From an uncultured Chloroflexia bacterium (GTDB taxonomy: Bacteria > Chloroflexota > Limnocylindria > Limnocylindrales > CSP1-4): 64,000 nucleotides of DNA. The position numbers and the translations under genes were made by a program. The notes below the pieces were generated by a model that worked only from the letters and a program-made list of their open reading frames with translations, did no database searches and had not been told where the DNA came from. Below, in pieces: positions 1-64,000 of this stretch (position 1 is the stretch's first letter; each line of letters starts with the position of its first letter). The DNA is taken from positions 1,152,418 through 1,216,417 of the forward strand of contig OY970149.1 of NCBI GenBank assembly GCA_963706095.1, read 5' to 3'.

Positions 1-327
1 GACGGCCGTCACGCGCATCCCCAGGCCGAGCTCGTTGCGCGTCAGATGCGCCTCACCAGCGGGATGCTGTCCTTCGTTCCGGCCGAACGCGACGGCCGCT
101 CCCCAGAGGAGCGCGCACGACGCTTCGCCGAGGGCACGCACATCTTTGCGCTCGCCGAGTCGCTGGGCGGCGTCGAGTCGCTTGTCGAGATTCCGGCGGT
201 GATGACCCACGGCTCGGTGGCGAACTCTCCGCTCGAGGTGTCGCCGGCGCTGGTCCGACTGTCAGTCGGGATCGAAGACCCGGCCGACCTCGTGGCCGAC
301 GTAGAACAGGCGCTCGACTCAGCCTAG
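1..327 (+). CDS. C-terminal fragment of Cys/Met-metabolism PLP-dependent enzyme (cystathionine gamma-synthase/gamma-lyase family). The gene starts upstream of the window.
   Basis: Frame 1 is open from nt 1. Translation is HPQAELVARQMRLTSGMLSFVP...ALAESLGGVESLVEIPAVMTH...LVRLSVGIEDPADL, the typical C-terminal motifs of the MetB/MetC/CGL family. Confidence 0.75.
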   Translation, partial: DGRHAHPQAELVARQMRLTSGMLSFVPAERDGRSPEERARRFAEGTHIFALAESLGGVESLVEIPAVMTHGSVANSPLEVSPALVRLSVGIEDPADLVADVEQALDSA

Positions 328-410
328 GTTCGCTCGCGCGGGCGCACGAAGCCGCACCGCATGCGACGCGTCCAAGCACACGTCGGAGGCCGACCCTCAG
401 CGGTTGGCCC

Positions 411-575
411 ATCCGCCGATCCGACTACGTATCCGCTGCAACTGACTGACGATCCGCCGATCCGACGACGTATCCGCTTCAACTGACTGTCGCGATCCTG
501 CCGGCGCCCCAACCCGCGCAGGCCAGCTGTTAGTCAATAGCGGAGGATCGTCAGTCGGATACGCGGATGGCGCAG
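411..575. repeat. Two ~41-bp tandem direct repeats (411-451, 452-492) plus a partial inverted copy (~536-575) between convergent gene ends.
   Basis: Units atccgccgatccgac(t/g)acgtatccgct(g/t)caactgactg(a/t)cg x2. Downstream tcgtcagtcggatacgcggatgg is the reverse complement of part of the unit. Confidence 0.5.
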
Positions 576-616
576 GAGATGGAGAGCAGATGTGCAGCCG
601 CGCAAGCGCCGAAGCG

Positions 617-1909
617 TCAGGCGGGCGTGGACGACGGCGCCTCGCGCTGGTCCGCATGGGGATCCGCCGCGCCGTCCGACGGGACATCCGTGGCGATCGC
701 GGGGTAGAGCTCGGAGAGTCGGGCGATCCGGTCGTCGAGCGAGGGATGCGTGGCGAACAGCGCCCAGCGCGCGACGTGCTCCGTGCCAAACGGTGATGTG
801 AACCACAGGTGCTGGCTGCCGCGGTTGGCGTAGTCGAGCGGATCGCGCTCATTTCGTAGCTCGCCCAAGGCTCGTGCCAGGGCGGTCGGGTTGCGGGTCA
901 GCTCGACCGACGTAGCGTCGGCCAGGAATTCGCGCTGACGGCTGACCGCCGCCTGAACCAGGAGCGAGGCCATCGGCGCGAACACGCGCAGCAGCGTCGC
1001 GATGAGGAGCAGGAACAGGCCGAAGGCCAAGCCGGCGGCCAACCCGGCGAGGGCTCCCTTGGCATCGTCCGCATCGGCGCCGCGGAAGAAGACGCCCTCG
1101 CCCCATGCACGAACGACCATGCGCAGGAACCCGTCGGTGACCAGCGCCACGAGGCCGACCAGGATCGCCACGTACACGCCGTAGCGCGTGTCGAGGTTGC
1201 GGATGTGGCCGAGCTCGTGAGCAATGACGCCCTGTAGCTGCTCGCGATCGAGGCGGCCCAGCAGGCCGGTGGTGACGGCAATCGCGGCGTTGTTTGGCCG
1301 CGTTCCGACGGCCATCGCGTTCATGCTTTCGTCGCCGATGACGTACACACGCGGCCGCGGGATGTTGGCCGCAATCGAGAGCTCGTTCACGACATCGTTG
1401 AGCATCTGGTCGTCGGCGTCCGTGGCGGGACGCGCTCGGGCCGATTCGAGTACGGCGTTGGCACCCCGAAAGTGGGCGTACGCCGCGCCTCCGGCACCGG
1501 CCAGCGCCGCGAGCGCCGCGCCCGCCAGCGCGGCCTGGGCATTGAAGGTCAGGCTCGCGGCGATCGCCTCACCAAGGGCCGTGACCAGGCCGACCATGGT
1601 CACGAGCAGCAGCAACGAGATGCGTCGGTTGGCGCGCTGCTGCTCGTAGAACGTGTCGCCGTGCGGCCGGCGGCTGAGCACGAAGGCGAGACCGAGAGCG
1701 ACCAACGGAATGGCCACGACCGCCCATGCCGAGAGGCGCGGCCAGCGCTGGTCGGGATCGGGCAGGACGTCCAGCAGACCCAGGATCAGCCACGCGCCGA
1801 CGGCGACAACGAGCGCGATGAGCGCCATGAAGACGAACGTGCCTGCCCACGCGGCGACGATAAATACGAGCTCGCGCAGGAGACTGGGTTGTCGCGCTTC
1901 AGCGGTCAC
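617..1909 (-). CDS. htpX: M48 family zinc metalloprotease (HtpX-like), integral membrane.
   Basis: HELGHIRN (HExxH) motif, several hydrophobic TM segments, 430 aa ORF. Confidence 0.8.
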   Translation of the reverse strand: MTAEARQPSLLRELVFIVAAWAGTFVFMALIALVVAVGAWLILGLLDVLPDPDQRWPRLSAWAVVAIPLVALGLAFVLSRRPHGDTFYEQQRANRRISLLLLVTMVGLVTALGEAIAASLTFNAQAALAGAALAALAGAGGAAYAHFRGANAVLESARARPATDADDQMLNDVVNELSIAANIPRPRVYVIGDESMNAMAVGTRPNNAAIAVTTGLLGRLDREQLQGVIAHELGHIRNLDTRYGVYVAILVGLVALVTDGFLRMVVRAWGEGVFFRGADADDAKGALAGLAAGLAFGLFLLLIATLLRVFAPMASLLVQAAVSRQREFLADATSVELTRNPTALARALGELRNERDPLDYANRGSQHLWFTSPFGTEHVARWALFATHPSLDDRIARLSELYPAIATDVPSDGAADPHADQREAPSSTPA

Positions 1910-1929
1910 GGGCCAAGTATGCTGCCCTC

Positions 1930-3305
1930 GTGGAGCGCTGGCCGACCATCATCGAGCCGTTCCGCATCCATTCCGTCGAGCCGATCCGGATCACCAGCAT
2001 CGCCGAGCGCGACGCGGCGCTGGAGGCAGCCGGCTACAACCTCTTCAACGTCCATGCCGACGACGTCATCATCGATCTCCTGACCGACTCGGGAACGGGC
2101 GCGATGAGCCGCGACCAGTGGGCGGCCGTCCAGCACGGTGACGAGAGCTATGCCGGCTCGCCGTCATGGTACCGCTTCCTGGAGGCGGTCCAGAAGCTCT
2201 TCCCCTTCAAGCACGTAATCCCGACGCACCAGGGACGCGCCGCCGAGAAGATCCTCTTCTCGGTAATCGGCGGCGCGGGCAAGGTCGTGCCCAACAACGC
2301 CCACTTCGACACGACGCGCGCGAACGTCGAGTTCACCGGCGCGCTCGCGATCGACCTGACTCCGCCGCGCGATCCGCGCGAGCGCGCGCCCTTCAAGGGC
2401 GACATGGACGTCGCTGCGCTCGAGCGGCTCGATGGAACGAAGCGGTCGTCGAGAACATCCCTGTCGTCTTCATGACGATCACCAACAACTCGATGGGCGG
2501 CCAGCCCGTGTCGCTGGCCAACCTGCGCGCGGTGCGCGAGGTGTGCGATCGGTTCGGCCTGCCGCTCTTCCTCGACGCGTGCCGTTTCGCCGAGAACGCG
2601 TGGTTCATCAAGGAGCGCGAGGAGGGCTACGCCGACAAGTCGATCCCGCAGATCGTGTCCGAGATCGCCGCGCTGGCGGACGGCATGACCATGAGCGCCA
2701 AGAAGGACGGCCTGGCAAACATCGGCGGTTGGCTTGCGATGAACGACGACAGCCTGGCCGAGCGCTGCCGCAACATGCTCATCCTGACCGAAGGATTCCC
2801 GACCTACGGCGGGCTGGCCGGCCGCGACCTTGAGGCCATCGCCGCGGGCCTCGACGAGGTCGTCGAGGAGGACTACCTGCGCTACCGCATCACGTCCACA
2901 GCGTACCTGGGCGACGCGCTCGACGCGGCGGGCGTGCCGGTCATCCTGCCGATCGGCGGCCACGCGGTGTACATCGACGCTCGGTCCCTGCTGCCGCACA
3001 TCACCCCGCTCGAGTACCCCGGCCACGCGCTGGCAGTCCAGCTGTACCGAGCCGGTGGCATCCGCGGCTGCGAGATTGGCACGGTCATGTTCGGGTTGCG
3101 GCCCGACGGCACCGAGTCGGCCGCCTCATTCGACCTTGTCCGTCTCGCGATCCCGCGCCGAACGTACACCCAGTCGCATGTCGATTACGTGATCGAGGTC
3201 GTGCGCTCGGTCGCGCAGCGGGCGGCAGACGTGCGTGGCTATAGGATCGTCAGCGCGCCGCCCGCACTACGTCACTTCACCGCCCGCTTCGAGCCCATTT
3301 CCTGA
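1930..3305 (+). CDS. Tryptophanase / tyrosine phenol-lyase family (beta-eliminating lyase). It is interrupted by a 1-nt frameshift near 2440-2450.
   Basis: N-terminus MERWPTIIEPFRIHSVEPIR...YNLFNVHADDVIIDLLTDSGTGAMS...FKHVIPTHQGRAAE matches tryptophanase. Downstream frame TITNNSMGGQPVSLANLRAVREV...DACRFAENAWFIKERE...SAKKDGLANIGGWLA...FTARFEPI completes it. The frames join if one base is restored after gatgg (LERLDG|NEAVVENIPVVF). Confidence 0.8.
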
Positions 3306-3417
3306 GCGCTTCGAGCCCTCGCCTTAAGGGTTGACTTGCACCCGGCCGCGCATAAGATCGCTCCGGGCGCCGCGAGGAGGAAATCACCCGACCGGGCGCC
3401 CAATGTGAGGGGAGCGA

Positions 3418-3837
3418 ATGCGCCGTCGAGTTGGATTTGTTGGCGTCCTCGGCCTGCTGGCTCTGGGTCTCATCGCACCACCCGTCGTTTCAGCCGGGGG
3501 CGAGGACTACAGCTATCGCGTCATGGCGAACTACTGCGATGGCGACGAGCCCGTCATCAGGGTCAGGCTGATCAAGCACGCAGGCATCTACGCAAGCCGG
3601 TTCCAGATCGTGGCCCAGGGCCAACACAAGAACCTGAGCGGTGGCAGCTGGCGCAATCAAGCCAGCAGCACGACGTTCAGCAAGAACATCCCGAACGGAT
3701 CAGACAGGTTCACCTGGACCAAGGGCATCACCTGGAACCCGCCCGACGGCAATTGGCACCGGATCAAGCTCCGCCTCAAGGCGTACGAGGGCAACACCCT
3801 TGTGGCCGTGGAAACGGTCTTCAGCGTTCGCTGTTAG
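3418..3837 (+). CDS. Small secreted protein, member A of a 3-member paralogous family (signal peptide, conserved N-proximal Cys and C-terminal Cys).
   Basis: MRRRVGFVGVLGLLALGLIAPPVVSAG signal peptide. ...NYCDGDE... and C-terminal ...FSVRC. Paralogs at 46664-47086 (-) and 52565-53011 (+). Confidence 0.6.
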   Translation: MRRRVGFVGVLGLLALGLIAPPVVSAGGEDYSYRVMANYCDGDEPVIRVRLIKHAGIYASRFQIVAQGQHKNLSGGSWRNQASSTTFSKNIPNGSDRFTWTKGITWNPPDGNWHRIKLRLKAYEGNTLVAVETVFSVRC

Positions 3838-3857
3838 CTAGACACACTGACCGCCAA

Positions 3858-3890
3858 TTCGGCCGGGCTCAAGCCCGGCCGTTTCCTTTG
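3858..3890 (+). terminator. Putative intrinsic terminator after the small secreted protein gene.
   Basis: GC hairpin cggccgggctcaagcccggccg followed by a T-rich tract tttcctttg. Confidence 0.4.
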
Positions 3891-3900
3891 TCCGGGATTT

Positions 3901-4521
3901 GTGCGTAATGCGGGATCGTGCGCGTCCCCTAGCATCCAACGCGTGAAATCACGACGATTGCTGCCGGCCCTGCCGGCTCTTCTCCTGCTTGTGGCGTGCG
4001 GCAGCGGTGGCATCGTGCTGCCGACTCAAGGTCCGAGCCGGGCGCCTGCCGCGACATCGTCGTCGTCGACGCCCACGTCCGCGCCGAGCGCAGCGGCCGA
4101 GGTCGTCATGTGCACTCTGGTTCCGCTCGGCGACGTCCAGGCCGCGTCGCCGTTCTCGACGCCGCTCGCCGAAGCTGAGCCCGGGACGCCGCCGAGCATG
4201 TGCGAGTACAGCTCGAGCGTCGACGCCGACGACCAGGTGGGCGTGTTGCTCGTCGCCACCGACTTCGGCACGGCCGCGGCCGCACAGGCGCACATGGCCG
4301 CCTATCGGCAGAACATGCAGGCGGCCGGAGTAACCCTCGCCGACGTTTCGGGCGTGGGCGACGAGGCGGTCAGCAACGGCGAGGACGAGGTTGGTGTCCA
4401 CGCCATCGTGGGCAGCTTCGCCCTCGATGCCAACCTGCGCGGGGAGTGGCCCGACACGACCGACGCGGCCAAGGTTGCGGCCGGCATCAGCCTGCTGCGG
4501 ACAATCATCTCGCGCCTCTAG
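3901..4521 (+). CDS. Hypothetical lipoprotein.
   Basis: Lipobox LLLLVACGSGG after a positively charged N-terminus. Ser/Thr/Pro-rich linker. No recognisable catalytic motif. Confidence 0.55.
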   Translation: MRNAGSCASPSIQRVKSRRLLPALPALLLLVACGSGGIVLPTQGPSRAPAATSSSSTPTSAPSAAAEVVMCTLVPLGDVQAASPFSTPLAEAEPGTPPSMCEYSSSVDADDQVGVLLVATDFGTAAAAQAHMAAYRQNMQAAGVTLADVSGVGDEAVSNGEDEVGVHAIVGSFALDANLRGEWPDTTDAAKVAAGISLLRTIISRL

Positions 4522-4579
4522 CCCCAGCCCGGCCCTCGGCGCCAAGGCGGCCGGCTGAGGTCAAATGCCAGTGCGTCAG

Positions 4580-6349
4580 TTACAGCGGCGGCGTGGTTCC
4601 CAGGTGGCGTGACCCGAAGTCGAGCTCGACCTCCATCTGGCGCACCTTCTCGTCCGACCGCAGCGAGCCATGACCCGCGTCGAATCGGTAGACCTGGTGA
4701 GGCTTCGAAAGCTGCTCGAGGCGGTCGATGTAGTTGTCGATCTGGCGGATGGGGCAGCGCGGATCATTCGCGCCGGCAAGGATCAGCACCGGCACGCGCA
4801 CGTTGTCGATGAACGTTATCGGCGAGCGACGCTCGTAGCGCTCCGGATCCTCCTCCGGGGAGGCCCCAAAGAGGGCGCGGTCATAAGCCTTGAGCGGCTC
4901 CATCTCGTCCTCGAAGGCAGCGACGTAGTCGGCAACGGGAACAGCAGCCAGGCCCAGTGCCCAGTCATCCGGCTGTATGCCAAGGCCGAGCAGGGTCAGG
5001 TAACCGCCCCACGAGCCACCGGCGAGGGCCAGCCGAGAAGGATCGGCGATCCCATCGTCGACGACGCGCTGGCGCACGGCCGCAATGTCCTCGAGCTCGG
5101 TCAGGCCCGGGTTGCCGGTCAGGGCATCGCGCCACGCCCGGCCGTAGCCGGTCGAGCCGCGGTAGTTGATGAGCACGACGGCGGCACCATGGTCGGTCCA
5201 GGCCTGCACGTCCGGCGCGAACTGGTCGCTATCGTGCCACTCCGGCCCGCCGTGGATGAGAAAGACGGTCGGATGTGGACGCGGTCCCGCGGGCTCGGCG
5301 ACGAAGGCGTGGATGTCGCCGACACGAAGGTCGGCATACGAGACTCCCCCAGGTGCCGTGTCGCCCTGCGCGCGCAGGACGATGCCGCTGCTGCGGTCGG
5401 ACGCGACGTAGCGCACCTCGGCGGCGTTGGCGGCGTCGCTCCACCGATACCAGACCTGGCCGTCGGGCCGTGCCGCGGCCGAGTCGATCACGCCCAACGG
5501 CGTCTCGATCGTGACCAAGAGCTCCGGATCGAGATCCAGCCGATACAGCGTCGATCGGCCGGCGTGGTCGTGCACAAGCAGGATCGCCGACCCGTCCGGG
5601 TACCACGACGCGTTGACGTCGCCCGGCAGGTCCAGGTCGAATGTCCGCGCCTCACCTGAGCTCGGCCACCAGAGCATGGGTCGCTTCTGGTCGTCGCGCT
5701 CATGGATAACCAGCACGCGCTCGTCTCCGGGCACGTCGCTGAAGCCGGACGAGCTCAAGCCCAGACCCGCGCCGTCCCACAGATCGGCCACTGTCACTCC
5801 ACTCGGATCCACGACGCGCAGCGCGAGGTGCCTCGCGTCGCCGTGCTCGGAGTGGTGGAAACAGACCAGCTTCTCGTCGGCCGATAGCCCGCCCAGATAG
5901 CTGGTTTCAGCGTGGTGATAGATGCGCTGTGGCTGCTGGCCCTCTCGCCAAACGTGGATCGAGCCCCCGTCGTCGGTCGACTGGCCGATGACGGCGAGCG
6001 ACCTTCCGAGTGACAGGCCGGTGTTGTATGCCCGGCCCAGGCTCTCCGCCGCTGGCTTCGGTTCGCCGCCCGCAAAGGGCTCGATCAGCCAGCGCCCGAA
6101 CTCATCGCCGTCGGTGTCGTCGAACCACCACACCTGCTCGCCGCTTGGCTCGAGCTCGCCGTAGACCGTGCCCTCGCGCCGGTCGGTCAGCTGGCGATGG
6201 CTGTCGGCTGCCCGATCCCAAGCGTAGAGCTCGAACTTGCCCGTCTGGTTCGAGGCATAGAGCAGGTGCTCGGGCGCGTCGTCGGCCCACTCGGGAAGGG
6301 TCGTCCGCGGCGCCTTGAAGCGCCGCCGCCAATTGGCTTCTTCAGTCAT
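4580..6349 (-). CDS. S9 family serine peptidase (prolyl oligopeptidase / acylaminoacyl peptidase-like) with N-terminal beta-propeller.
   Basis: 589 aa. GGSWGG nucleophile elbow, C-terminal alpha/beta hydrolase Asp/His region (DAGHGS), N-terminal WD-like repeats. Confidence 0.85.
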   Translation of the reverse strand: MTEEANWRRRFKAPRTTLPEWADDAPEHLLYASNQTGKFELYAWDRAADSHRQLTDRREGTVYGELEPSGEQVWWFDDTDGDEFGRWLIEPFAGGEPKPAAESLGRAYNTGLSLGRSLAVIGQSTDDGGSIHVWREGQQPQRIYHHAETSYLGGLSADEKLVCFHHSEHGDARHLALRVVDPSGVTVADLWDGAGLGLSSSGFSDVPGDERVLVIHERDDQKRPMLWWPSSGEARTFDLDLPGDVNASWYPDGSAILLVHDHAGRSTLYRLDLDPELLVTIETPLGVIDSAAARPDGQVWYRWSDAANAAEVRYVASDRSSGIVLRAQGDTAPGGVSYADLRVGDIHAFVAEPAGPRPHPTVFLIHGGPEWHDSDQFAPDVQAWTDHGAAVVLINYRGSTGYGRAWRDALTGNPGLTELEDIAAVRQRVVDDGIADPSRLALAGGSWGGYLTLLGLGIQPDDWALGLAAVPVADYVAAFEDEMEPLKAYDRALFGASPEEDPERYERRSPITFIDNVRVPVLILAGANDPRCPIRQIDNYIDRLEQLSKPHQVYRFDAGHGSLRSDEKVRQMEVELDFGSRHLGTTPPL

Positions 6350-6419
6350 GGCCGAGAAGGGTACTTGAGGTCCGTGGCTACGATGCCCGCGGGGCAGGTC
6401 GATCGAGGGAGGCAGGGCA

Positions 6420-6716
6420 GTGGCTCAGTTCGTAGTTCTCGGAAACCTCACGGCACAGGGCATCGCCGATTTCAAGAACACGCTCAATCGCGCCAAGGCG
6501 GCGAGCCAGGGCGCTGAAGCGCTGGGCGGCCGGCTGGTCGATATCTACTGGACGATGGGCAAGTACGACTTCGTGGCGATCTTCGAGATGCCCGACGACG
6601 ACACCATGGCGGCGCTGCTCTACCGCCTGGGCGCGCAGGGCAACGTTTCGACAACCACCATGCGCGCCTTCGATCGAAGCGGGATGGAGGGCATCCTCGC
6701 CAAGATGGGCGGCTGA
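6420..6716 (+). CDS. GYD domain protein.
   Basis: 98 aa with characteristic GKYDFVAIFE motif. Confidence 0.7.
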   Translation: MAQFVVLGNLTAQGIADFKNTLNRAKAASQGAEALGGRLVDIYWTMGKYDFVAIFEMPDDDTMAALLYRLGAQGNVSTTTMRAFDRSGMEGILAKMGG

Positions 6717-6730
6717 AGCGCCCCGGTCCG

Positions 6731-8340
<1,610 letters not shown>

Positions 8341-8368
8341 GTTGCCGGTCCTCCGTCCTCAGCGCGGC

Positions 8369-8385
8369 GTGCGCACTCTGCGCAC
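8369..8385. promoter_or_regulatory. Perfect 7-bp inverted repeat gtgcgca-ctc-tgcgcac about 30 bp upstream of the pckA start; candidate operator.
   Basis: Palindrome read directly from the sequence. Its position relative to pckA suggests regulation, but no binding factor can be assigned. Confidence 0.2.
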
Positions 8386-8662
8386 CTGCTCTCTGGCGGA
8401 CCGGCCGCGCGTCACCGGGGCGTCACTCGCAACGCGCATCCGGGAGTCGGCTTTCGCAGTTCGTCGGCTGCGAATTGTACGCCACGCGTCCAGCACCGAA
8501 ACGTAACCCGCCGCGCTGCAGCGTCTTTCACCCGCCAATCAGACCTGCCCGCCCGGCGCTATTTCGACGCACCCTCAGTGCCAATCTTCCAGAACTTCAG
8601 CCAGACCAAGCCTTATCAAGCGAATTGTGCGGATCGCCTGAGCCTGGCGACGGGCGCCGCGC

Positions 8663-9448
8663 TCAACCACGCTCAACGGACGCCCCGGATGGCCGCCGGA
8701 CGCGCATCGGGGTCGCGAAGGACTTCATAAGCCCTCCGTGGCTGAAGTTCGAGAAGAAGGAAGCCCCTGCAACTGACCCGGACGGATTTCGAAGCCAGCG
8801 CAGAAGGATGCGCGACTCCGTCGGCAGGGCCGCGCCGAACAGGTGGCCAAACCTGGCGAACCGAGCACGATTGGTGCTGCCCTCGGCGATGACCGACCAA
8901 GTCGCCACGGCGGCCGGCGACCAGCCCTGATGGTGACCGACTTGCAGGGCCAGCCGACTCTTGCGTCCGAGCACCGCCAACAACCCCTGTGGATCCACGA
9001 TTTCCGTCTTGAGCTCGATGACCAGCAACGTTCGACTCGGCGCGTGCCAGGCCAGCAGGTCGATCACACCGCGTTCCCCGTAGATCGAGAAAGACACCTC
9101 GGGCATTACCTGCCAACCCAACCCGACCAGGAAGGCCGTCACAGCTTCGCCCATCTGGTTGTGGCGGACGTTGATCAGCCGGTCGAGGTCGCCTCCTTGC
9201 CAGCGCAGCAACAAATCGAGGCGGGCATCCAACGCCAGCGCGATCGATCTCAGGCTATTCAAGGTGACTTTGCCAACGCGCCCACGCTCGACAGCCGACA
9301 CGAGGGCGGCGGAAACTCGCGCCCTATCGGCGAGGTCGATCTGGCGCCAACGTTTGCGGATGCGGAGTGCGCGGATCGCGGCGCCGACGCGCTGGTCTTC
9401 CATGCAGAGAAGATGGGGTCGAGCGCTTACCAGCGGCTTATCCATCAA
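8663..9448 (-). CDS. XRE-family HTH transcriptional regulator with uncharacterised C-terminal domain (contains a D...ELK motif). Paralog of 59421-60086.
   Basis: N-terminal HTH (IRALRIRKRWRQIDLADRARVSAALVSAVERG). C-terminal domain VIDLLAWHAPSRTLLVIELKTEIVDPQGLL aligns with the second regulator. The true start may be the internal Met (MEDQRV, ~9403). Confidence 0.6.
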   Translation of the reverse strand: MMDKPLVSARPHLLCMEDQRVGAAIRALRIRKRWRQIDLADRARVSAALVSAVERGRVGKVTLNSLRSIALALDARLDLLLRWQGGDLDRLINVRHNQMGEAVTAFLVGLGWQVMPEVSFSIYGERGVIDLLAWHAPSRTLLVIELKTEIVDPQGLLAVLGRKSRLALQVGHHQGWSPAAVATWSVIAEGSTNRARFARFGHLFGAALPTESRILLRWLRNPSGSVAGASFFSNFSHGGLMKSFATPMRVRRPSGASVERG

Positions 9449-9479
9449 TTCGCAACCGGTGGCAGACTGGCCGGGTTAG

Positions 9480-10469
9480 ATGAGCGTGAACAGCGAAACG
9501 AGAGCCGCACCGTCGGCAGACTGGCTCGTCTTCATCGCCCTCGGCTTCTTCTGGGGCAGCAGCTACCTGTTCATCAAGATCGGCGTCGAGGCCGGGCTGA
9601 CCCCCTTCACGCTCGTCACTCTGCGTCTGCTGGTCGGCCTGTTGCTGCTCGGCGCGGTCGTGCTTGCGGCCCGCGAGGCGCTTCCGCGCGTGCCCAGGAC
9701 CTACGGCCACCTCATTGTCATGGCCTTCTTCAGCGTGGCTTTGCCATTCACGTTGATCACCGTCGCCGAGCAACGGGTCGATTCCGCGCTCGCTGCGACT
9801 CTGACCGCGCCCGTGCCTATCTTCGTCATCCCGATCGCTGCGGTGATGCTCCGCGAGCGGATCACCCTGAACAAGATCTTTGGCGTCATCGTCGGCCTGC
9901 TCGGGGTGGCAGTGCTGATGAGCTTCGACCCTTCGCAGATCGGCAGCACAGACCTGACGCCGCAGCTCGCGCTGGTCGGCGCCGCGGCGTCGTACGCCTT
10001 CGGTGGCGTGTACGCACGCCGCTTCGTGCACGGCCAGAAGCCGATGATCACCTCATTCCTGCTGGTCCTGTTCGCCATGTTGATGTCGGCGGGAGCGGCT
10101 CTGATTACGGAGAGCCCGCTGGCTCAGATCGGCAGCCTGGGCGGGGAAGCGCTGTTCTCGGTCGTCTGGTTGGGGGTGTTCGGATCGGGCCTGGCCTACC
10201 TCGCGTTCTATCGGCTGCTCAATGCCTGGGGTCCGACGCGCACGTCGCTGGTCGCCTACACGCTGCCGATCTGGGGCATCGCCCTCGGGTTCCTGGTCCT
10301 GGGCGAAGCCATCACGTCCGGGCTCGTGGTAGGCACGGCGCTGGTCATAGCCGGCATCGCGTTCGTGAATGTCAGACCACAGGCGATCCTGATCCGTGCG
10401 CGCCAGCGCCGTGATCGCCTCGGTACGCCGCAGCGACCGACCGTCGATCCTCGGGCGGGGCCGCGCTAG
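9480..10469 (+). CDS. EamA/DMT-superfamily transporter.
   Basis: 329 aa, ~10 TM segments, duplicated EamA-like halves. Confidence 0.8.
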   Translation: MSVNSETRAAPSADWLVFIALGFFWGSSYLFIKIGVEAGLTPFTLVTLRLLVGLLLLGAVVLAAREALPRVPRTYGHLIVMAFFSVALPFTLITVAEQRVDSALAATLTAPVPIFVIPIAAVMLRERITLNKIFGVIVGLLGVAVLMSFDPSQIGSTDLTPQLALVGAAASYAFGGVYARRFVHGQKPMITSFLLVLFAMLMSAGAALITESPLAQIGSLGGEALFSVVWLGVFGSGLAYLAFYRLLNAWGPTRTSLVAYTLPIWGIALGFLVLGEAITSGLVVGTALVIAGIAFVNVRPQAILIRARQRRDRLGTPQRPTVDPRAGPR

Positions 10470-10530
10470 CCGCTCCATTGCCCGGGCGTCCTCCGGGAAA
10501 CTAGTTACATGGCGTGTTAGACTTTTGCCC

Positions 10531-11625
10531 ATGGCCAGAGCGACGACACCCACCGACTCAACGACCACCCGGCCGATCAGCCTGCGCGACCGACTGCGCG
10601 CCTGGGCCGAGATCATGCAGACGGCGAATCCACCGCAGACGCTGCCGCTCGACACGCTTGGCAAGTGGCTCGTGATGACGCGCGCCGCGGTGTTCCCGAT
10701 GACGATCTGGTCGGGCACGATCGGCCTGCTGGTGGCGGCCGAGGTTGCGCGCAACGGCGCCCCGATCACGATCAACTGGGCCGCGGCCATCCTGGCGATC
10801 GTGGGCATCGTCCTCGCCCACGCCGCCAACAACCTGATCAACGACTACTTCGACATGACCGGCGGCGTCGACACGGACGACTACGTCCGCGCGCTCTACG
10901 CGCCGCATCCGGTCTTGGCTGGTTGGGTTTCGAAGGCCACGCTGCGCAACGCGATCGTCGTTCTCACCTTCGTCGACGGGCTGATCATGCTCGCGCTCGC
11001 GGCGATGAGCCCACAGCCACTCCTGGTGATCGGTTTCGCCCTGGCTGGGCTGTTCCTGAGCGTCTTCTACGTGGCGCCACCGTTCAGCCTCAAGCGCCAC
11101 GGCCTGGGCGAGGTCGACGTCTTCCTGACGTGGGGGCCGCTCATGATCGGCGGCACGTACCTGGTCGCGACGGGGACGATCCCGCTATGGGTGATCGTCT
11201 TCTCGATCCCCTACGCCCTGTTGGTGACGAGCGTCCTTTTCGGCAAGCACATCGACAAGATCGTGCCCGACACCGCGCTCGGAATTCGCACGCTGCCCGT
11301 GATCCTGGGCGAGCGCCTCGCGCGCCGAACCGGCCAGGCGCTGATGATCCTCTTCTACCCTCTGGTGCTGCTCGCGGTGCTGGCCGGTTGGGTCGGCCCA
11401 TGGGTCGGACTGGCCGTGCTGGCCTTCCCCGAGCTGATGAGGACGCTGCGCTACTACAACGAGCCCAAGCCCGATTCGCCGCCGGACTGGTATCCCAAGC
11501 GCGGCTGGCCGCTGTGGTTCGTTGGCTTCGCGTTCCGCCACACGCGCCTGGCCGGCGGCCTGCTCACCCTGGGCCTGCTGATGAACGTGCTCATCCCGGT
11601 GACGCTGCCACTGCCCTGGCTCTAG
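10531..11625 (+). CDS. UbiA-family aromatic prenyltransferase (MenA/UbiA-like).
   Basis: NNLINDYFDMTGGVD matches the UbiA NDxxDxxxD motif. Polytopic membrane protein. Start chosen at ATG 10531. Confidence 0.8.
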   Translation: MARATTPTDSTTTRPISLRDRLRAWAEIMQTANPPQTLPLDTLGKWLVMTRAAVFPMTIWSGTIGLLVAAEVARNGAPITINWAAAILAIVGIVLAHAANNLINDYFDMTGGVDTDDYVRALYAPHPVLAGWVSKATLRNAIVVLTFVDGLIMLALAAMSPQPLLVIGFALAGLFLSVFYVAPPFSLKRHGLGEVDVFLTWGPLMIGGTYLVATGTIPLWVIVFSIPYALLVTSVLFGKHIDKIVPDTALGIRTLPVILGERLARRTGQALMILFYPLVLLAVLAGWVGPWVGLAVLAFPELMRTLRYYNEPKPDSPPDWYPKRGWPLWFVGFAFRHTRLAGGLLTLGLLMNVLIPVTLPLPWL

Positions 11626-12253
11626 GACGTCGTGCGGCGCGAGGCCGCGGCGCGTGTGCCCGGAGCGCTCGACGCCAGATTCCGCTTCAAACACACACCC
11701 CGGGCCACTTCGGGGCCAGCGGCGGGCCCTTACGGACGCCCTGCCCGCTCGACACGCGTGCGGACCACGCTAGGAATGGCGGCTGGAGGCTGATCAGACC
11801 CCCGACTGGCGGCTCGCAGGCTGAATAGCCCGGCGACCGGGGGCTCGGAGGCTGAACAGCGGGCGACCAGAGGCTGGTGCGCTGAACACCTCGGCCAAGC
11901 TGGTGATTCGGGTTCGAAAGCGGGCCGTGTGTGAGTTTGAAGCGGATTCTCGGGAAGCGGCGCGCTAGCTCGCGGATTCCATCGAGTTGGTGCAGCCAGC
12001 GTTCCAACGGACCGCGGACCGATTAAAACGGACCGCCGACCGATGCATTTGAAGAGTGAGGCGCCCAATTCGATGCTTCGCTGAGCGTGGTGGTGAGTCC
12101 GAAAGCGCCAGGACGGCCAGTCGCGAGCCTCCAAGGCTTATGCAGCGGTCCGTTGGAACGTCCAGCGGTTCACCCGCGCCGCAGCCGGGGGGCGGTTCAC
12201 CGCGCTGCAGCCAGGCTGACTCACGGCGGCCGGGGTAGGTCGTGCCGCGGGGG
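11626..12253. repeat. Repeat-dense non-coding region: an IR-bounded element with 4 x 31-bp iteron-like tandem repeats, followed by a second IR-bounded element.
   Basis: Inverted repeats cagattccgcttcaaacacacaccc (11677-11701) and gggccgtgtgtgagtttgaagcggattctcg (11922-11952). Four 31-bp units each starting ggctgaNcag at 11788, 11819, 11850, 11880. A second perfect IR ccgcggtccgttggaacg at 11998-12016 and 12139-12157. Confidence 0.5.
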
Positions 12254-12796
12254 CTAGCGGGGCCAGGTGGTTTCGAAGACGTACTCCAGGCCGTCTATCT
12301 CGTCCATCTGCTCGCCCACCTTGGCGAAGCCGAACTTGCCGATGAGTGCCAGCGACGCCCGGTTGCTCGGTGCCACCGACGCCACGAAGCGGGTCACGCC
12401 GTGCTTCGAGTGGGCCCAGTCGAACATTGCGCGGACGGCTTCGCTGGTCAGACCCTGGCGTCGGTAGCGGGGGTCGATGCCGTAGCCGATCTCGGCCCGG
12501 CCCTCCGCATCTGGGCGGCCGTGGAAGCCGATCGACCCGAGCGCGTGGCGCTTGCCCGAATCGTCGGCCAGGACGATCGCCCGGCCGAGCCACTCGCGCT
12601 CAGTAGGGTCGCGCTCGAGCTGGCCGAGCCGGTACGCGAGGAAATGCTTGAGCTGGGCGGGCATCCAGCGCGGCACCGTCGCCCCAACCTCACGCTCGGC
12701 CGTGGCAAAGTCGCGCCGCTGCAGGGCCTGCATGAAAGGCACGCTCATCGACACGAGCTCGAGCCGAGGCGTGCGGATCGTCTCGGGATCGGTCAA
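12254..12796 (-). CDS. GNAT family N-acetyltransferase (RimJ/RimL-like).
   Basis: 180 aa, acetyl-CoA binding motif RRQGLTSEAVRAMFDWA. Confidence 0.75.
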   Translation of the reverse strand: MTDPETIRTPRLELVSMSVPFMQALQRRDFATAEREVGATVPRWMPAQLKHFLAYRLGQLERDPTEREWLGRAIVLADDSGKRHALGSIGFHGRPDAEGRAEIGYGIDPRYRRQGLTSEAVRAMFDWAHSKHGVTRFVASVAPSNRASLALIGKFGFAKVGEQMDEIDGLEYVFETTWPR

Positions 12797-14211
12797 GCGG
12801 CGCGACCGCGATGTGCGAGGTACTCGAGCAGGTCCAGCTTGGTGACCACGCCGGCGGCGCGCCCTCGCTCGACCACGACGATGGCCGGCGCGCCGCCCGA
12901 CAGCAGTGCAAAGGCACTGTCGAGCGATTCAGGAGCATCAATCGTGGGCAGTGGCTTGTCCATGACCTCGCCCACTGTCCGTTCCACCACCGTGGGATCG
13001 CGATATGTGCGATCGAGCAGGCCTTTCTCGCTGACGCTACCCACCACATCTTCGATCGCATCGCCTTCCGGCGTTTCCGATACGGGCATCTGCGATATGC
13101 CATATAGCTGGAGCAGGTCGATTGCGGCACCGACGCGATCCGTCGTGCGAGCCAGGACCACGGAGGGCATCACCTCCGGCCGGTGGCCGTTGCGCAGCAC
13201 GTCGGCGACGCGACTCGTTTCGCCGGCCGTGCCCATGAGGCCGTTGATGCGCATCCACTCGTCGTTGTAGAGCTTCGAGAGGTAGTTGCGCCCGCCGTCG
13301 GGGAACATGACCACGATCACCTTGTCCTCGGCCTCGCCGGCGTCGATCAGCTCACGAGCGACGGTCAGGGTCGCGATCAGGGCCGTGCCACACGACTCGC
13401 CGGCGAGGATGCCCTCCTCTCGCGTGATCCGCCGCGCGGCCTGGAAGGCGTCGCGGTCCGAGACGCGGACCCAGCGGTCGACCATCTGCGGGTCGTACGT
13501 GCCCGGAAAGAAGTCCTCGCCGATGCCCTCGGTGAGGTACGGGCGCGCGACATCGCCGGACAAAACGCTGCCCTCCGGATCGCCGCCGACCATCACGATC
13601 GTGGGGTTCTGCTCCTTCAGATAGCGCCCCGTGCCGCTGATCGTTCCACCCGTCCCGGAGGCAACCACGAGGTGTGTGATCCGCCCCTCGGTCTGGCGCC
13701 ACAGCTCGGGGCCCGTGGTGCGGTAGTGCGCCTCGGGATTGTTCATGTTGGCGTACTGGTCGGGCTGAAAAGCGCCCGGGATATCTCGCGCCAGCCGTCG
13801 CGCAACCGAGTAGTAGGACTCGGGCGATTCGGGCTCGACGTTGGTCGGGCAGAGCACTACCTCCGCGCCGTATGCGCGCAGCAGCGCTTGCTTCTCGGCT
13901 GACTGCTTGTCGGCCATCACGAAGATGCAGCGGTAGCCCTTCAGGGCAGCGGCAATTGCCAATCCGTGCCCGGTATTGCCGGAGGTTGGCTCGATGATCG
14001 TGCCGCCCGGCTTGAGCAGTCCGTCGCGCTCGGCCGCTTCGATCATTGGCAGGCCGATGCGGTCCTTGACTGAGCCGCCGGGGTTGAGCATCTCGAGCTT
14101 GGCCAGGATCAGCGGCTGGCGCTCCAGTGGCCCGAGCTCGCGCGTGACCCGTGTCAGCCGGACCAGGGGTGTGTCGCCGACCAGCTCGAGGATCGACTCG
14201 GCGTAGTGCAT
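12793..14211 (-). CDS. cbs: Cystathionine beta-synthase (PLP domain plus CBS pair).
   Basis: N-terminal Trp-synthase-beta-like PLP domain (LNPGGSVKDRIG with PLP Lys, GNTG). C-terminal tandem CBS domains. 472 aa. Confidence 0.85.
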   Translation of the reverse strand: MHYAESILELVGDTPLVRLTRVTRELGPLERQPLILAKLEMLNPGGSVKDRIGLPMIEAAERDGLLKPGGTIIEPTSGNTGHGLAIAAALKGYRCIFVMADKQSAEKQALLRAYGAEVVLCPTNVEPESPESYYSVARRLARDIPGAFQPDQYANMNNPEAHYRTTGPELWRQTEGRITHLVVASGTGGTISGTGRYLKEQNPTIVMVGGDPEGSVLSGDVARPYLTEGIGEDFFPGTYDPQMVDRWVRVSDRDAFQAARRITREEGILAGESCGTALIATLTVARELIDAGEAEDKVIVVMFPDGGRNYLSKLYNDEWMRINGLMGTAGETSRVADVLRNGHRPEVMPSVVLARTTDRVGAAIDLLQLYGISQMPVSETPEGDAIEDVVGSVSEKGLLDRTYRDPTVVERTVGEVMDKPLPTIDAPESLDSAFALLSGGAPAIVVVERGRAAGVVTKLDLLEYLAHRGRAA

Positions 14212-14248
14212 CCGCGGCCGAGTATAGGTTGCGACTCGCGCGTATCCT

Positions 14249-17200
14249 CGGGCATCCGATGACCAGCACCGTTCCTGACGCCACGGCCCGGCTCGAGCAG
14301 CGCATCGCCAAGCTGGAGGCGGAGCTCGAGCGGCAGCGCCGTGCCGTGCGCGACCAGTCGGCCCTCTTCCGCATTGCTGCCTTGGCCAACGAGGCGGACG
14401 ACATGCGCACCTTCTACGAGGGCGTGCACGAGATCCTGCGCGGGCTGCTCTACGCCGAAAACATGTACGTGGCGCTCTACGACGAGGAGCGCCAGCTGAT
14501 CAGCTTCCCGTACTACGTCGACCAGGTCGACGTGGACGTTCCCGATGCTCGTCAGTGGGATCGCCTGGGGACGGGCCAGGCCTCAGGCGTTACTGGCTTC
14601 ATTCTCCGAACCGGACGGCTTCTCCACAATTCCTCGGCCGATTGGAGAACGCTGGTCGATTCGGGCGAGGTTTCAGATCTCGGAGCCGACGCGTCGGACT
14701 ACCTTGGCGTACCGCTCAAGACAAACGGACGCACGATCGGTGTGCTCGCCGTCCAGAACTACACGCCGGGGAGCGTGTACGACGAAGCCGATGAACAGCT
14801 CCTCGCCTTTGTCGCCGACCACATCGCGGCGGCCCTCGCCCGGACGCGTACGAATGCCGACCTGCGCCAGCGCAACGCCGCCCTGGCCATCGTCAACGAC
14901 GTCGGTCAGGGACTGGCCGAGCAGCTCGATCTGACCGCCGTGACCGAGCTGGTCGGCGAGCGACTGCACGGGACCTTCCCCGATATTGACCTCTTCGTCG
15001 CACTGTTCCATGCGAACACCAATCAGATCAGCTTCCCGTATGAGTTCGCCGACGGGGAGAGGATCCATACCGAACCCATATCGGCCGAGCGTGGCCTGAC
15101 GGCGACGGTGATCAAGACCCGCGCGCCGCTGCTGCTGCGCAACACGGACGAGCTCGAGGCTGCAGGCGCCCTGAGCATCGGCATCAAGAACCGGCATTCG
15201 TGGCTCGGAGTCCCGGTCTTCGGCGGGTCCGATGTGATCGGCGTGCTGGGCATGGAGAGCACCCAGCCCTACGCCTTTGACGAGGATGACGTGCGGCTGC
15301 TCTCGACGCTTGCTGCGAGCACCGGTGCCGCGCTGCGAAACGCGCGCCTCTTCGACGAGACCAACAGCCTCCTTGCGGAGACCACGCAGCGCAATGCCGA
15401 GCTGGCGATCGTCAACGAAGTCGGCCATGCGCTGGCGAAGCAGCTCGACCTGACGGCTGTGACGGAGCTCGTCGGTGAGCGCCTGCACGAAACCTTCCCG
15501 AACACAGAATCTCTTCGTGGCGCTCTACCACCCCCCGACTAACGAGATCAGCTTTCCCTATGAGGTCGCCGACGGCGAACGTCTGCGGACCGAGCCTATC
15601 TCGGCCGAATCAGGGCTGACCGCAACGGTCATCAGAAATCGCGCGCCCGTTCTCATCAGAAGCGAGGATGAGATGCGCGCGGCAGGTGCCATCGACATCG
15701 GAGGCGCGTTCAGTCAGTCGTGGCTGGGTGTGCCGATCCTCGCGGGCGAAGAGCTGATCGGCGTACTCGCGATGGAAAGCCCCGAGCCAAACGCCTTTGA
15801 CGAGGGCGACGTACGCCTCGTATCGACGCTTGCGGCGAGCACCGGTGCTGCGCTCCGCAACGCACGGCTGTTCGATGAGACGAGCCGGCTGCTCGCCGAA
15901 ACCGAGCAGCGCAACGCGGAGCTGGCCGTCATCAACGAGATCGGCGAGGCGCTAGCCAAACAGCTCGATTTCCAGGCCATCATCGATGCCGTAGGCGAGC
16001 GCGTCATGTCGATCTTCCAGGTCGATACCGGTTTTCTGGGGCTCTACCACGAAGCGTCGGAAACGCTGTCCATGGAATACGCGATCGATGTCGGTGAGCG
16101 CTACCGGGATCTCCCACCGGCCGCCCTGAATCTGCTGACAGGACCCGTGATTCGCTCACGCCGGCCCGTGCGCCTCGGCACGGCGGCCGAGGCCGAAGAG
16201 CTCAGCCCGATCATCATCGGAACAGATGTAGCCGAGTCATGGCTCGGCGTACCGATTCTGGCCGGCGACCGCGTGCTCGGCATGATCGCAATTGAGCGAC
16301 GGCCCAAGCACGCATTCAGTGAAGCCGACGAGCGGCTCCTGGCAACGATTGCCGCGAACGTTGGCGTCGCCCTCGAGAACGCGCGCCTCTTCGACGAGAC
16401 CAAGAGCCTGCTCGCGCAGACCGAGCAGCGCGCGTCGGAGCTGGCGATCATCAACGAGATCGGTGCCGCCCTGAGCGAGCAGCTCGAGTTCGAGGCGATC
16501 GTCGATCTGGTCGGCGAGCGGCTCGACGCAATGTTTAAAACCGAAAGCCTGTTCATCGGGCTCTTCGACGAGCCTACAAACATGATCTCGTTCCCGTACG
16601 AGGTCGACAGCGGGAAGCGCGTCCATGGCGACCCGATCGAGTTCGGCCAGGGCCTCTCGTCGCTGGTGCTCAGGGAGAAGCGCCCATTGAGGTTCGCCAC
16701 CCAGGCCGAACAGGCGGATCAGGGCGGCTTCATGGGAACCTATGTCGACGCTAACCCAGACGAGCACGAGCAAAACGAGTCGTGGCTGGGCGTGCCCATC
16801 ATGTCGGGCCGCAAGGCGATCGGACTCGTCGTCCTGGGCGAGCTCGAGCCGAACCACTTCACCGAAGCCGACGAGCGCCTGGTCGCGACGATCGCTGCGA
16901 ATCTCGGTGTAGCCCTCGAGAACGCGCGGCTGTTCGACGAAACGAGGAGTCTCCTCGCCCAAACGGAGCAGCGCAACGCCGAGCTGGCGGTCGTTAACGA
17001 GATCAGCGCAGCGCTCTCCAAGCAGCTCGACTTCAACGCGATCATCGAGGCCGTCGGCATCAAGCTGGGCGAAGTCCTTGGGTCGCAGGACATGTCGATC
17101 GGGATTGTGGATGAGAAGGCCGGTCTGATTCGGACGCCGTACTTCACGGAGGACGGCGTCCGCGACTTCGACGTTGAGCCGCTCGAGCTCGGAAAGGGCC

Positions 17201-20200
17201 TCAGCTCACGGATCCTGGCGACCGGTCAGTCGATCCGGATCGGCAGCCAGGAGGACGCCCAGGGATTGGGTGCCGTGTTTGTTGGCGATGTCGACGCCGA
17301 GTTCAAGCAATCCTTTCTTGGTGTGCCCATCCCGAGTGGCGACCGCTTCATGGGCGTGCTGTCAGTCGCGAAGTTGGAGCGCAACGCCTTCAGCGAGCGC
17401 GACGAACAACTCGTATCGACCGTCGCCGCGAGCATGGGCGTGGCGCTGGAGAACGCGCGCCTCTTCGGCGAGACGAAACGTCTACTCACCGAAACCGAGC
17501 AGCGTGCCTCCGAGCTTTCGATCATCAACGAGATCGGTGCGGCACTGGCCGAACAGCTCGATTTCGCGGCGATCGTCGATCTTGTCGGCGATCGACTGGT
17601 GGCGATGTTCCGGGCGCAGAGCTTCCGTATCGCCCTCTACGACCGCGCGACGAACATGATCGACAGCTCTTACGAGATCGTCGATGGGCGACGTGTTCAT
17701 TCCGACGCGTTCGCATTCGGTCCGGGCCTGACGTCGCAGGTTCTGAGCAGCAAGAAACCCCTTCGCCTGGGGACCTTCACCGAGCAGTCCGAGCTAGGCG
17801 GGTTCCTGCCCACTTATGTCGAGGACGACGATCTGTCGGACGACGTCGACGAGTCGTGGCTGGGCGTGCCCATCATGGCCGGACGCGAGGCGATCGGCGT
17901 GGTCGTCATCAGCGATCCAGCACCCAACAAGTTCAGCGAGGCCGACGAGCGGCTGGTTGCGACCATCGCCGCGAGCATGGGCGTGGCCCTCGAGAACGCC
18001 CGGTTGTTCGACGAGACGAAGCGCCTTCTCTCCGAAACGAACGAGCGTGCCGCCGAGCTGGCGATCATCAACAGCGTCCAGCAGGGCCTGGCAGCCAAGC
18101 TCGACATGCAGTCGATGTTCGAGCTCGTCGGCGAAAAGATCGCCGAGATCTTCGACGCGCCGACGATGTCGATCCTGACGTTCGACACCGAGCGCGAGGA
18201 GACGACCAATCGATTCGGGTTGGAGCGTGGCGTTCGCGACGAGGCCACGTACACCACCCCCATGAGCCCATTTGCGCGGCATCTGATCGAAACCGGCGAG
18301 CCGATCGTGGTCAATCGCGACATCCACGGCTGGCTCGACGAACACGGACTTACGGTCAGGGTCATCGGCGACGATCCCAAGTCGATGGTGTTCGCGCCGC
18401 TCGTACTGAACGGTCAGGTTGCCGGTGCGATCTCGTTACAGAACCTTGACCGCGAGGACGCGTTCAACGAATCCGACTTCCGCCTCTTGACCACCTTGGC
18501 AGCGAGCCTGAGCGTCGCGCTCGAAAACGCGCGACTGTTCGACGAAACGCAGCGCCTGCTGACCGAGACCAACGAGCGGGCGGCCGAGTTGGCGATCATC
18601 AACAGCGTCCAGGAAGGTCTCGCGTCGCAACTGGACATGCGCGCGATGTACGACCTCGTGGGCGACAAGATCGGCGAAATCTTCGACGCGCAGGTCGTGG
18701 TGATCATCTCCTACGACACCGCAAGCGACATCGCCCATTACCACTACATGCGCGAGCGCGGTGAGCGCTTCGGGCCGGTCGATGAATTGATCGACGAGCT
18801 CAGCAAGCAGGTGATTGCCACTCGCCAACCGGTACGGATCGCCGACCTCGGTGAATGGGAACGTGACAACGGAATTCACATTCCGATCGTTCAAGGAGAG
18901 CCAACCAAGTCGCTGTTGCTCGTGCCACTGCTGGCCGGCAGCGAAGTCGTAGGCGCGGTTTCCATTCAAAACGTTGATCACGTGGATGCTTTCAACGAGG
19001 GCGATCTGCGCCTGCTGGTCACGTTGGGATCGAGCCTGAGCGTTGCCCTCGAGAACGCGCGGCTTTTCGACGAGACACAGCGCCTGTTGACCGAAACCAA
19101 CGAGCGGGCCGCCGAGTTGGCAATCATCAACAGCGTCCAGGAAGGCCTCGCTGCAAAGCTCGAGATGCAGTCGATGTACGAGCTCGTTGGCGACAAGATC
19201 CGCGAGATATTCGACGCCCAGGTTGTTGTGGTGTCGCTGTTCGACACTGAGGCTCAGACGGCGACATACCCGTACGTGCACGAGCGTGGCGCTCGCCTGG
19301 AGCCTACTGAGTCGCCGCTGGGTATCGGCGATCGGCTGCTCATCGATACGGGCGAGACCGTGCTGATCAATGACCTTGCGGCATGGGAGGCCGAGACCGG
19401 CCTCGAGCTCCCCGTCATCGAGGGCGAGGCGGTGAAATCGATCGTAGCCGTGCCCTTGCTGGTGGATGGTTCCGTCTACGGAGCCTTGGCCCTCCAGAAC
19501 ATCGATCGAACCAACGCCTTCTCAGACTCCGACGTTCGCCTGCTGACAACGCTCACCTCGAGTCTCAGCGTGGCCCTGGAAAACGCGCGGCTGTTTGCTG
19601 AGACGCAGCGGCTGCTCCAAGAGACGAACGAGCGGGCCGCCGAGCTGGCAATCATCAACAGCGTCCAGGAGGGCCTCGCTGCAAAGCTCGAGATGCAGTC
19701 GATGTACGACCTGGTGGGCGACAAGATCCAGGAGATCTTCGACGCGCAGGTCGTCACGATCGCCATCTACGACTTCGATGCCGAGCTCAGTCTCTATCCG
19801 TATTCGTTCGAGAGAGGCAAGAAGGCGCCAGGCGGGAACGAGTCGACGCCGATTACGGACAACACGAGGCGGATGCTCGCCCTTTACCAGACCGGCAAGC
19901 CGGTGGTGATCGACAACTACGAGGAGTTCGAAGAACAGACGGGTATCAAGTTCACCATCAGCGGCGAGCCATCCAAGTCGATGGTGTTCGCGCCGCTCAG
20001 CACCGGCGGCAAGGTCTTCGGCCGCATCTCGCTTCAGAACCTCGATCGCTATTCGGCCTTCAGCGAATCGGACGTGCGCCTGATCACGACCCTCGCCGGC
20101 AGCCTGAGCGTGGCGCTCGAAAACGCACGGCTGTTTGACGAGACGCAGCGCCTCCTGACCGAGACGAACGAGCGCGCTGCCGAATTGCAGATCATCACCA

Positions 20201-23200
20201 GCGTCCAGCAGGGGCTTGCGGCCAAGCTCGATATGCAGTCGATGTATGAGCTCGTGGGCAACAAGCTGGTGGAGATCTTCGGTTCGCAGGTCGTGGACAT
20301 CGCCGTCGTTGACGCCGCTGACGGCAAGATCCATTTCCCGTTCGCGGTCGAGCGCGGCGAGCGCCTCGACGACTACCCGATCGACCTGATCGGCTTCCGC
20401 CGCCATGTCCTCGAAACACGCGAGCCGCTGGTCATCGACCGCGACGTGCCAGCCCAGGCCGAGGCGTACGGGAACCCCGAGCATCTGGAGGGCGAGACGC
20501 CCAAGTCCGCCGTGTTCGTGCCCATGGTCAGCGGTGGCGTCACGGGCGTCCTCTCGCTCCAGAGCATCGACCGCGCGGATGCGTTCAGCGCGTCCGATGT
20601 GCGCCTGTTGACGACTCTCGCCTCGAGCCTGACCGTGGCCCTCGAAAACGCGCGGCTCTTCGACGAGACGCAGCGTCTGCTTAATGAGACGAACGAACGC
20701 GCCGCCGAGCTGGCGATCATCAACAGCGTGCAGGAGGGCCTCGCAGCCCAGCTCGACATGCAGTCGATGTACGACCTCGTCGGCGACAAGATCCAGGAGA
20801 TATTCGACGCCCAGGTGGTCGACATCGGGCTGTACGACTTCGAATCGGAAACCGTCAATTTCCCTTACACGATCGAGCGAGGAGAACGATTCCCGGATAC
20901 TCCGGCGCCATTCACCGACGCTACCCGCGACGTGATCAACGCCAAGAAGCCCGTACTCATCCCCGATGTTGACGCCGACAATGCTCTACGCGGAACCGAG
21001 CCGATGATCGTCGGCGAGAGGCCGCAGTCGATTGTCATGGCGCCGCTGATCTCGGGCGACCGCGTCTTCGGGCGAATCTCGCTCCAGAACCTTGACCGCA
21101 CGCACGCCTTCAGCGAGGCGGACGTCCGGCTGCTGACTACTCTCGCTGCCAGCCTGAGCGTCGCCCTCGAGAACGCGCGGCTCGTCGACGAAACCCGCCA
21201 GCGTGCAGCCGACCTCGCAATCGTCAACGAGGTCGGTCAGGCCGCCGCAGCACAGCTTGACCTCACGCGACTCATGCCGCTCGTTGGCGACAAGATGCGT
21301 GCCACTTTCGACGCGGATATCGTCTATCTCGCGCTCTACGATCGAGAGGCAGGTCGTATCTCGTTCCCGTACTACGCCGAGGACGGTGAGCACGTCCCCT
21401 CGGCTGATATTCAGTTCGGCGAGGGCCTGACCTCACGCATCATCTCGGCGCGCGAGCCTGTGGTCATGAACCAGCCCTGGCAGTTCGAGTCCCTGGGAAT
21501 CCCAGTGCTGGGCAGAGAGGCGAAGTCGTACCTGGGCGTGCCGATCATGGTCGCCGACCAACCGATAGGCGTGATCAGCGTTCAGAGCTCGACCGACTAC
21601 GGTCGGTTCGGCGATTCCGACGTTCGCCTGCTTTCGACCATCGCTTCGAGCATCGGGACCGCGATCCAGAACGCGCGTCTGTACAGCGAATCACAACGCC
21701 GCGGGTCGGAGATGGCAGCCCTCGCGGATGTGGGCCGAGAGATCTCCGCCACCCTCGAGCTGTCCTCCGTCCTGCAGCGCATAGTCGAGCGTGCTCAGAC
21801 CCTGTTGGGCGGTACCGCGAGCGCGGTGTTCCTGCCCGGTGCGGACGGCGGCGATACATTCCGCGCCACTGCCGCCGCCGGCGATATCGCAGAGCAGCTC
21901 AAGCAGATGAAGGTCGTCCGGGGCACGGGCATCATCGGCAGCCTTGCCGCCGAGGGACAGCCCGAGGTGATCAACGATGTCAACGCCGATCCACGCGGCG
22001 TCCAGATCGAGGGCACACCGGCCAACGAAGAGGAGCGGCTGATCGTTGCGCCGCTGCTCGGCCGCGGGGGCGTCAACGGCATGATGGCCGTCTGGCGGAC
22101 TGGCCCCGACACCCAGCCATTCACTGCGGCTGACCTGGCCTTTCTCGTCGGACTCTCGCAACAGGCCGCGATCGCGATCGACAACGCGACCCTCTTCGCC
22201 GAGCTCGCGCGACGCGCGTGAGGTTGCCGACACGGCCAATCAGGCCAAGAGCGCCTTCCTCGCGGCGATGAGCCACGAGATCAGGACGCCCATGAACGCG
22301 ATCATCGGCATGAGCGGCCTGCTGTCTGAGACCGAGCTCGACGCCGAGCAGCGCGACTACGCCGACACGATCCGCTCATCAGGCGACGCGCTGCTGACGA
22401 TCATCAACGACATCCTCGACTTCTCGAAGATCGAGGCCGGCAAGGTCGACCTGGACGCCGAGCCATTCAGCGTCTCTGACTGCGTCGAGAGCGCGCTCGA
22501 CGTCATTGCCCCGGCGGCGGCGGCGAAGGGCGTCGAGCTCGCATACGAGGTCGAGGGCGAGCTTCCGCCGGCCGTCGTCGGCGACATGGGCCGGCTGCGC
22601 CAGATCCTGCTCAACCTGCTTTCTAACGCGGTCAAGTTCACCGAGCGCGGCGAGGTGCTGGTGTCGGTCAGCAGCGCGGTCGTCGGCAGCGAGGTCGAGC
22701 TTCGGGTGATGGTCAAGGACACCGGCATCGGCATCCCCAAGGAGCAGATGAGCCGGCTCTTCCAATCGTTCAGCCAGGCAGATTCGTCCATCGCGCGGCG
22801 CTACGGCGGCACGGGTCTTGGTCTTGCGATCAGCCGCCGCTTGGCCGAGGCGATGGATGGCTCCCTGACGGCCCAGAGCAAGGGCGTCCCGGGCAAGGGC
22901 TCGACATTCAACCTGACGGTCAAGCTGCCCGCGGCGACCGATGTCCAGCTGCCGGCCGTGCCGGTGCGCCGGCCGGTCGACGTCGGCGGCAAGTCAGCGC
23001 TGATCGTGGACGACAACGCGACCAACCGGCGCATCCTGTCGGCGCAGCTGGCGCGCTGGTCGATCACCGTGCGCGACACAGCCTCGCCGGAAGAGGCGCT
23101 GCGCTGGATCCGCGACGGCGAGCAGTTCGACGTGTGCCTGCTCGACCTGTTCATGCCGGGCATGGACGGTGTCGCCCTGGCCGAAGCGATCCGCGTCGCG

Positions 23201-23797
23201 CGGCCGAAAGATACGCCGCGTCTGATCCTGGTCTCGTCTGCCGCGATGCGCGAACACGGCGCGGCCGTTGATGAGCTCCTGCCAAAGCCGGTCAAGCCGT
23301 CGGCGCTCTACGACGCGCTGGTGAACGTCTTCTCGGCGCCCGACACGCGCATGCCGCTTCAGCGGGCACCTGACCTCGCGTCCGACCCGCAGCTTGCAGC
23401 ACGCCACCCTCTGCGCATCCTGCTAGCCGAGGACAACGCTGTGAACCAGAAGCTTGCCCTGCGACTGCTGGCGAACATGGGCTACGCCGCCGATGTCGCG
23501 AGCGACGGCCTGCAGGCGATCGCCGCCCTGGAAGGATCCGACCACGACGTGGTGCTGATGGACGTCCAGATGCCCGAGCTCGACGGCCTGGAGGCGACGC
23601 GCCGGATCCGCTCGCAGTGGCCCGATCGGCCGCTGCACATCGTCGCCATGACCGCCAATGCCATGGCCGGTGATCGAGAGGCGTGTCTCGCCGCGGGCAT
23701 GAACGACTATGTCAGCAAGCCAATCCGGCCGGCCGAGCTGGCCGCTGCGCTGCAGCGCGCGCCGGCCACGTCAGCAATGGAGGTGATCGAAAAGTGA
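14249..23797 (+). CDS. Giant multi-GAF hybrid sensor histidine kinase: about 15 tandem GAF domains, then HisKA, HATPase_c and two receiver domains. Single-nt frameshifts at about 15520 and 22220.
   Basis: Three ORFs concatenate with 1-nt corrections: 14151-15542, 15475-22221 (2248 aa) and 22268-23797. The recurring module WLGVPI...[34 protein letters not shown] occurs about 15 times. An H-box ([17 protein letters not shown]), N/G boxes and two DD...D...K receiver domains follow. Confidence 0.8.
17800..21180 (+). repeat. Intragenic tandem repeats of ~535 bp (6 near-identical GAF-linker units) inside the giant kinase gene.
   Basis: Protein segments [39 protein letters not shown](E/D)MQSMY(E/D)[14 protein letters not shown] recur at about 18000, 18530, 19060, 19590, 20120 and 20650. 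Confidence 0.7.
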
Positions 23798-24155
23798 CCG
23801 ACCAGCCACCGATCATCGACCAGCAGGTGCTCGATGAGCTGCGCGCGTCCGTCGGCGGCGACGACGCGTTCGTGGCCGAGCTGTGTGCCACCTACGTGAC
23901 CGAGGGCGCCGAGCACATGTCGCAGATCGAGGCCGCGGCCGCCGCGGGCGACGTCGAGGCCATCGTGCGGCCGGCTCACTCACTCAAGTCGAGCAGTGCA
24001 TCGCTCGGCGCGGCGCGCATCTCGGCATCAGCCGCGAGATCGAGCTGGCGGGCCGCGAGGGCCGCTCGGAGGAGATGACAGACCTGGTCGCAGCGGCGCG
24101 CGCGGCCTGGGACGAGACGGTCAAAGAGCTGCGCGCGCGCAAGCTGTCGCCGTGA
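23794..24155 (+). CDS. Hpt (histidine phosphotransfer) domain protein. Its start overlaps the kinase stop (GTGA). Frameshift near 24020.
   Basis: [21 protein letters not shown] contains the HxxKG-like phosphoacceptor His. The C-terminal half [35 protein letters not shown] is in a second frame. Confidence 0.65.
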
Positions 24156-25285
24156 CCGAATCGGCCGTGGCGCTCGTCGTCGACGACAGCGCGGTCAACA
24201 GGATGCTGCTGTCGCGCCATCTCGCGTCAATGGGCATCGGCGCGCGCGAGGCCGCGGACGGGCGATCAGCGCTGGAGACGCTGCGCGAGTCGGTCGATGA
24301 CGATCGCGGTCGTCCTGCTCGACGTGATGATGCCCGAGATGGACGGCTACGAGACTCTGGCCGCCATCAAGTCCGACGACGCGCTGCGCCACGTGCCGGT
24401 GATCATGATCTCGGGCGTCGATGAGCTCGACAGCGTCGCGCGCTGCATCGAGCTGGGAGCGACCGACTACCTGCCCAAGCCGTTCAACCCGGTCATCCTC
24501 GGCGCGCGCGTCCGTGCCTCGCTGGCGGACAAGCGCATGCGCGACCTCGAGCTGGCGCATGCCGCGCAGCAACAGGCGCTGCTCGAGACGATCGAGCGCC
24601 AGAAGGACGAGCTCTCGCGCTTCCTGTCACCGCAGGTCGCGGCTCTGGTCTCCAGCCCGGAGGGCGAGCAGCTCCTGGCCGGCCATCGGCGCCTGGCGAC
24701 GGCGGTGTTCTGCGACCTGCGCGGCTTCACGAACTTCAGCGACTCGGCCGAGCCCGAGGAGGTGCTCAGCCTGCTGCGCGAGTACCACGCGCCGATGGGC
24801 GAGCTGATCGTCGAGTACGGCGGCACGCTCGAGCACTTCGCGGGCGACGGGATGATGGTCTTCTTCAACGATCCCGTGCTCCAGGAGGACCACGTCGCGC
24901 GCGCCGTGCGCATGTCCGTGGCGATGCGCGCAGATGTTCGGCGGCCTGGCTACGCGCTGGTCGAAGCTGGGCTTCGAGCTGGGTCTGGGCATCGGCATTG
25001 CGACCGGCTACGCCACGCTCGGCCGGATCGGCTTCGAGGGCCGCTACGACTACGGCATGGTCGGCACGGCCGTCATCGTCGCGTCACGCCTCAGCTCCGC
25101 GGCCGAGGCAAACCAGATCCTGCTCAACCCACGGGCTCACGTCGAGGTGGAATGAGCTCGTCCGTGTCGAGGAGGTCGGTGAGCTGCCGCTCAAGGGCTT
25201 CGCGCGCCCGATCCCGACCGTCAACGTCACTGCTCTGATTGAGACAGCTCTGGCCGAGCCTGCGCTCGCGCGCGCCGATCGCTGA
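24152..25285 (+). CDS. Response regulator with class III adenylate/guanylate cyclase output domain. At least three single-nt frameshifts (~24300, ~24935, ~25150).
   Basis: The GTG start overlaps the Hpt stop. The receiver is ALVVDDSAVNRMLL...VVLLDVMMPEMDGYETLAAIK...PVIMISG. The cyclase domain is AVFCDLRGFTNFSD...HFAGDGMMVFFN...LGIGIATGYATLGRIG...GTAVIVASRL across three frames. Confidence 0.7.
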
Positions 25286-26251
25286 TCAGTGCCGAGAGGC
25301 GTAGTCCTCGGTGTCGAGGTCGGATGGCGGCACGAGATCGGCTGAGGGCTCGAGATCGGCTGTGGGCTCGGTATCGGGTGGCGGCTCACCGTCATGCGCG
25401 GGTGGCGTCCACGGCGGCGGGTAGTCGTAGGGCTTGGTGTCGCGCCGGCCGTGGTTCCAGATCAGGATCACGAGGCCGATCATGATCACCAGGAAGCCCA
25501 CGATCTGGGCCGTGGCAATGCCGCCCAGGGTCCAGTTCCAGCCACTGCGGAATGGCTCCAGCACGATCCGCGTGGCGCCGTACCAGATGCCCCAAAAGGC
25601 GACTAGGTCGCCCGGCTGGAGCCGGTGCAGCATGCGGCGCGATAGGTACAGGACGATGAACCCGCCCAGGATGTTGAGCGCGGACTCGTAGAAGAAGAGC
25701 GGGTGGAAGCCGGTCGTCGCCTCGGGAAAGAGCGAGCAGGGGTACTGGGCGACGCGATGGGCGCAGTCGATGGCGATGCCCCACGGCACGTCGGTCGGTG
25801 GCCCGTACAGCTCCTGGTTGAAGAAGTTGCCCCAGCGCGCGATCCCCTGGGCGAAGAGCGTGCCCGCGATGACCGAATCCAGCGACAGCGGTAACGACAA
25901 CTTTTTCCAGCGCGTATAGATGAAGATGCCGAGCGCCGCACCGGCGATGCCGCCATACAGGCCGAGCCCGGAATACGGCGGCAGGATGGCGCTGATCGGG
26001 TTCTGGCTGTAGATCTGTCCCCATTGATCGATGACGTGGTACAGACGGCCACCGATCAACGCGATGACGGCGACCATGAGCAGGGCGCCGAACGCATGCG
26101 CCGGGTCGATGCCGCGGCGTGCGAGCTCCGTCTGCGTGACCAGCAGCAGCACGCCGATGCCGATCACGTAGCCCACGCCATACCAGCCGATGCCCAGCGG
26201 ACCGAGCATGACGATGTTCGGATCCGGCGTAATCGGGATCAGCGGGAACAC
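25286..26251 (-). CDS. lgt: Prolipoprotein diacylglyceryl transferase with Pro/acid-rich C-terminal tail.
   Basis: GPLGIGWYGVGYVIG N-terminus and GGRLYHV, GNFFNQELYG motifs typical of Lgt. Confidence 0.85.
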   Translation of the reverse strand: MFPLIPITPDPNIVMLGPLGIGWYGVGYVIGIGVLLLVTQTELARRGIDPAHAFGALLMVAVIALIGGRLYHVIDQWGQIYSQNPISAILPPYSGLGLYGGIAGAALGIFIYTRWKKLSLPLSLDSVIAGTLFAQGIARWGNFFNQELYGPPTDVPWGIAIDCAHRVAQYPCSLFPEATTGFHPLFFYESALNILGGFIVLYLSRRMLHRLQPGDLVAFWGIWYGATRIVLEPFRSGWNWTLGGIATAQIVGFLVIMIGLVILIWNHGRRDTKPYDYPPPWTPPAHDGEPPPDTEPTADLEPSADLVPPSDLDTEDYASRH

Positions 26252-26298
26252 GCGGGCAGCATACCTATACTCGCGCTCGTGACAGGCTTTTCGACGAC

Positions 26299-26547
26299 GT
26301 GACGGAGCAGTTCATCGGCTGGGCGCTGATGCTCGGTCTTGTCGTCGGAGGAATGCTCGTCTGGTTCGCCGTCGGCCGGCTGCCGCGCAGCGGCGAGGAG
26401 ATCCCGGAAGACGAGCGCGCGGCGGAGGCGGCCTGGATCAGCCAGACGATCGTCGAGCGCGGCGGCAACGCGCCACCCGAGTTGGTCCAAGAGGTGCTCG
26501 AGCTCCACGTCGACTACCTGGATCGCATCGCCGAGGAACGCGGCTAG
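26299..26547 (+). CDS. Small hypothetical membrane protein (1 TM).
   Basis: 82 aa, N-terminal TM helix. Sits in a gap between lgt and the cupin gene with plausible codon usage. Confidence 0.35.
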   Translation: MTEQFIGWALMLGLVVGGMLVWFAVGRLPRSGEEIPEDERAAEAAWISQTIVERGGNAPPELVQEVLELHVDYLDRIAEERG

Positions 26548-26826
26548 CTCGCCTAGGCGCGCGGCGCCGAGGGGCGTGGCTTGGGCGCAAGCATTGAGGT
26601 CAGGACCCTGCCTCGCACGTTTTCAGATCTACTGAACACGAAGTCCCCGAATTGCTTGGTTTGATCGGTGTGACGCCGCGTGGATCGCCTGTCGCTTCAA
26701 ATTCCCTGCACGGCCGCGCATAACCGGCCGGCCGGAAGGTCTGGAAGTCTGTCGAAATCGCCGAAATCGGCGAGAGGTGTTCACTAGACCTGAAAAACCG
26801 GGCGGTTAGCTTCCCCCTTGTGGGCG

Positions 26827-27166
26827 CTACCAGGCGGTCAGATGGCGCAGGCCGTCGGTCAGAGAGCCGGCTGGCAGGTGCGCCTCGAGGCACCGAACTC
26901 CGGCGCTGCCGACGGTCGCGGCGTGGGTCGTGCCGGCCGGTAGGTCCAGCCGCTCACCGGCGCGCAACTCCACGTCGCGGCCAAGATCGTACGAGATGGA
27001 ACGTGATGGAGCCGGCGGCCGCAACGAGGACCTTGTCGTACGAGTGGCTGTGCGCGCCGTATGTGTCACCCGGCGCGTTGCTCCAGCTGCCGGCGCTCAG
27101 GCCCTCGGCGGCGAGTCGCTCGGCCAGCCCATCCGTGGAGAAGGACTGGCCCGATGCATCGCTCAT
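26827..27166 (-). CDS. Cupin domain protein, frameshifted near 27000.
   Basis: GDTYGAHSHSYDKVLVAAAGSI (cupin motif 1) in one frame continues as SYDLGRDVELRAGERLDLPAGTTHA in the adjacent frame. Confidence 0.5.
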
Positions 27167-28311
27167 GCGGCGAGGTTGCCGATCAGCGTTCCCACGGCGT
27201 AGGTCATCGTGGCCGCAGCAGCCCCGATGGCCACCTGGCGCGCGCCGGAGAAGAGCAGGCTCTTGCCGGTGACGAGGCTGACTCCGGCACCGACGCCGAA
27301 GAGCGCCACGAACGACAGGGCCAGCCCGCCGATGAACGCGTTCTGGCCCGAGCCCAACAGGAACGGAATGAGCGGCACGAGTGCGCCCAATCCGAAGGAC
27401 AGGAACGACGAGGCGGCCGCGCCCCAGGGCGATCCCAGCTCGTTCGGATCCAGTCCGAGCTCCTCGCGCACCTTGGTGTCCAGCGCCTTATCGGGATCCT
27501 CCATGAGCGTGGCGGCGATGCGCTCGGCGTCGGCCCTGGCGACGCCCTTCTCGACATAGATCTCGGCCAGCTCGGCCTGCTCGACGTCGGGCATCACGCG
27601 CATCTCTTCGCGCTCGATCGAGATCTGGTTCTCGAACATCTCGCGCTGGCTCTGCATCGAGATGTACTCGCCCGCGGCCATCGAGAAGGCACCGGCCAGC
27701 AGGCCCGAGATACCGGCGAGCACGACGACGCGGTCGTCGGAGCTGGCCCCGGCCACGCCCATGATCAGCGAGAGGTTGCTGACCAGGCCGTCGTTGGCGC
27801 CGAAGACCGCGGCACGGAGCGTGCCCGACCTGCCGCCGCGGTGCCACGCCTCCTCGGCCAGGGAGTGCGCGCCGGCACCGCTGCGCGACGCCCGCCGCCC
27901 GGAAAGCTCGTCCCAGAGCGCGGCGTGCTCACGCTCGTCGGCAGCGATGGCAGCCGTTTCGGGCGTGAGCTGACCGGCGTAGACCTGCTCCTCGTCGCCC
28001 TCGAGGGCCTGCACCAGATCCGACACCCGGGCCGTGCCGAACAGCCGTGCCAGGAGGATGATCAGTCGGACGCGCGCACGCGGGCCGCCCATGGGCGGGA
28101 CCTTCTCGCCCAGCTCTGACAGGCGCGTCGCCCAGATATCGGCGTGGCGACGCTCGTTGGCGGCGATCCGCTTGAAAGTTTCACTGCGGCGTGGGTCAGG
28201 CTCGATCTCCGCCAGGCTGTCGTAGAGCACGACGGCGTCCTGCTCCAGCTTCAGGTTGGCGAGGCTCCGCTTGCGCTCGTTGTCTGTCATCGACAGTGCC
28301 GGCTGGGTCAT
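27163..28311 (-). CDS. Membrane-bound ferritin-like / VIT1 (CCC1) iron transporter fusion (MbfA-like, erythrin-vacuolar iron transport family).
   Basis: N-terminal rubrerythrin/ferritin-like di-iron motifs (ERRHADIW, EREHAALW). C-terminal VIT1 domain (FGANDGLVSNLSLIMGVAG, 4-5 TM). Confidence 0.8.
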   Translation of the reverse strand: MTQPALSMTDNERKRSLANLKLEQDAVVLYDSLAEIEPDPRRSETFKRIAANERRHADIWATRLSELGEKVPPMGGPRARVRLIILLARLFGTARVSDLVQALEGDEEQVYAGQLTPETAAIAADEREHAALWDELSGRRASRSGAGAHSLAEEAWHRGGRSGTLRAAVFGANDGLVSNLSLIMGVAGASSDDRVVVLAGISGLLAGAFSMAAGEYISMQSQREMFENQISIEREEMRVMPDVEQAELAEIYVEKGVARADAERIAATLMEDPDKALDTKVREELGLDPNELGSPWGAAASSFLSFGLGALVPLIPFLLGSGQNAFIGGLALSFVALFGVGAGVSLVTGKSLLFSGARQVAIGAAAATMTYAVGTLIGNLAA

Positions 28312-28396
28312 CCGTCCAAGCGTATCGAGCGGGCGTCCACGCCGTCTTCGACTCTCGGCTCGTGTATTGCGGTCCGAAGGGCCTAATCTGTCGGCC

Positions 28397-29371
28397 ATGG
28401 GCGTGCCACCGCTCCGCTACCTGTCCGCGGCAGAGCTGGAGCGCTGCCTGCCAGATGTCGACGAGCGGCTGGACCTCGCGGCGCGCGCACTGACCGCGCT
28501 CGGCCGCGGCACGGCGGAGATGCCGCCCAAGATCGGCGTTCACACGCGGCCCGGCGCGCTGCTGCATGCCATGCCGGCCTGGCTGCGTGACACGGACCTC
28601 GTTGGGGTCAAGTGGATTGGCGCCTACCCGAACAACCGCGCGCTCGGCGTGCCCGCGATCAGCGGCCTGGTCGTGCTCAACGACCCGGAGACGGGCGTTC
28701 CGCTCTGGATCATGGACGCGGCGCGCATCACGGCGCTGCGTACGGCCGCGGTCAGTGGTGTGGGCATCCGCCTCTTCCAGCCGGCCGAGGTTCAGCGCGT
28801 TGCCATTCTTGGCGCCGGAGTGCAGGCATCCAGTCACGTCGAGCTGCTGCGCGCACTGCTGCCCGACGCCGAGCTGCTCATCTACGACCGCCATGCCGAG
28901 CGCGCGCAGGGTGTGGCCGACCAGGCGAGGGCTGCCGGCCAGCGCGCGGTTGTGGCAGCCGACGCGCGCGAGGCGACCCGCAGCGCACAGGTGGTGATCA
29001 CTGTGGCGAGCTTCGGCAGCGCGAAACAGGTTCTGACCCCCGACTGGCTGGCCGATGGCGCGCTCCCGGTTGCGGTCGACTTCGCCACCTACATGTCGGC
29101 GGAGCTGGCGCGGAGTGTCGGCCGGTTCGTGGTCGACGATCGCGAGCAGTTCCTGGCGTACCGCGGCGCGGGCTACTTCGATGACTATCCCGATCCCGAC
29201 GCGACGCTGGGCGAGGAGCTGGAGCGCGGGCAGCGTGGCCGGACTTCGCCTGACGCGCGGCTGCCCGCGCTGGTCACGCACCTCGGCGTGGGCCTCGCAG
29301 ACGTCGTGTTCGCTGACGCGATCCGGCGCCGCGCCGAGGAGCTCGGCGCGGGCATGGAGCTGCCACGATGA
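28397..29371 (+). CDS. Ornithine cyclodeaminase / mu-crystallin family protein.
   Basis: Rossmann GAGVQA motif and OCD-family layout, 324 aa. Confidence 0.75.
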   Translation: MGVPPLRYLSAAELERCLPDVDERLDLAARALTALGRGTAEMPPKIGVHTRPGALLHAMPAWLRDTDLVGVKWIGAYPNNRALGVPAISGLVVLNDPETGVPLWIMDAARITALRTAAVSGVGIRLFQPAEVQRVAILGAGVQASSHVELLRALLPDAELLIYDRHAERAQGVADQARAAGQRAVVAADAREATRSAQVVITVASFGSAKQVLTPDWLADGALPVAVDFATYMSAELARSVGRFVVDDREQFLAYRGAGYFDDYPDPDATLGEELERGQRGRTSPDARLPALVTHLGVGLADVVFADAIRRRAEELGAGMELPR

Positions 29372-30528
29372 GCGGCCAAGGCTCGTCGGGCGGCCAGGGC
29401 CTGGTCGAGTTCAGTGACCGGATCGGCGGCAGTGGCTCGGCGCGGCTGATAGCGCTCGGCGTGGTCGTCGTCCTCGTCGGCTTCGTCGCCGTCGCCATCC
29501 TCGGCCGTGAGCCGGCTCCCCCTCCTGTCGCCGTCGCTTCACCGGTTGCGTCGGCTGCTGCCAGCGCGAGCACAGAGCCGCCGCAGGAGGCCGCACCGAC
29601 CGCGTCACCGATGCAGCCGCCAGAAGACGTCGCAGTGATTGCACCTACGACCGATCAACCGCGCTTCGATGAGCACCTCGCGCTGGTCCTCGAGGTCGCG
29701 GGCACGGCACGCTACGCGCCGCTTTTGGAGTCAGAGCCTGGTCACTGGCAAGCGGCATACCACATCCCGTATCCGCGGCCAGCGCTGGAAGCGACGATCG
29801 TGCTCACCCAGATCCCGGCGCCGCCAGGCGAGGTGGACCGCCTGTCCATCGGCAGCTGGGAAGTCAGCTTCGTGCCGATGACCCTCGGATGGGCGCAGGC
29901 CTTCAATGTTCTCGACGCTGTCGAGGAACCGCGTCGGATGTCCGGCGCGTCGGACCTGGCGCGATCTGGCTTCCGCATCTCCGCCATAGCCGAAAGCCGG
30001 CTCTACCACGGGATTCTGCACGTCGACATACAGCGTCACCGTCCACTGCCTCCTCCGAACGAGAGCTACGCGGTGGAGGTCAGGGCCGGCCGGTTCGTGA
30101 CGAGAATCGACCTTTCTGTGGTGGAGCCCGGCCGGCTGAGCGGGTTGCTGGTCATTCCGGACAGGGTCAGGGCGACTGTGATCGAGCTCACGCTGATGGC
30201 CATTCCTGCTCAGAATCCGCTGCTCGGGCTGGTCACGGTGCACAGGTTCGAGACCGCGCTGCCGCAGCTCGACGAATTCGTCACCGGGCATTCGCTGATC
30301 TCGGTCAGCCCGGGCGGGGACGTCGGCCCCGGCGAGCCCGAGCTGCTTGCCTACGACTACCGGTTCAGCGCCGCGACCACCTATGCCGACAACCAGCGCG
30401 CCTTCACCCTCGACCTGCTGGTGTCTGCCGTCGATGACGAAGACGGCTTCGCTGAGATGTCCATCCCCTGGCCGCCCGACCGAACGACGGAGCAGCCCGA
30501 TCTAACGGCGGAGCAGCCCGATCTGTGA
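29368..30528 (+). CDS. Hypothetical membrane-anchored protein (N-terminal TM, Pro/Ala-rich linker, C-terminal globular domain).
   Basis: Start overlaps the OCD stop (ATGA). TM helix LIALGVVVVLVGFVAVAIL. Confidence 0.5.
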   Translation: MSGQGSSGGQGLVEFSDRIGGSGSARLIALGVVVVLVGFVAVAILGREPAPPPVAVASPVASAAASASTEPPQEAAPTASPMQPPEDVAVIAPTTDQPRFDEHLALVLEVAGTARYAPLLESEPGHWQAAYHIPYPRPALEATIVLTQIPAPPGEVDRLSIGSWEVSFVPMTLGWAQAFNVLDAVEEPRRMSGASDLARSGFRISAIAESRLYHGILHVDIQRHRPLPPPNESYAVEVRAGRFVTRIDLSVVEPGRLSGLLVIPDRVRATVIELTLMAIPAQNPLLGLVTVHRFETALPQLDEFVTGHSLISVSPGGDVGPGEPELLAYDYRFSAATTYADNQRAFTLDLLVSAVDDEDGFAEMSIPWPPDRTTEQPDLTAEQPDL

Positions 30529-31313
30529 AGGTCGATGCGCCGCCCCCGCCATCGGCGCCGCGTCTCGAGCGGGTCAGATCGTCCGACCGGCGGTCGCGGT
30601 TGGCGGTGGCCGGTTTGGCCGTGCTGCTGATGGGCGTGCTCGCGGTCGGCCTGCTGGGCAGGCCTGGCGCTTCGCCCACTGCTCCGGTAGTAGCCATCGC
30701 ACCCACTGAATCCGCGATCTCGCTCCCGAGCGAGAGCAGCCCACCTGACCCGCGCCCTTCTGCTTGGCCGGCTGCCAACGGGCCGGCCACGGAGCCGGCC
30801 GCGGCGCCGCCGGCCACGGCCACGACTCCGCCGGCCACGGCCAACCAAGTGCCGCGCGTCCGGTTGGGCGGGGGCGGCGCTCGCGGCGACGCCTATGCCG
30901 TTTTCGTCCCGATCGATGGTCGCATGTACATGTCGATCCTCGACGAGGTCGAGCGCGGACGTTTCCTCGGAACCATCGTCGTGTCATACCCCGTAGATGT
31001 CCGTGCTGCCACGCTGGTCACACTCGCCCAGCTTTGGGCGCACGCGCCGCGACCACGCGGCTACGTCGTGCTCGGGACCTGGCCGCTCGATCTCATGCTC
31101 TTCTCGGACAGTGCGCCACAGAGCGAGTCTCTGTTGAGCGTTGAGGCCTCGGCGCAGCGCAGTGGCCGCCTGCGACCGCGTGCATCGCAGCACGGCTACA
31201 CCTTGTCGGTTGGCGGCAGCAGCCACGCCTCCTACGGGTTGATCACCGTCGACGTCCAGCTCGGCAATGCCCGCCCCGCCACCACCTCCGCCGACTCTGA
31301 AGCTATTCGTTGA
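30525..31313 (+). CDS. Hypothetical membrane-anchored protein, translationally coupled to the preceding gene.
   Basis: GTGA overlap with the upstream gene. TM helix LAVAGLAVLLMGVLAVGLL. Pro/Ala/Thr-rich linker. Confidence 0.45.
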   Translation: MKVDAPPPPSAPRLERVRSSDRRSRLAVAGLAVLLMGVLAVGLLGRPGASPTAPVVAIAPTESAISLPSESSPPDPRPSAWPAANGPATEPAAAPPATATTPPATANQVPRVRLGGGGARGDAYAVFVPIDGRMYMSILDEVERGRFLGTIVVSYPVDVRAATLVTLAQLWAHAPRPRGYVVLGTWPLDLMLFSDSAPQSESLLSVEASAQRSGRLRPRASQHGYTLSVGGSSHASYGLITVDVQLGNARPATTSADSEAIR

Positions 31314-31689
31314 CGGGGATGTGGCCCTCAGGCAGCTCGAGCGAGATGTGGTCACCCTCGATGGAAACCGGATAGACCTGTAGCGGCAGCTCCGCCGGCG
31401 GGTCTAGCGCGTCGCCTGTCTGGAGATCGAAGCGCGACAGGTGCAGCGCGCAGGTCAGGGTGTCGCCGGTCAGGAAGCCCTTGTCGAGCTCGAAGTACTC
31501 GTGTGAGCAGACGCCCTGGGTCGCCCGGATCTTGCCGTCGAGGTTGACCAGCAGGATGTCCGTGGCGTCCACCTGGACCATCAGCATCGTCCCGGCAGGG
31601 ATCTCGTCGAGCCGCGCGACGGGCACCAGCCGCGTCGCCGGCGAGTCGGTCACGCCGCTTGCGTCGTTGGCACGGACTCGTTCGGCCAC
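31303..31689 (-). CDS. Rieske [2Fe-2S] domain protein, last gene of the suf cluster.
   Basis: CSHEY...(17 aa)...CALHLSRF, the Rieske CxH / CxxH ligands. 128 aa. Confidence 0.75.
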   Translation of the reverse strand: MAERVRANDASGVTDSPATRLVPVARLDEIPAGTMLMVQVDATDILLVNLDGKIRATQGVCSHEYFELDKGFLTGDTLTCALHLSRFDLQTGDALDPPAELPLQVYPVSIEGDHISLELPEGHIPVNE

Positions 31690-32998
31690 TTCTCCTCGAG
31701 CAGCTGCCGCAGCCGGTCCTGCGCCTCGCCCAGCGGGATGCGTGCGACGACCGGCTCGAGGAATCCGAGCACGATGAATTTGCGCGCAACATCGCGCGGG
31801 ATGCCGCGGCTCATCAGGTAGAAGATCTCGTTCTCGTCGATCGGGCCGACGCTGCTCGCGTGCGCGGCACGACGGACGTCAGGCTGGTCGATCTCCAGGC
31901 TGGGGATGGTCACGCTGCGTGACTGCTTGTTGAGCAGCATCGCGAACTCACCAAGGAAGCTGTCCGTGCCGGTCGCCGAGCGCTCTATATCGATCATGCC
32001 CTTGAAGTAGCCACGGGCACGATCGAGGAACACGCCCTTGGACAGCAGGTCGCCGGTCGTGTCCTTGCCGATGTGGCGCGTGTAGCTGGTCAGGTCGAAT
32101 AGCTGCCGGCCATCCCCGAAGCCGATCTCGACCTGGCTGACGCTCGAGCCACGGCCGACTAACAGGTTGTCGATCCGGCTCTTGTGCAGCTCCCCGCCGA
32201 CGCTGGCCAGGGCCCAGCTGAGGTGTGCCTCCTGCTCAAGCGTCGCGTGCCGACTGACGAACGCGAGGGTGCGCGGGCCAAAGTCCTGCTGACCGGCAAA
32301 GGAGAGGTTCGCGCCGCGCGCGAGGTTCGACCTCTGCCGTGCCCCACCACAGGCTCTGCTTCTCGTCAGCGGCGGCTTCGTCGGCGCGAGTCGTTACCTG
32401 CTCTTCGAGGATCCTGGCCTGGGCGTTCTCGCCGAGGTTGACGACCGTGCGCGACACGAAGCCGCGACCGGCTTCGCCACACCCCCAGCGGACGACGACG
32501 GGCTGCTCGAGAACGACGTTGCGTGGCACGTGGAGGACAGATTCCGACGCCGAAGTGACTGCGCGCGAACTGCGCGAACTTGTCGTCCGCGGGCAGGCTC
32601 TTGCCACCCACGAGGGCCTCTCGGAGCAGCTCCGGCCTCTCTCTCAGGACGTTGGCAAAGGTGTCAAGTACAACGCCGGCCTGACGCGCCTGGTCGGACA
32701 GGGCGCGGGCAACGACTCGACCTTCGGCGACCTCGATGAGCGCGGCGGCGCCTTCCGGCACGACCTCACCGACATGCGCCGCGTCCCCGCTCTCGAGGTA
32801 GGGCTCGATGTCCTCCCATTTCGCGGCCCTCAGGTCGACGTACAACGTGAAGAGGTTGTTCGTCTCGATGGGCAGCTCGTTGTAGGCAGCCAGAGCGGCG
32901 AGTCGGTCGGCCAGCAGCCAGTCGGGCTCGCCTTGCGACGTGGAGATTCGGCGAACGATCTCTTCGCCCGCGAAGGGCAGGTTCAGTGAGGCCGCCAT
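31650..32998 (-). CDS. sufD: Fe-S cluster assembly protein SufD, at least two single-nt frameshifts (~32280, ~32560).
   Basis: Three frames hold the N-terminus (MAASLNLPF...), the middle (VLHVPRNVVLEQPVVVRW...TVVNLGENAQARILEEQ) and the C-terminus (...GRGSSVSQVEIGF...[23 protein letters not shown]). Confidence 0.7.
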
Positions 32999-34406
32999 CT
33001 AGCCGAGGGCGCCTTCCATCTCCATCTTCACCAGTCGGTTGAACTCGATGGCGTACTCCATCGGAAGCTCCTTGGTGAACACTTCGAGGAAGCCCTGGAC
33101 CACGAGGTTCTGGGCCTCGTTCTCAGAGAGACCGCGGCTCATCAGGTAGAAGATCTGGTCCTGGCTGATCTTGCCGACGGTGGCCTCGTGGGACATCGTC
33201 GTGTCCGTTTCCTGGATATCGATGTACGGGTAGGTGTCGCTGCGGCTGTTGTCGTCGAGCATCAGCGCGTCGCAGCGCACGCTGGCTACGACGTTCGTGG
33301 CTCCAGGCGCAACCTTGAGGTGGCCGCGGTAGGTCGCGCGACCGCCGTCCTTGCTGACCGACTTGCTGACGATGCGGCTCTTCGTGTCAGGGGCGAGATG
33401 GATGGCCTTGGCACCAGTGTCCTGGTGCTGGCCCGCGCCGGCCACGGCCACGCTGATGATGTCCGCAGTCGCGCCTCGACCGCGCAGGTAGATGCTCGGG
33501 TACTTCACGGTCTTGCTGCGAGCCTGTGTTGGCGTCGATCCACTCGACGCGCGAATCCTCGTACGCGTGGGCGCGCTTCGTGACCAGGTTGTAGACGTCG
33601 TTCGACCAGTTCTGGATTGTCGTATAGCGGACGTTCGCGCCGGGCAGCGCGATCACCTCGACGACCGCGGCATGAAGCGAGTCGGTTGCGTAGATCGGCG
33701 CCGTACAGCCCTCGATGTAGTGCACCTTGGCGCCCTCGTCGACGACGATGAGCGTCCGCTCAAACTGGCCCGTGTTCTCGCCGTTGATGCGGAAGTAGGC
33801 CTGCAGTGGCAGTGGCACCTCGACGCCCTTGGGCACGTACACGAATGAGCCGCCCGACCAGACCGCGCTGTTGAGCGCAGCGAACTTGTTGTCCTCCGGC
33901 GGGATGACCGTGCCGAAGTACTTCTTGACGATGTCGGGGTATTCCTTGAGCGCCTGGTCGGTGCCCATGAACACAACGCCGAGCTTGGAAAGCTCTTCCT
34001 TGACCGAGTGGTAAACGACTTCCGAGTCGTACTGGGCGCCGACGCCGGCCAGGAACTTGCGCTCCGCCTCCGGGATGCCGAGGCGCTCGAAGGTCTGCTT
34101 GATCTGGTCGGGGACGTCGTCCCACGACTTCTCCTCGCGCTCCGAGGGCTTGCGGTAGTAGATGATCTTGTCGAAGTTGATCCGGTCGAGGCCGTCCGTC
34201 CAGACGGGCATCGGGCGCTTCAGGAAGTGCTCATAAGCGCGCAGGCGGAACTTGAGCATCCACTCCGGCTCGTCCTTGAGCGCGCTGATTTCCTCGACCG
34301 TCTCGCGCGTGAGGCCGCGCTTGGTCTCGGTCAGGTAGACGATCTCGTCCTTGAAGTCGAAGCGTGAGCGGTCGTTGTCGACCATCTGGCGCTGGTTGAG
34401 GGTCAT
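32999..34406 (-). CDS. sufB: Fe-S cluster assembly protein SufB, frameshift near 33500.
   Basis: N-terminal ORF 33387-34406 with SufB motifs ([36 protein letters not shown]). C-terminal ORF 32999-33508 ([22 protein letters not shown]). Confidence 0.8.
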
Positions 34407-34493
34407 CGAGTCTCCGTTCCGGCAGCTCTCCTGGCTCGCCCGTTAATCCTGACTCAGATTATCGGAATTCCGAGGGCAACCGTCAACGACTCG

Positions 34494-34742
34494 TCAGGCC
34501 AGGCTCATGGACCTCTCCGTGGCGACAACCTGGACGCTCGGCTCGAGCAGGATCAGGTCGGCGAGCAGGGCACGCACGCTCGCCTGACCCAGTGGTTCAA
34601 GCGCCGCCGTCAGGGCAAGCCGGGCACTGCTGCCGACGGCGACGCTCTCGCCCGCGCGGGCAACCCACCGATCGCCAGACCGAATCAGCCGGACGGCGAT
34701 GCCGCCCAGCGTGAACTCGATTGAAGGCCGGTTGCTGTCCAC
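34494..34742 (-). CDS. Small hypothetical protein upstream of sufB.
   Basis: 82-aa ORF. No recognisable motif. Confidence 0.2.
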   Translation of the reverse strand: MDSNRPSIEFTLGGIAVRLIRSGDRWVARAGESVAVGSSARLALTAALEPLGQASVRALLADLILLEPSVQVVATERSMSLA

Positions 34743-34778
34743 ACGCTGATCCTGCGCCGGCGTTGTGCCAGCTGTATG

Positions 34779-35579
34779 TCACAGCCCTGGTTTGACCGCC
34801 CTGATCTGAAGGAACAGCGGCACGCGGAGCCAACGCGTGTCGGCCGGATCGGACACATCGGCCACCTCGAGCAGCCGGTCGACCAGCAACCCCGCGCCGG
34901 ACAGCATGTCGAAGTACTCCGCCAGCGGCCGATGGATGCTGCTGAAGGTCATTTCCAGCCCGCCGCGCCGCCCCGATGATGCCCAACGCGCGCCGTCCAC
35001 GTACGACCCCTCGATCACGAATGGCGCATCCGGCGCGCGCGACTCGAACCGTCCCGCGGAGCTCATCGGGTGGACGATCGCCAAACACAGAGACCCGCCC
35101 GGCCGCAGAATGCGCGCCATCTCTGCCACGGCTGCGCGCGCATCGTCCATGTCCTGCAGCGACATGAACGCCGTCGCGATGGCGAACGACTCATCTTCCA
35201 ACGGCAGCGCGTTGCCACTGGCTACCAGATAGTCGCCCGAAGGGTCGGCTTCGCGCGCGTATCGGATGAGCGTCGGCGAGGAGTCCACCCCGACCACGGA
35301 ATAGCCCCACGATTTGAGATCGCGTGGGAAACGACCCTCACCGCAGCCGACGTCGAGAAGCGGCCCCGGAGGTGGCGGGAGCAGGCGACGGAACACGTCG
35401 CGGTGGAAGACCTCGTAGCTGTCGTGTCCCGGCGTCCGAACCCAGGCCACCCAGTTCTCGGCCTGATCCTCCCAGGCGTCGGCCAGACTGCCGTCGAGCT
35501 CGCGCCGGCTCCAGGCGGGCGCCGAGGCCGCGGACGGCTCAGTCAATGGCGAACATCTCACGACAGGCGTCGAAACCAT
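34779..35579 (-). CDS. Class I SAM-dependent methyltransferase.
   Basis: LLDVGCGEGR motif I, RPGG motif. Confidence 0.75.
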   Translation of the reverse strand: MVSTPVVRCSPLTEPSAASAPAWSRRELDGSLADAWEDQAENWVAWVRTPGHDSYEVFHRDVFRRLLPPPPGPLLDVGCGEGRFPRDLKSWGYSVVGVDSSPTLIRYAREADPSGDYLVASGNALPLEDESFAIATAFMSLQDMDDARAAVAEMARILRPGGSLCLAIVHPMSSAGRFESRAPDAPFVIEGSYVDGARWASSGRRGGLEMTFSSIHRPLAEYFDMLSGAGLLVDRLLEVADVSDPADTRWLRVPLFLQIRAVKPGL

Positions 35580-36183
35580 CGACCCAGATCTCGGGCCGCT
35601 CCTGCGAGTACCAGTTGTCGCGCGTCATCAGGTAGCGCAGCAGATCGCGTGCCTCACCGCGCGGCGCGAGCCGCTCATGGCCGTCCTCGACGTATCCCAA
35701 CGCCTTCGACACGCCGGCCGACGAAGCGTTGTCGATGAACGCCGACGTCGTCGCCCAATCAGCGCCGAGGTAGTCGAAGGCAAACGACAGCGCGGCCGAG
35801 CGCATCTCCTTGCCGATGCCCTGGCCCTGGAACGCCCGCCCCAGCCACGATCCCGTGCCGACCGTGCGCATGACGCTGAACTTCTCGCCGCGCAGGCCCT
35901 GCGTGCCCACGAGAGTGCCCTCCGCCCAGACTCCAAAGTCGAGCGTCCACAGGTCGCGGCCCCAAGTCGCACGGGTGCTCCAGTGGTATTGCAGGAAGTT
36001 GCGCTCGAAGTAGGGCGGCTCGAAGTCGGTCCAGGCGAAGCCGAAGGGCATCTCGTGCGGCTCGTGGATGCCCTGCCGGGCCACCTCGAGCAACTCCAGC
36101 AGCTCGTGCTCGCGTGGCACGCGCAGCTCGAGCCGAGGCGTGCGCACGACGAGGTCCCACAGCGGCCAGGCGCTCCCTTCCAC
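35539..36183 (-). CDS. GNAT family N-acetyltransferase.
   Basis: 214 aa, RGQGIGKEM acetyl-CoA motif. Confidence 0.7.
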   Translation of the reverse strand: MEGSAWPLWDLVVRTPRLELRVPREHELLELLEVARQGIHEPHEMPFGFAWTDFEPPYFERNFLQYHWSTRATWGRDLWTLDFGVWAEGTLVGTQGLRGEKFSVMRTVGTGSWLGRAFQGQGIGKEMRSAALSFAFDYLGADWATTSAFIDNASSAGVSKALGYVEDGHERLAPRGEARDLLRYLMTRDNWYSQERPEIWVDGFDACREMFAID

Positions 36184-36235
36184 GGCACGAGTGTAGTCAG
36201 CGCCGCGCTCGCGGCACGGCCGCTAAAGTCGGAGC

Positions 36236-37540
36236 GTGACCCGGTTCCAGCGCGCTACTTCGGCGCGCATCCTGCAGCCGCTGCGCCATCGCGATTTCGC
36301 GCTGTTGTTGAGCGGCCAGTCGATCTCGCTCATCGGCGACGGCTTCTTCCACGTCGCCCTGGCCTGGCAGGTCTACCTGATCAGCAACATGCCAACGGCC
36401 CTGTCGTTTGTGGGCCTGGCGGGAACGCTGCCACTAATTCTCTTCGTGCTCGTGGGCGGCGCATTCGCCGACCGCTACGACCGCCGCAAGGTGATGATCG
36501 GCGCTGACCTGCTGCGTGGCGCGGCGGTGATCTTCATGGGCGTTCTGTCCGTGCTGGGCACGATCGAGCTGTGGCACATGGCCGTGCTCATGGCACTCGT
36601 CGGCATCGGCGACGCATTCTTCAACCCGGCCTCGACCGCGCTCGTGCCCGATCTGTTGCCGGACCAGGACCTGCCCCAGGCGAACGCCCTCCAGGGGGCG
36701 CTGCGCCGGCTCATGCACAGCCTCGTCGGGCCCGCGATCGCAGGCCTGGTCATCGCCCTATTTGGGCCCGGGCCCGCGTTCGTGATTGACGGCTTCACGT
36801 TCGGCATATCAGCGGTGGCGCTGTTCCTCATCCGCCATCGGCCGGTGCCACACATCGCGACCGGCTCCGGCATCCGGCACACGCTCGGTCAGATGGGCGA
36901 GGGCTTCGCGTACGTTCGCAGCAAGCCGTGGATCTGGGTGACGCTCGTCTCGGCGCTGCTGAGCCTGCTCTTCTTCATCGGCCCGGTGCAGGTGCTGCTG
37001 CCCTACCAGGTCAAGAACCAGCTCCTCGAAGGCCCGGAGGCGCTCGGCCTCATCTTCGCCTTCGGCGGCATCGGCTCCGTGATCATGGCCATCGCCATCG
37101 GCCATTTCGGGATACCGCGCCGCCGCGTGACGGTCATGTACCTGTCGTGGACGGTGGGCATCGCCTTGATGGCCGTGTACGGCGTGATGACCGCGCTGTG
37201 GCAGGCCCTGCTGGTGATGCTCGTGACCCATGCGTTCTTCGAGCTGGGCCAGGTGATCTGGACGACGATGCTTCAACAAGAGGTGCCGCGCCGATTGCTC
37301 GGCCGTGTGGTCAGCCTCGACTGGATGATCTCGCTCGGTCTGGTCCCGATCTCCTACGCGCTGACCGGCCCGGTCTCGAACGTTCTCGGACCGGGACAGA
37401 CGATGGTTGCCGGAGCGCTTATCGGCGCACTGCTGACCATCGTGCTGCTGTTCGTGCCGGGCGTCCGCGATCCCGAGCGCGGGGCGCTGCCGATCCAGCC
37501 ACCGCCAGGGGAAGGCAGCGAAGATCCAGTCAGCCTGTGA
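36236..37540 (+). CDS. MFS transporter (EntS/macrolide-efflux-like).
   Basis: 434 aa, 12 predicted TM segments, MFS motif GAFADRYDRRKVM. Confidence 0.8.
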   Translation: MTRFQRATSARILQPLRHRDFALLLSGQSISLIGDGFFHVALAWQVYLISNMPTALSFVGLAGTLPLILFVLVGGAFADRYDRRKVMIGADLLRGAAVIFMGVLSVLGTIELWHMAVLMALVGIGDAFFNPASTALVPDLLPDQDLPQANALQGALRRLMHSLVGPAIAGLVIALFGPGPAFVIDGFTFGISAVALFLIRHRPVPHIATGSGIRHTLGQMGEGFAYVRSKPWIWVTLVSALLSLLFFIGPVQVLLPYQVKNQLLEGPEALGLIFAFGGIGSVIMAIAIGHFGIPRRRVTVMYLSWTVGIALMAVYGVMTALWQALLVMLVTHAFFELGQVIWTTMLQQEVPRRLLGRVVSLDWMISLGLVPISYALTGPVSNVLGPGQTMVAGALIGALLTIVLLFVPGVRDPERGALPIQPPPGEGSEDPVSL

Positions 37541-37567
37541 CGGGCTGACGGTTTCAGTTGGAGCCGA

Positions 37568-37786
37568 TCAGCCGCCTTGGCCCTGGCCCTCCGACGCGGT
37601 CGGCCCGCCATGCATCGTCCCGCGAACGGTTCCGTCGCGGATGTTGTCCGCGCCAACTGGCTCGCCGTCGCCGCCGACGAGAGCTTCGTCGTCGCGTTGC
37701 TCGGGCGGCGTCCAGCTCTCGTTGACCGGGGCGTTGCCTTCGTCAGTCGTGTTGTGCTCGTCCATGCGATGAGTATCCGCCCACAT
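37568..37786 (-). CDS. Small acidic hypothetical protein 5 nt downstream of the aminotransferase gene.
   Basis: 72-aa ORF. Confidence 0.2.
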   Translation of the reverse strand: MWADTHRMDEHNTTDEGNAPVNESWTPPEQRDDEALVGGDGEPVGADNIRDGTVRGTMHGGPTASEGQGQGG

Positions 37787-37791
37787 CGCAA

Positions 37792-39018
37792 TCAGGCGAG
37801 CGCCGTGAGAACGGCGGCCAGGCGTTCGTAGTCATCTATCGAGTTGTAGACCTGGGCGCTGACACGCAAGAGGCGCCGAACCGGCTGCTGGTCCGCTGGT
37901 GAGTGCGGCCACGGATAGACCGGCACCTCGATCCGGTGATCGTTCCAGAGCGCATCGTGCAGCGGATCGAACGGGTACGTCGCGTCGCCAGCTGCCGTGT
38001 CCGGGCGTTCCGCGGTGGGCTCAAGGCTCGCTGGCAGCTCGACGGCCGCGAGAGAGCCGAGCATCGAGTCGGGCACCAGCGGCGCCTGGCCACCCAGCGC
38101 ATCGAGCAACAGCCTTCGAGCGGCGACGGCAAGGTCCCGATTTCGGGCCTGCAGCTCCGACCAGCCGCCAGGGAGCAGACCACCCATGAACTCGAGCGCC
38201 CTCGGGATGACCAGGTACGGCGATGGATCACCCGTTCCGGCCCAGTCGAACTCGAGCCGGAAGCGAGAGCGATCGTGGCGCGGCGAGTTCGTGCCGTGGG
38301 AGATGACCAGCGGTCGCATGCTCGCCTGGCGGTCGCGCCTGACGTGCAAGATGGCACTTCCCTTGGGCGTGCACAGCCATTTATGGGCGTTGCCCGTGAA
38401 GTAGGCCGCGCCAAGCGCGTCCAGGTCCAGCGGCAGCATGCCCGGTGCGTGGGCGCCGTCGACGAGCGTGTCGACACCGCGCTCGGCGAGCCCGCGGACG
38501 ATGTCCGCGACTGGAAACACGAGGCCGGTGGGGCTCGTGACGAGGCTAACTACAGCCAGTCTTGTTCTCGATGTGACGCCCGCCAGGATCGCCTCGGTGA
38601 CCTGGCCGGGGTCATCAATGGGCAGCGGGATCGAGGCCACGACCTCGCGCGCGCCGGATCGCTCTCCCACGAACCGGATCGCGTTGCGGCAGGCGTTGTA
38701 CTCGTGGTCGGTCGTCAGGATCTCGTCGCCGGGGTTGAATTCGAGCGAGCGCAGGACCGTGTTGACGCCGGTCGTCGCATTGGGCGCGAAGCAGAGATCG
38801 TCAGCGTCCGCGCCGAGCAGCCCGGCCAGCGCGGCGCGCGCGCGATCGAGATGCCCTTCGAGCTCCTGGTCGTTGAAATAGGTGGGCTGGCGCTCCATTC
38901 GCGCGCGCCACTCGGACTGCTCCTGGAGCACCGGCCAGGGGCAGGCGCCATATGCACCGTGGTTGAGGTAGGTGGCCGACGGATCGAGCGGCCAGTAGCG
39001 CAACAGGTCGTGGTTCAT
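37792..39018 (-). CDS. Class V aminotransferase (isopenicillin-N-epimerase / cysteine-desulfurase-like).
   Basis: PLP lysine context FTGNAHKWLCTPKG. 408 aa. Confidence 0.8.
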   Translation of the reverse strand: MNHDLLRYWPLDPSATYLNHGAYGACPWPVLQEQSEWRARMERQPTYFNDQELEGHLDRARAALAGLLGADADDLCFAPNATTGVNTVLRSLEFNPGDEILTTDHEYNACRNAIRFVGERSGAREVVASIPLPIDDPGQVTEAILAGVTSRTRLAVVSLVTSPTGLVFPVADIVRGLAERGVDTLVDGAHAPGMLPLDLDALGAAYFTGNAHKWLCTPKGSAILHVRRDRQASMRPLVISHGTNSPRHDRSRFRLEFDWAGTGDPSPYLVIPRALEFMGGLLPGGWSELQARNRDLAVAARRLLLDALGGQAPLVPDSMLGSLAAVELPASLEPTAERPDTAAGDATYPFDPLHDALWNDHRIEVPVYPWPHSPADQQPVRRLLRVSAQVYNSIDDYERLAAVLTALA

Positions 39019-39067
39019 CGGACAATCAGCGGATGCACGTCACAACGATCGTATCGGCCACCCGCTG

Positions 39068-39805
39068 ATGTGCGGCCGGATGACGATGCGCACGGATCCG
39101 GCAGACGTGGCCGACGCGTTCGACGCCGAGCTGCGTGACGCTGAGGCCGCGGCGCTCGACGAGCTCGGGCCGCGCTTCAACGTCGCACCGACCCAGCCGA
39201 TTCCGGTCGTGGTGCAGCGCGAAGGCGGGCGGCGCGCGATCGAGCTTCACCGCTGGGGGCTCGTGCCGACGTGGGCCAAATCGGTCTCGTCGGCCGGTGC
39301 CCGCTACATCAATGCCCGCTCAGAGACTGTCGCGAAGTCTTCCGCCTTCCGCGCCTCGTTCCTGCGCCGGCGCTGTGTCATCCCGGCCGACGGCTTCTAC
39401 GAGTGGCGGCGCGAGGGCCGTGCCAAGCGGCCGTTTCTGATCCATACCCCGGTGGACGCACCACTCGCGTTTGCCGGACTCTGGTCGCCGTGGCGCGACC
39501 CGGCGAGTGGCGAATGGCTGCTCTCGGCGACGGTCGTCACGACGGCGGCGAACGCGACCGTGAGCGAGCTCCACAACCGCATGCCGGTGATCCTGACAGC
39601 AGAAGCCTGGCCGTTGTGGATCGACACCGAGCTGGACGACGAGGGCCTGCTGCTGGACCTGCTGCGACCCGCTGACGACGATCTGCTCGAGCTCATGCCG
39701 GTTTCGCAACTCGTCAATAACGCCAATAACGAGGGACCTGCGCTGATCGAGCCGCTCGAGCGGGAACCCGCGGCCGACGAGCCCGCGCTGACGCTGTTCG
39801 GTTAG
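39068..39805 (+). CDS. yedK: SOS-response-associated peptidase (SRAP/YedK, abasic-site processing protein).
   Basis: Starts MCGR (catalytic Cys2). SRAP motifs FNVAPTQ, ADGFYEW. Confidence 0.8.
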   Translation: MCGRMTMRTDPADVADAFDAELRDAEAAALDELGPRFNVAPTQPIPVVVQREGGRRAIELHRWGLVPTWAKSVSSAGARYINARSETVAKSSAFRASFLRRRCVIPADGFYEWRREGRAKRPFLIHTPVDAPLAFAGLWSPWRDPASGEWLLSATVVTTAANATVSELHNRMPVILTAEAWPLWIDTELDDEGLLLDLLRPADDDLLELMPVSQLVNNANNEGPALIEPLEREPAADEPALTLFG

Positions 39806-39814
39806 CAGTCCCGG

Positions 39815-40006
39815 TCAGAGGCCGCGGATGAAGATCCCGGCAACCATCACCAGTGTGGCCGCGACATAGGCCGCGATGCCGATCGTCTCGCCGCTGATGC
39901 CGGCGACTGCCGGGATGAGGCTGAGGAATGTGCCCAGGACGCCGACGACCACGAGGATCGCGGCGATGAGAATGGTGATGCCCCGCGGGGCGTGCTGATC
40001 GATCAT
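39815..40006 (-). CDS. Small membrane protein (2 TM), downstream partner of a coupled pair.
   Basis: 63 aa, hydrophobic. Its ATG overlaps the upstream gene's stop by 1 nt (TGATG). Confidence 0.4.
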   Translation of the reverse strand: MIDQHAPRGITILIAAILVVVGVLGTFLSLIPAVAGISGETIGIAAYVAATLVMVAGIFIRGL

Positions 40007-40242
40007 CAGATGTTGGGCAGCAGCGAGCCGACGATGAGCAGGATCGGCGCCGCGGCCAGCGCCGCCCAGGCCGCGATCTGCTCACCCATGAGTGACACGA
40101 TCTGGCGCGTTACGTCGTTCGGCAGCGGCAGCTGACGCACGAGATCGATCGTCTGTCCCTGGAAGAAGACGGCTCCCAGGCCGATGACCATCAGGGCGAC
40201 GGCCAACACCACTGTGACCATGCGCGGCGGATTTGGACGCAT
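40006..40242 (-). CDS. Small membrane protein (2 TM), upstream partner of the coupled pair.
   Basis: 78 aa, hydrophobic. Confidence 0.4.
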   Translation of the reverse strand: MRPNPPRMVTVVLAVALMVIGLGAVFFQGQTIDLVRQLPLPNDVTRQIVSLMGEQIAAWAALAAAPILLIVGSLLPNI

Positions 40243-40371
40243 TCAGTACCCCCGTTGAGCGTGGCGACAAGTCTACGCAATGGCGCGATCAAGGCTTCCC
40301 CGCAGAGAGGCCGTTTGCTAGCCTCGCGCGACACCGGGCTCTTCCGGGATGGATGAGAGGGGACACGATCA

Positions 40372-41994
40372 ATGCCTGCCCGCCTGCGCGCGCCGTTCGG
40401 TGCCGCGCTGACCACCGCCTTCCTGGTCTCGCTCGCTCTATCGGCAAATGTCTCGGCCACGCTCGACCAGTGGTCATCCGTGGGCACGACCGGGGCGAAC
40501 CCAGCGCTGACTCTGGGCGAGGTCTACGCCCTCGCGGTGCATGACGACGAGCTGACCGTCGCCGGAGACTTCGCCAACGCCGGCGCAGTGGGTAATGCCG
40601 ATTCGATCGCCAAGTGGGACGGCGCCGCCTGGTCGGCATATGGCCAGCACAACACCCAGGCCAACGGCTCCTTCTACGCGCTGCCGGCGACGATCAAGGC
40701 GATTGCCTTTGACGGCGACAACATCTACGTAGGCGGCAACTTCCTGAATGCCGATGGCGTGCCCGAGGCCGATCGGATCGCCATGTGGAACGCGACCACC
40801 GGACAGTGGCAGGCACTCGATCAGGGCCTCAATGGCACGGTCAACGCAATCGTCGTCAGCGGCGTCAACGTCTATGTCGCGGGTGAGTTCACCGATGCCG
40901 ACGGCATTCCAACGGCCGACTACGTCGCCAAGTGGAGCGCCGGCGCGTGGTCGAACCTGGGCGCGCAGGGCGCGCCGGCCAATGGCGCCCTCGGCGGCCG
41001 AGTGAATGCGTTGGCGATGAAGGACGGCAAGCTGCACGCGGGCGGGCTGTTCACCAACGCCGACGGCAACGCTGAGGCCGATTACGTCGCCAAATGGACC
41101 GGCAGTCGCTGGACGAACCTGGGTGGCGATGGCGTCAACGGAGCCCTCGACGCCGAGGTGTTCGCCCTGAAGACCAATGGCGCTGACCTGCTCGTGGGCG
41201 GCATCTTCGAAGACGCCGATTCCGATCCCGACATAGACCACATCGCCAGCTGGACCGCCGGCGCCTGGTCCGGCTTCGACACTGACGGCCTGATCAACAA
41301 TGCCGTTTACGCGATCGAGACCGATGGTGCGGATACCTACATCGGCGGCAACTTCACCGACGCCACGGGGCCCACCGGCGACCGCGTGCTGAAGTACGAC
41401 GGCACGTCCTGGTCGCCGCTGGGCAACAACGGCGCCAATGGCGCCATCCCCAACAACACCGTCTACGCGCTCCGGGTGTGGGACAACGAGCTCTATGTCG
41501 GCGGCTCATTCACCGACGCGATGGGTGACGCGGAGAAGGACAAGTTGGTCAGCTGGGGCCTTCCCGACTTCCAGCCTGACGGACGCGTGCGCAACGTACC
41601 CGGCTCTCTGGCGGGCAACAACAAGTACAACGCCACGGGCACCAACCAGACCAAGACGCAGTCCGGGCCGCGTGGCGCGACATTCGTCTACGAGGTCTCG
41701 ATCCAGAACGACTCGCTGGTCTCGAACGACACCTTCACGGTGCACGCGACTGGCGCAGCGACCACCCACTTCAACATCAAGTACTTCTACAACGGTGGGA
41801 ACATCACGACCGCGGTCAACAACGGCTCGCACAACACAGCTGTCGTGGCTCCCGGTGGCACGTACGTCATCCGCGTCGAGATCAAAATCAAGAACACCGC
41901 GCCGGCCAACGCCCGGGTGAGCCGGCTGATCACGATCAGCTCGCTCGGCGATACCGGCGTCATCGACGCGGTGAAGGTCATCGGCGAGCGATGA
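40372..41994 (+). CDS. Secreted beta-propeller repeat protein with C-terminal beta-sandwich (DUF11/CARDB-like) domain.
   Basis: Signal peptide, then about 7 repeats of ~50 aa (IAKWDGAAWSAYG, IAMWNATTGQWQAL, VAKWSAGAWSNLG, VAKWTGSRWTNLG, IASWTAGAWSGF, VLKYDGTSWSPLG) each followed by a GG.F.(D/N)A.G motif. Confidence 0.65.
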   Translation: MPARLRAPFGAALTTAFLVSLALSANVSATLDQWSSVGTTGANPALTLGEVYALAVHDDELTVAGDFANAGAVGNADSIAKWDGAAWSAYGQHNTQANGSFYALPATIKAIAFDGDNIYVGGNFLNADGVPEADRIAMWNATTGQWQALDQGLNGTVNAIVVSGVNVYVAGEFTDADGIPTADYVAKWSAGAWSNLGAQGAPANGALGGRVNALAMKDGKLHAGGLFTNADGNAEADYVAKWTGSRWTNLGGDGVNGALDAEVFALKTNGADLLVGGIFEDADSDPDIDHIASWTAGAWSGFDTDGLINNAVYAIETDGADTYIGGNFTDATGPTGDRVLKYDGTSWSPLGNNGANGAIPNNTVYALRVWDNELYVGGSFTDAMGDAEKDKLVSWGLPDFQPDGRVRNVPGSLAGNNKYNATGTNQTKTQSGPRGATFVYEVSIQNDSLVSNDTFTVHATGAATTHFNIKYFYNGGNITTAVNNGSHNTAVVAPGGTYVIRVEIKIKNTAPANARVSRLITISSLGDTGVIDAVKVIGER

Positions 41995-42072
41995 TCACTT
42001 GACCACGATCAGGATCCGCAGCTGAACCGCCACCCGATCTCAGCGCGGCTGCGTTACGCGTTCGACAACTTC

Positions 42073-43932
42073 ATGGCGCGCGGCACGATCGCGCTGATCG
42101 GTGGCCTCTTCGTCATATCGGTCCTGTTCGTGCTGGCCGTCTCGGCCGCGATCCTGATCTCGGGCACGCTACGCGAGGCCGCCGACACCCAGGGCATCGA
42201 CTTCTCCGAGATGATATGGATCAGCCTGCTGCGCACCCTCGATCCGGGAACGATGGGCGGCGACACGGGCAGCGTGCCGTTTCTGCTGGCGATGCTGACC
42301 GTGACTCTCGGCGGCATCTTCATCGTGGCCACGCTGATCGGCGTCATCAGCAACGGCATCCAGGGCAAGCTCGACGAGCTGCGCAAGGGTCGCTCGCAGG
42401 TGCTCGAGACAAATCACACGGTGCTACTGGGCTGGTCGCCGCAGGTCTTCGAGATCATCTCCGAGCTCGTCGTCGCCAACGAGAACAAGCGCCGTCAATG
42501 CATCGTCGTCCTGGCCGAGCGCGACAAGATCGAGATGGAGACAGAGATCCATAAGCGCGTGCCGGACACGCGCACGACGCGGATCGTGTGTCGCAGCGGC
42601 AGCCCCATGGACATGACCGACCTGCGCATCGCCAGCGTCAGCATGGCGCGAGCAGTCGTCGTCCTCTCGCCGGAGATCGAGGAGCCGGATAGCGACGTCA
42701 TCAAGACTCTGCTCGCGCTGACCAACGAGACATCGCGCGCAGACGACCCGAGCTACAGCGTCGTGGCCGAGATCCGCGATCCGCGCAATGTCGACGTCGC
42801 CCGCCTGGCGAGCCGCGGCATGGCGCAGCTCGTCCTCGGTGGCGTATTGATTGGCCGCATTGCCGCGCAGACGTGTCGCCAGCCCGGTCTGTCGGTGGTC
42901 TACATGGACCTGCTCGACTTCGATGGCGACGAGATCTACTTCGCCATTGAGCCAGCGCTGGCTGGGCGCCCTTTCGGCGACGCGCTGCTCGAGTACCGCT
43001 CATCGGTGCTCATCGGCATCGCGCCACAGACCGGCCAACCCATCCTGAACCCACCGATGGACCGCGTGATCGAGGCTTCCGACCGATTGATCTTCATCGC
43101 CGCGGACGACGACACCATCCACCGCGCGGTCGTTCCCGGAGGCACTCCGGTCGAGGACGCGGTCCGGATGCACGAACACGCCGAAGTGAAACCGGACGCC
43201 ACGCTCGTGTTGGGCTGGAACAGCCGCACGCCGGGAGTGCTGGTTGAGCTCGATCGCTATGTCGCGCCCGGATCGCGCCTGACCGTGATCGCCCAGGGCC
43301 CGAATGTCGCGGGCGAGGTCCAGGCAGTGGGCGGGCGCCTGCAGCGCATGGCGCTTGACTACCGAGCTGCCGACACGACCGATCGACAGATGCTCGACGC
43401 CGTGACGGGCGAGGGGCACGACCATGTCGTCGTCATGTCCTACTCGGACATGCTCGATACGCAGCGCGCGGACGCTAGAACGCTCGTGACTCTGCTGCAC
43501 CTGCGCGACATCGAACAGCAGCGTGGCGAGAGCTACACGATCGTGTCCGAGATGCTCGACCTGCGCAATCGTGCACTCGCGGCTGTGACCCGCGCCGACG
43601 ACTTCATCGTCAGCAACCGCATCGTCAGTCTGGCCATGTCACAGCTGGCGGAGAACCGTGAGCTGCGCGGCGTGTTCGACGATCTCTTTGACGAGGCCGG
43701 GGCAGAGATCTACCTCAAGCCCGCGGCCGATTACGTCGAGCTGGGCCGCGAGATCGACTTCTACACCGTTGTCGAGTCTGCGCGGCGGCGCGGCGAGGTG
43801 GCAATCGGCTACCGCCTCCTTGCCCACGCGGACGACCTGGAACGCAACTACGGCGTGGCCCTCAACCCGGACAAGGCCGCGCCGCTGACCTTCTCGGCCG
43901 CGGATCGAGTCGTCGTACTCGCGACCGAATAG
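42073..43932 (+). CDS. CASTOR/POLLUX-like ion channel with tandem RCK (TrkA-N-like) domains.
   Basis: N-terminal 2 TM segments plus pore-like segment (TVTLGGIF). Two NAD-binding-like RCK domains (HTVLLGWS..., ATLVLGWNSRTPG). The conserved RLRYAFDNFMARG is at the N-terminus, so the true start may be an upstream non-ATG codon. Confidence 0.7.
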   Translation: MARGTIALIGGLFVISVLFVLAVSAAILISGTLREAADTQGIDFSEMIWISLLRTLDPGTMGGDTGSVPFLLAMLTVTLGGIFIVATLIGVISNGIQGKLDELRKGRSQVLETNHTVLLGWSPQVFEIISELVVANENKRRQCIVVLAERDKIEMETEIHKRVPDTRTTRIVCRSGSPMDMTDLRIASVSMARAVVVLSPEIEEPDSDVIKTLLALTNETSRADDPSYSVVAEIRDPRNVDVARLASRGMAQLVLGGVLIGRIAAQTCRQPGLSVVYMDLLDFDGDEIYFAIEPALAGRPFGDALLEYRSSVLIGIAPQTGQPILNPPMDRVIEASDRLIFIAADDDTIHRAVVPGGTPVEDAVRMHEHAEVKPDATLVLGWNSRTPGVLVELDRYVAPGSRLTVIAQGPNVAGEVQAVGGRLQRMALDYRAADTTDRQMLDAVTGEGHDHVVVMSYSDMLDTQRADARTLVTLLHLRDIEQQRGESYTIVSEMLDLRNRALAAVTRADDFIVSNRIVSLAMSQLAENRELRGVFDDLFDEAGAEIYLKPAADYVELGREIDFYTVVESARRRGEVAIGYRLLAHADDLERNYGVALNPDKAAPLTFSAADRVVVLATE

Positions 43933-43989
43933 ACACCGGCGCGGGTGCCGCGGCCCACCGTGCCGAAACTCCCGCAAGGCGTCTGTAAT

Positions 43990-44300
43990 GCGTGAGGACC
44001 CGTCACGCGTGTACCACCACCGGACGTGGTGTTAGAACTCGCATATCACACCACGTAGTTGGTGCGAGATCGCGCCGGCATCCGCGGCGCGCCCGTCGTC
44101 GGGGGGACGAGGGAGGCACCAGGGAATGCGCTCGGTCACTCATTTCGTCGCCCTCGCAGTCGACGGCACCTGACGGCCGATGGCCGGTCCGGTCACGCCC
44201 GCCCAATCGGCAGGCTGGGGTATTTGACGATGTACGCGATCCGTGTGACCCTGCCACTCCGCCGACCCGTCCCAGCCTGGTCGGTAGCAGGGGGAGTCAA
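43990..44300 (+). promoter_or_regulatory. Long GC-rich 5' leader of the NlpC/P60 gene; candidate cis-regulatory RNA (possibly ydaO/c-di-AMP-riboswitch-like).
   Basis: ~370-bp non-coding gap with G-rich tracts (cggggggacgagggaggcacc) and pairing potential. The riboswitch assignment is speculative. Confidence 0.15.
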
Positions 44301-44301
44301 C

Positions 44302-46656
44302 ATGGTCGCGGCTAGAGGGGGCACTACCCAACGGGGGTGGTGGAGGATGCTCGTCGGCGCCCTCGCCGCGCTTCTGCTCGCCTGCTTCATCGGCGGTCCC
44401 GGAGGGCTGCCGGTCGCCTTCGCCGCCGATCCCGAGCCCTCACCCGAGACTGTCGTCACTGACGACGCCACAGAAGAAGAGACGCCGCCCGGCTCCGGAC
44501 AGCAGCGCGTCGAGAACGTGATTGCGGCGGCGCGCCAGTACCTGGGCATCGCCTATCGCGTCGGCACTGAGGGGCCTTCGCTGTTCGACTGCTCGGGCCT
44601 GGTCTTCCGCGCGTTCTCGGACGCATCCCTCGTTGATCGCATCAGCGGCAATCGCCTGCGCGCAGCCGGGTACATGCGCTGGTTCGCGCGGCAGGGCCTG
44701 ATGACCGCCAATGAGGAAGAGGCACAGCGCGGTGACCTCGTGGTCTACGACCAGGGCCGCCACATCGGCATCTACCTCGGCGACGGGCGCACCATCAGCG
44801 CTCTTCTGTCGGGCGTCACGGTCCACTCGTTGCACGGCATCTCGCAGGATGTGACTGGCTTCCTACGCCCCGACTGGTCGGGCGCGGGCGAGGTTGCGCC
44901 GTTCGTGCCGGTGGAGCTGCCTGACGTCGTCGAGGAGCCGGCGGTGCTCGTGCCGCCCTCGGATTGGATGCCCTTCTTTGCCGACGACGAGATCGCACCG
45001 ATTGAGCGCGATGGCATAGAGCGGGCCGACCTGCGGACAGCCAGCTCACGCACGTTCGAGAACCCGGACGGCACCTTCACCACCGAGTTCCACGCCCAGC
45101 CGATCCACTACCTCGCCCCCAAGTCGGGCGAGCTCGAGCCGATCGACCTCCACTTCGGCACCAGCGATCGACTGCGCTTCCCAACGGTCACCAGGTCGCC
45201 TGTTCAGATCACGGCCCGTCCCGCCGACGATGCCGCAGGCCTGCTCGGCGCTGCTGCCGGGGACTGGGCGGTCTCACTGCGACTGCCTGACGGATCGCGT
45301 TCGCAGGCCGCCCCGACGATCGTTGACGACGGCCGCGTGGTCGACTACTTCGACCTCCTGACAGAGGGCGTCGGCCTGCGCGTCATGGCCGCGCCGGACG
45401 GTTTCCGAAGCTTCCTCGTGTTGTCGCGAGAACCCGACGCCAACCGCTTCACCCTTGCGCTCGATGCTCCCGGCCTGACGGCCATGCTCGACGAGCTGGG
45501 TGACGTGCTGCTCCTCGATGAGGCGGGCACGACCATCGCGCGCATCCCGCGGCCGATGCTGCTCGACTCGTCTGATACCGAGGGCCTCGGTGGTGGTCTC
45601 GACTCGGCCGCGACGTCGCTCGAGCTCACGGTCAGCGAAGCGCAGACCCTTTTGACGCTGGTTGTCCGGCCGCGCTTCCTGGCGGAAGCCGCGTATCCGG
45701 CATATCTGGACCTGGTGCTGACCGGCTTCCCCGCAGCCGCGCCGGCCGCGGATCTTGCCTTCGTGTCGAGCCGACATCCCGATGCCGCACTGGGCGGCTT
45801 CTCCCGGCCCGAGGCGGCCGGCGCGGCGGAGCTGCTGCTGGGCCGTCAGCCACGGACCAGGCACGAATCACAGGCGCTGCTGCGCTTCAACGAGCTGCGC
45901 TCGACCTTGGGCACGGTCGATATCGCCGCAGCCTCACTCGAGCTTCTGCCCTACCTGCAACGCGACGCCGAGGTCGCAGCCGTAGTCAGCCGCCTGGACG
46001 GCGAGTGGTCGGCCGATGCGGTCACCTGGACGACGTTGCCCGCTGTGGGCGCCGAGATCGGAGAGGTGCTCGGCGCGAGCGGGGCGTGGCTGGGCATCGA
46101 CTTGAGCGACTACGTCACTGATGTGCTCAGCCGCGGCACGGCAGATGGAGGACTCCTGCTCCACGGCCGGCCGGAGGCGACCGGAACCTGGAAGAGGATC
46201 CTCATCGGCGAGCTGGGACCGAGACTGGTCGTGACCTGGTCGGGCCTCCGCCCGACTGCCATCGCCCAAGACCAGGCGGCTCTTGGACCGGAACAGCAGG
46301 TAGCTCCCGAGGAGCCGGTCCAAGTCGCGACGACGTTCGGCTGGAAGTTGCCGGCGCTGGCGGGCGCCCACGACCGATTCGCACTCGAGGTGTCGCGCGA
46401 TGGGTTCGCCACGGTCGACTACGCGACGGGCGTCGTCAAAGGCAAGGCTGGTCGGACGAGCGAGTTCGCTCTTCCTGCTGATGCGCTGAGCGCCAGCGGC
46501 GAGTACGCCTGGCGTATCCGGGTCAAGCTCGCCGGCGGTGCATGGAGCGAGTGGTCGGCACCGCAGACGTTCAGCTTCGTAGGCGTTGCGCCAGCCCCAG
46601 TCCCGGCCGCGACGCCAACGGCGGCCCCGACGCCGCCGGCGGCCGCGGTCCTCTAG
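44302..46656 (+). CDS. NlpC/P60 family cell-wall peptidase with large C-terminal extension.
   Basis: RBS gggggag, then ATG 44302. Signal/TM (LVGALAALLLACFIGG). NlpC/P60 catalytic region (LFDCSGLVFRAF...RGDLVVYDQGRHIGIYLGDG). ~600 aa extension ending in an Ala/Pro-rich tail. Confidence 0.75.
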   Translation: MVAARGGTTQRGWWRMLVGALAALLLACFIGGPGGLPVAFAADPEPSPETVVTDDATEEETPPGSGQQRVENVIAAARQYLGIAYRVGTEGPSLFDCSGLVFRAFSDASLVDRISGNRLRAAGYMRWFARQGLMTANEEEAQRGDLVVYDQGRHIGIYLGDGRTISALLSGVTVHSLHGISQDVTGFLRPDWSGAGEVAPFVPVELPDVVEEPAVLVPPSDWMPFFADDEIAPIERDGIERADLRTASSRTFENPDGTFTTEFHAQPIHYLAPKSGELEPIDLHFGTSDRLRFPTVTRSPVQITARPADDAAGLLGAAAGDWAVSLRLPDGSRSQAAPTIVDDGRVVDYFDLLTEGVGLRVMAAPDGFRSFLVLSREPDANRFTLALDAPGLTAMLDELGDVLLLDEAGTTIARIPRPMLLDSSDTEGLGGGLDSAATSLELTVSEAQTLLTLVVRPRFLAEAAYPAYLDLVLTGFPAAAPAADLAFVSSRHPDAALGGFSRPEAAGAAELLLGRQPRTRHESQALLRFNELRSTLGTVDIAAASLELLPYLQRDAEVAAVVSRLDGEWSADAVTWTTLPAVGAEIGEVLGASGAWLGIDLSDYVTDVLSRGTADGGLLLHGRPEATGTWKRILIGELGPRLVVTWSGLRPTAIAQDQAALGPEQQVAPEEPVQVATTFGWKLPALAGAHDRFALEVSRDGFATVDYATGVVKGKAGRTSEFALPADALSASGEYAWRIRVKLAGGAWSEWSAPQTFSFVGVAPAPVPAATPTAAPTPPAAAVL

Positions 46657-46663
46657 GAGAGGC

Positions 46664-47086
46664 TCAGCAGGCGACGCTTCGGAACACGGTCGAATGCAGT
46701 GTCTGGCGGTTGTGCCAGGCGCGGAGCCGGAAGACGATCCTGAAGTCGTGCGAGCGCGTGCCGTGGTAGCTGCGAAACGAGGTCAGGGTGTGGCGGTTGC
46801 CGTTCGTCTCGAAGGCGTACGCCGCGCGCTGCCACGTGTAGACCGTGTGCCACACGCCCGAAACACGGCGCTGCGTCCAGCTGTCAATCGTCAGCCTGTT
46901 GGCGTCAGTGTGGCCACGTGAGCTGATGCGCATCTTGAGATGGACCGTCTCGCCATCACAGTAGTTGTGGTCGACGCGGACCGGGTAGTCGGACGCCCCG
47001 ACGACGGTCGCGCTCGAGGGCAGCACCAGGGCGAGCGCCATCACGAGCGCGGCCAGGAACAGCGCGAAAAGCCTGCGCGAAACCAC
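46664..47086 (-). CDS. Small secreted protein, member B of the di-Cys paralog family.
   Basis: Signal peptide MVSRRLFALFLAALVMALALVLPSSA. HNYCDGETVHLKMRI aligns with NYCDGDEPVIRVRLI of member A. C-terminal FRSVAC. Confidence 0.6.
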   Translation of the reverse strand: MVSRRLFALFLAALVMALALVLPSSATVVGASDYPVRVDHNYCDGETVHLKMRISSRGHTDANRLTIDSWTQRRVSGVWHTVYTWQRAAYAFETNGNRHTLTSFRSYHGTRSHDFRIVFRLRAWHNRQTLHSTVFRSVAC

Positions 47087-47136
47087 GGATCAAGATGTTA
47101 GCCGCGCGCGACGGGGCCGGTGTTACGGTCGCGGCC

Positions 47137-48252
47137 ATGGACCTTCCGCGGCCGATTGCGCCGCCCCTCCCCAATGGCCTCGACACGCCGTGCCTGGTGA
47201 TCGACCTCGAAATCGTCGAGCGCAATGCGGCGCGCATGGCCGCGGCGCTGGCGCAGCGCGGCATTTCTTTGCGGCCGCACATCAAGACGCACAAGAGCGT
47301 CGCCCTGGCGCGCGTCCAGGTCGCGCACGGCGCGATCGGCGTGACGGTCGGGACGCTGGGCGAGGCCGAGACGATGGCCGCGGGCGGCATCACCGACATC
47401 TTCCTGGCCTATCCGATCTGGGCGTCCCCGACCAAGGCGGCGCGCCTGCGCGCGCTGCTCGATCGGCCAGATCTGCGCCTCGCCGTGGGCATCGATTCGG
47501 AAGCCGGCGCGCGCCAGCTTGCGCAGGCCGTCGACGGCTCGGCGCGGCCGTTGCGCGTTGTTATCGAGGTCGATCCGCGCTACGGCCGGACAGGCGCGCC
47601 ACCCCATCAGGTCGGAGATATCGGCGCCGCGGCGGCGCGCCTCGGACTCGACGTCGTTGGTGTCTTCACCCACGGCGGCCACGGCTACGCCGGTCCCGAC
47701 GCGGCACCGGACGCGGCCGCGGACGAGGTCGAGGCCCTTTCCGCAGCGGCGGAGGCGCTTCGGGCGCACGGCATCGAGCCGTCGGTCCTGAGCGCCGGAT
47801 CGTCACCCACCGCCATTGCCTCGGCACGGCCGCCGGTGACCGAGATGAGACCCGGTACCTACCTGATCGGCGATCGCCAGCAGGTCGCGATCGGCGCCAG
47901 CACAGCGGATGGCGTCGCCATCGCGATCGCCGCCACCGTCGTCAGTGATGCCGTCCCGGGCCAGATCGTGATCGATGCCGGGGCCAAGTCCCTGACCAAG
48001 GACCTGCCGCCATACCTGGCCGGCTACGGGACGATCCCGGCATATCCCGAGGGGATCATCGAGCGCGTGTCCGACTACCACGGCCAGGTGCGGTTCGCCG
48101 AGGGCACCGCGATCCCACGGATCGGCGAGGTCGTGGCGGTCGTCCCTAACCATGCCTGTCCAACGATCGACCTCTTCGACTCCTTCCTCGCAACCAGGTC
48201 GGGCGAACTCGAAGGTGAGTGGCCCGTGGATGCGCGCGGCCGCAGCCGCTGA
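47137..48252 (+). CDS. PLP-dependent enzyme, alanine-racemase-fold / D-serine-dehydratase-like (DSD1 / D-threonine aldolase family).
   Basis: N-terminal TIM-barrel PLP lysine context (PHIKTHKS) and C-terminal DSD1-like domain. Confidence 0.7.
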   Translation: MDLPRPIAPPLPNGLDTPCLVIDLEIVERNAARMAAALAQRGISLRPHIKTHKSVALARVQVAHGAIGVTVGTLGEAETMAAGGITDIFLAYPIWASPTKAARLRALLDRPDLRLAVGIDSEAGARQLAQAVDGSARPLRVVIEVDPRYGRTGAPPHQVGDIGAAAARLGLDVVGVFTHGGHGYAGPDAAPDAAADEVEALSAAAEALRAHGIEPSVLSAGSSPTAIASARPPVTEMRPGTYLIGDRQQVAIGASTADGVAIAIAATVVSDAVPGQIVIDAGAKSLTKDLPPYLAGYGTIPAYPEGIIERVSDYHGQVRFAEGTAIPRIGEVVAVVPNHACPTIDLFDSFLATRSGELEGEWPVDARGRSR

Positions 48253-49218
48253 ATGGCTGGCGCCGTCCAGGAGTGGACCGATCCGCGATTCCTCGATGAG
48301 GCACACGCCTGGATTCGAGCCCGACTGACCGACACCGGAGCCCAGCTCAGCGCAGACATCACGCAGCAGCACCTGCAGCCGTGGTCGACGGTCCTGCGCG
48401 TGCCGACCGATCGCGGCGCGCTGTACTTCAAGGCGATCCATCACCTGCTGCGCCACGAGGCCGCGGTCGCCGCGTACCTCGGCCGTCGCCGTCCGGATCA
48501 CGTCCCAGAGCCAGTCGCCGTCGACATCGAACGTGGCTGGATCCTCATGGAGGATGCCGGCGCCCGGTTACGCGAGCTGATCGAGACCGAGCGATCAGTC
48601 GGACGCTGGCTCGAAGTGCTGCCGCTGTACGCGAGCCTTCAACTCGACCTGAGCGACTCGGTCGATGACCTGCTTGCCCTCGGCGTGCCCGACCTGCGCC
48701 ACGAACGCCTGTCGGCGCGATACTCGCAGCTGCTCGACGACATCCAAGGTCTCGAAGGCGTGCCCGGTGAGCTCGTAGCCCGTGCTCGCGAGCGGACTCC
48801 AGCGGTCGCGGACATGAGCAGCGGGCTGGCGACCTACGGCATCCCCGAGACGATCCAGCACGACGACCTAAACGACAGCCAGATCTATTTCCGCGACGGC
48901 CGATATCTCGTTCTGGACTGGGGCGACGCGTGCATCTCGCACCCGTTCTTTTCGTTGTCGGTGGCGCTCGAGGGCCAGATCAGCTGGGGACTGGATGACG
49001 TCGAGAACTCGGTCGATACCGGGCCGTTCCGGGACGCGTACCTGGCTGTATTCGCTCAGCGGCTGGGTTCGACTATGGAGGATCTGCAGTCCGCCGCCCA
49101 GATCGCGATCCGCCTCGGCTGGGCGTGCCGCGCAGCGAACGGCCACGTCCCGGGAGAGGATCCGATGCCCACCGTGCGCCGCCTGCAGATGTTCCTGGAC
49201 GGCCGCGTAGACGACTAG
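48253..49218 (+). CDS. Aminoglycoside phosphotransferase (APH) family kinase.
   Basis: HDDLNDSQIY...LDWGDA catalytic/Mg-binding motifs (HxDxxxxN...D). Start overlaps the preceding stop (TGAATG). Confidence 0.7.
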   Translation: MAGAVQEWTDPRFLDEAHAWIRARLTDTGAQLSADITQQHLQPWSTVLRVPTDRGALYFKAIHHLLRHEAAVAAYLGRRRPDHVPEPVAVDIERGWILMEDAGARLRELIETERSVGRWLEVLPLYASLQLDLSDSVDDLLALGVPDLRHERLSARYSQLLDDIQGLEGVPGELVARARERTPAVADMSSGLATYGIPETIQHDDLNDSQIYFRDGRYLVLDWGDACISHPFFSLSVALEGQISWGLDDVENSVDTGPFRDAYLAVFAQRLGSTMEDLQSAAQIAIRLGWACRAANGHVPGEDPMPTVRRLQMFLDGRVDD

Positions 49219-50933
49219 GGCGGGGGCAGGCCCATCAGCTGGTGGTACGCCCGGGCGGCCGCGGTGACAGTCGGGTAGAAGCGACCTTCCGTCGCCAGCC
49301 AGTCGACGCCGTAGCCTTCGATCTTGAGCCGGACCGCGTCCTTCAGCTCGGCGAACTTGAGCTCGACTCCGGCGGCGGTGAGCTCCCGGTCAAGCTCCTC
49401 GAGCATGTCCGCAGCGGTGGTGTCGATGTCAGTCATCGGCTCGGCGGCGATGACGATCCAGCGTGGCGGTGGGTCTGCATGGGCGAACGCGCGCACCTCC
49501 CTTCGGAACGTCGGCGCGTTTGCAAAGATCAACGGCGCGTCGAAGCGGTAGATCACCAGGCCCGGCACCTGCTCGGCAGCTGTGTAAACGCTCACGTCGT
49601 GGTAGCCGGCCACGCCCGGCGTATCGCCGAGAACCGTCCGATACGGGCTCCATAGCCGCCTGAACACGACCAGGATCGACAGCGCCACAGCGATCGCAAT
49701 GCCGGGCAGCACCCCGAACAGACACACGCCCAGAAAGGCGGTGAGGGAGAGGCCGAACTCGGCTCGGCGCTGGCGCCACAGCCGCGACATGGCGGGGATG
49801 TTCGCGAGCCCGATCGAGGCGACGATGACGATCGCTGCAAGCGTCGGCTGGGGCAGGTAGGCCAGCAACCCCGGCACGAATAAGAGCATCAGCACGATCA
49901 CCGCGGCACCAACCAGTCCGGTCAGCTGCGACTTCGCGCCCGCGCTCTGTGCCACAGCAGTTCGCGAGGAGCTTGTGCTCACCGGGAACCCCTGAAAGAA
50001 ACCCGCCGCGACACCGGCGGCGCCGATGCCGACCATCTCGCCAGCGGCGTTGACCTCCTGCTTGGACCGAGCCGCAAACGCAGACGAGACCGCGATGGTG
50101 TCGGCCAGCGACACGATGGCAATGCCGATGGCGCCGACGGCCAGCAGCGGCAGGTCCGCGATCTCGGCCCGGGGCACGGTCAACGGCGGCAGCCCAGACG
50201 GCAGCACGCCAACCAGGCTCACGCCGACCACGGCCAGGTTCAAGGCAAAGGCCGCAATGCACGCCGCCACGACGGCCACCAACACGCCCGGAATCCTGGG
50301 CGCAAGTCGAGCGATGACGACCATCAGCACCACGCTGAACAAGCCGATCGCGAGCGCGGCAGGAACCGTCTCGCCCTCGACCACCCCGCGCACGAAGCCG
50401 GCGGTCTCGCCGATCAGGCCCGTGGCGTCGACCGAAAAGCCGAAGAGCTTGGGCAGCTGGCCGACGAGGATCGTCAACGCAAGGCCGGTCATGTACCCAA
50501 CCTGGATCGGCTGGGAGAGCAGGTCGGCCAGGAAGCCAAGGCCCGCGCGCGAGCCGACGATCATGATCACGCCGACCATCAGCGCGAGCACGGAGGCATA
50601 GGCGACGGCTGCCTCGGGATTGCCCGCGGCAGCGGTCAGCGGGATGATTGTCGCCGCGATCATCGGCCCGAGCGACGAGTCTGGACCGAGAACCAGCACG
50701 CGCGAGGGCCCGATCAGTGCGTACGCGACAAGGCACGTGATCGAGGTGTACAGCCCGGTAATGGCCGGTAGCCCGGCCAGCTCGGCGTAGGCCATGCCCT
50801 GGGGCACGAGCAGGCTCGCGAGAACGATGCCCGCGACCAGATCGGACCCGATCCACTCGCGTCGGAAGCGTCCCTTGAAGTACCCGGCTACGCCGAGCCT
50901 CGTCCCAAAGTCGGTCGTCAAGCGATCGAGCAT
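49215..50933 (-). CDS. SulP family sulfate/anion permease with C-terminal STAS domain.
   Basis: Polytopic membrane region and STAS domain (LVIYRFDAPLIFANA). Start taken at MLDRLTTDF. Confidence 0.8.
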   Translation of the reverse strand: MLDRLTTDFGTRLGVAGYFKGRFRREWIGSDLVAGIVLASLLVPQGMAYAELAGLPAITGLYTSITCLVAYALIGPSRVLVLGPDSSLGPMIAATIIPLTAAAGNPEAAVAYASVLALMVGVIMIVGSRAGLGFLADLLSQPIQVGYMTGLALTILVGQLPKLFGFSVDATGLIGETAGFVRGVVEGETVPAALAIGLFSVVLMVVIARLAPRIPGVLVAVVAACIAAFALNLAVVGVSLVGVLPSGLPPLTVPRAEIADLPLLAVGAIGIAIVSLADTIAVSSAFAARSKQEVNAAGEMVGIGAAGVAAGFFQGFPVSTSSSRTAVAQSAGAKSQLTGLVGAAVIVLMLLFVPGLLAYLPQPTLAAIVIVASIGLANIPAMSRLWRQRRAEFGLSLTAFLGVCLFGVLPGIAIAVALSILVVFRRLWSPYRTVLGDTPGVAGYHDVSVYTAAEQVPGLVIYRFDAPLIFANAPTFRREVRAFAHADPPPRWIVIAAEPMTDIDTTAADMLEELDRELTAAGVELKFAELKDAVRLKIEGYGVDWLATEGRFYPTVTAAARAYHQLMGLPPP

Positions 50934-51097
50934 CGACGGCCCGGCGTGTTGCTTGCAATGGTGCGCGCCGGTCGTCCGGGACCGGCACGAGCGGTCCTTC
51001 ACCGACGAATGTCCGCACCCCCATCGAGGGTTCGTGCCTGCACCGTTGCGGCGCGAGTACAGAGGACGAGGATCGGCTCAAGCAGGAGGCGAGACAT

Positions 51098-52219
51098 ATG
51101 GCAGTTCAACTCGATCAGACTCTGGCCGTATTCGTGCTGGCAAACGACGCATCGGCTAAGAAGTTTCTGAAGAAGGTCCAGCAGATCGACAAGGCCGACG
51201 TGCGCGTGCAGATCGTCGACGCGGCGATCGCCCACAAGGCCAAGTTCGGACGCGTCAAGGTCCATCAGACCATGGACCGCGGCGGCATCAAGGGTGGCGT
51301 GCGCGGCGGCACGATCGGCGTGGTCGTCGGTGCCATCGTCGCCGGACCAGCCGGTGCCGCGGTCGCCGGCGCCGCCGGCGGAGTGCTCGCCGGTCTCTAC
51401 AACAAGTTCCACGACATCGGCATCGACGACAAGTGGATGAAGCAGGTCGGCAAGCAGATCGACAAGGGGAAGAGCGCCCTCTTCGTGCAGTACGAGGGCG
51501 ACTGGTCGAGCTCCATCGGAGCGATCCAGGACGCGGTCAAGTCGAGCAACGCACTGCTCATCGAGAGCAACCTGCCGGCCGAGAAGGCGACGGCCCTGCG
51601 CGAGATCATCGAGCCCGCGGTCGAGCAGCTCGGCGGTGAGGAAGTGGTCACCGAGTTCGTGGTCGAGACCGAGGTTCAGCCGGACGACTTGACGCAGCTG
51701 CCGGGCATCGGCCCGAAGTTCGCCAAGGCGCTGACGGCAGGCGGCCTCGGCACCTACAGCGCTCTGGCGGCCGCCAATGAGCCACAGATCCGGCGCACGC
51801 TGCACGATGCCGACATGACGCCGCCCGCGTCGATAGGGAGTTGGCCTACCGAGGCCGACTTTGCGGCACGTGGCGACTGGGCCGGGCTCATGAAGTACAT
51901 CCAGAAGAACCAGTCGAAGTCCAAGTCGAAGACGTCCAAGAAACAGGCCAAAACCGCGAAGTCAGAGGCAGCGCCGAAGGGCAAGCCGGACGACCTGACC
52001 AAGATCAACGGCGTCGGGCCGCGCATCGAGTCGATCCTCAACGATGGTGGCGTGAGCACCTACGACCAGCTTGCTTCGACAAGCTCGGACGAGCTGCGCC
52101 GGATCATGGCCGGCGCCGGCGCACTGCCGCCGGCCAGCCTCTCGAAGTGGGCGACGCAGGCGAAGTTCGCCGCCAAGAATGACTGGCAGGGCCTCGCGGC
52201 CTACAACGCCCGCCGCTAG
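51098..52219 (+). CDS. DUF1269-like membrane protein fused to two helix-hairpin-helix (DUF4332-like) repeats.
   Basis: RBS ggagg. Gly-rich TM region (GGTIGVVVGAIVAGPAGAAVAGAAGG). Two ~70-aa repeats (DDLTQLPGIGPKFAKAL...GTYSALAAAN... and DDLTKINGVGPRIESIL...STYDQLASTS...). Confidence 0.6.
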   Translation: MAVQLDQTLAVFVLANDASAKKFLKKVQQIDKADVRVQIVDAAIAHKAKFGRVKVHQTMDRGGIKGGVRGGTIGVVVGAIVAGPAGAAVAGAAGGVLAGLYNKFHDIGIDDKWMKQVGKQIDKGKSALFVQYEGDWSSSIGAIQDAVKSSNALLIESNLPAEKATALREIIEPAVEQLGGEEVVTEFVVETEVQPDDLTQLPGIGPKFAKALTAGGLGTYSALAAANEPQIRRTLHDADMTPPASIGSWPTEADFAARGDWAGLMKYIQKNQSKSKSKTSKKQAKTAKSEAAPKGKPDDLTKINGVGPRIESILNDGGVSTYDQLASTSSDELRRIMAGAGALPPASLSKWATQAKFAAKNDWQGLAAYNARR

Positions 52220-52307
52220 GCGACGCGCTTCGGCGCAAACAACCGGGTAGCAAACCGCCCGGCGAACCGGATCATCCGGGCGCCGGGCGTTTCCTAGTCC
52301 GAGTAAT

Positions 52308-52383
52308 TGGAGCGGGAGACGGGATTCGAACCCGCGACATTCTGCTTGGGAAGCAGACACTCTGCCAGCTGAGTTACTCCCGC
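52308..52383 (-). tRNA. tRNA-Gly (anticodon CCC).
   Basis: 76 nt: gcgggag-ta-actcagctggcagagt-g-tctgc-ttCCCaa-gcaga-atgtc-gcggg-ttcgaat-cccgt-ctcccgc-t-cca. Cloverleaf with 7-bp acceptor stem, encoded CCA. Confidence 0.85.
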
Positions 52384-52564
52384 TCAGCCGCCCGATTCTA
52401 GCGATGAGGCTCGCACCCGCCTAGACGCCTCAGACCCCCTAGTCCGTCGAATGGCGGATTGAAGTCCCTCGCCTTAGCGCCGTAGCGTGGCACACAGTGG
52501 CGCCCACTGGCACGCAGACGCCGTGACCGTGCCGTGGGCGCCACCTAAGCACGGGAGGCCATGA

Positions 52565-53011
52565 ATGCTTCGTCGTCGACAAATCCGCGCAGCGGTTCTG
52601 GCGTCAGTGGCGCTTGCTTTGCTCCTGCCGTCGCTCGCAGCCGCTGCCAGTCCGTACCAGGCAATCGTGGTCGAGCAGGCATGTACTACCTCGGGTGGCG
52701 CACATGGGCGGGGCTACGTGCTGCTGCGCGTCAAGGCGCGCGAGGTCGGCATGTCCGGGACCAACTACTTCGTCCTTCGGAGCGAGCTGCAATGGAGCTC
52801 TGGCCTGGCCTACAGCACGCGCAAGACTTACCCCGCCGTGACGTCGAGCAACTTCCCCGACAACGGCACCAACTACTACCGAATCCTGCAGCGGCGCTAC
52901 GACTTCAAGCCGAGCGATGAGGTTTCACACCGGCTCGTGATCACGGTTCGATTCCGATCGAACACGGACGGCCTGCTGGCCACGCGGATCGTTCGCGGAC
53001 GCGGTTGCTGA
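52565..53011 (+). CDS. Small secreted protein, member C of the di-Cys paralog family.
   Basis: Signal peptide MLRRRQIRAAVLASVALALLLPSLAAA. Internal Cys (EQACTTSGG) and C-terminal ...RGRGC. Similar length and layout to members A and B. Confidence 0.55.
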   Translation: MLRRRQIRAAVLASVALALLLPSLAAAASPYQAIVVEQACTTSGGAHGRGYVLLRVKAREVGMSGTNYFVLRSELQWSSGLAYSTRKTYPAVTSSNFPDNGTNYYRILQRRYDFKPSDEVSHRLVITVRFRSNTDGLLATRIVRGRGC

Positions 53012-53073
53012 CCGGTCGCTGACGCTCGTCGCGAAGGGCGGCGAGAGGCAGGCGTGCTGCTATCGTCGCCACG

Positions 53074-53796
53074 ATGGAGGAGCATCAGCTGGAGGTTTCG
53101 TGGCTCGGCCGCGTGCCCTACCGCGAGGCCTGGGATAGGCAGCATGACCTGGTAGCGCGCCGCCGCAACGACGAGATCGGCGATCAGCTGCTGCTGCTCG
53201 AGCACGAGCCGGTCCTGACGCTGGGCCGCCACGCTGACCCACGCCACATCCTGGCCACGGATCAGGACCTCGCGCGGCGTGGCATCGAGGTCATCAACAT
53301 CGAGCGTGGCGGTGAGGTGACGTATCACGGCCCCGGCCAGCTCGTGGCCTACCCCATCGTCCGCCTCGCCGATCGCGGCATCCTGCTCAGGCCTTTTGTC
53401 CGCATCCTCGAGCAGGCCATGATGGACACGGCGGCGGGCTTCGGTGTCGACTCGGATCGCCGCGAAGGTCTGCCCGGCGTGTGGTGCGACGGCGGAAGCG
53501 CCAACCCGCGCAAGATCGGGGCGCTGGGCCTGCGCTTTGAGGGCGGCGTCACCTACCACGGTATCGCGCTCAACGTCACGACCGATCTTTCCGACTTCGA
53601 TCTGATCGACCCATGCGGCATGCCCGATGCGGAGGTGACCTCGATCGCGCGCGAGGCAGGCTGGCCTGACTCCGAATCGGTGCCCACCACCGCGAGCGTG
53701 GCTCGAGCGGCGGATCGGTTCGCCATCGACTTCGCCGAGCGCTTGGCGCAGGCCACACAGGCCGCGGCTCGGCCGACGGCTGCTGGTCGGGTCTAA
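53074..53796 (+). CDS. lipB: Lipoyl(octanoyl) transferase.
   Basis: RGGEVTYHGPGQLVAYPI and GALGLRFEGGVTYHGIALNV motifs. Confidence 0.85.
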   Translation: MEEHQLEVSWLGRVPYREAWDRQHDLVARRRNDEIGDQLLLLEHEPVLTLGRHADPRHILATDQDLARRGIEVINIERGGEVTYHGPGQLVAYPIVRLADRGILLRPFVRILEQAMMDTAAGFGVDSDRREGLPGVWCDGGSANPRKIGALGLRFEGGVTYHGIALNVTTDLSDFDLIDPCGMPDAEVTSIAREAGWPDSESVPTTASVARAADRFAIDFAERLAQATQAAARPTAAGRV

Positions 53797-53799
53797 CGC

Positions 53800-54828
53800 A
53801 TGGCTGGCGGGCTATTCGAGCTGCGCAAGGACAGCATCACCGGCTGGTGGGTGGCCACCCTGGTCGATCGTGAATTCCAGAGAGAACGGTTCCACAAGCC
53901 GGCGCAACACCGGGTGCAGACCGCTGATGAGTGCCAGAACTGCGACCAGGCGGGTACCGACGATGTGCGCCTGCGCATGCTCAAGCCAGAGGCTTTCATC
54001 CTCGCCGGAACCGAGCGCGAGAAAGACGCCGAGACCGACGGGCGCGAGCCTGCCCTGGGCCTGGTTGGCGACGGTGGCTCGTGGCAGACGATCCTCGCGC
54101 CGCGCGGCCATCACGAGTCGTTCGCCGACACCACGCCCCAGATCGCGTTCGAGCTGCTCGCGCGGGCGCGCGACGTCCTGACATTCGCGCGCGAGCAGGA
54201 AAAGACCGACTATCTGCAGGTCGTCGAGAACTTTGGCCACCAGGCCGGTGCCCAGACGGATCATCTGTGCTTCGACTTCTACGACCTGCCACAGATCCCG
54301 CACCGCATCGGCGAGGAGCTGGGCGGCGCGGCGCGCTTCGTCATCCGCGAGGGCGTGTGCCCTTTCTGCCGCCTCGTCCGGGACGAAGTCGCCACTCCGG
54401 AACGGCTCGTCTACGAGGATGCTGCGAGCGTGTGCTTCGCGCCCTACGCCAGTCGGTCGCCGTTCGAGCTGTGGGTCGTGCCCCGACATCACGCTGCGGA
54501 CTTCGGCACGGCCACGGATGCGCAGCTCGTCAGCGCCGCGCAGACGCTGCAATCGGTGCTGCGCCTCTTGAACGTCCTGGGCCAGCCGGCGTACAACCTG
54601 ATCCTGCACACGGCGCCGCTGCGCGAGCGCGTCGACGACACATATCACTGGCACTGGGAGATCCATCCGAGGTTGCGCGAGATAGCCGGGCTCGAGCTGG
54701 GCACGGGACTGCCGGTCAACCCGGTGGCGCCCGAAGAGGCCGCGCGCGAGCTGCTGGCCACGGCCCGCGCCGAGGCGATCGACACCGGAGTGGCGGTCGG
54801 GCCGCGCTCGTGGGACGACTTCGCGTGA
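53800..54828 (+). CDS. Galactose-1-phosphate uridylyltransferase-like HIT-superfamily protein.
   Basis: Zn-binding C..C/H region (CQNCDQ, GVCPFCR) and histidine motif HWHWEIHPR resembling GalT-family half-sites. Confidence 0.65.
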   Translation: MAGGLFELRKDSITGWWVATLVDREFQRERFHKPAQHRVQTADECQNCDQAGTDDVRLRMLKPEAFILAGTEREKDAETDGREPALGLVGDGGSWQTILAPRGHHESFADTTPQIAFELLARARDVLTFAREQEKTDYLQVVENFGHQAGAQTDHLCFDFYDLPQIPHRIGEELGGAARFVIREGVCPFCRLVRDEVATPERLVYEDAASVCFAPYASRSPFELWVVPRHHAADFGTATDAQLVSAAQTLQSVLRLLNVLGQPAYNLILHTAPLRERVDDTYHWHWEIHPRLREIAGLELGTGLPVNPVAPEEAARELLATARAEAIDTGVAVGPRSWDDFA

Positions 54829-54898
54829 ATCGGCGTCCGTCACAGCCGTCCGCTGCCACCCGTCACAACGCGGTGGAGAGGGAGCCGGGGAAGGTTCT

Positions 54899-55498
54899 AT
54901 GACGACCGACCCAGCGACCGCGCGCGCGTTCGTCGAACGCATCTACGCGGCGCATCACGGAGAAATCTATGCCTACCTCGCGCGCATGCTGCGCGATGAC
55001 GAGCTGGCGGCCGACTTGACCCAGGAGACCTTCGTCAAGGCGTACCGCGCTTACGACACGCTCGCCGATCACAACCGAGCCCGTGCGTGGCTCTACCAGA
55101 TCGCCGGCCGCACGGCCCTTGACGTGCTGCGCCGGCGCAAGATCGTGCGCTTCGTGCCGTGGACGGGCGAGAGTCGGGGCACGGCGGCGAGTGCCGAGGA
55201 GCTGGTGCTGCGCTCACGCGTGTCAGCTGAGCTCGAGCGCGCGCTGGCGCGCATCCCGCCGCGCCAGCGCCAGGCGCTGCTGCTTGCCGAGCTGCACGAC
55301 CTGACGGGTATCGAGCTGGCTGACGCCCTTGGCGTCTCCCACGTTGCCGCGCGAGCCCTGCTGACCCGCGGTCGCGAATCGCTGCGCCAGGCCCTGACCG
55401 TCGAGCGCGCGAAGTCGGCCGTCGAGGAGGCCAAGCGCGAGGCGAGCACGTCCGTGGCCCGCGTCCGGCCATCCGATCGCAAGGACGACTATCGCTGA
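54899..55498 (+). CDS. ECF (sigma-70 family) RNA polymerase sigma factor.
   Basis: Region 2 (DLTQETFVKAYRAY) and region 4 HTH (LAELHDLTGIELADALGVSHVAARALLTRG). Confidence 0.8.
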   Translation: MTTDPATARAFVERIYAAHHGEIYAYLARMLRDDELAADLTQETFVKAYRAYDTLADHNRARAWLYQIAGRTALDVLRRRKIVRFVPWTGESRGTAASAEELVLRSRVSAELERALARIPPRQRQALLLAELHDLTGIELADALGVSHVAARALLTRGRESLRQALTVERAKSAVEEAKREASTSVARVRPSDRKDDYR

Positions 55499-57417
55499 TG
55501 GCCCTCAAGGACCAACACGCGCCTTTGCGCGAGCTGCTCGCTGTTCGCCTTGATCGGCCGTTGACGCGTGTCGAGTCGCGCACGCTGACCGCGCACCTGA
55601 AGAGCTGCCCGTCGTGCCAGCAGGCCGACGCCGAATACCGAGCGAACCACCTCGGGCTGCGCGCTCTGTCGCAGCCGATCCCGCCACGCGACATGTGGGC
55701 GCGCACGTCCGCTGCCCTCGATCGCGAAGTGGCACGCGGTGCGCGCGCCGTGTGGGGTCGGCGCATGAAGCGCGCGCGCCGCAAGGCGCAGCCCTCGTCA
55801 GCAGTGATGAGCGCCCTGGCTGCGGTCGGGGTGGTCGCCACGCTCGTCTTCTTCCAGCTCGGTCCGGCTTTGACGCCCGCGCCGAGCATCCAGAGCCGGC
55901 CAACGCCATTCGCCGTGGATCCGCAACCGCTCGCGTTCCTCGGCCTTGGCGCATCTGACCTCGCGATCTACCGCATGACCGTCAGCGAGGTATGCCCGCA
56001 GACGGCCACGCTCGACTGCATCCCTGCCCACAAGATCGTGCGCACACCAATCGCGCTGGGTCTTCCCAACGACCTCCAGGCCAACAACGCCGCTCTGAGC
56101 CCGACGGGCGATCAGATGGTGCTGGTCGGCAAGAAGCGCGACAGCGACGTCATCGCCGTGGTGATGATGCCTGCCGAAGATGGCAGCTTCGTAATTCCCA
56201 CTGAATCTGTGGGTTTGCCCGAACCGACGGGGACGCCCGAACAGCGAACTCCCGCCCCTACGCCGGAGCCCCCGTCGCCGTCGCCATCGCCGTCGCCCGA
56301 GCCGACAGCCAGCGCTGATCCAAATGCCACCGACAGCCCGAGCGACGACCCGAATGCGAGCGCCACGCCGGCTCGACCGACCCAGCTCGCGGGCCCCTCT
56401 TCCACGCCCGGCAGACCGCCGACCGCGACTCCTGCGCCCACCGATGAGCCAGAGCCCGAGCCGACGGCCTCCCCCGACGACCAGCCGATCGACCCACCGG
56501 CCAGCTCCGTGGCCGGCCTGGCAGTGGTGAGCATCCTCGAGGACGTGCACAGCGTCGGCGCTCCGCCCGCCTGGTCGCGCAACGGCGAGATGCTGGCCTT
56601 CAGCGCCATGCCGGTCGACGGCTCGCATGGTCCTGACGTCTACGTCTGGTCACCCAGCGACACGAAGGCCCGGCCGATCACCACTGACCACGAGTCGCAT
56701 TTCGCGTCGTGGTCGGGCAACCGCATCGTTATCAGTCGCGTTGCCACCAGCACTGACGGTGCCGTAGTGGCGCGAAACTACGTCATCGACCCGGGCACGC
56801 TCGAGGAGCGGCGCATCCGCGGCGGCCAGCTGTGGCTGCCCGCGGTGAACCGCCAGCGCACGCAGGCCGTGGTCTGGCAGGGCCAGCTCGGCATCCACGA
56901 CGATCTGCCCGAGCTGCGATCTGGCGGACTGTTCCTGATGCCATGGACCGCCGTCGATCCGTTCCGCCCTGCCGATCCGGACCAGGGAGTGCCAGGAGCC
57001 TCGCCCGACAGCAATGACCCAGACCTTGATCCGGGAACGCCGGCTGCGCCAGCGCTGAGCCCGCTCGTCATCGGTCGCGACTCGCGCTCGGCGCCGGTCG
57101 CCGATTGGCAGGCAGGCTGGTCGCCCGATGGCCGTGTCCTCGGCATATGGATCGCCGATTCGGTCGGTTCCACCTGGGGCCGGCTGACCGTTCTGGCGAT
57201 CGATCCCGAAACTGGCCAAGTGGTCACCGGTGAGCCGCTGTTGCGCACCACCCTCGCGCGCCGCGGCTTCTCACTCGGCACGGATCGCGTTGTTTGGGTG
57301 GCTCCGTCCGACACCAATGTCGACGGCGAGCTCCGGCTGCGCGCCTGGACGAGCGACGGTGTCGGTGGCCTGCGCGTCGTCTCGCCTGAGCAGGAAGGGG
57401 TCCTGCCCGCCTTCTAG
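55498..57417 (+). CDS. Anti-sigma factor (ZAS-type zinc finger) with TM segment, Pro/Ser/Thr/Glu-rich linker and large extracytoplasmic beta-propeller-like domain.
   Basis: Start overlaps the sigma stop (ATGA). HLKSCPSCQ (Hx3Cx2C). TM helix [35 protein letters not shown] low-complexity linker. Confidence 0.7.
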
Positions 57418-57437
57418 GGCCGCTACTCTTTCAGCTT

Positions 57438-57992
57438 GTGACCGCGCGCGAGATCATGACTGCCGACGACGTGCGCCGGGCGTTGGTTCGCATCAGCCAC
57501 GAGATCGTCGAGAAGCACGGCGGCACTGAGGGCCTGGCACTCGTCGGCATCCAGACACGTGGCGTGCCGATCGCAGAACGGCTGGCGAGCGCGATCGAGA
57601 GCCACGAGGGTGTTCGGCCGCCGGTCGGCTCGCTGGACATCTCGTTTCATCGTGACGACGTCGGATCGGGCAGCCGCCAGCCGCGCGTCAAGGGCACGGA
57701 CCTGCCCTTCCCTCTCGAGTCGTCGACGCTGGTCATCGTCGACGACGTCCTCTACACCGGCCGAACTGTCCGCGCCGCGCTTGATGCCCTGGTGGAGATC
57801 GGCCGGCCCAAGGCGGTCAGGCTGGCCGTGCTGGTCGACCGCGGACATCGCGAGCTGCCCATCCGCGCCGATCACGTCGGCAAGAACGTGCCCACGTCGC
57901 GCGACGAGGTGATCCGCGTCCACCTCGCGGAGGCCGATGGTGGCGAGGATCAGGTGATCATCGAGCGGCTGCCGGAGGGAGACGCCGCGTGA
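57438..57992 (+). CDS. pyrR: Bifunctional pyrimidine operon regulator / uracil phosphoribosyltransferase.
   Basis: PRTase motif [17 protein letters not shown]. Typical PyrR length. Confidence 0.85.
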
Positions 57993-58924
57993 CCTGGGAT
58001 CGGCGTCACCTGATCGACGTCGATCAATTCGATTCAGAGGATCTCGTAGCTGTGCTGGATGAGGCGCGGCGGCTGCGTCAGGACATCGCCGGCGGCGACG
58101 TTGGGGCGGGTGTGGGCTCGGGCCAGCTCTTGCGCGGTCAGTCGGTGGCCCTTTTCTTCTCGGAGCCTTCGACCAGGACGCGATTGTCATTCGAGCTTGC
58201 GGCGCGCAATCTCGGTGCTGAAACGTTCGTGCTTGATCCGTCGGCTTCGTCGCTGACCAAGGGCGAGTCGTTCGTCGACACGGTGCGCAACCTCGATGCG
58301 ATCGGGTTCGATTGGCTGGTCGTGCGCCATCACCGCGCTGGTGCCGCTGCGGTCGCCGCGCGGCACTTCGGCGGCAGCGTCCTCAACGGCGGCGATGGCT
58401 GGCGAGGCCATCCAACCCAGGCGCTACTCGACCTGCTGACGATCGAGGACGCGCTCGGATCGGTCCGCGGCCGCAAGGTCGCGATCGTCGGCGACGTGCT
58501 TCACTCGCGTGTGGCGCGGTCGAACGCCTTCACGCTGACGCTGGCCGGAGCCGACGTGTGGTTTTCCGCGCCGGATGCGTGGCTGCGCGCGGTCGGCGAG
58601 CTGCCTGTTCATCGGACGAGCGAGCTCTCGGAAGCGCTCAGCGGTGCCGACGTCGTGATGGCCCTGCGCGTGCAGAAGGAGCGCATGGCCGGCGGCGCGC
58701 TGTCGGTCGGTGCCTATGTGGATCGCTACCAGATCACGGAGGAGCGGTTGGCGCGTTGGGCTCCGCAGGCCAAGTTCATGCATCCAGGGCCGATCAATGA
58801 GGGCATCGAGGTCGCCCGCGAGGTTGCGCTGGGCCCGCGTTCGCTGGTGATGGAGCAGGTCCGCAACGGCGTGCCGATCCGAATGGCGGTCATGGCCCTG
58901 ATCGCCGCGAGCGGTGGCGGCTGA
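57989..58924 (+). CDS. pyrB: Aspartate carbamoyltransferase catalytic subunit.
   Basis: STRTR carbamoyl-phosphate motif, HPTQ, HPGP. Confidence 0.85.
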
Positions 58925-59450
58925 TTCTGCTGGCTACGGATTCTGCTGGCCCGAGCGAGCGCGTCTACCATCGCTCGCGGTGAGCGACCCGAGTCCCGAC
59001 CAATCCCCCGAGGCCGAACCGGCCGACCCAGCGCCCTCGGCGGCCGACCGGGCGCCCAACGCGACCGACCCATCGCTTCCCGATTACAAGGGCGCTCCCC
59101 TGGACTCCGAGCGCGGTCCGGGCCTGGGCTGCTTCTGGGCCCAGGTCGTCCTGCTCGTCGTGCTGCTCGTGGGCACACCGCTGAGCGTGTACATGGCCGC
59201 GCCCCCGTGGTTCAGTGCGGCACTGCTGATCATCCTGCTGGTGCTGCTGTTTTTTGTGGGCCAGACGATGATCTTCCTGCTGCGCCTCGTTGCCGCGGAT
59301 CGACGAACCCGCCGCCGACCGATGGCTCCCAGCGCCCGCAAGACAGTCGGCCAGCTCGAGGACCAATCCACCACCGCAGCTGCCGACACCCCAGACGAGC
59401 CGTCAAGCTCGGACGAACCCTCAGACAAGGATCACTCCACTCCCGGGTAA
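58914..59450 (+). CDS. Hypothetical membrane protein (2 TM) with acidic Pro/Ser-rich termini.
   Basis: Two hydrophobic helices (VVLLVVLLVGTPLSVYMAA, LLIILLVLLFFVGQTMIFLL). Alternative GTG start at ~58980. Confidence 0.4.
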   Translation: MAADSAGYGFCWPERARLPSLAVSDPSPDQSPEAEPADPAPSAADRAPNATDPSLPDYKGAPLDSERGPGLGCFWAQVVLLVVLLVGTPLSVYMAAPPWFSAALLIILLVLLFFVGQTMIFLLRLVAADRRTRRRPMAPSARKTVGQLEDQSTTAAADTPDEPSSSDEPSDKDHSTPG

Positions 59451-60086
59451 TGGCAGGCCGCTGTGCAGAGCTCTGACGATATCGCTCTGCTGAGTTCGGT
59501 AGTCCTGACCGAGCGCGACACGAAGCTCGTCAATGAAGGTCCTGTTGTGGCCGGTGTCAGCCAGGACGATCAGAATGGCGTCGACCTGTCCATCGCGCTC
59601 TCTGAGACGCGTTCGTCTGACCAGGGCCTGAACATCTCGGACGCGGCTTTCAATATCGACACCGACCAGATGACGCGGCCGGCTGTCGAGCAGCCTCAAC
59701 GTCTTGTCCCAAGCTCTCATATCACCCCGCGTCGGCAGGAGCGTCTCGTCCATCGTTCGCCACTTGCTCGACAGCATGGCCTCCAGCCGCGCGCCGATCT
59801 TCAGTTGGGCGCGATCGCGCACGCCGTCGCCAGAAACGTGGAGGCTGAGGACGAGGTCCAATCCGAGCAGGCTGGCATTCTCGGACAGCCTTACCACCCC
59901 GACATCGCTGAGCTCGCCGCCTTCCATTCGTGAGAAAGCCGACTGAGATACGCGGGCCAGATATGCGAGCTCAGACTGACTCAATCCCGCGGTCATGCGG
60001 GCGGCGCGAAGTTCGTTGAGCACCCGCCGCAGCTGCTCTCTACCGCGACGACGGCCCCGATCAAGTCGCGTCTCCTTACTGGACAC
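59421..60086 (-). CDS. XRE-family HTH regulator with C-terminal domain paralogous to 8663-9448.
   Basis: HTH (LRAARMTAGLSQSELAYLARVSQSAFSRMEGG). C-terminal AWDKTLRLLDSRPRHLVGVDIESRVRDVQALV aligns to VIDLLAWHAPSRTLLVIELKTEIVDPQGLL of the first regulator. Confidence 0.6.
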   Translation of the reverse strand: MSSKETRLDRGRRRGREQLRRVLNELRAARMTAGLSQSELAYLARVSQSAFSRMEGGELSDVGVVRLSENASLLGLDLVLSLHVSGDGVRDRAQLKIGARLEAMLSSKWRTMDETLLPTRGDMRAWDKTLRLLDSRPRHLVGVDIESRVRDVQALVRRTRLRERDGQVDAILIVLADTGHNRTFIDELRVALGQDYRTQQSDIVRALHSGLPLPGSGVILV

Positions 60087-60462
60087 GCCGACAGTCTGTG
60101 GATCCCCGCTTATCGCCTTCTTATGCCGCGGTCGCGCAGCACTTACCCGTTCAGCGGGTCATTCTCCCGCCGACCTTCTCGGGCTCTCGTTGGCGCAACG
60201 CATTGGAGGCAAACTTGGGCCGAGATGAGGCATAGGGCGTTCATTGAGGCCGGGGATAGGCCGCAAATCGGGGCCCGGGACGGCGCGGGACCAGGTCGGC
60301 GAGGCTGCGACGACGGATTCGACGGGTGAGGTCGCCTTCTACCGGACGAATCACCCGCTCAGCGGGTAAGGGCCATGAATCGAAGGGGCTGGGGGCTCCT
60401 GCGGCGGGGGGGGGCGAGCGTGCGACAATGCGCGCGCCGCATGGAAGCTGGGACCTGACGAC

Positions 60463-60788
60463 GTGCCCGTTCTGGCCACATTTTTCTCGGTTCGACGTGG
60501 GCGCGACCCGTTCTTCAAGTTCTTCATGCGGAAGATGTTTCCGCGCCAGGTCGACCGCTACGAGAAGGAGTTCGGTGTCAAGTTCCTGGGTTGGTACAAC
60601 GTCGCCTACGGCTGGGACTTCGACAACGTGATCCTGCTCGAGCTGCCCGACTACGGGACCATCGACCGCTCGAAGTCGGACGAGCGGTCCCGGGCCTCGG
60701 CCACCGCGCCGGCGAGTGGATGTTCGAACGCCATCATTCGATGTTCCTGCGCGAGCGCATGGGAACCGATCTCGAGTACCACCCCTGA
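60463..60788 (+). CDS. Small conserved hypothetical protein (~108 aa), frameshift near 60650.
   Basis: MPVLATFFSVRRGRDPFFKFF...FLGWYNVAYGWDFDNVILLELPDYGTID continues in the adjacent frame as ...GEWMFERHHSMFLRERMGTDLEYHP. Confidence 0.35.
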
Positions 60789-60897
60789 TGAGCTCACCCC
60801 AAAGCCACCGCCACCCAATGAGCCACCGCCCCCAATGAGCTTCCGCCGCCAGATACCCAACGAAGACACAGCCCAAGGCCAAGGAGGACGAGCAGAC

Positions 60898-61803
60898 ATG
60901 AGCAGCATGCCGGGTGCCCTGGGCGAGATCGCCGCCGACGCAAGCCTCGAGCGCAACGAGTTCCTGAGCCGCGCGGGAGAGCAGCTCAAGAGCTTCCTCG
61001 AAGCGAACAAGGACCGTATCAAGGATGTCGGCGGCCTGGTGCTGATCGACGACGATCCGGACTACCTGTCGGTCGCACCCGACGGCTCGTTCCGCAGCCG
61101 CACGCGCTACCAGGACGAGCTGACGGGCGAGTGGCGCTCGGAGACGGAGGTCATCGAGAGCGCGGCAGAGCTGGTCGAGCTCTACAACCCGGCCGAGATC
61201 TTCGCCGCGTTCGCGGAAGCGGCGCGCGAGCAGGCCGGGCTGCCCGCCGAGCCGACGGCCACGGACGATCTGATGGATGTGGCCGGGATCGCGCCCGACG
61301 AGACGGTCGGCGTGGGCGTCGGCGGAGACGAGCTGGCGGACGAGGGCTATGCCGGTGCGGCCGACCAATGGGCCCGCGGCCAGGATGCGGCGGGTGAGCC
61401 GACGGACGCCGAGGATGCTGCGCGCCGCCTGTACGACCTCGCGCTCACTTTCCAGGAGCGCAGCCAGCACACCGAAGCGCGCCTGATCGAGCAGTTCGAG
61501 TCGCTCGCTCAGACCCTGACGCCCTTCCTGGGCGACCTGATGGTTCTCGACGACGAGGACGAGCGCCTATGGCTCAAGCGCAACGGCCGATTCGAAGCGG
61601 AGGTCGTCCCCGAGCGCGAGGAGGACGGCGCGCTGGCAGAGGGCGACTGGCGCCGGCTCGAGGGTCCCGACGACCTGGTCGAGTTCTACGACCCGACGGA
61701 CGTCTTCGGCGACCTGGCCGAGGCGCTCGCCGAGTCGTTCCCGGGCATCGCCGCGGACGAGGACGACGCCGACGACGAAGAGGTCGACGACGCCAAGGCC
61801 TGA
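60898..61803 (+). CDS. Acidic hypothetical protein with two ~65-aa internal repeats.
   Basis: Strong RBS aaggagga. Repeats LVLIDDDPDYLSVAPDGSF...ELVELYNPAEIFAAFAEAARE and LMVLDDEDERLWLKRNGRF...DLVEFYDPTDVFGDLAEALAE. Asp/Glu-rich tail. Confidence 0.55.
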   Translation: MSSMPGALGEIAADASLERNEFLSRAGEQLKSFLEANKDRIKDVGGLVLIDDDPDYLSVAPDGSFRSRTRYQDELTGEWRSETEVIESAAELVELYNPAEIFAAFAEAAREQAGLPAEPTATDDLMDVAGIAPDETVGVGVGGDELADEGYAGAADQWARGQDAAGEPTDAEDAARRLYDLALTFQERSQHTEARLIEQFESLAQTLTPFLGDLMVLDDEDERLWLKRNGRFEAEVVPEREEDGALAEGDWRRLEGPDDLVEFYDPTDVFGDLAEALAESFPGIAADEDDADDEEVDDAKA

Positions 61804-61812
61804 CGCCGGCAC

Positions 61813-62673
61813 GTGAAGCTGCTCGAGGCCGAGCTGCTCGACACGCGCGAGTTCCTTCCGGGGCAGTGGCTCCAGACATACAGGGCGCCCCATCTCGCGG
61901 CCGGCGCGCAGGCCGGCCAGTTCGTCCACGTGCGCACGCCCGACTACTCCGGCCTCGTCCTGCGCCGGCCGTTCTCGATCAACACCTACGACCGCGCCGC
62001 GGGCGAGATAACGATCCATTTCCGGATCACCGGCGTCGGGACGTCATGGCTGGCGCGGATGCAGCCCGGTCAGAGCGCGGAGATGCTCGGCCCCCTCGGC
62101 CGCGGCTTCGAGCGCGACCCGCGCAGCACGCACGTGCTCCTGGTGGCGGGTGGCTTGGGCATGGCCGGCGTCAGGCCAATGGCCGATGAGGCGCTCGCCG
62201 CCGGCTGCAACGTCACCGTGCTGTTCGGGGCGGCGAGCGCTGCGGAGGTGTATCCGAGCTCGCTCCTGCCCGACGAGGTCGAATACGTCGTCGCCACGGA
62301 CGATGGCTCGTTCGGGCAAAAAGGCTTCGTGACGGAGCTCGTGCCGCAATTCGAGGCATGGGCGGACCAGTGCTTCGCGTGCGGCCCGCAGCCCATGCTG
62401 GCCGCCATGGCGCGACTCGCTGCGGGCCGCCGGCAGCGGATGGGCGTGGCCCGACTCGGCGCACGACGCGGGCGCGCCGCGCAACGGGCCGCGCTAGGCT
62501 CTCGGCAGGAGCGGCGGCGCGCCTGGCTTCAGGTGAGCATGGAGCAGAACATGGGCTGTGCGGTCGGTGCATGCCTGGGCTGCGTGGTGATGGGCACGAA
62601 CGGCCCGCAGCGCGTGTGCCGCGAGGGACCGGTCTTCGCCGCGGACGAGATCGACTGGGAGGGCTGGCGGTGA
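61813..62673 (+). CDS. pyrK: Dihydroorotate dehydrogenase electron-transfer subunit (FAD/NAD-binding, 2Fe-2S).
   Basis: RPFSI flavin motif, GGLGMAGV, C-terminal Cys cluster CAVGACLGCVV. An Arg-rich ~30-aa stretch before the Cys cluster is atypical and may reflect two compensating indels. Confidence 0.75.
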   Translation: MKLLEAELLDTREFLPGQWLQTYRAPHLAAGAQAGQFVHVRTPDYSGLVLRRPFSINTYDRAAGEITIHFRITGVGTSWLARMQPGQSAEMLGPLGRGFERDPRSTHVLLVAGGLGMAGVRPMADEALAAGCNVTVLFGAASAAEVYPSSLLPDEVEYVVATDDGSFGQKGFVTELVPQFEAWADQCFACGPQPMLAAMARLAAGRRQRMGVARLGARRGRAAQRAALGSRQERRRAWLQVSMEQNMGCAVGACLGCVVMGTNGPQRVCREGPVFAADEIDWEGWR

Positions 62674-63329
62674 CGTCCGCGCTGGTGCGCTGGGGCCCGA
62701 CCATCGGGTTCATCGGATCGCTGTTCTTCATCGTGGCTTCGATCGTGGCCGGCCTGGCCTACTCCGGAAGCGCCGGCCAGGGCTACTCGCCGCTCAACCA
62801 CTGGGTCTCGGAGCTGGGTGAGATCGGCGTGTCCGCGTTAGCGCTGGTATTCAACGTCGGCCTGATCGTCGGCGGCGTCGCATTCGCGCTTTTCATGGCC
62901 GCGCTCGGATTGCTGCGCCGCAGCCGGCTGGGCTGGGTCTACGCCGCGATCGGGTTCGTTGCCGGCATCTCATGCGCGCTCGTCGGCGTCTTTCCGATGA
63001 ACCAGCGCAGCATCCACATCGTCGTCGCCCTCGGCTTCTTCGGCCTTGGCTGGGTAGCCGTGGCGCTCGCCTCGTTCGACATCTGGCGGCGGCCGGACCC
63101 GCGCTTCGCACGCTGGCTGCCGATGCTTGGCGGCATCACCGTTGCCCTCTTCCTGCTCTTCCTGTCGGTCTACGTCCCGTACCTGTACACCGGCACCGGC
63201 GCCGACCGGCCACAGATGTCGCTGGCGACGATCCTGGAATGGCTGGTCGCGTTCGGCCTGATCGGCTGGGTGCTGGCGGCCTCGTTCACGTGGTGGAGGC
63301 ACGCGCGTGGCAGCGACAGCACCGCCTGA
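62670..63329 (+). CDS. DUF998-like polytopic membrane protein inserted between pyrK and pyrD.
   Basis: GTG start overlapping the pyrK stop. Six hydrophobic segments. Confidence 0.55.
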   Translation: MTSALVRWGPTIGFIGSLFFIVASIVAGLAYSGSAGQGYSPLNHWVSELGEIGVSALALVFNVGLIVGGVAFALFMAALGLLRRSRLGWVYAAIGFVAGISCALVGVFPMNQRSIHIVVALGFFGLGWVAVALASFDIWRRPDPRFARWLPMLGGITVALFLLFLSVYVPYLYTGTGADRPQMSLATILEWLVAFGLIGWVLAASFTWWRHARGSDSTA

Positions 63330-64000
63330 GACCACGTCCGAGGTCGACCTGAGTGTCGATCTGGGTCGTGGTCTGGTCCTCAAGAACCCGTTGATGGTCG
63401 CCTCGGGCACGTTCGGCTACGGCGTGGAGTACGGCGACGTCGTCGACGTCGAGGGGCTGGGGGCGATCTGCTCCAAGGGCACGACGCTGCGCGCGCGCGT
63501 CGGCAATCCGCCGCCGCGCGTGACCGAGACGCCCGCGGGCATGCTCAACTCGATCGGGCTCCAGAACCCGGGCGTCGACGTGGTGCTCGACAAGTACGCC
63601 ACCACCTGGTCGCGCTGGAGCGTGCCGGTGATCGTCAACGTCGCGGGTGAGTCGGTGGAGGACTACGTGGAGGTCGCGCGCCGGCTCGACGGCCAGCCCG
63701 GCGTGAGCGGCATCGAGCTCAACATCTCGTGCCCCAACGTGGGTGCGGGCGGACTCCAGTTCGCGCTCGACGCCGGCGCCGCGGCCGAGGTCACGGCCGC
63801 GGTACGCGAGGCCACGGACCTGCCACTGATGGTCAAGCTGTCACCGGCCGCCACGGACGTCCGCGGCATCGCCAAGCGCATCGCCGACGCCGGCGCCGAC
63901 GCGATCAGCGCCGTCAACACGCTGCCCGGCATGGCTCTCGATCGCGCGCGACGCAAGCCTTTGCTCGGGAATGTCTACGGCGGGCTCTCCGGACCGGCCC
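63307..64000 (+). CDS. pyrD: Dihydroorotate dehydrogenase catalytic subunit (class 1B), 3' end beyond the window.
   Basis: LKNPLMVASGTFGYG, NISCPN (catalytic Cys), MVKLSP motifs. Start provisionally GTG 63307. Confidence 0.85.
   Translation, partial: MAATAPPETTSEVDLSVDLGRGLVLKNPLMVASGTFGYGVEYGDVVDVEGLGAICSKGTTLRARVGNPPPRVTETPAGMLNSIGLQNPGVDVVLDKYATTWSRWSVPVIVNVAGESVEDYVEVARRLDGQPGVSGIELNISCPNVGAGGLQFALDAGAAAEVTAAVREATDLPLMVKLSPAATDVRGIAKRIADAGADAISAVNTLPGMALDRARRKPLLGNVYGGLSGPA

Follow-up and report, generated by a model that had tools for sequence, protein, structure and literature searches.

A candidate His-Asp-His-Asp phosphorelay cassette joining a 15-GAF hybrid histidine kinase, an Hpt protein and a receiver-cyclase in an uncultured Chloroflexia bacterium

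CyaC, a type IIIb adenylate cyclase of Spirulina platensis and Anabaena, combines receiver, GAF, histidine-kinase and receiver domains in a single polypeptide; it works by a His-to-Asp step, has no Hpt and carries two GAFs. According to the summary of the Spirulina work in PMC3009899, its cyclase is activated by phosphorylation of the adjacent receiver. In free-Hpt phosphorelays, such as those of LuxU in Vibrio, HptB in P. aeruginosa and Ypd1 in yeast, the order is hybrid kinase, separate Hpt and response regulator, the regulator having a DNA-binding or anti-anti-sigma output. Tandem GAF-A/GAF-B pairs have been solved for PDE2, PDE5, PDE6 and Anabaena CyaB2 (PDB 3ibj, 3lfv, 1ykd), where two GAFs are joined by a long helix in a dimer. 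Signalling domains can also be separated by the S-helix, a parallel coiled coil of about 40 residues with a central ERT signature (PMC1592074). The locus described here lies in a window of 64,000 nucleotides, the whole stretch of contig OY970149.1 that was analysed, and can be compared with each of these systems. As in CyaC, histidine kinase and GAF sensing are tied to a IIIb-like cyclase, apparently through phosphorylation of an adjacent receiver, but the work is divided among three proteins in a four-step relay, the GAFs number 15, and the cyclase has His and Ile where Lys and Asn are canonical. The order of components is that of the LuxU, HptB and Ypd1 relays, except that the terminal regulator carries a cyclase domain.

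The cassette is real, and is a form of a known signalling scheme, apparently uncharacterised. Its three genes, for a sensor kinase, an Hpt protein and a receiver-cyclase, all lie on the + strand and are complete only once six single-base frame breaks are repaired. The hybrid histidine kinase gene spans 14259-23797 and encodes 3,179 aa after repair (from the ORFs, Pfam and alignment to homologues). It comprises an array of 15 GAF units (14259-22216), a connector helix followed by HisKA and HATPase_c (22218-22930; Pfam and similarity to the related locus L001), and two receivers (22982-23752; Pfam Response_reg and translation), REC1 at about 22982-23326 and REC2 at about 23417-23752. The second gene, at 23794-24155, encodes an Hpt phosphotransfer protein of 120 aa after repair, recognised by Pfam Hpt, by tblastn with the Hpt proteins of loci L001, L002 and L081, and by DNA alignment. 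The third, at 24152-25285, encodes 376 aa after repair and was placed by Pfam, tblastn and DNA alignment to the intact genes of loci L081 and L082. It consists of a receiver (Response_reg; about 24170-24520), a coiled coil with a transducer element (about 24530-24690) and a cyclase domain matching Guanylate_cyc (about 24690-25230). These assignments bear out the initial annotation, which had proposed a kinase of about 3,180 aa with HisKA-HATPase and two receivers, an Hpt of about 120 aa, and a receiver fused to a class III cyclase domain, in three consecutive genes joined by GTGA stop/start overlaps. Both overlaps are present in the sequence, at 23794-23797, where the GTG start of Hpt overlaps the kinase stop, and at 24152-24155 between Hpt and receiver-cyclase; overlapping starts are kept in relatives, with 4-nt overlaps between the cassette genes of the syntenic loci L081 and L082. 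The kinase gene is present on the strand proposed, but its start had been put at 14249; its ATG is at 14259, the point to which the first residue of the intact homologue P0122 aligns. A Shine-Dalgarno-like run, GGAGGTGA, lies upstream of the Hpt start. A scan for promoters and terminators was uninformative, yielding nothing promoter-like and, as hairpins, only weak ones inside genes, and Rfam and tRNA scans had no match inside the operon. No transmembrane segment is predicted in the kinase, which, judged by its sequence, is a soluble cytoplasmic protein.

As deposited, the three genes appear as about nine ORF fragments, with breaks at about 15500-15508 and at 22206, 24024, 24292, 24931 and 25153. 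The first two split the kinase over three frames. Accordingly, Pfam finds two GAF domains and part of a third in the ORF fragment 14151-15542, 13 GAF domains in 15475-22221, and HisKA, HATPase_c and two Response_reg domains in 22268-23797 (all +). The Hpt domain is divided over fragments 23683-24078 and 23883-24155, and the Response_reg of the receiver-cyclase over 23996-24424 and 24297-25238; the last of these also holds part of Guanylate_cyc, the remainder being in two other frames. Single-nucleotide indels had been suspected, and all six were located by alignment to intact homologues. The first kinase break is spanned by the alignment of P0122 and the second by those of L001, L081 and L082. 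The Hpt break is a one-base deletion at about 24024 (DNA alignment), and the receiver-cyclase breaks are one-base insertions at 24292, 24931 and 25153 (DNA alignment to L081 and L082). Frames were followed by a codon-usage Viterbi pass, a GC3 frame plot being too noisy.

Whether these breaks are in the organism or in the assembly decides how the locus is to be read. If the operon were a true pseudogene, with all six frameshifts present in the organism and the cassette being lost, their density would be natural: six in 11 kb, four of them in the last 1.5 kb (Hpt and cyclase), and none in 11 neighbouring syntenic genes. The break contexts, moreover, are not homopolymers, unlike the classic long-read error signature, and a homopolymer cause is not supported. 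However, equivalent breaks occur elsewhere in the window: sufB is broken by a similar single-base insertion at 33517, sufD by two, at 32538 and 32325, pckA lies in two frames (Pfam profile positions 4-303 and 305-465), and a beta-eliminating lyase (tryptophanase-like) gene is split like pckA. Decay limited to this operon is thus not supported, and joint loss of these housekeeping genes would be implausible. Because of these similar breaks, and because the cassette, sufB, sufD, pckA and the tryptophanase-like gene are all unbroken in syntenic relatives, assembly error is likelier than gene decay. The frame segments contain no in-frame stops, the phosphorelay residues are all kept, and identity to intact orthologues extends across all frame segments, the receiver-cyclase being 87% identical to intact P0001 over 99% of its length; the kinase core is 64% identical to that of L001, the best among the matches listed. 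The contrast between four breaks in 1.5 kb and none in 11 neighbouring genes indicates that the errors are clustered, and several sites lie in or beside GCGC-rich runs, which suggests systematic consensus error. A pseudogene, which the initial annotation had named among the findings that would overturn its proposal, thus appears improbable, a judgement made from the consensus sequence. A fragment ORF stands as a called protein in the public record; the genes are probably annotated as fragments through consensus errors, and should be repaired, not labelled pseudogenes. We consider it likely that the locus is one copy of a conserved, self-contained cassette that functions in the organism and is broken only in the assembly.

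The residues needed for phosphotransfer are all canonical. In the kinase core (Pfam HisKA 6.5e-20, HATPase_c 1.7e-28) the H-box reads SHEIRTPMN, with the phospho-accepting His, and the N, G1, F and G2 motifs of HATPase_c are present in the translation, including GGTGLGLAI. The kinase receivers match Response_reg in two stretches (7.7e-46) and each has its phospho-acceptor Asp, REC1 with DD...VSS...PKP and REC2 with ED...MTA...SKP. The receiver of the cyclase protein reads VVDDS...LLDVMMPEMDG...MISG...PKP once the 24292 insertion is repaired, and scores 1.6e-25 to 2.8e-25 with Pfam on intact orthologues. The acidic pocket, the phospho-Asp, the Ser/Thr and the Lys are kept in all three receivers. 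Hpt has the conserved His in the motif AHSLKSSS, and its Pfam match, 6.6e-11 on the fragment, reaches 7e-16 and 1e-12 on the intact orthologues of L001 and L002. The His-Asp-His-Asp architecture proposed in the initial annotation therefore holds as a prediction from sequence. Against the Hpt models of LuxU, TorS and ArcB this protein scores weakly, all NCBIfam matches falling far under the cut-off, and by sequence it is not the orthologue of any named Hpt.

The cyclase domain is less conventional. Pfam PF00211 matches its fragment, and the L001 orthologue at 5e-16. The transducer element, SRFLSPQVAALV, is CTE-like and aligns to the FGRYL element of Cya2, SRFLSPQV facing FGRYLTDQV of 6fht (PMC5995499). 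Both metal-binding Asp are present (FCDLRGFT and FAGDG), as is the transition-state Arg, and all 120 close homologues compared keep these Asp and the Arg. The second substrate-specifying residue is Thr (GIATGY), of the class IIIb type, with Thr in 105 and Ser in 12 of the 120. Two of the six canonical class III residues are substituted. The first substrate-specifying residue, canonically Lys or Glu, is His (TLEHFAGDG), and the transition-state Asn is replaced by Ile (VIVASRL), each in 120/120 close homologues; the other cassette clade has Gln, Leu or Asn at the Lys position, and the canonical Lys or Glu is found in no cassette cyclase. The best solved sequence match is P. aeruginosa CyaB (PDB 3r5g; E 6e-36), with which the metal Asp pair, the Thr and the Arg align. 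In CyaB, however, Lys and Asn are both of the canonical kind, and control comes from a membrane MASE2 domain where the present protein has a receiver.

These substitutions raise the question of what the domain makes. The relay could be real and its output domain not a cAMP/cGMP cyclase at all, being instead either a dead domain that signals via protein contacts or an enzyme with another nucleotide substrate or product. The loss of the purine-selecting Lys and of the Asn throughout the close homologues, and of any canonical Lys/Glu throughout the cassette cyclases, is what such a reading would predict, and Pycsar pyrimidine-cyclase models (2e-19) score about as well as generic class III models. 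A dead domain, however, would hardly explain the invariant metal Asp and Arg and the retained IIIb-type Thr. The PycC matches are the cross-hits expected within class III, and a Pycsar anti-phage system was rejected, the neighbours being the kinase, Hpt and LGT, with no Pycsar effector gene adjacent. Non-canonical residues are also compatible with activity elsewhere in the class: Rv0386 of M. tuberculosis, with Gln in place of the Lys, is an active cyclase, and Rv0386 and Rv1900c together show that function is possible without the Lys. The mycobacterial enzyme Ma1120 is likewise functional without the canonical Asn, having Ala there (PMC4215837), so that the change from Asn to Ile is no proof of inactivity. 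None of these three enzymes is known to have the His/Ile pair or to be receiver-regulated. On balance, an output other than cAMP or cGMP is possible, if doubtful. The initial annotation had predicted cAMP/cGMP synthesis, subject to the domain keeping its catalytic residues; the cyclase fold, metal Asp, Thr and Arg stand in its favour and the replaced Lys and Asn against it, and from the sequence such an output is plausible.

At the sensory end, about 15 tandem GAF domains had been proposed, and 15 units are obtained both by cutting the repaired kinase at a recurring linker motif, which gives units of 163-204 aa, and by a profile built from units 2-14. Pfam GAF, GAF_2 and GAF_3, the direct repeats, the unit identity matrix and an AlphaFold model of units 8-9 delimit the array. 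The units start, all on the + strand, at 14259, 14868, 15387, 15907, 16426, 16969, 17500 and 18043 (units 1-8) and at 18574, 19102, 19630, 20170, 20695, 21199 and 21688 (units 9-15). Units 2-7 and 8-13 form sub-blocks, and units 1, 14 and 15 are divergent. The direct repeats fall into families of 498-543 nt spacing, and since the units are only 60-82% identical in DNA, and Tandem Repeats Finder reports no array, collapse or expansion of repeats in the assembly was rejected as their origin; pairwise protein identity (30-72%) agrees. The view that so many GAFs are atypical did not survive comparison within this family, as the best 119 kinase homologues have 7-24 units, in proteins of up to 5,151 aa. 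No known ligand motif is conserved in the units. Cys is absent from all 15, and bilin-binding GAFs of the kind found in phytochrome and cyanobacteriochrome arrays were rejected for lack of the chromophore-binding Cys. The NKFDE signature of cNMP-GAFs is not conserved across the 15 units: F-x3-D-E occurs only in units 4-7 and 9, with a contiguous NKFSEADE in unit 7.

The connectors between the units are more regular. In the model of units 8-9 (pLDDT 83) one continuous helix of 52 residues runs between the GAFs. Of the 13 inter-GAF linkers of the window, 11 have a connector spacing of 44 residues and one of 37; the homologues show these two values as well, 44 in 609 cases and 37 in 280, one heptad apart. 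With connectors that are each one long helix and that vary in length by exactly one heptad, the array suggests a dimeric rod of coiled-coil type. Of the solved structures, the tandem GAFs of PDE2, PDE5, PDE6 and CyaB2 come nearest in fold to the modelled di-GAF, but at just 13-18% identity, with two GAFs there against 15 here, and with the NKFDE signature not conserved across the units here. The connectors, conserved helices of coiled-coil type and about 40-50 residues that lie between signalling domains, resemble the S-helix in their central E-R-x motif (NERAAEL or EQRNAEL) and Asn-rich core, but read ER(A/N), with Ala or Asn in place of the Thr of the ERT signature (PMC1592074). Inter-GAF coiled coils have been described as lacking a conserved pattern (Anantharaman, Balaji and Aravind, 2006, PMC1592074), unlike the present connectors, which together with the helices are the best-conserved parts of the array.

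This pattern of conservation admits another function for the array, namely, that it works chiefly as a structural rod (a spacer, a scaffold or a mechanical element acting cooperatively) rather than as 15 ligand sensors independent of one another. Substitutions fall mostly in the pocket region and indels exclusively there, whereas the helices and connectors are kept and their length is heptad-quantised; with no shared ligand motif, and with unit number varying freely (9-16 among relatives at about 51-63% kinase identity, two of them syntenic orthologues), a mechanical role would fit. Each unit nevertheless keeps the complete GAF fold, and units at equivalent positions reach 73-76% identity between orthologues, which indicates that individual units are under selection. 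GAF domains of kinases are, in general, sensors of ligands or cofactors. We therefore lean away from a mainly structural array, and take the units to be, more probably, sensors borne on a rod.

The cassette is not confined to this organism. The searches found 1,883 kinase homologues at E <= 1e-50, and of 80 related loci about 22, spread over several phyla (Chloroflexota, Actinomycetota, Alpha- and Betaproteobacteria, and Binatia), have kinase, Hpt and receiver-cyclase intact together. Loci L001, L002 and L055 have 10, 5 and at least 19 GAF domains, respectively, each followed by Hpt and REC-cyclase; the L081 set includes kinase P0156 and cyclase P0041, and Pelomonas sp. V22 (locus L007) is a candidate among cultured carriers. 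The recurrence of the intact cassette confirms operon conservation, and it also means that the coupling of relay to cyclase, which the initial annotation took to be both atypical and uncharacterised, is not atypical; uncharacterised it does appear to be, as nothing describing relays from Hpt to a cyclase, or poly-GAF kinases, turned up in literature searches. To see whether a fourth gene, for instance one for a cNMP receptor or a phosphodiesterase, accompanies the cassette, 23 loci were clustered all-against-all, a comparison made noisy by spurious overlapping ORFs in high-GC DNA; no further gene was conserved beside the cassette. Those window ORFs that were scanned with Pfam likewise included no cNMP-binding protein.

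The mechanism we propose starts from a soluble, dimeric hybrid kinase with its 15 GAF domains arranged on an unbroken spine of helix. Their state, responding to a signal that would be intracellular and neither bilin nor thiol-based, would be transmitted down the coiled coil into the HisKA/DHp helix and so set autophosphorylation. From the conserved residues and the gene order, the phosphoryl group is expected to pass from the kinase His to the Asp of one of the kinase's own receivers, the likely acceptor being REC2, as is usual for relays of this type, then to the His of the 120-aa Hpt, and to end on the Asp of the receiver-cyclase. Phosphorylation of that receiver would act through a helical linker of about 45 residues and the transducer element, and so change the position of the class III cyclase domain, a dimer. 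The product is most likely a cyclic nucleotide, made by an enzyme whose substrate-recognition residues are non-canonical.

A broader reading would make poly-GAF kinases a distinct group of cytoplasmic rod receptors, with up to 24 GAF beads on a register-keeping coiled coil, acting as a tunable cooperative or integrating sensor whose fast-evolving unit number sets its sensitivity, and would have the receiver-cyclase, lacking the canonical Lys/Glu, either make a signal other than cAMP/cGMP or select its substrate in a new way. As a whole we regard this as quite improbable. For the present record the practical point is more modest, in that the fragment annotation probably stems from consensus errors. 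Should the cassette work as proposed, a full His-Asp-His-Asp relay would connect arrays of a common sensory domain, the largest known, with the making of a second messenger. The cassette is abundant in little-studied soil lineages (Limnocylindria and other Chloroflexota, Gaiellales, Binatia) and occurs in Proteobacteria too. The invariant His/Ile variant poses a defined question for cyclase enzymology, and the heptad-quantised connectors offer a natural system for following the passage of a signal down a very long coiled coil, and for asking why sensor units are gained and lost in evolution.

On the + strand of the window, between 14.2 and 25.3 kb, lies a chain of long ORFs whose frame shifts along it. 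Pfam recognizes two GAF domains and part of a third in 14151-15542, 13 GAF domains in 15475-22221, and HisKA, HATPase_c and two receivers (REC) in 22268-23797. The Hpt domain is split over two ORFs (23683-24078 and 23883-24155), as is the receiver of the cyclase protein (23996-24424 and 24297-25238), and a partial Guanylate_cyc domain is found in 24297-25238, the rest being in two further frames. When aligned to intact relatives, this cassette shows six single-base breaks: one at about 15500-15508, insertions at 22206, 24292, 24931 and 25153, and a deletion at 24024. Repair yields a kinase of 3,179 aa (14259-23797), an Hpt protein of 120 aa (23794-24155) and a receiver-cyclase of 376 aa (24152-25285), all on the + strand. 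Both junctions are GTGA stop/start overlaps, and the Hpt start is preceded by a GGAGGTGA run. Since Pfam content, repaired genes and junctions agree, the initial annotation was accurate in its three genes, their overlaps and sizes, and the need for indel correction; only its kinase start was about 10 nt off.

Same-strand frame switches also occur outside the cassette, as indicated by a whole-window Viterbi pass on codon usage and backed by translations and Pfam. In pckA (6731-8358, - strand) the frame changes at about 7358, and positions 4-303 and 305-465 of the PEPCK_ATP profile fall in separate frames. A beta-eliminating lyase gene (1864-3305, +) is split at about 2425-2450, as judged by translation and Pfam. 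Compared with two intact syntenic relatives, sufD (31650-32998, -) has two extra bases (32538 and 32325) and sufB (33000-34416, -) has one (33517). Four genes of housekeeping type broken by single-base shifts point to a consensus-error problem across the assembly of the whole window. The syntenic loci L081 and L082, on contigs of 2.4 and 1.5 Mb, have the same gene order (PEPCK, EamA, acetyltransferase, CBS, kinase, Hpt, receiver-cyclase, LGT, onward to Rieske, SufD and SufB), and all syntenic genes, including the cassette, suf and PEPCK, are intact in both. No in-frame stops interrupt the broken gene segments of the window, and despite the breaks its cyclase is 87% identical to intact database proteins over 99% of its length. 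In the public record of a 2,887,417-bp contig, a fragment ORF has been called as a protein; the breaks are therefore present in the deposited assembly. Their clustering speaks against a purely random error model: the 1.5 kb of Hpt and cyclase has four breaks and the suf genes have three, with none in 11 other syntenic genes of the window. The break sites examined contain no homopolymers, and several lie in or beside GCGC/CGCG runs (7335-7385, 22190-22235, 24005-24050, 24915-24960 and 32300-32350), where base-calling error may be systematic and possibly methylation-related. Overall, assembly error is quite probably the cause of the breaks.

Fragmentation of the poly-GAF kinase family also affects other public assemblies, as seen at L027 (4957-11875), where the kinase, from a metagenome bin built on long reads, is broken into six or more ORF fragments. 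In the cultured isolate Pelomonas sp. V22 (L007, 1744-13348), two ORFs that overlap in different frames (1744-6084, with 5 GAF domains, and 5945-13348, with 10) precede Hpt and receiver-cyclase; they represent either another frameshift or two genes. Adjacent small membrane-protein ORFs in the window (39816-40219, -; 78 and 88 aa stop-to-stop, in different frames) may likewise be two genes, or a single gene carrying a further frameshift. Next to the cassette, the 3' end of minus-strand lgt contains an 18-nt tandem repeat (25314-25387; 4.1 copies, 78% matches) encoding a repetitive acidic/proline C-terminal tail; LGT is 321 aa long in the window and 291 and 345 aa in the syntenic proteins. Unrelated to the cassette are a Castor/Pollux-type RCK ion-channel homologue (42073-43932, +) and an 865-aa NlpC/P60 protein with a CBM96 module (44059-46656, +). 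The sole RNA gene detected across the window is tRNA-Gly(CCC) (52308-52383, -).

That the GAF array might result from collapsed or expanded repeats, a possibility raised in the initial annotation, is ruled out by the divergence of the units. Spaced 498-543 nt apart, they share only 60-82% DNA identity, Tandem Repeats Finder reports no array across the region, and protein identity among units 2-14 is 30-72%. Two sub-blocks are seen (units 2-7 and 8-13), units 1, 14 and 15 being divergent. Unit number varies from 9 to 16 in six relatives of roughly 51-63% kinase identity (P0156 and P0186, the kinases of L081 and L082, and P0122, P0123, P0125 and P0132); among these, end-proximal units hold position and the number varies in the middle block.

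The H-box His and ATP-lid motifs are found in the kinase. Both its receivers and the terminal receiver keep the acidic pocket, Asp, Ser/Thr and Lys, and the Hpt His lies in an AHSLKSS motif. All residues for a His-Asp-His-Asp relay are thus present, and the relay proposed earlier is supported by sequence. The kinase is a cytoplasmic sensor, since it has no transmembrane segment. None of the 15 GAF units has a cysteine, which rules out a bilin photoreceptor array or a thiol switch. AlphaFold models units 8-9 (pLDDT 83) as two GAF folds connected by one continuous 52-residue helix, with like helices at either end; among solved structures, the tandem GAFs of PDE5, PDE2, PDE6 and CyaB2 come closest. 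The connector helix is the best-conserved part of each unit and is fixed in length. Taken as the distance between the ENARL and LVG motifs, it comes to 44 residues in 11 of the 13 inter-GAF linkers of the window and 37 in one; homologues have 44 (609 cases) or 37 (280 cases). The difference is exactly one heptad, as expected for a putative coiled-coil spine, which would be register-dependent and carry the signal to the DHp helix. Units 4-7 have F-x3-D-E where the last GAF helix begins, reading NKFSEADE in unit 7 (about 17940-17965), a pattern similar to the NKFDE signature that marks cNMP-binding GAFs. As a lead only, this raises the possibility of feedback by the cyclase product.

C-terminal to its receiver, the output protein has a helix of roughly 45 residues and then a SRFLSPQVAALV segment, which matches the Cya2 cyclase transducer element in alignment (PMC5995499). 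Spirulina CyaC provides an experimental precedent, being a class IIIb cyclase activated by receiver phosphorylation according to the summary in PMC3009899. The closest solved relative of the cyclase domain is P. aeruginosa CyaB (3r5g, E 6e-36). Of the six canonical class III residues the domain retains four, namely the two metal Asp, the IIIb-type Thr and the Arg. His occupies the purine-selecting Lys position and Ile the transition-state Asn position, both in 120/120 closest homologues. A second cassette clade retains the Asn and has Gln, Leu or Asn at the Lys position; no cassette cyclase compared has Lys or Glu there. A loss of catalytic residues, contemplated in the initial annotation, thus applies to the Lys and Asn and not to the others. 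The invariant metal ligands and Arg argue for predicted catalysis, and Ma1120 is active though its Asn position is Ala (PMC4215837). As to the suggested cAMP/cGMP output, the class III domain stands with its four residues; with Lys and Asn replaced, the product of the predicted cyclase is uncertain. Pycsar assignment was rejected: matches to PycC models are generic class III cross-hits, and no effector gene lies nearby.

A search of species-representative genomes with the HisKA-REC-REC part of the kinase returned at least 80 loci, the best at 64% identity. The order multi-GAF kinase, Hpt, receiver-cyclase is found in about 22 of 80 loci among the matches listed, from Chloroflexota, Gaiellales and other Actinomycetota, Alpha- and Betaproteobacteria (including Pelomonas sp. 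V22) and Binatia. GAF units number 10, 5, 13 and at least 19 in the cassette loci L001, L002, L010 and L055, respectively. Locus comparison revealed no conserved extra gene beside the three, and the cassette appears to be a mobile, self-contained module. At E <= 1e-50, 1,883 kinase homologues are present in the protein database; the best 119 of them, of up to 5,151 aa, bear only the name 'GAF domain-containing protein'. Because they carry 7-24 GAF units, 15 is high yet ordinary for the family, and neither the GAF number nor the cassette is as rare as first supposed. Some poly-GAF kinases of 3,100-5,150 aa add PAS and/or TPR domains and some a fused Hpt (P0127, P0137, P0139, P0144 and P0153); the GAF array combines with other sensor modules. 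Full-text literature searches found no paper describing the cassette, in keeping with the initial view that it is uncharacterised; it is an uncharacterised variant of a signalling scheme already known. Its main points of interest are the GAF rods, which are very long and preserve register, and the cyclase with its conserved non-canonical residues, and Pelomonas sp. V22, being a cultured isolate, would be a tractable host for the genetics of the cassette.
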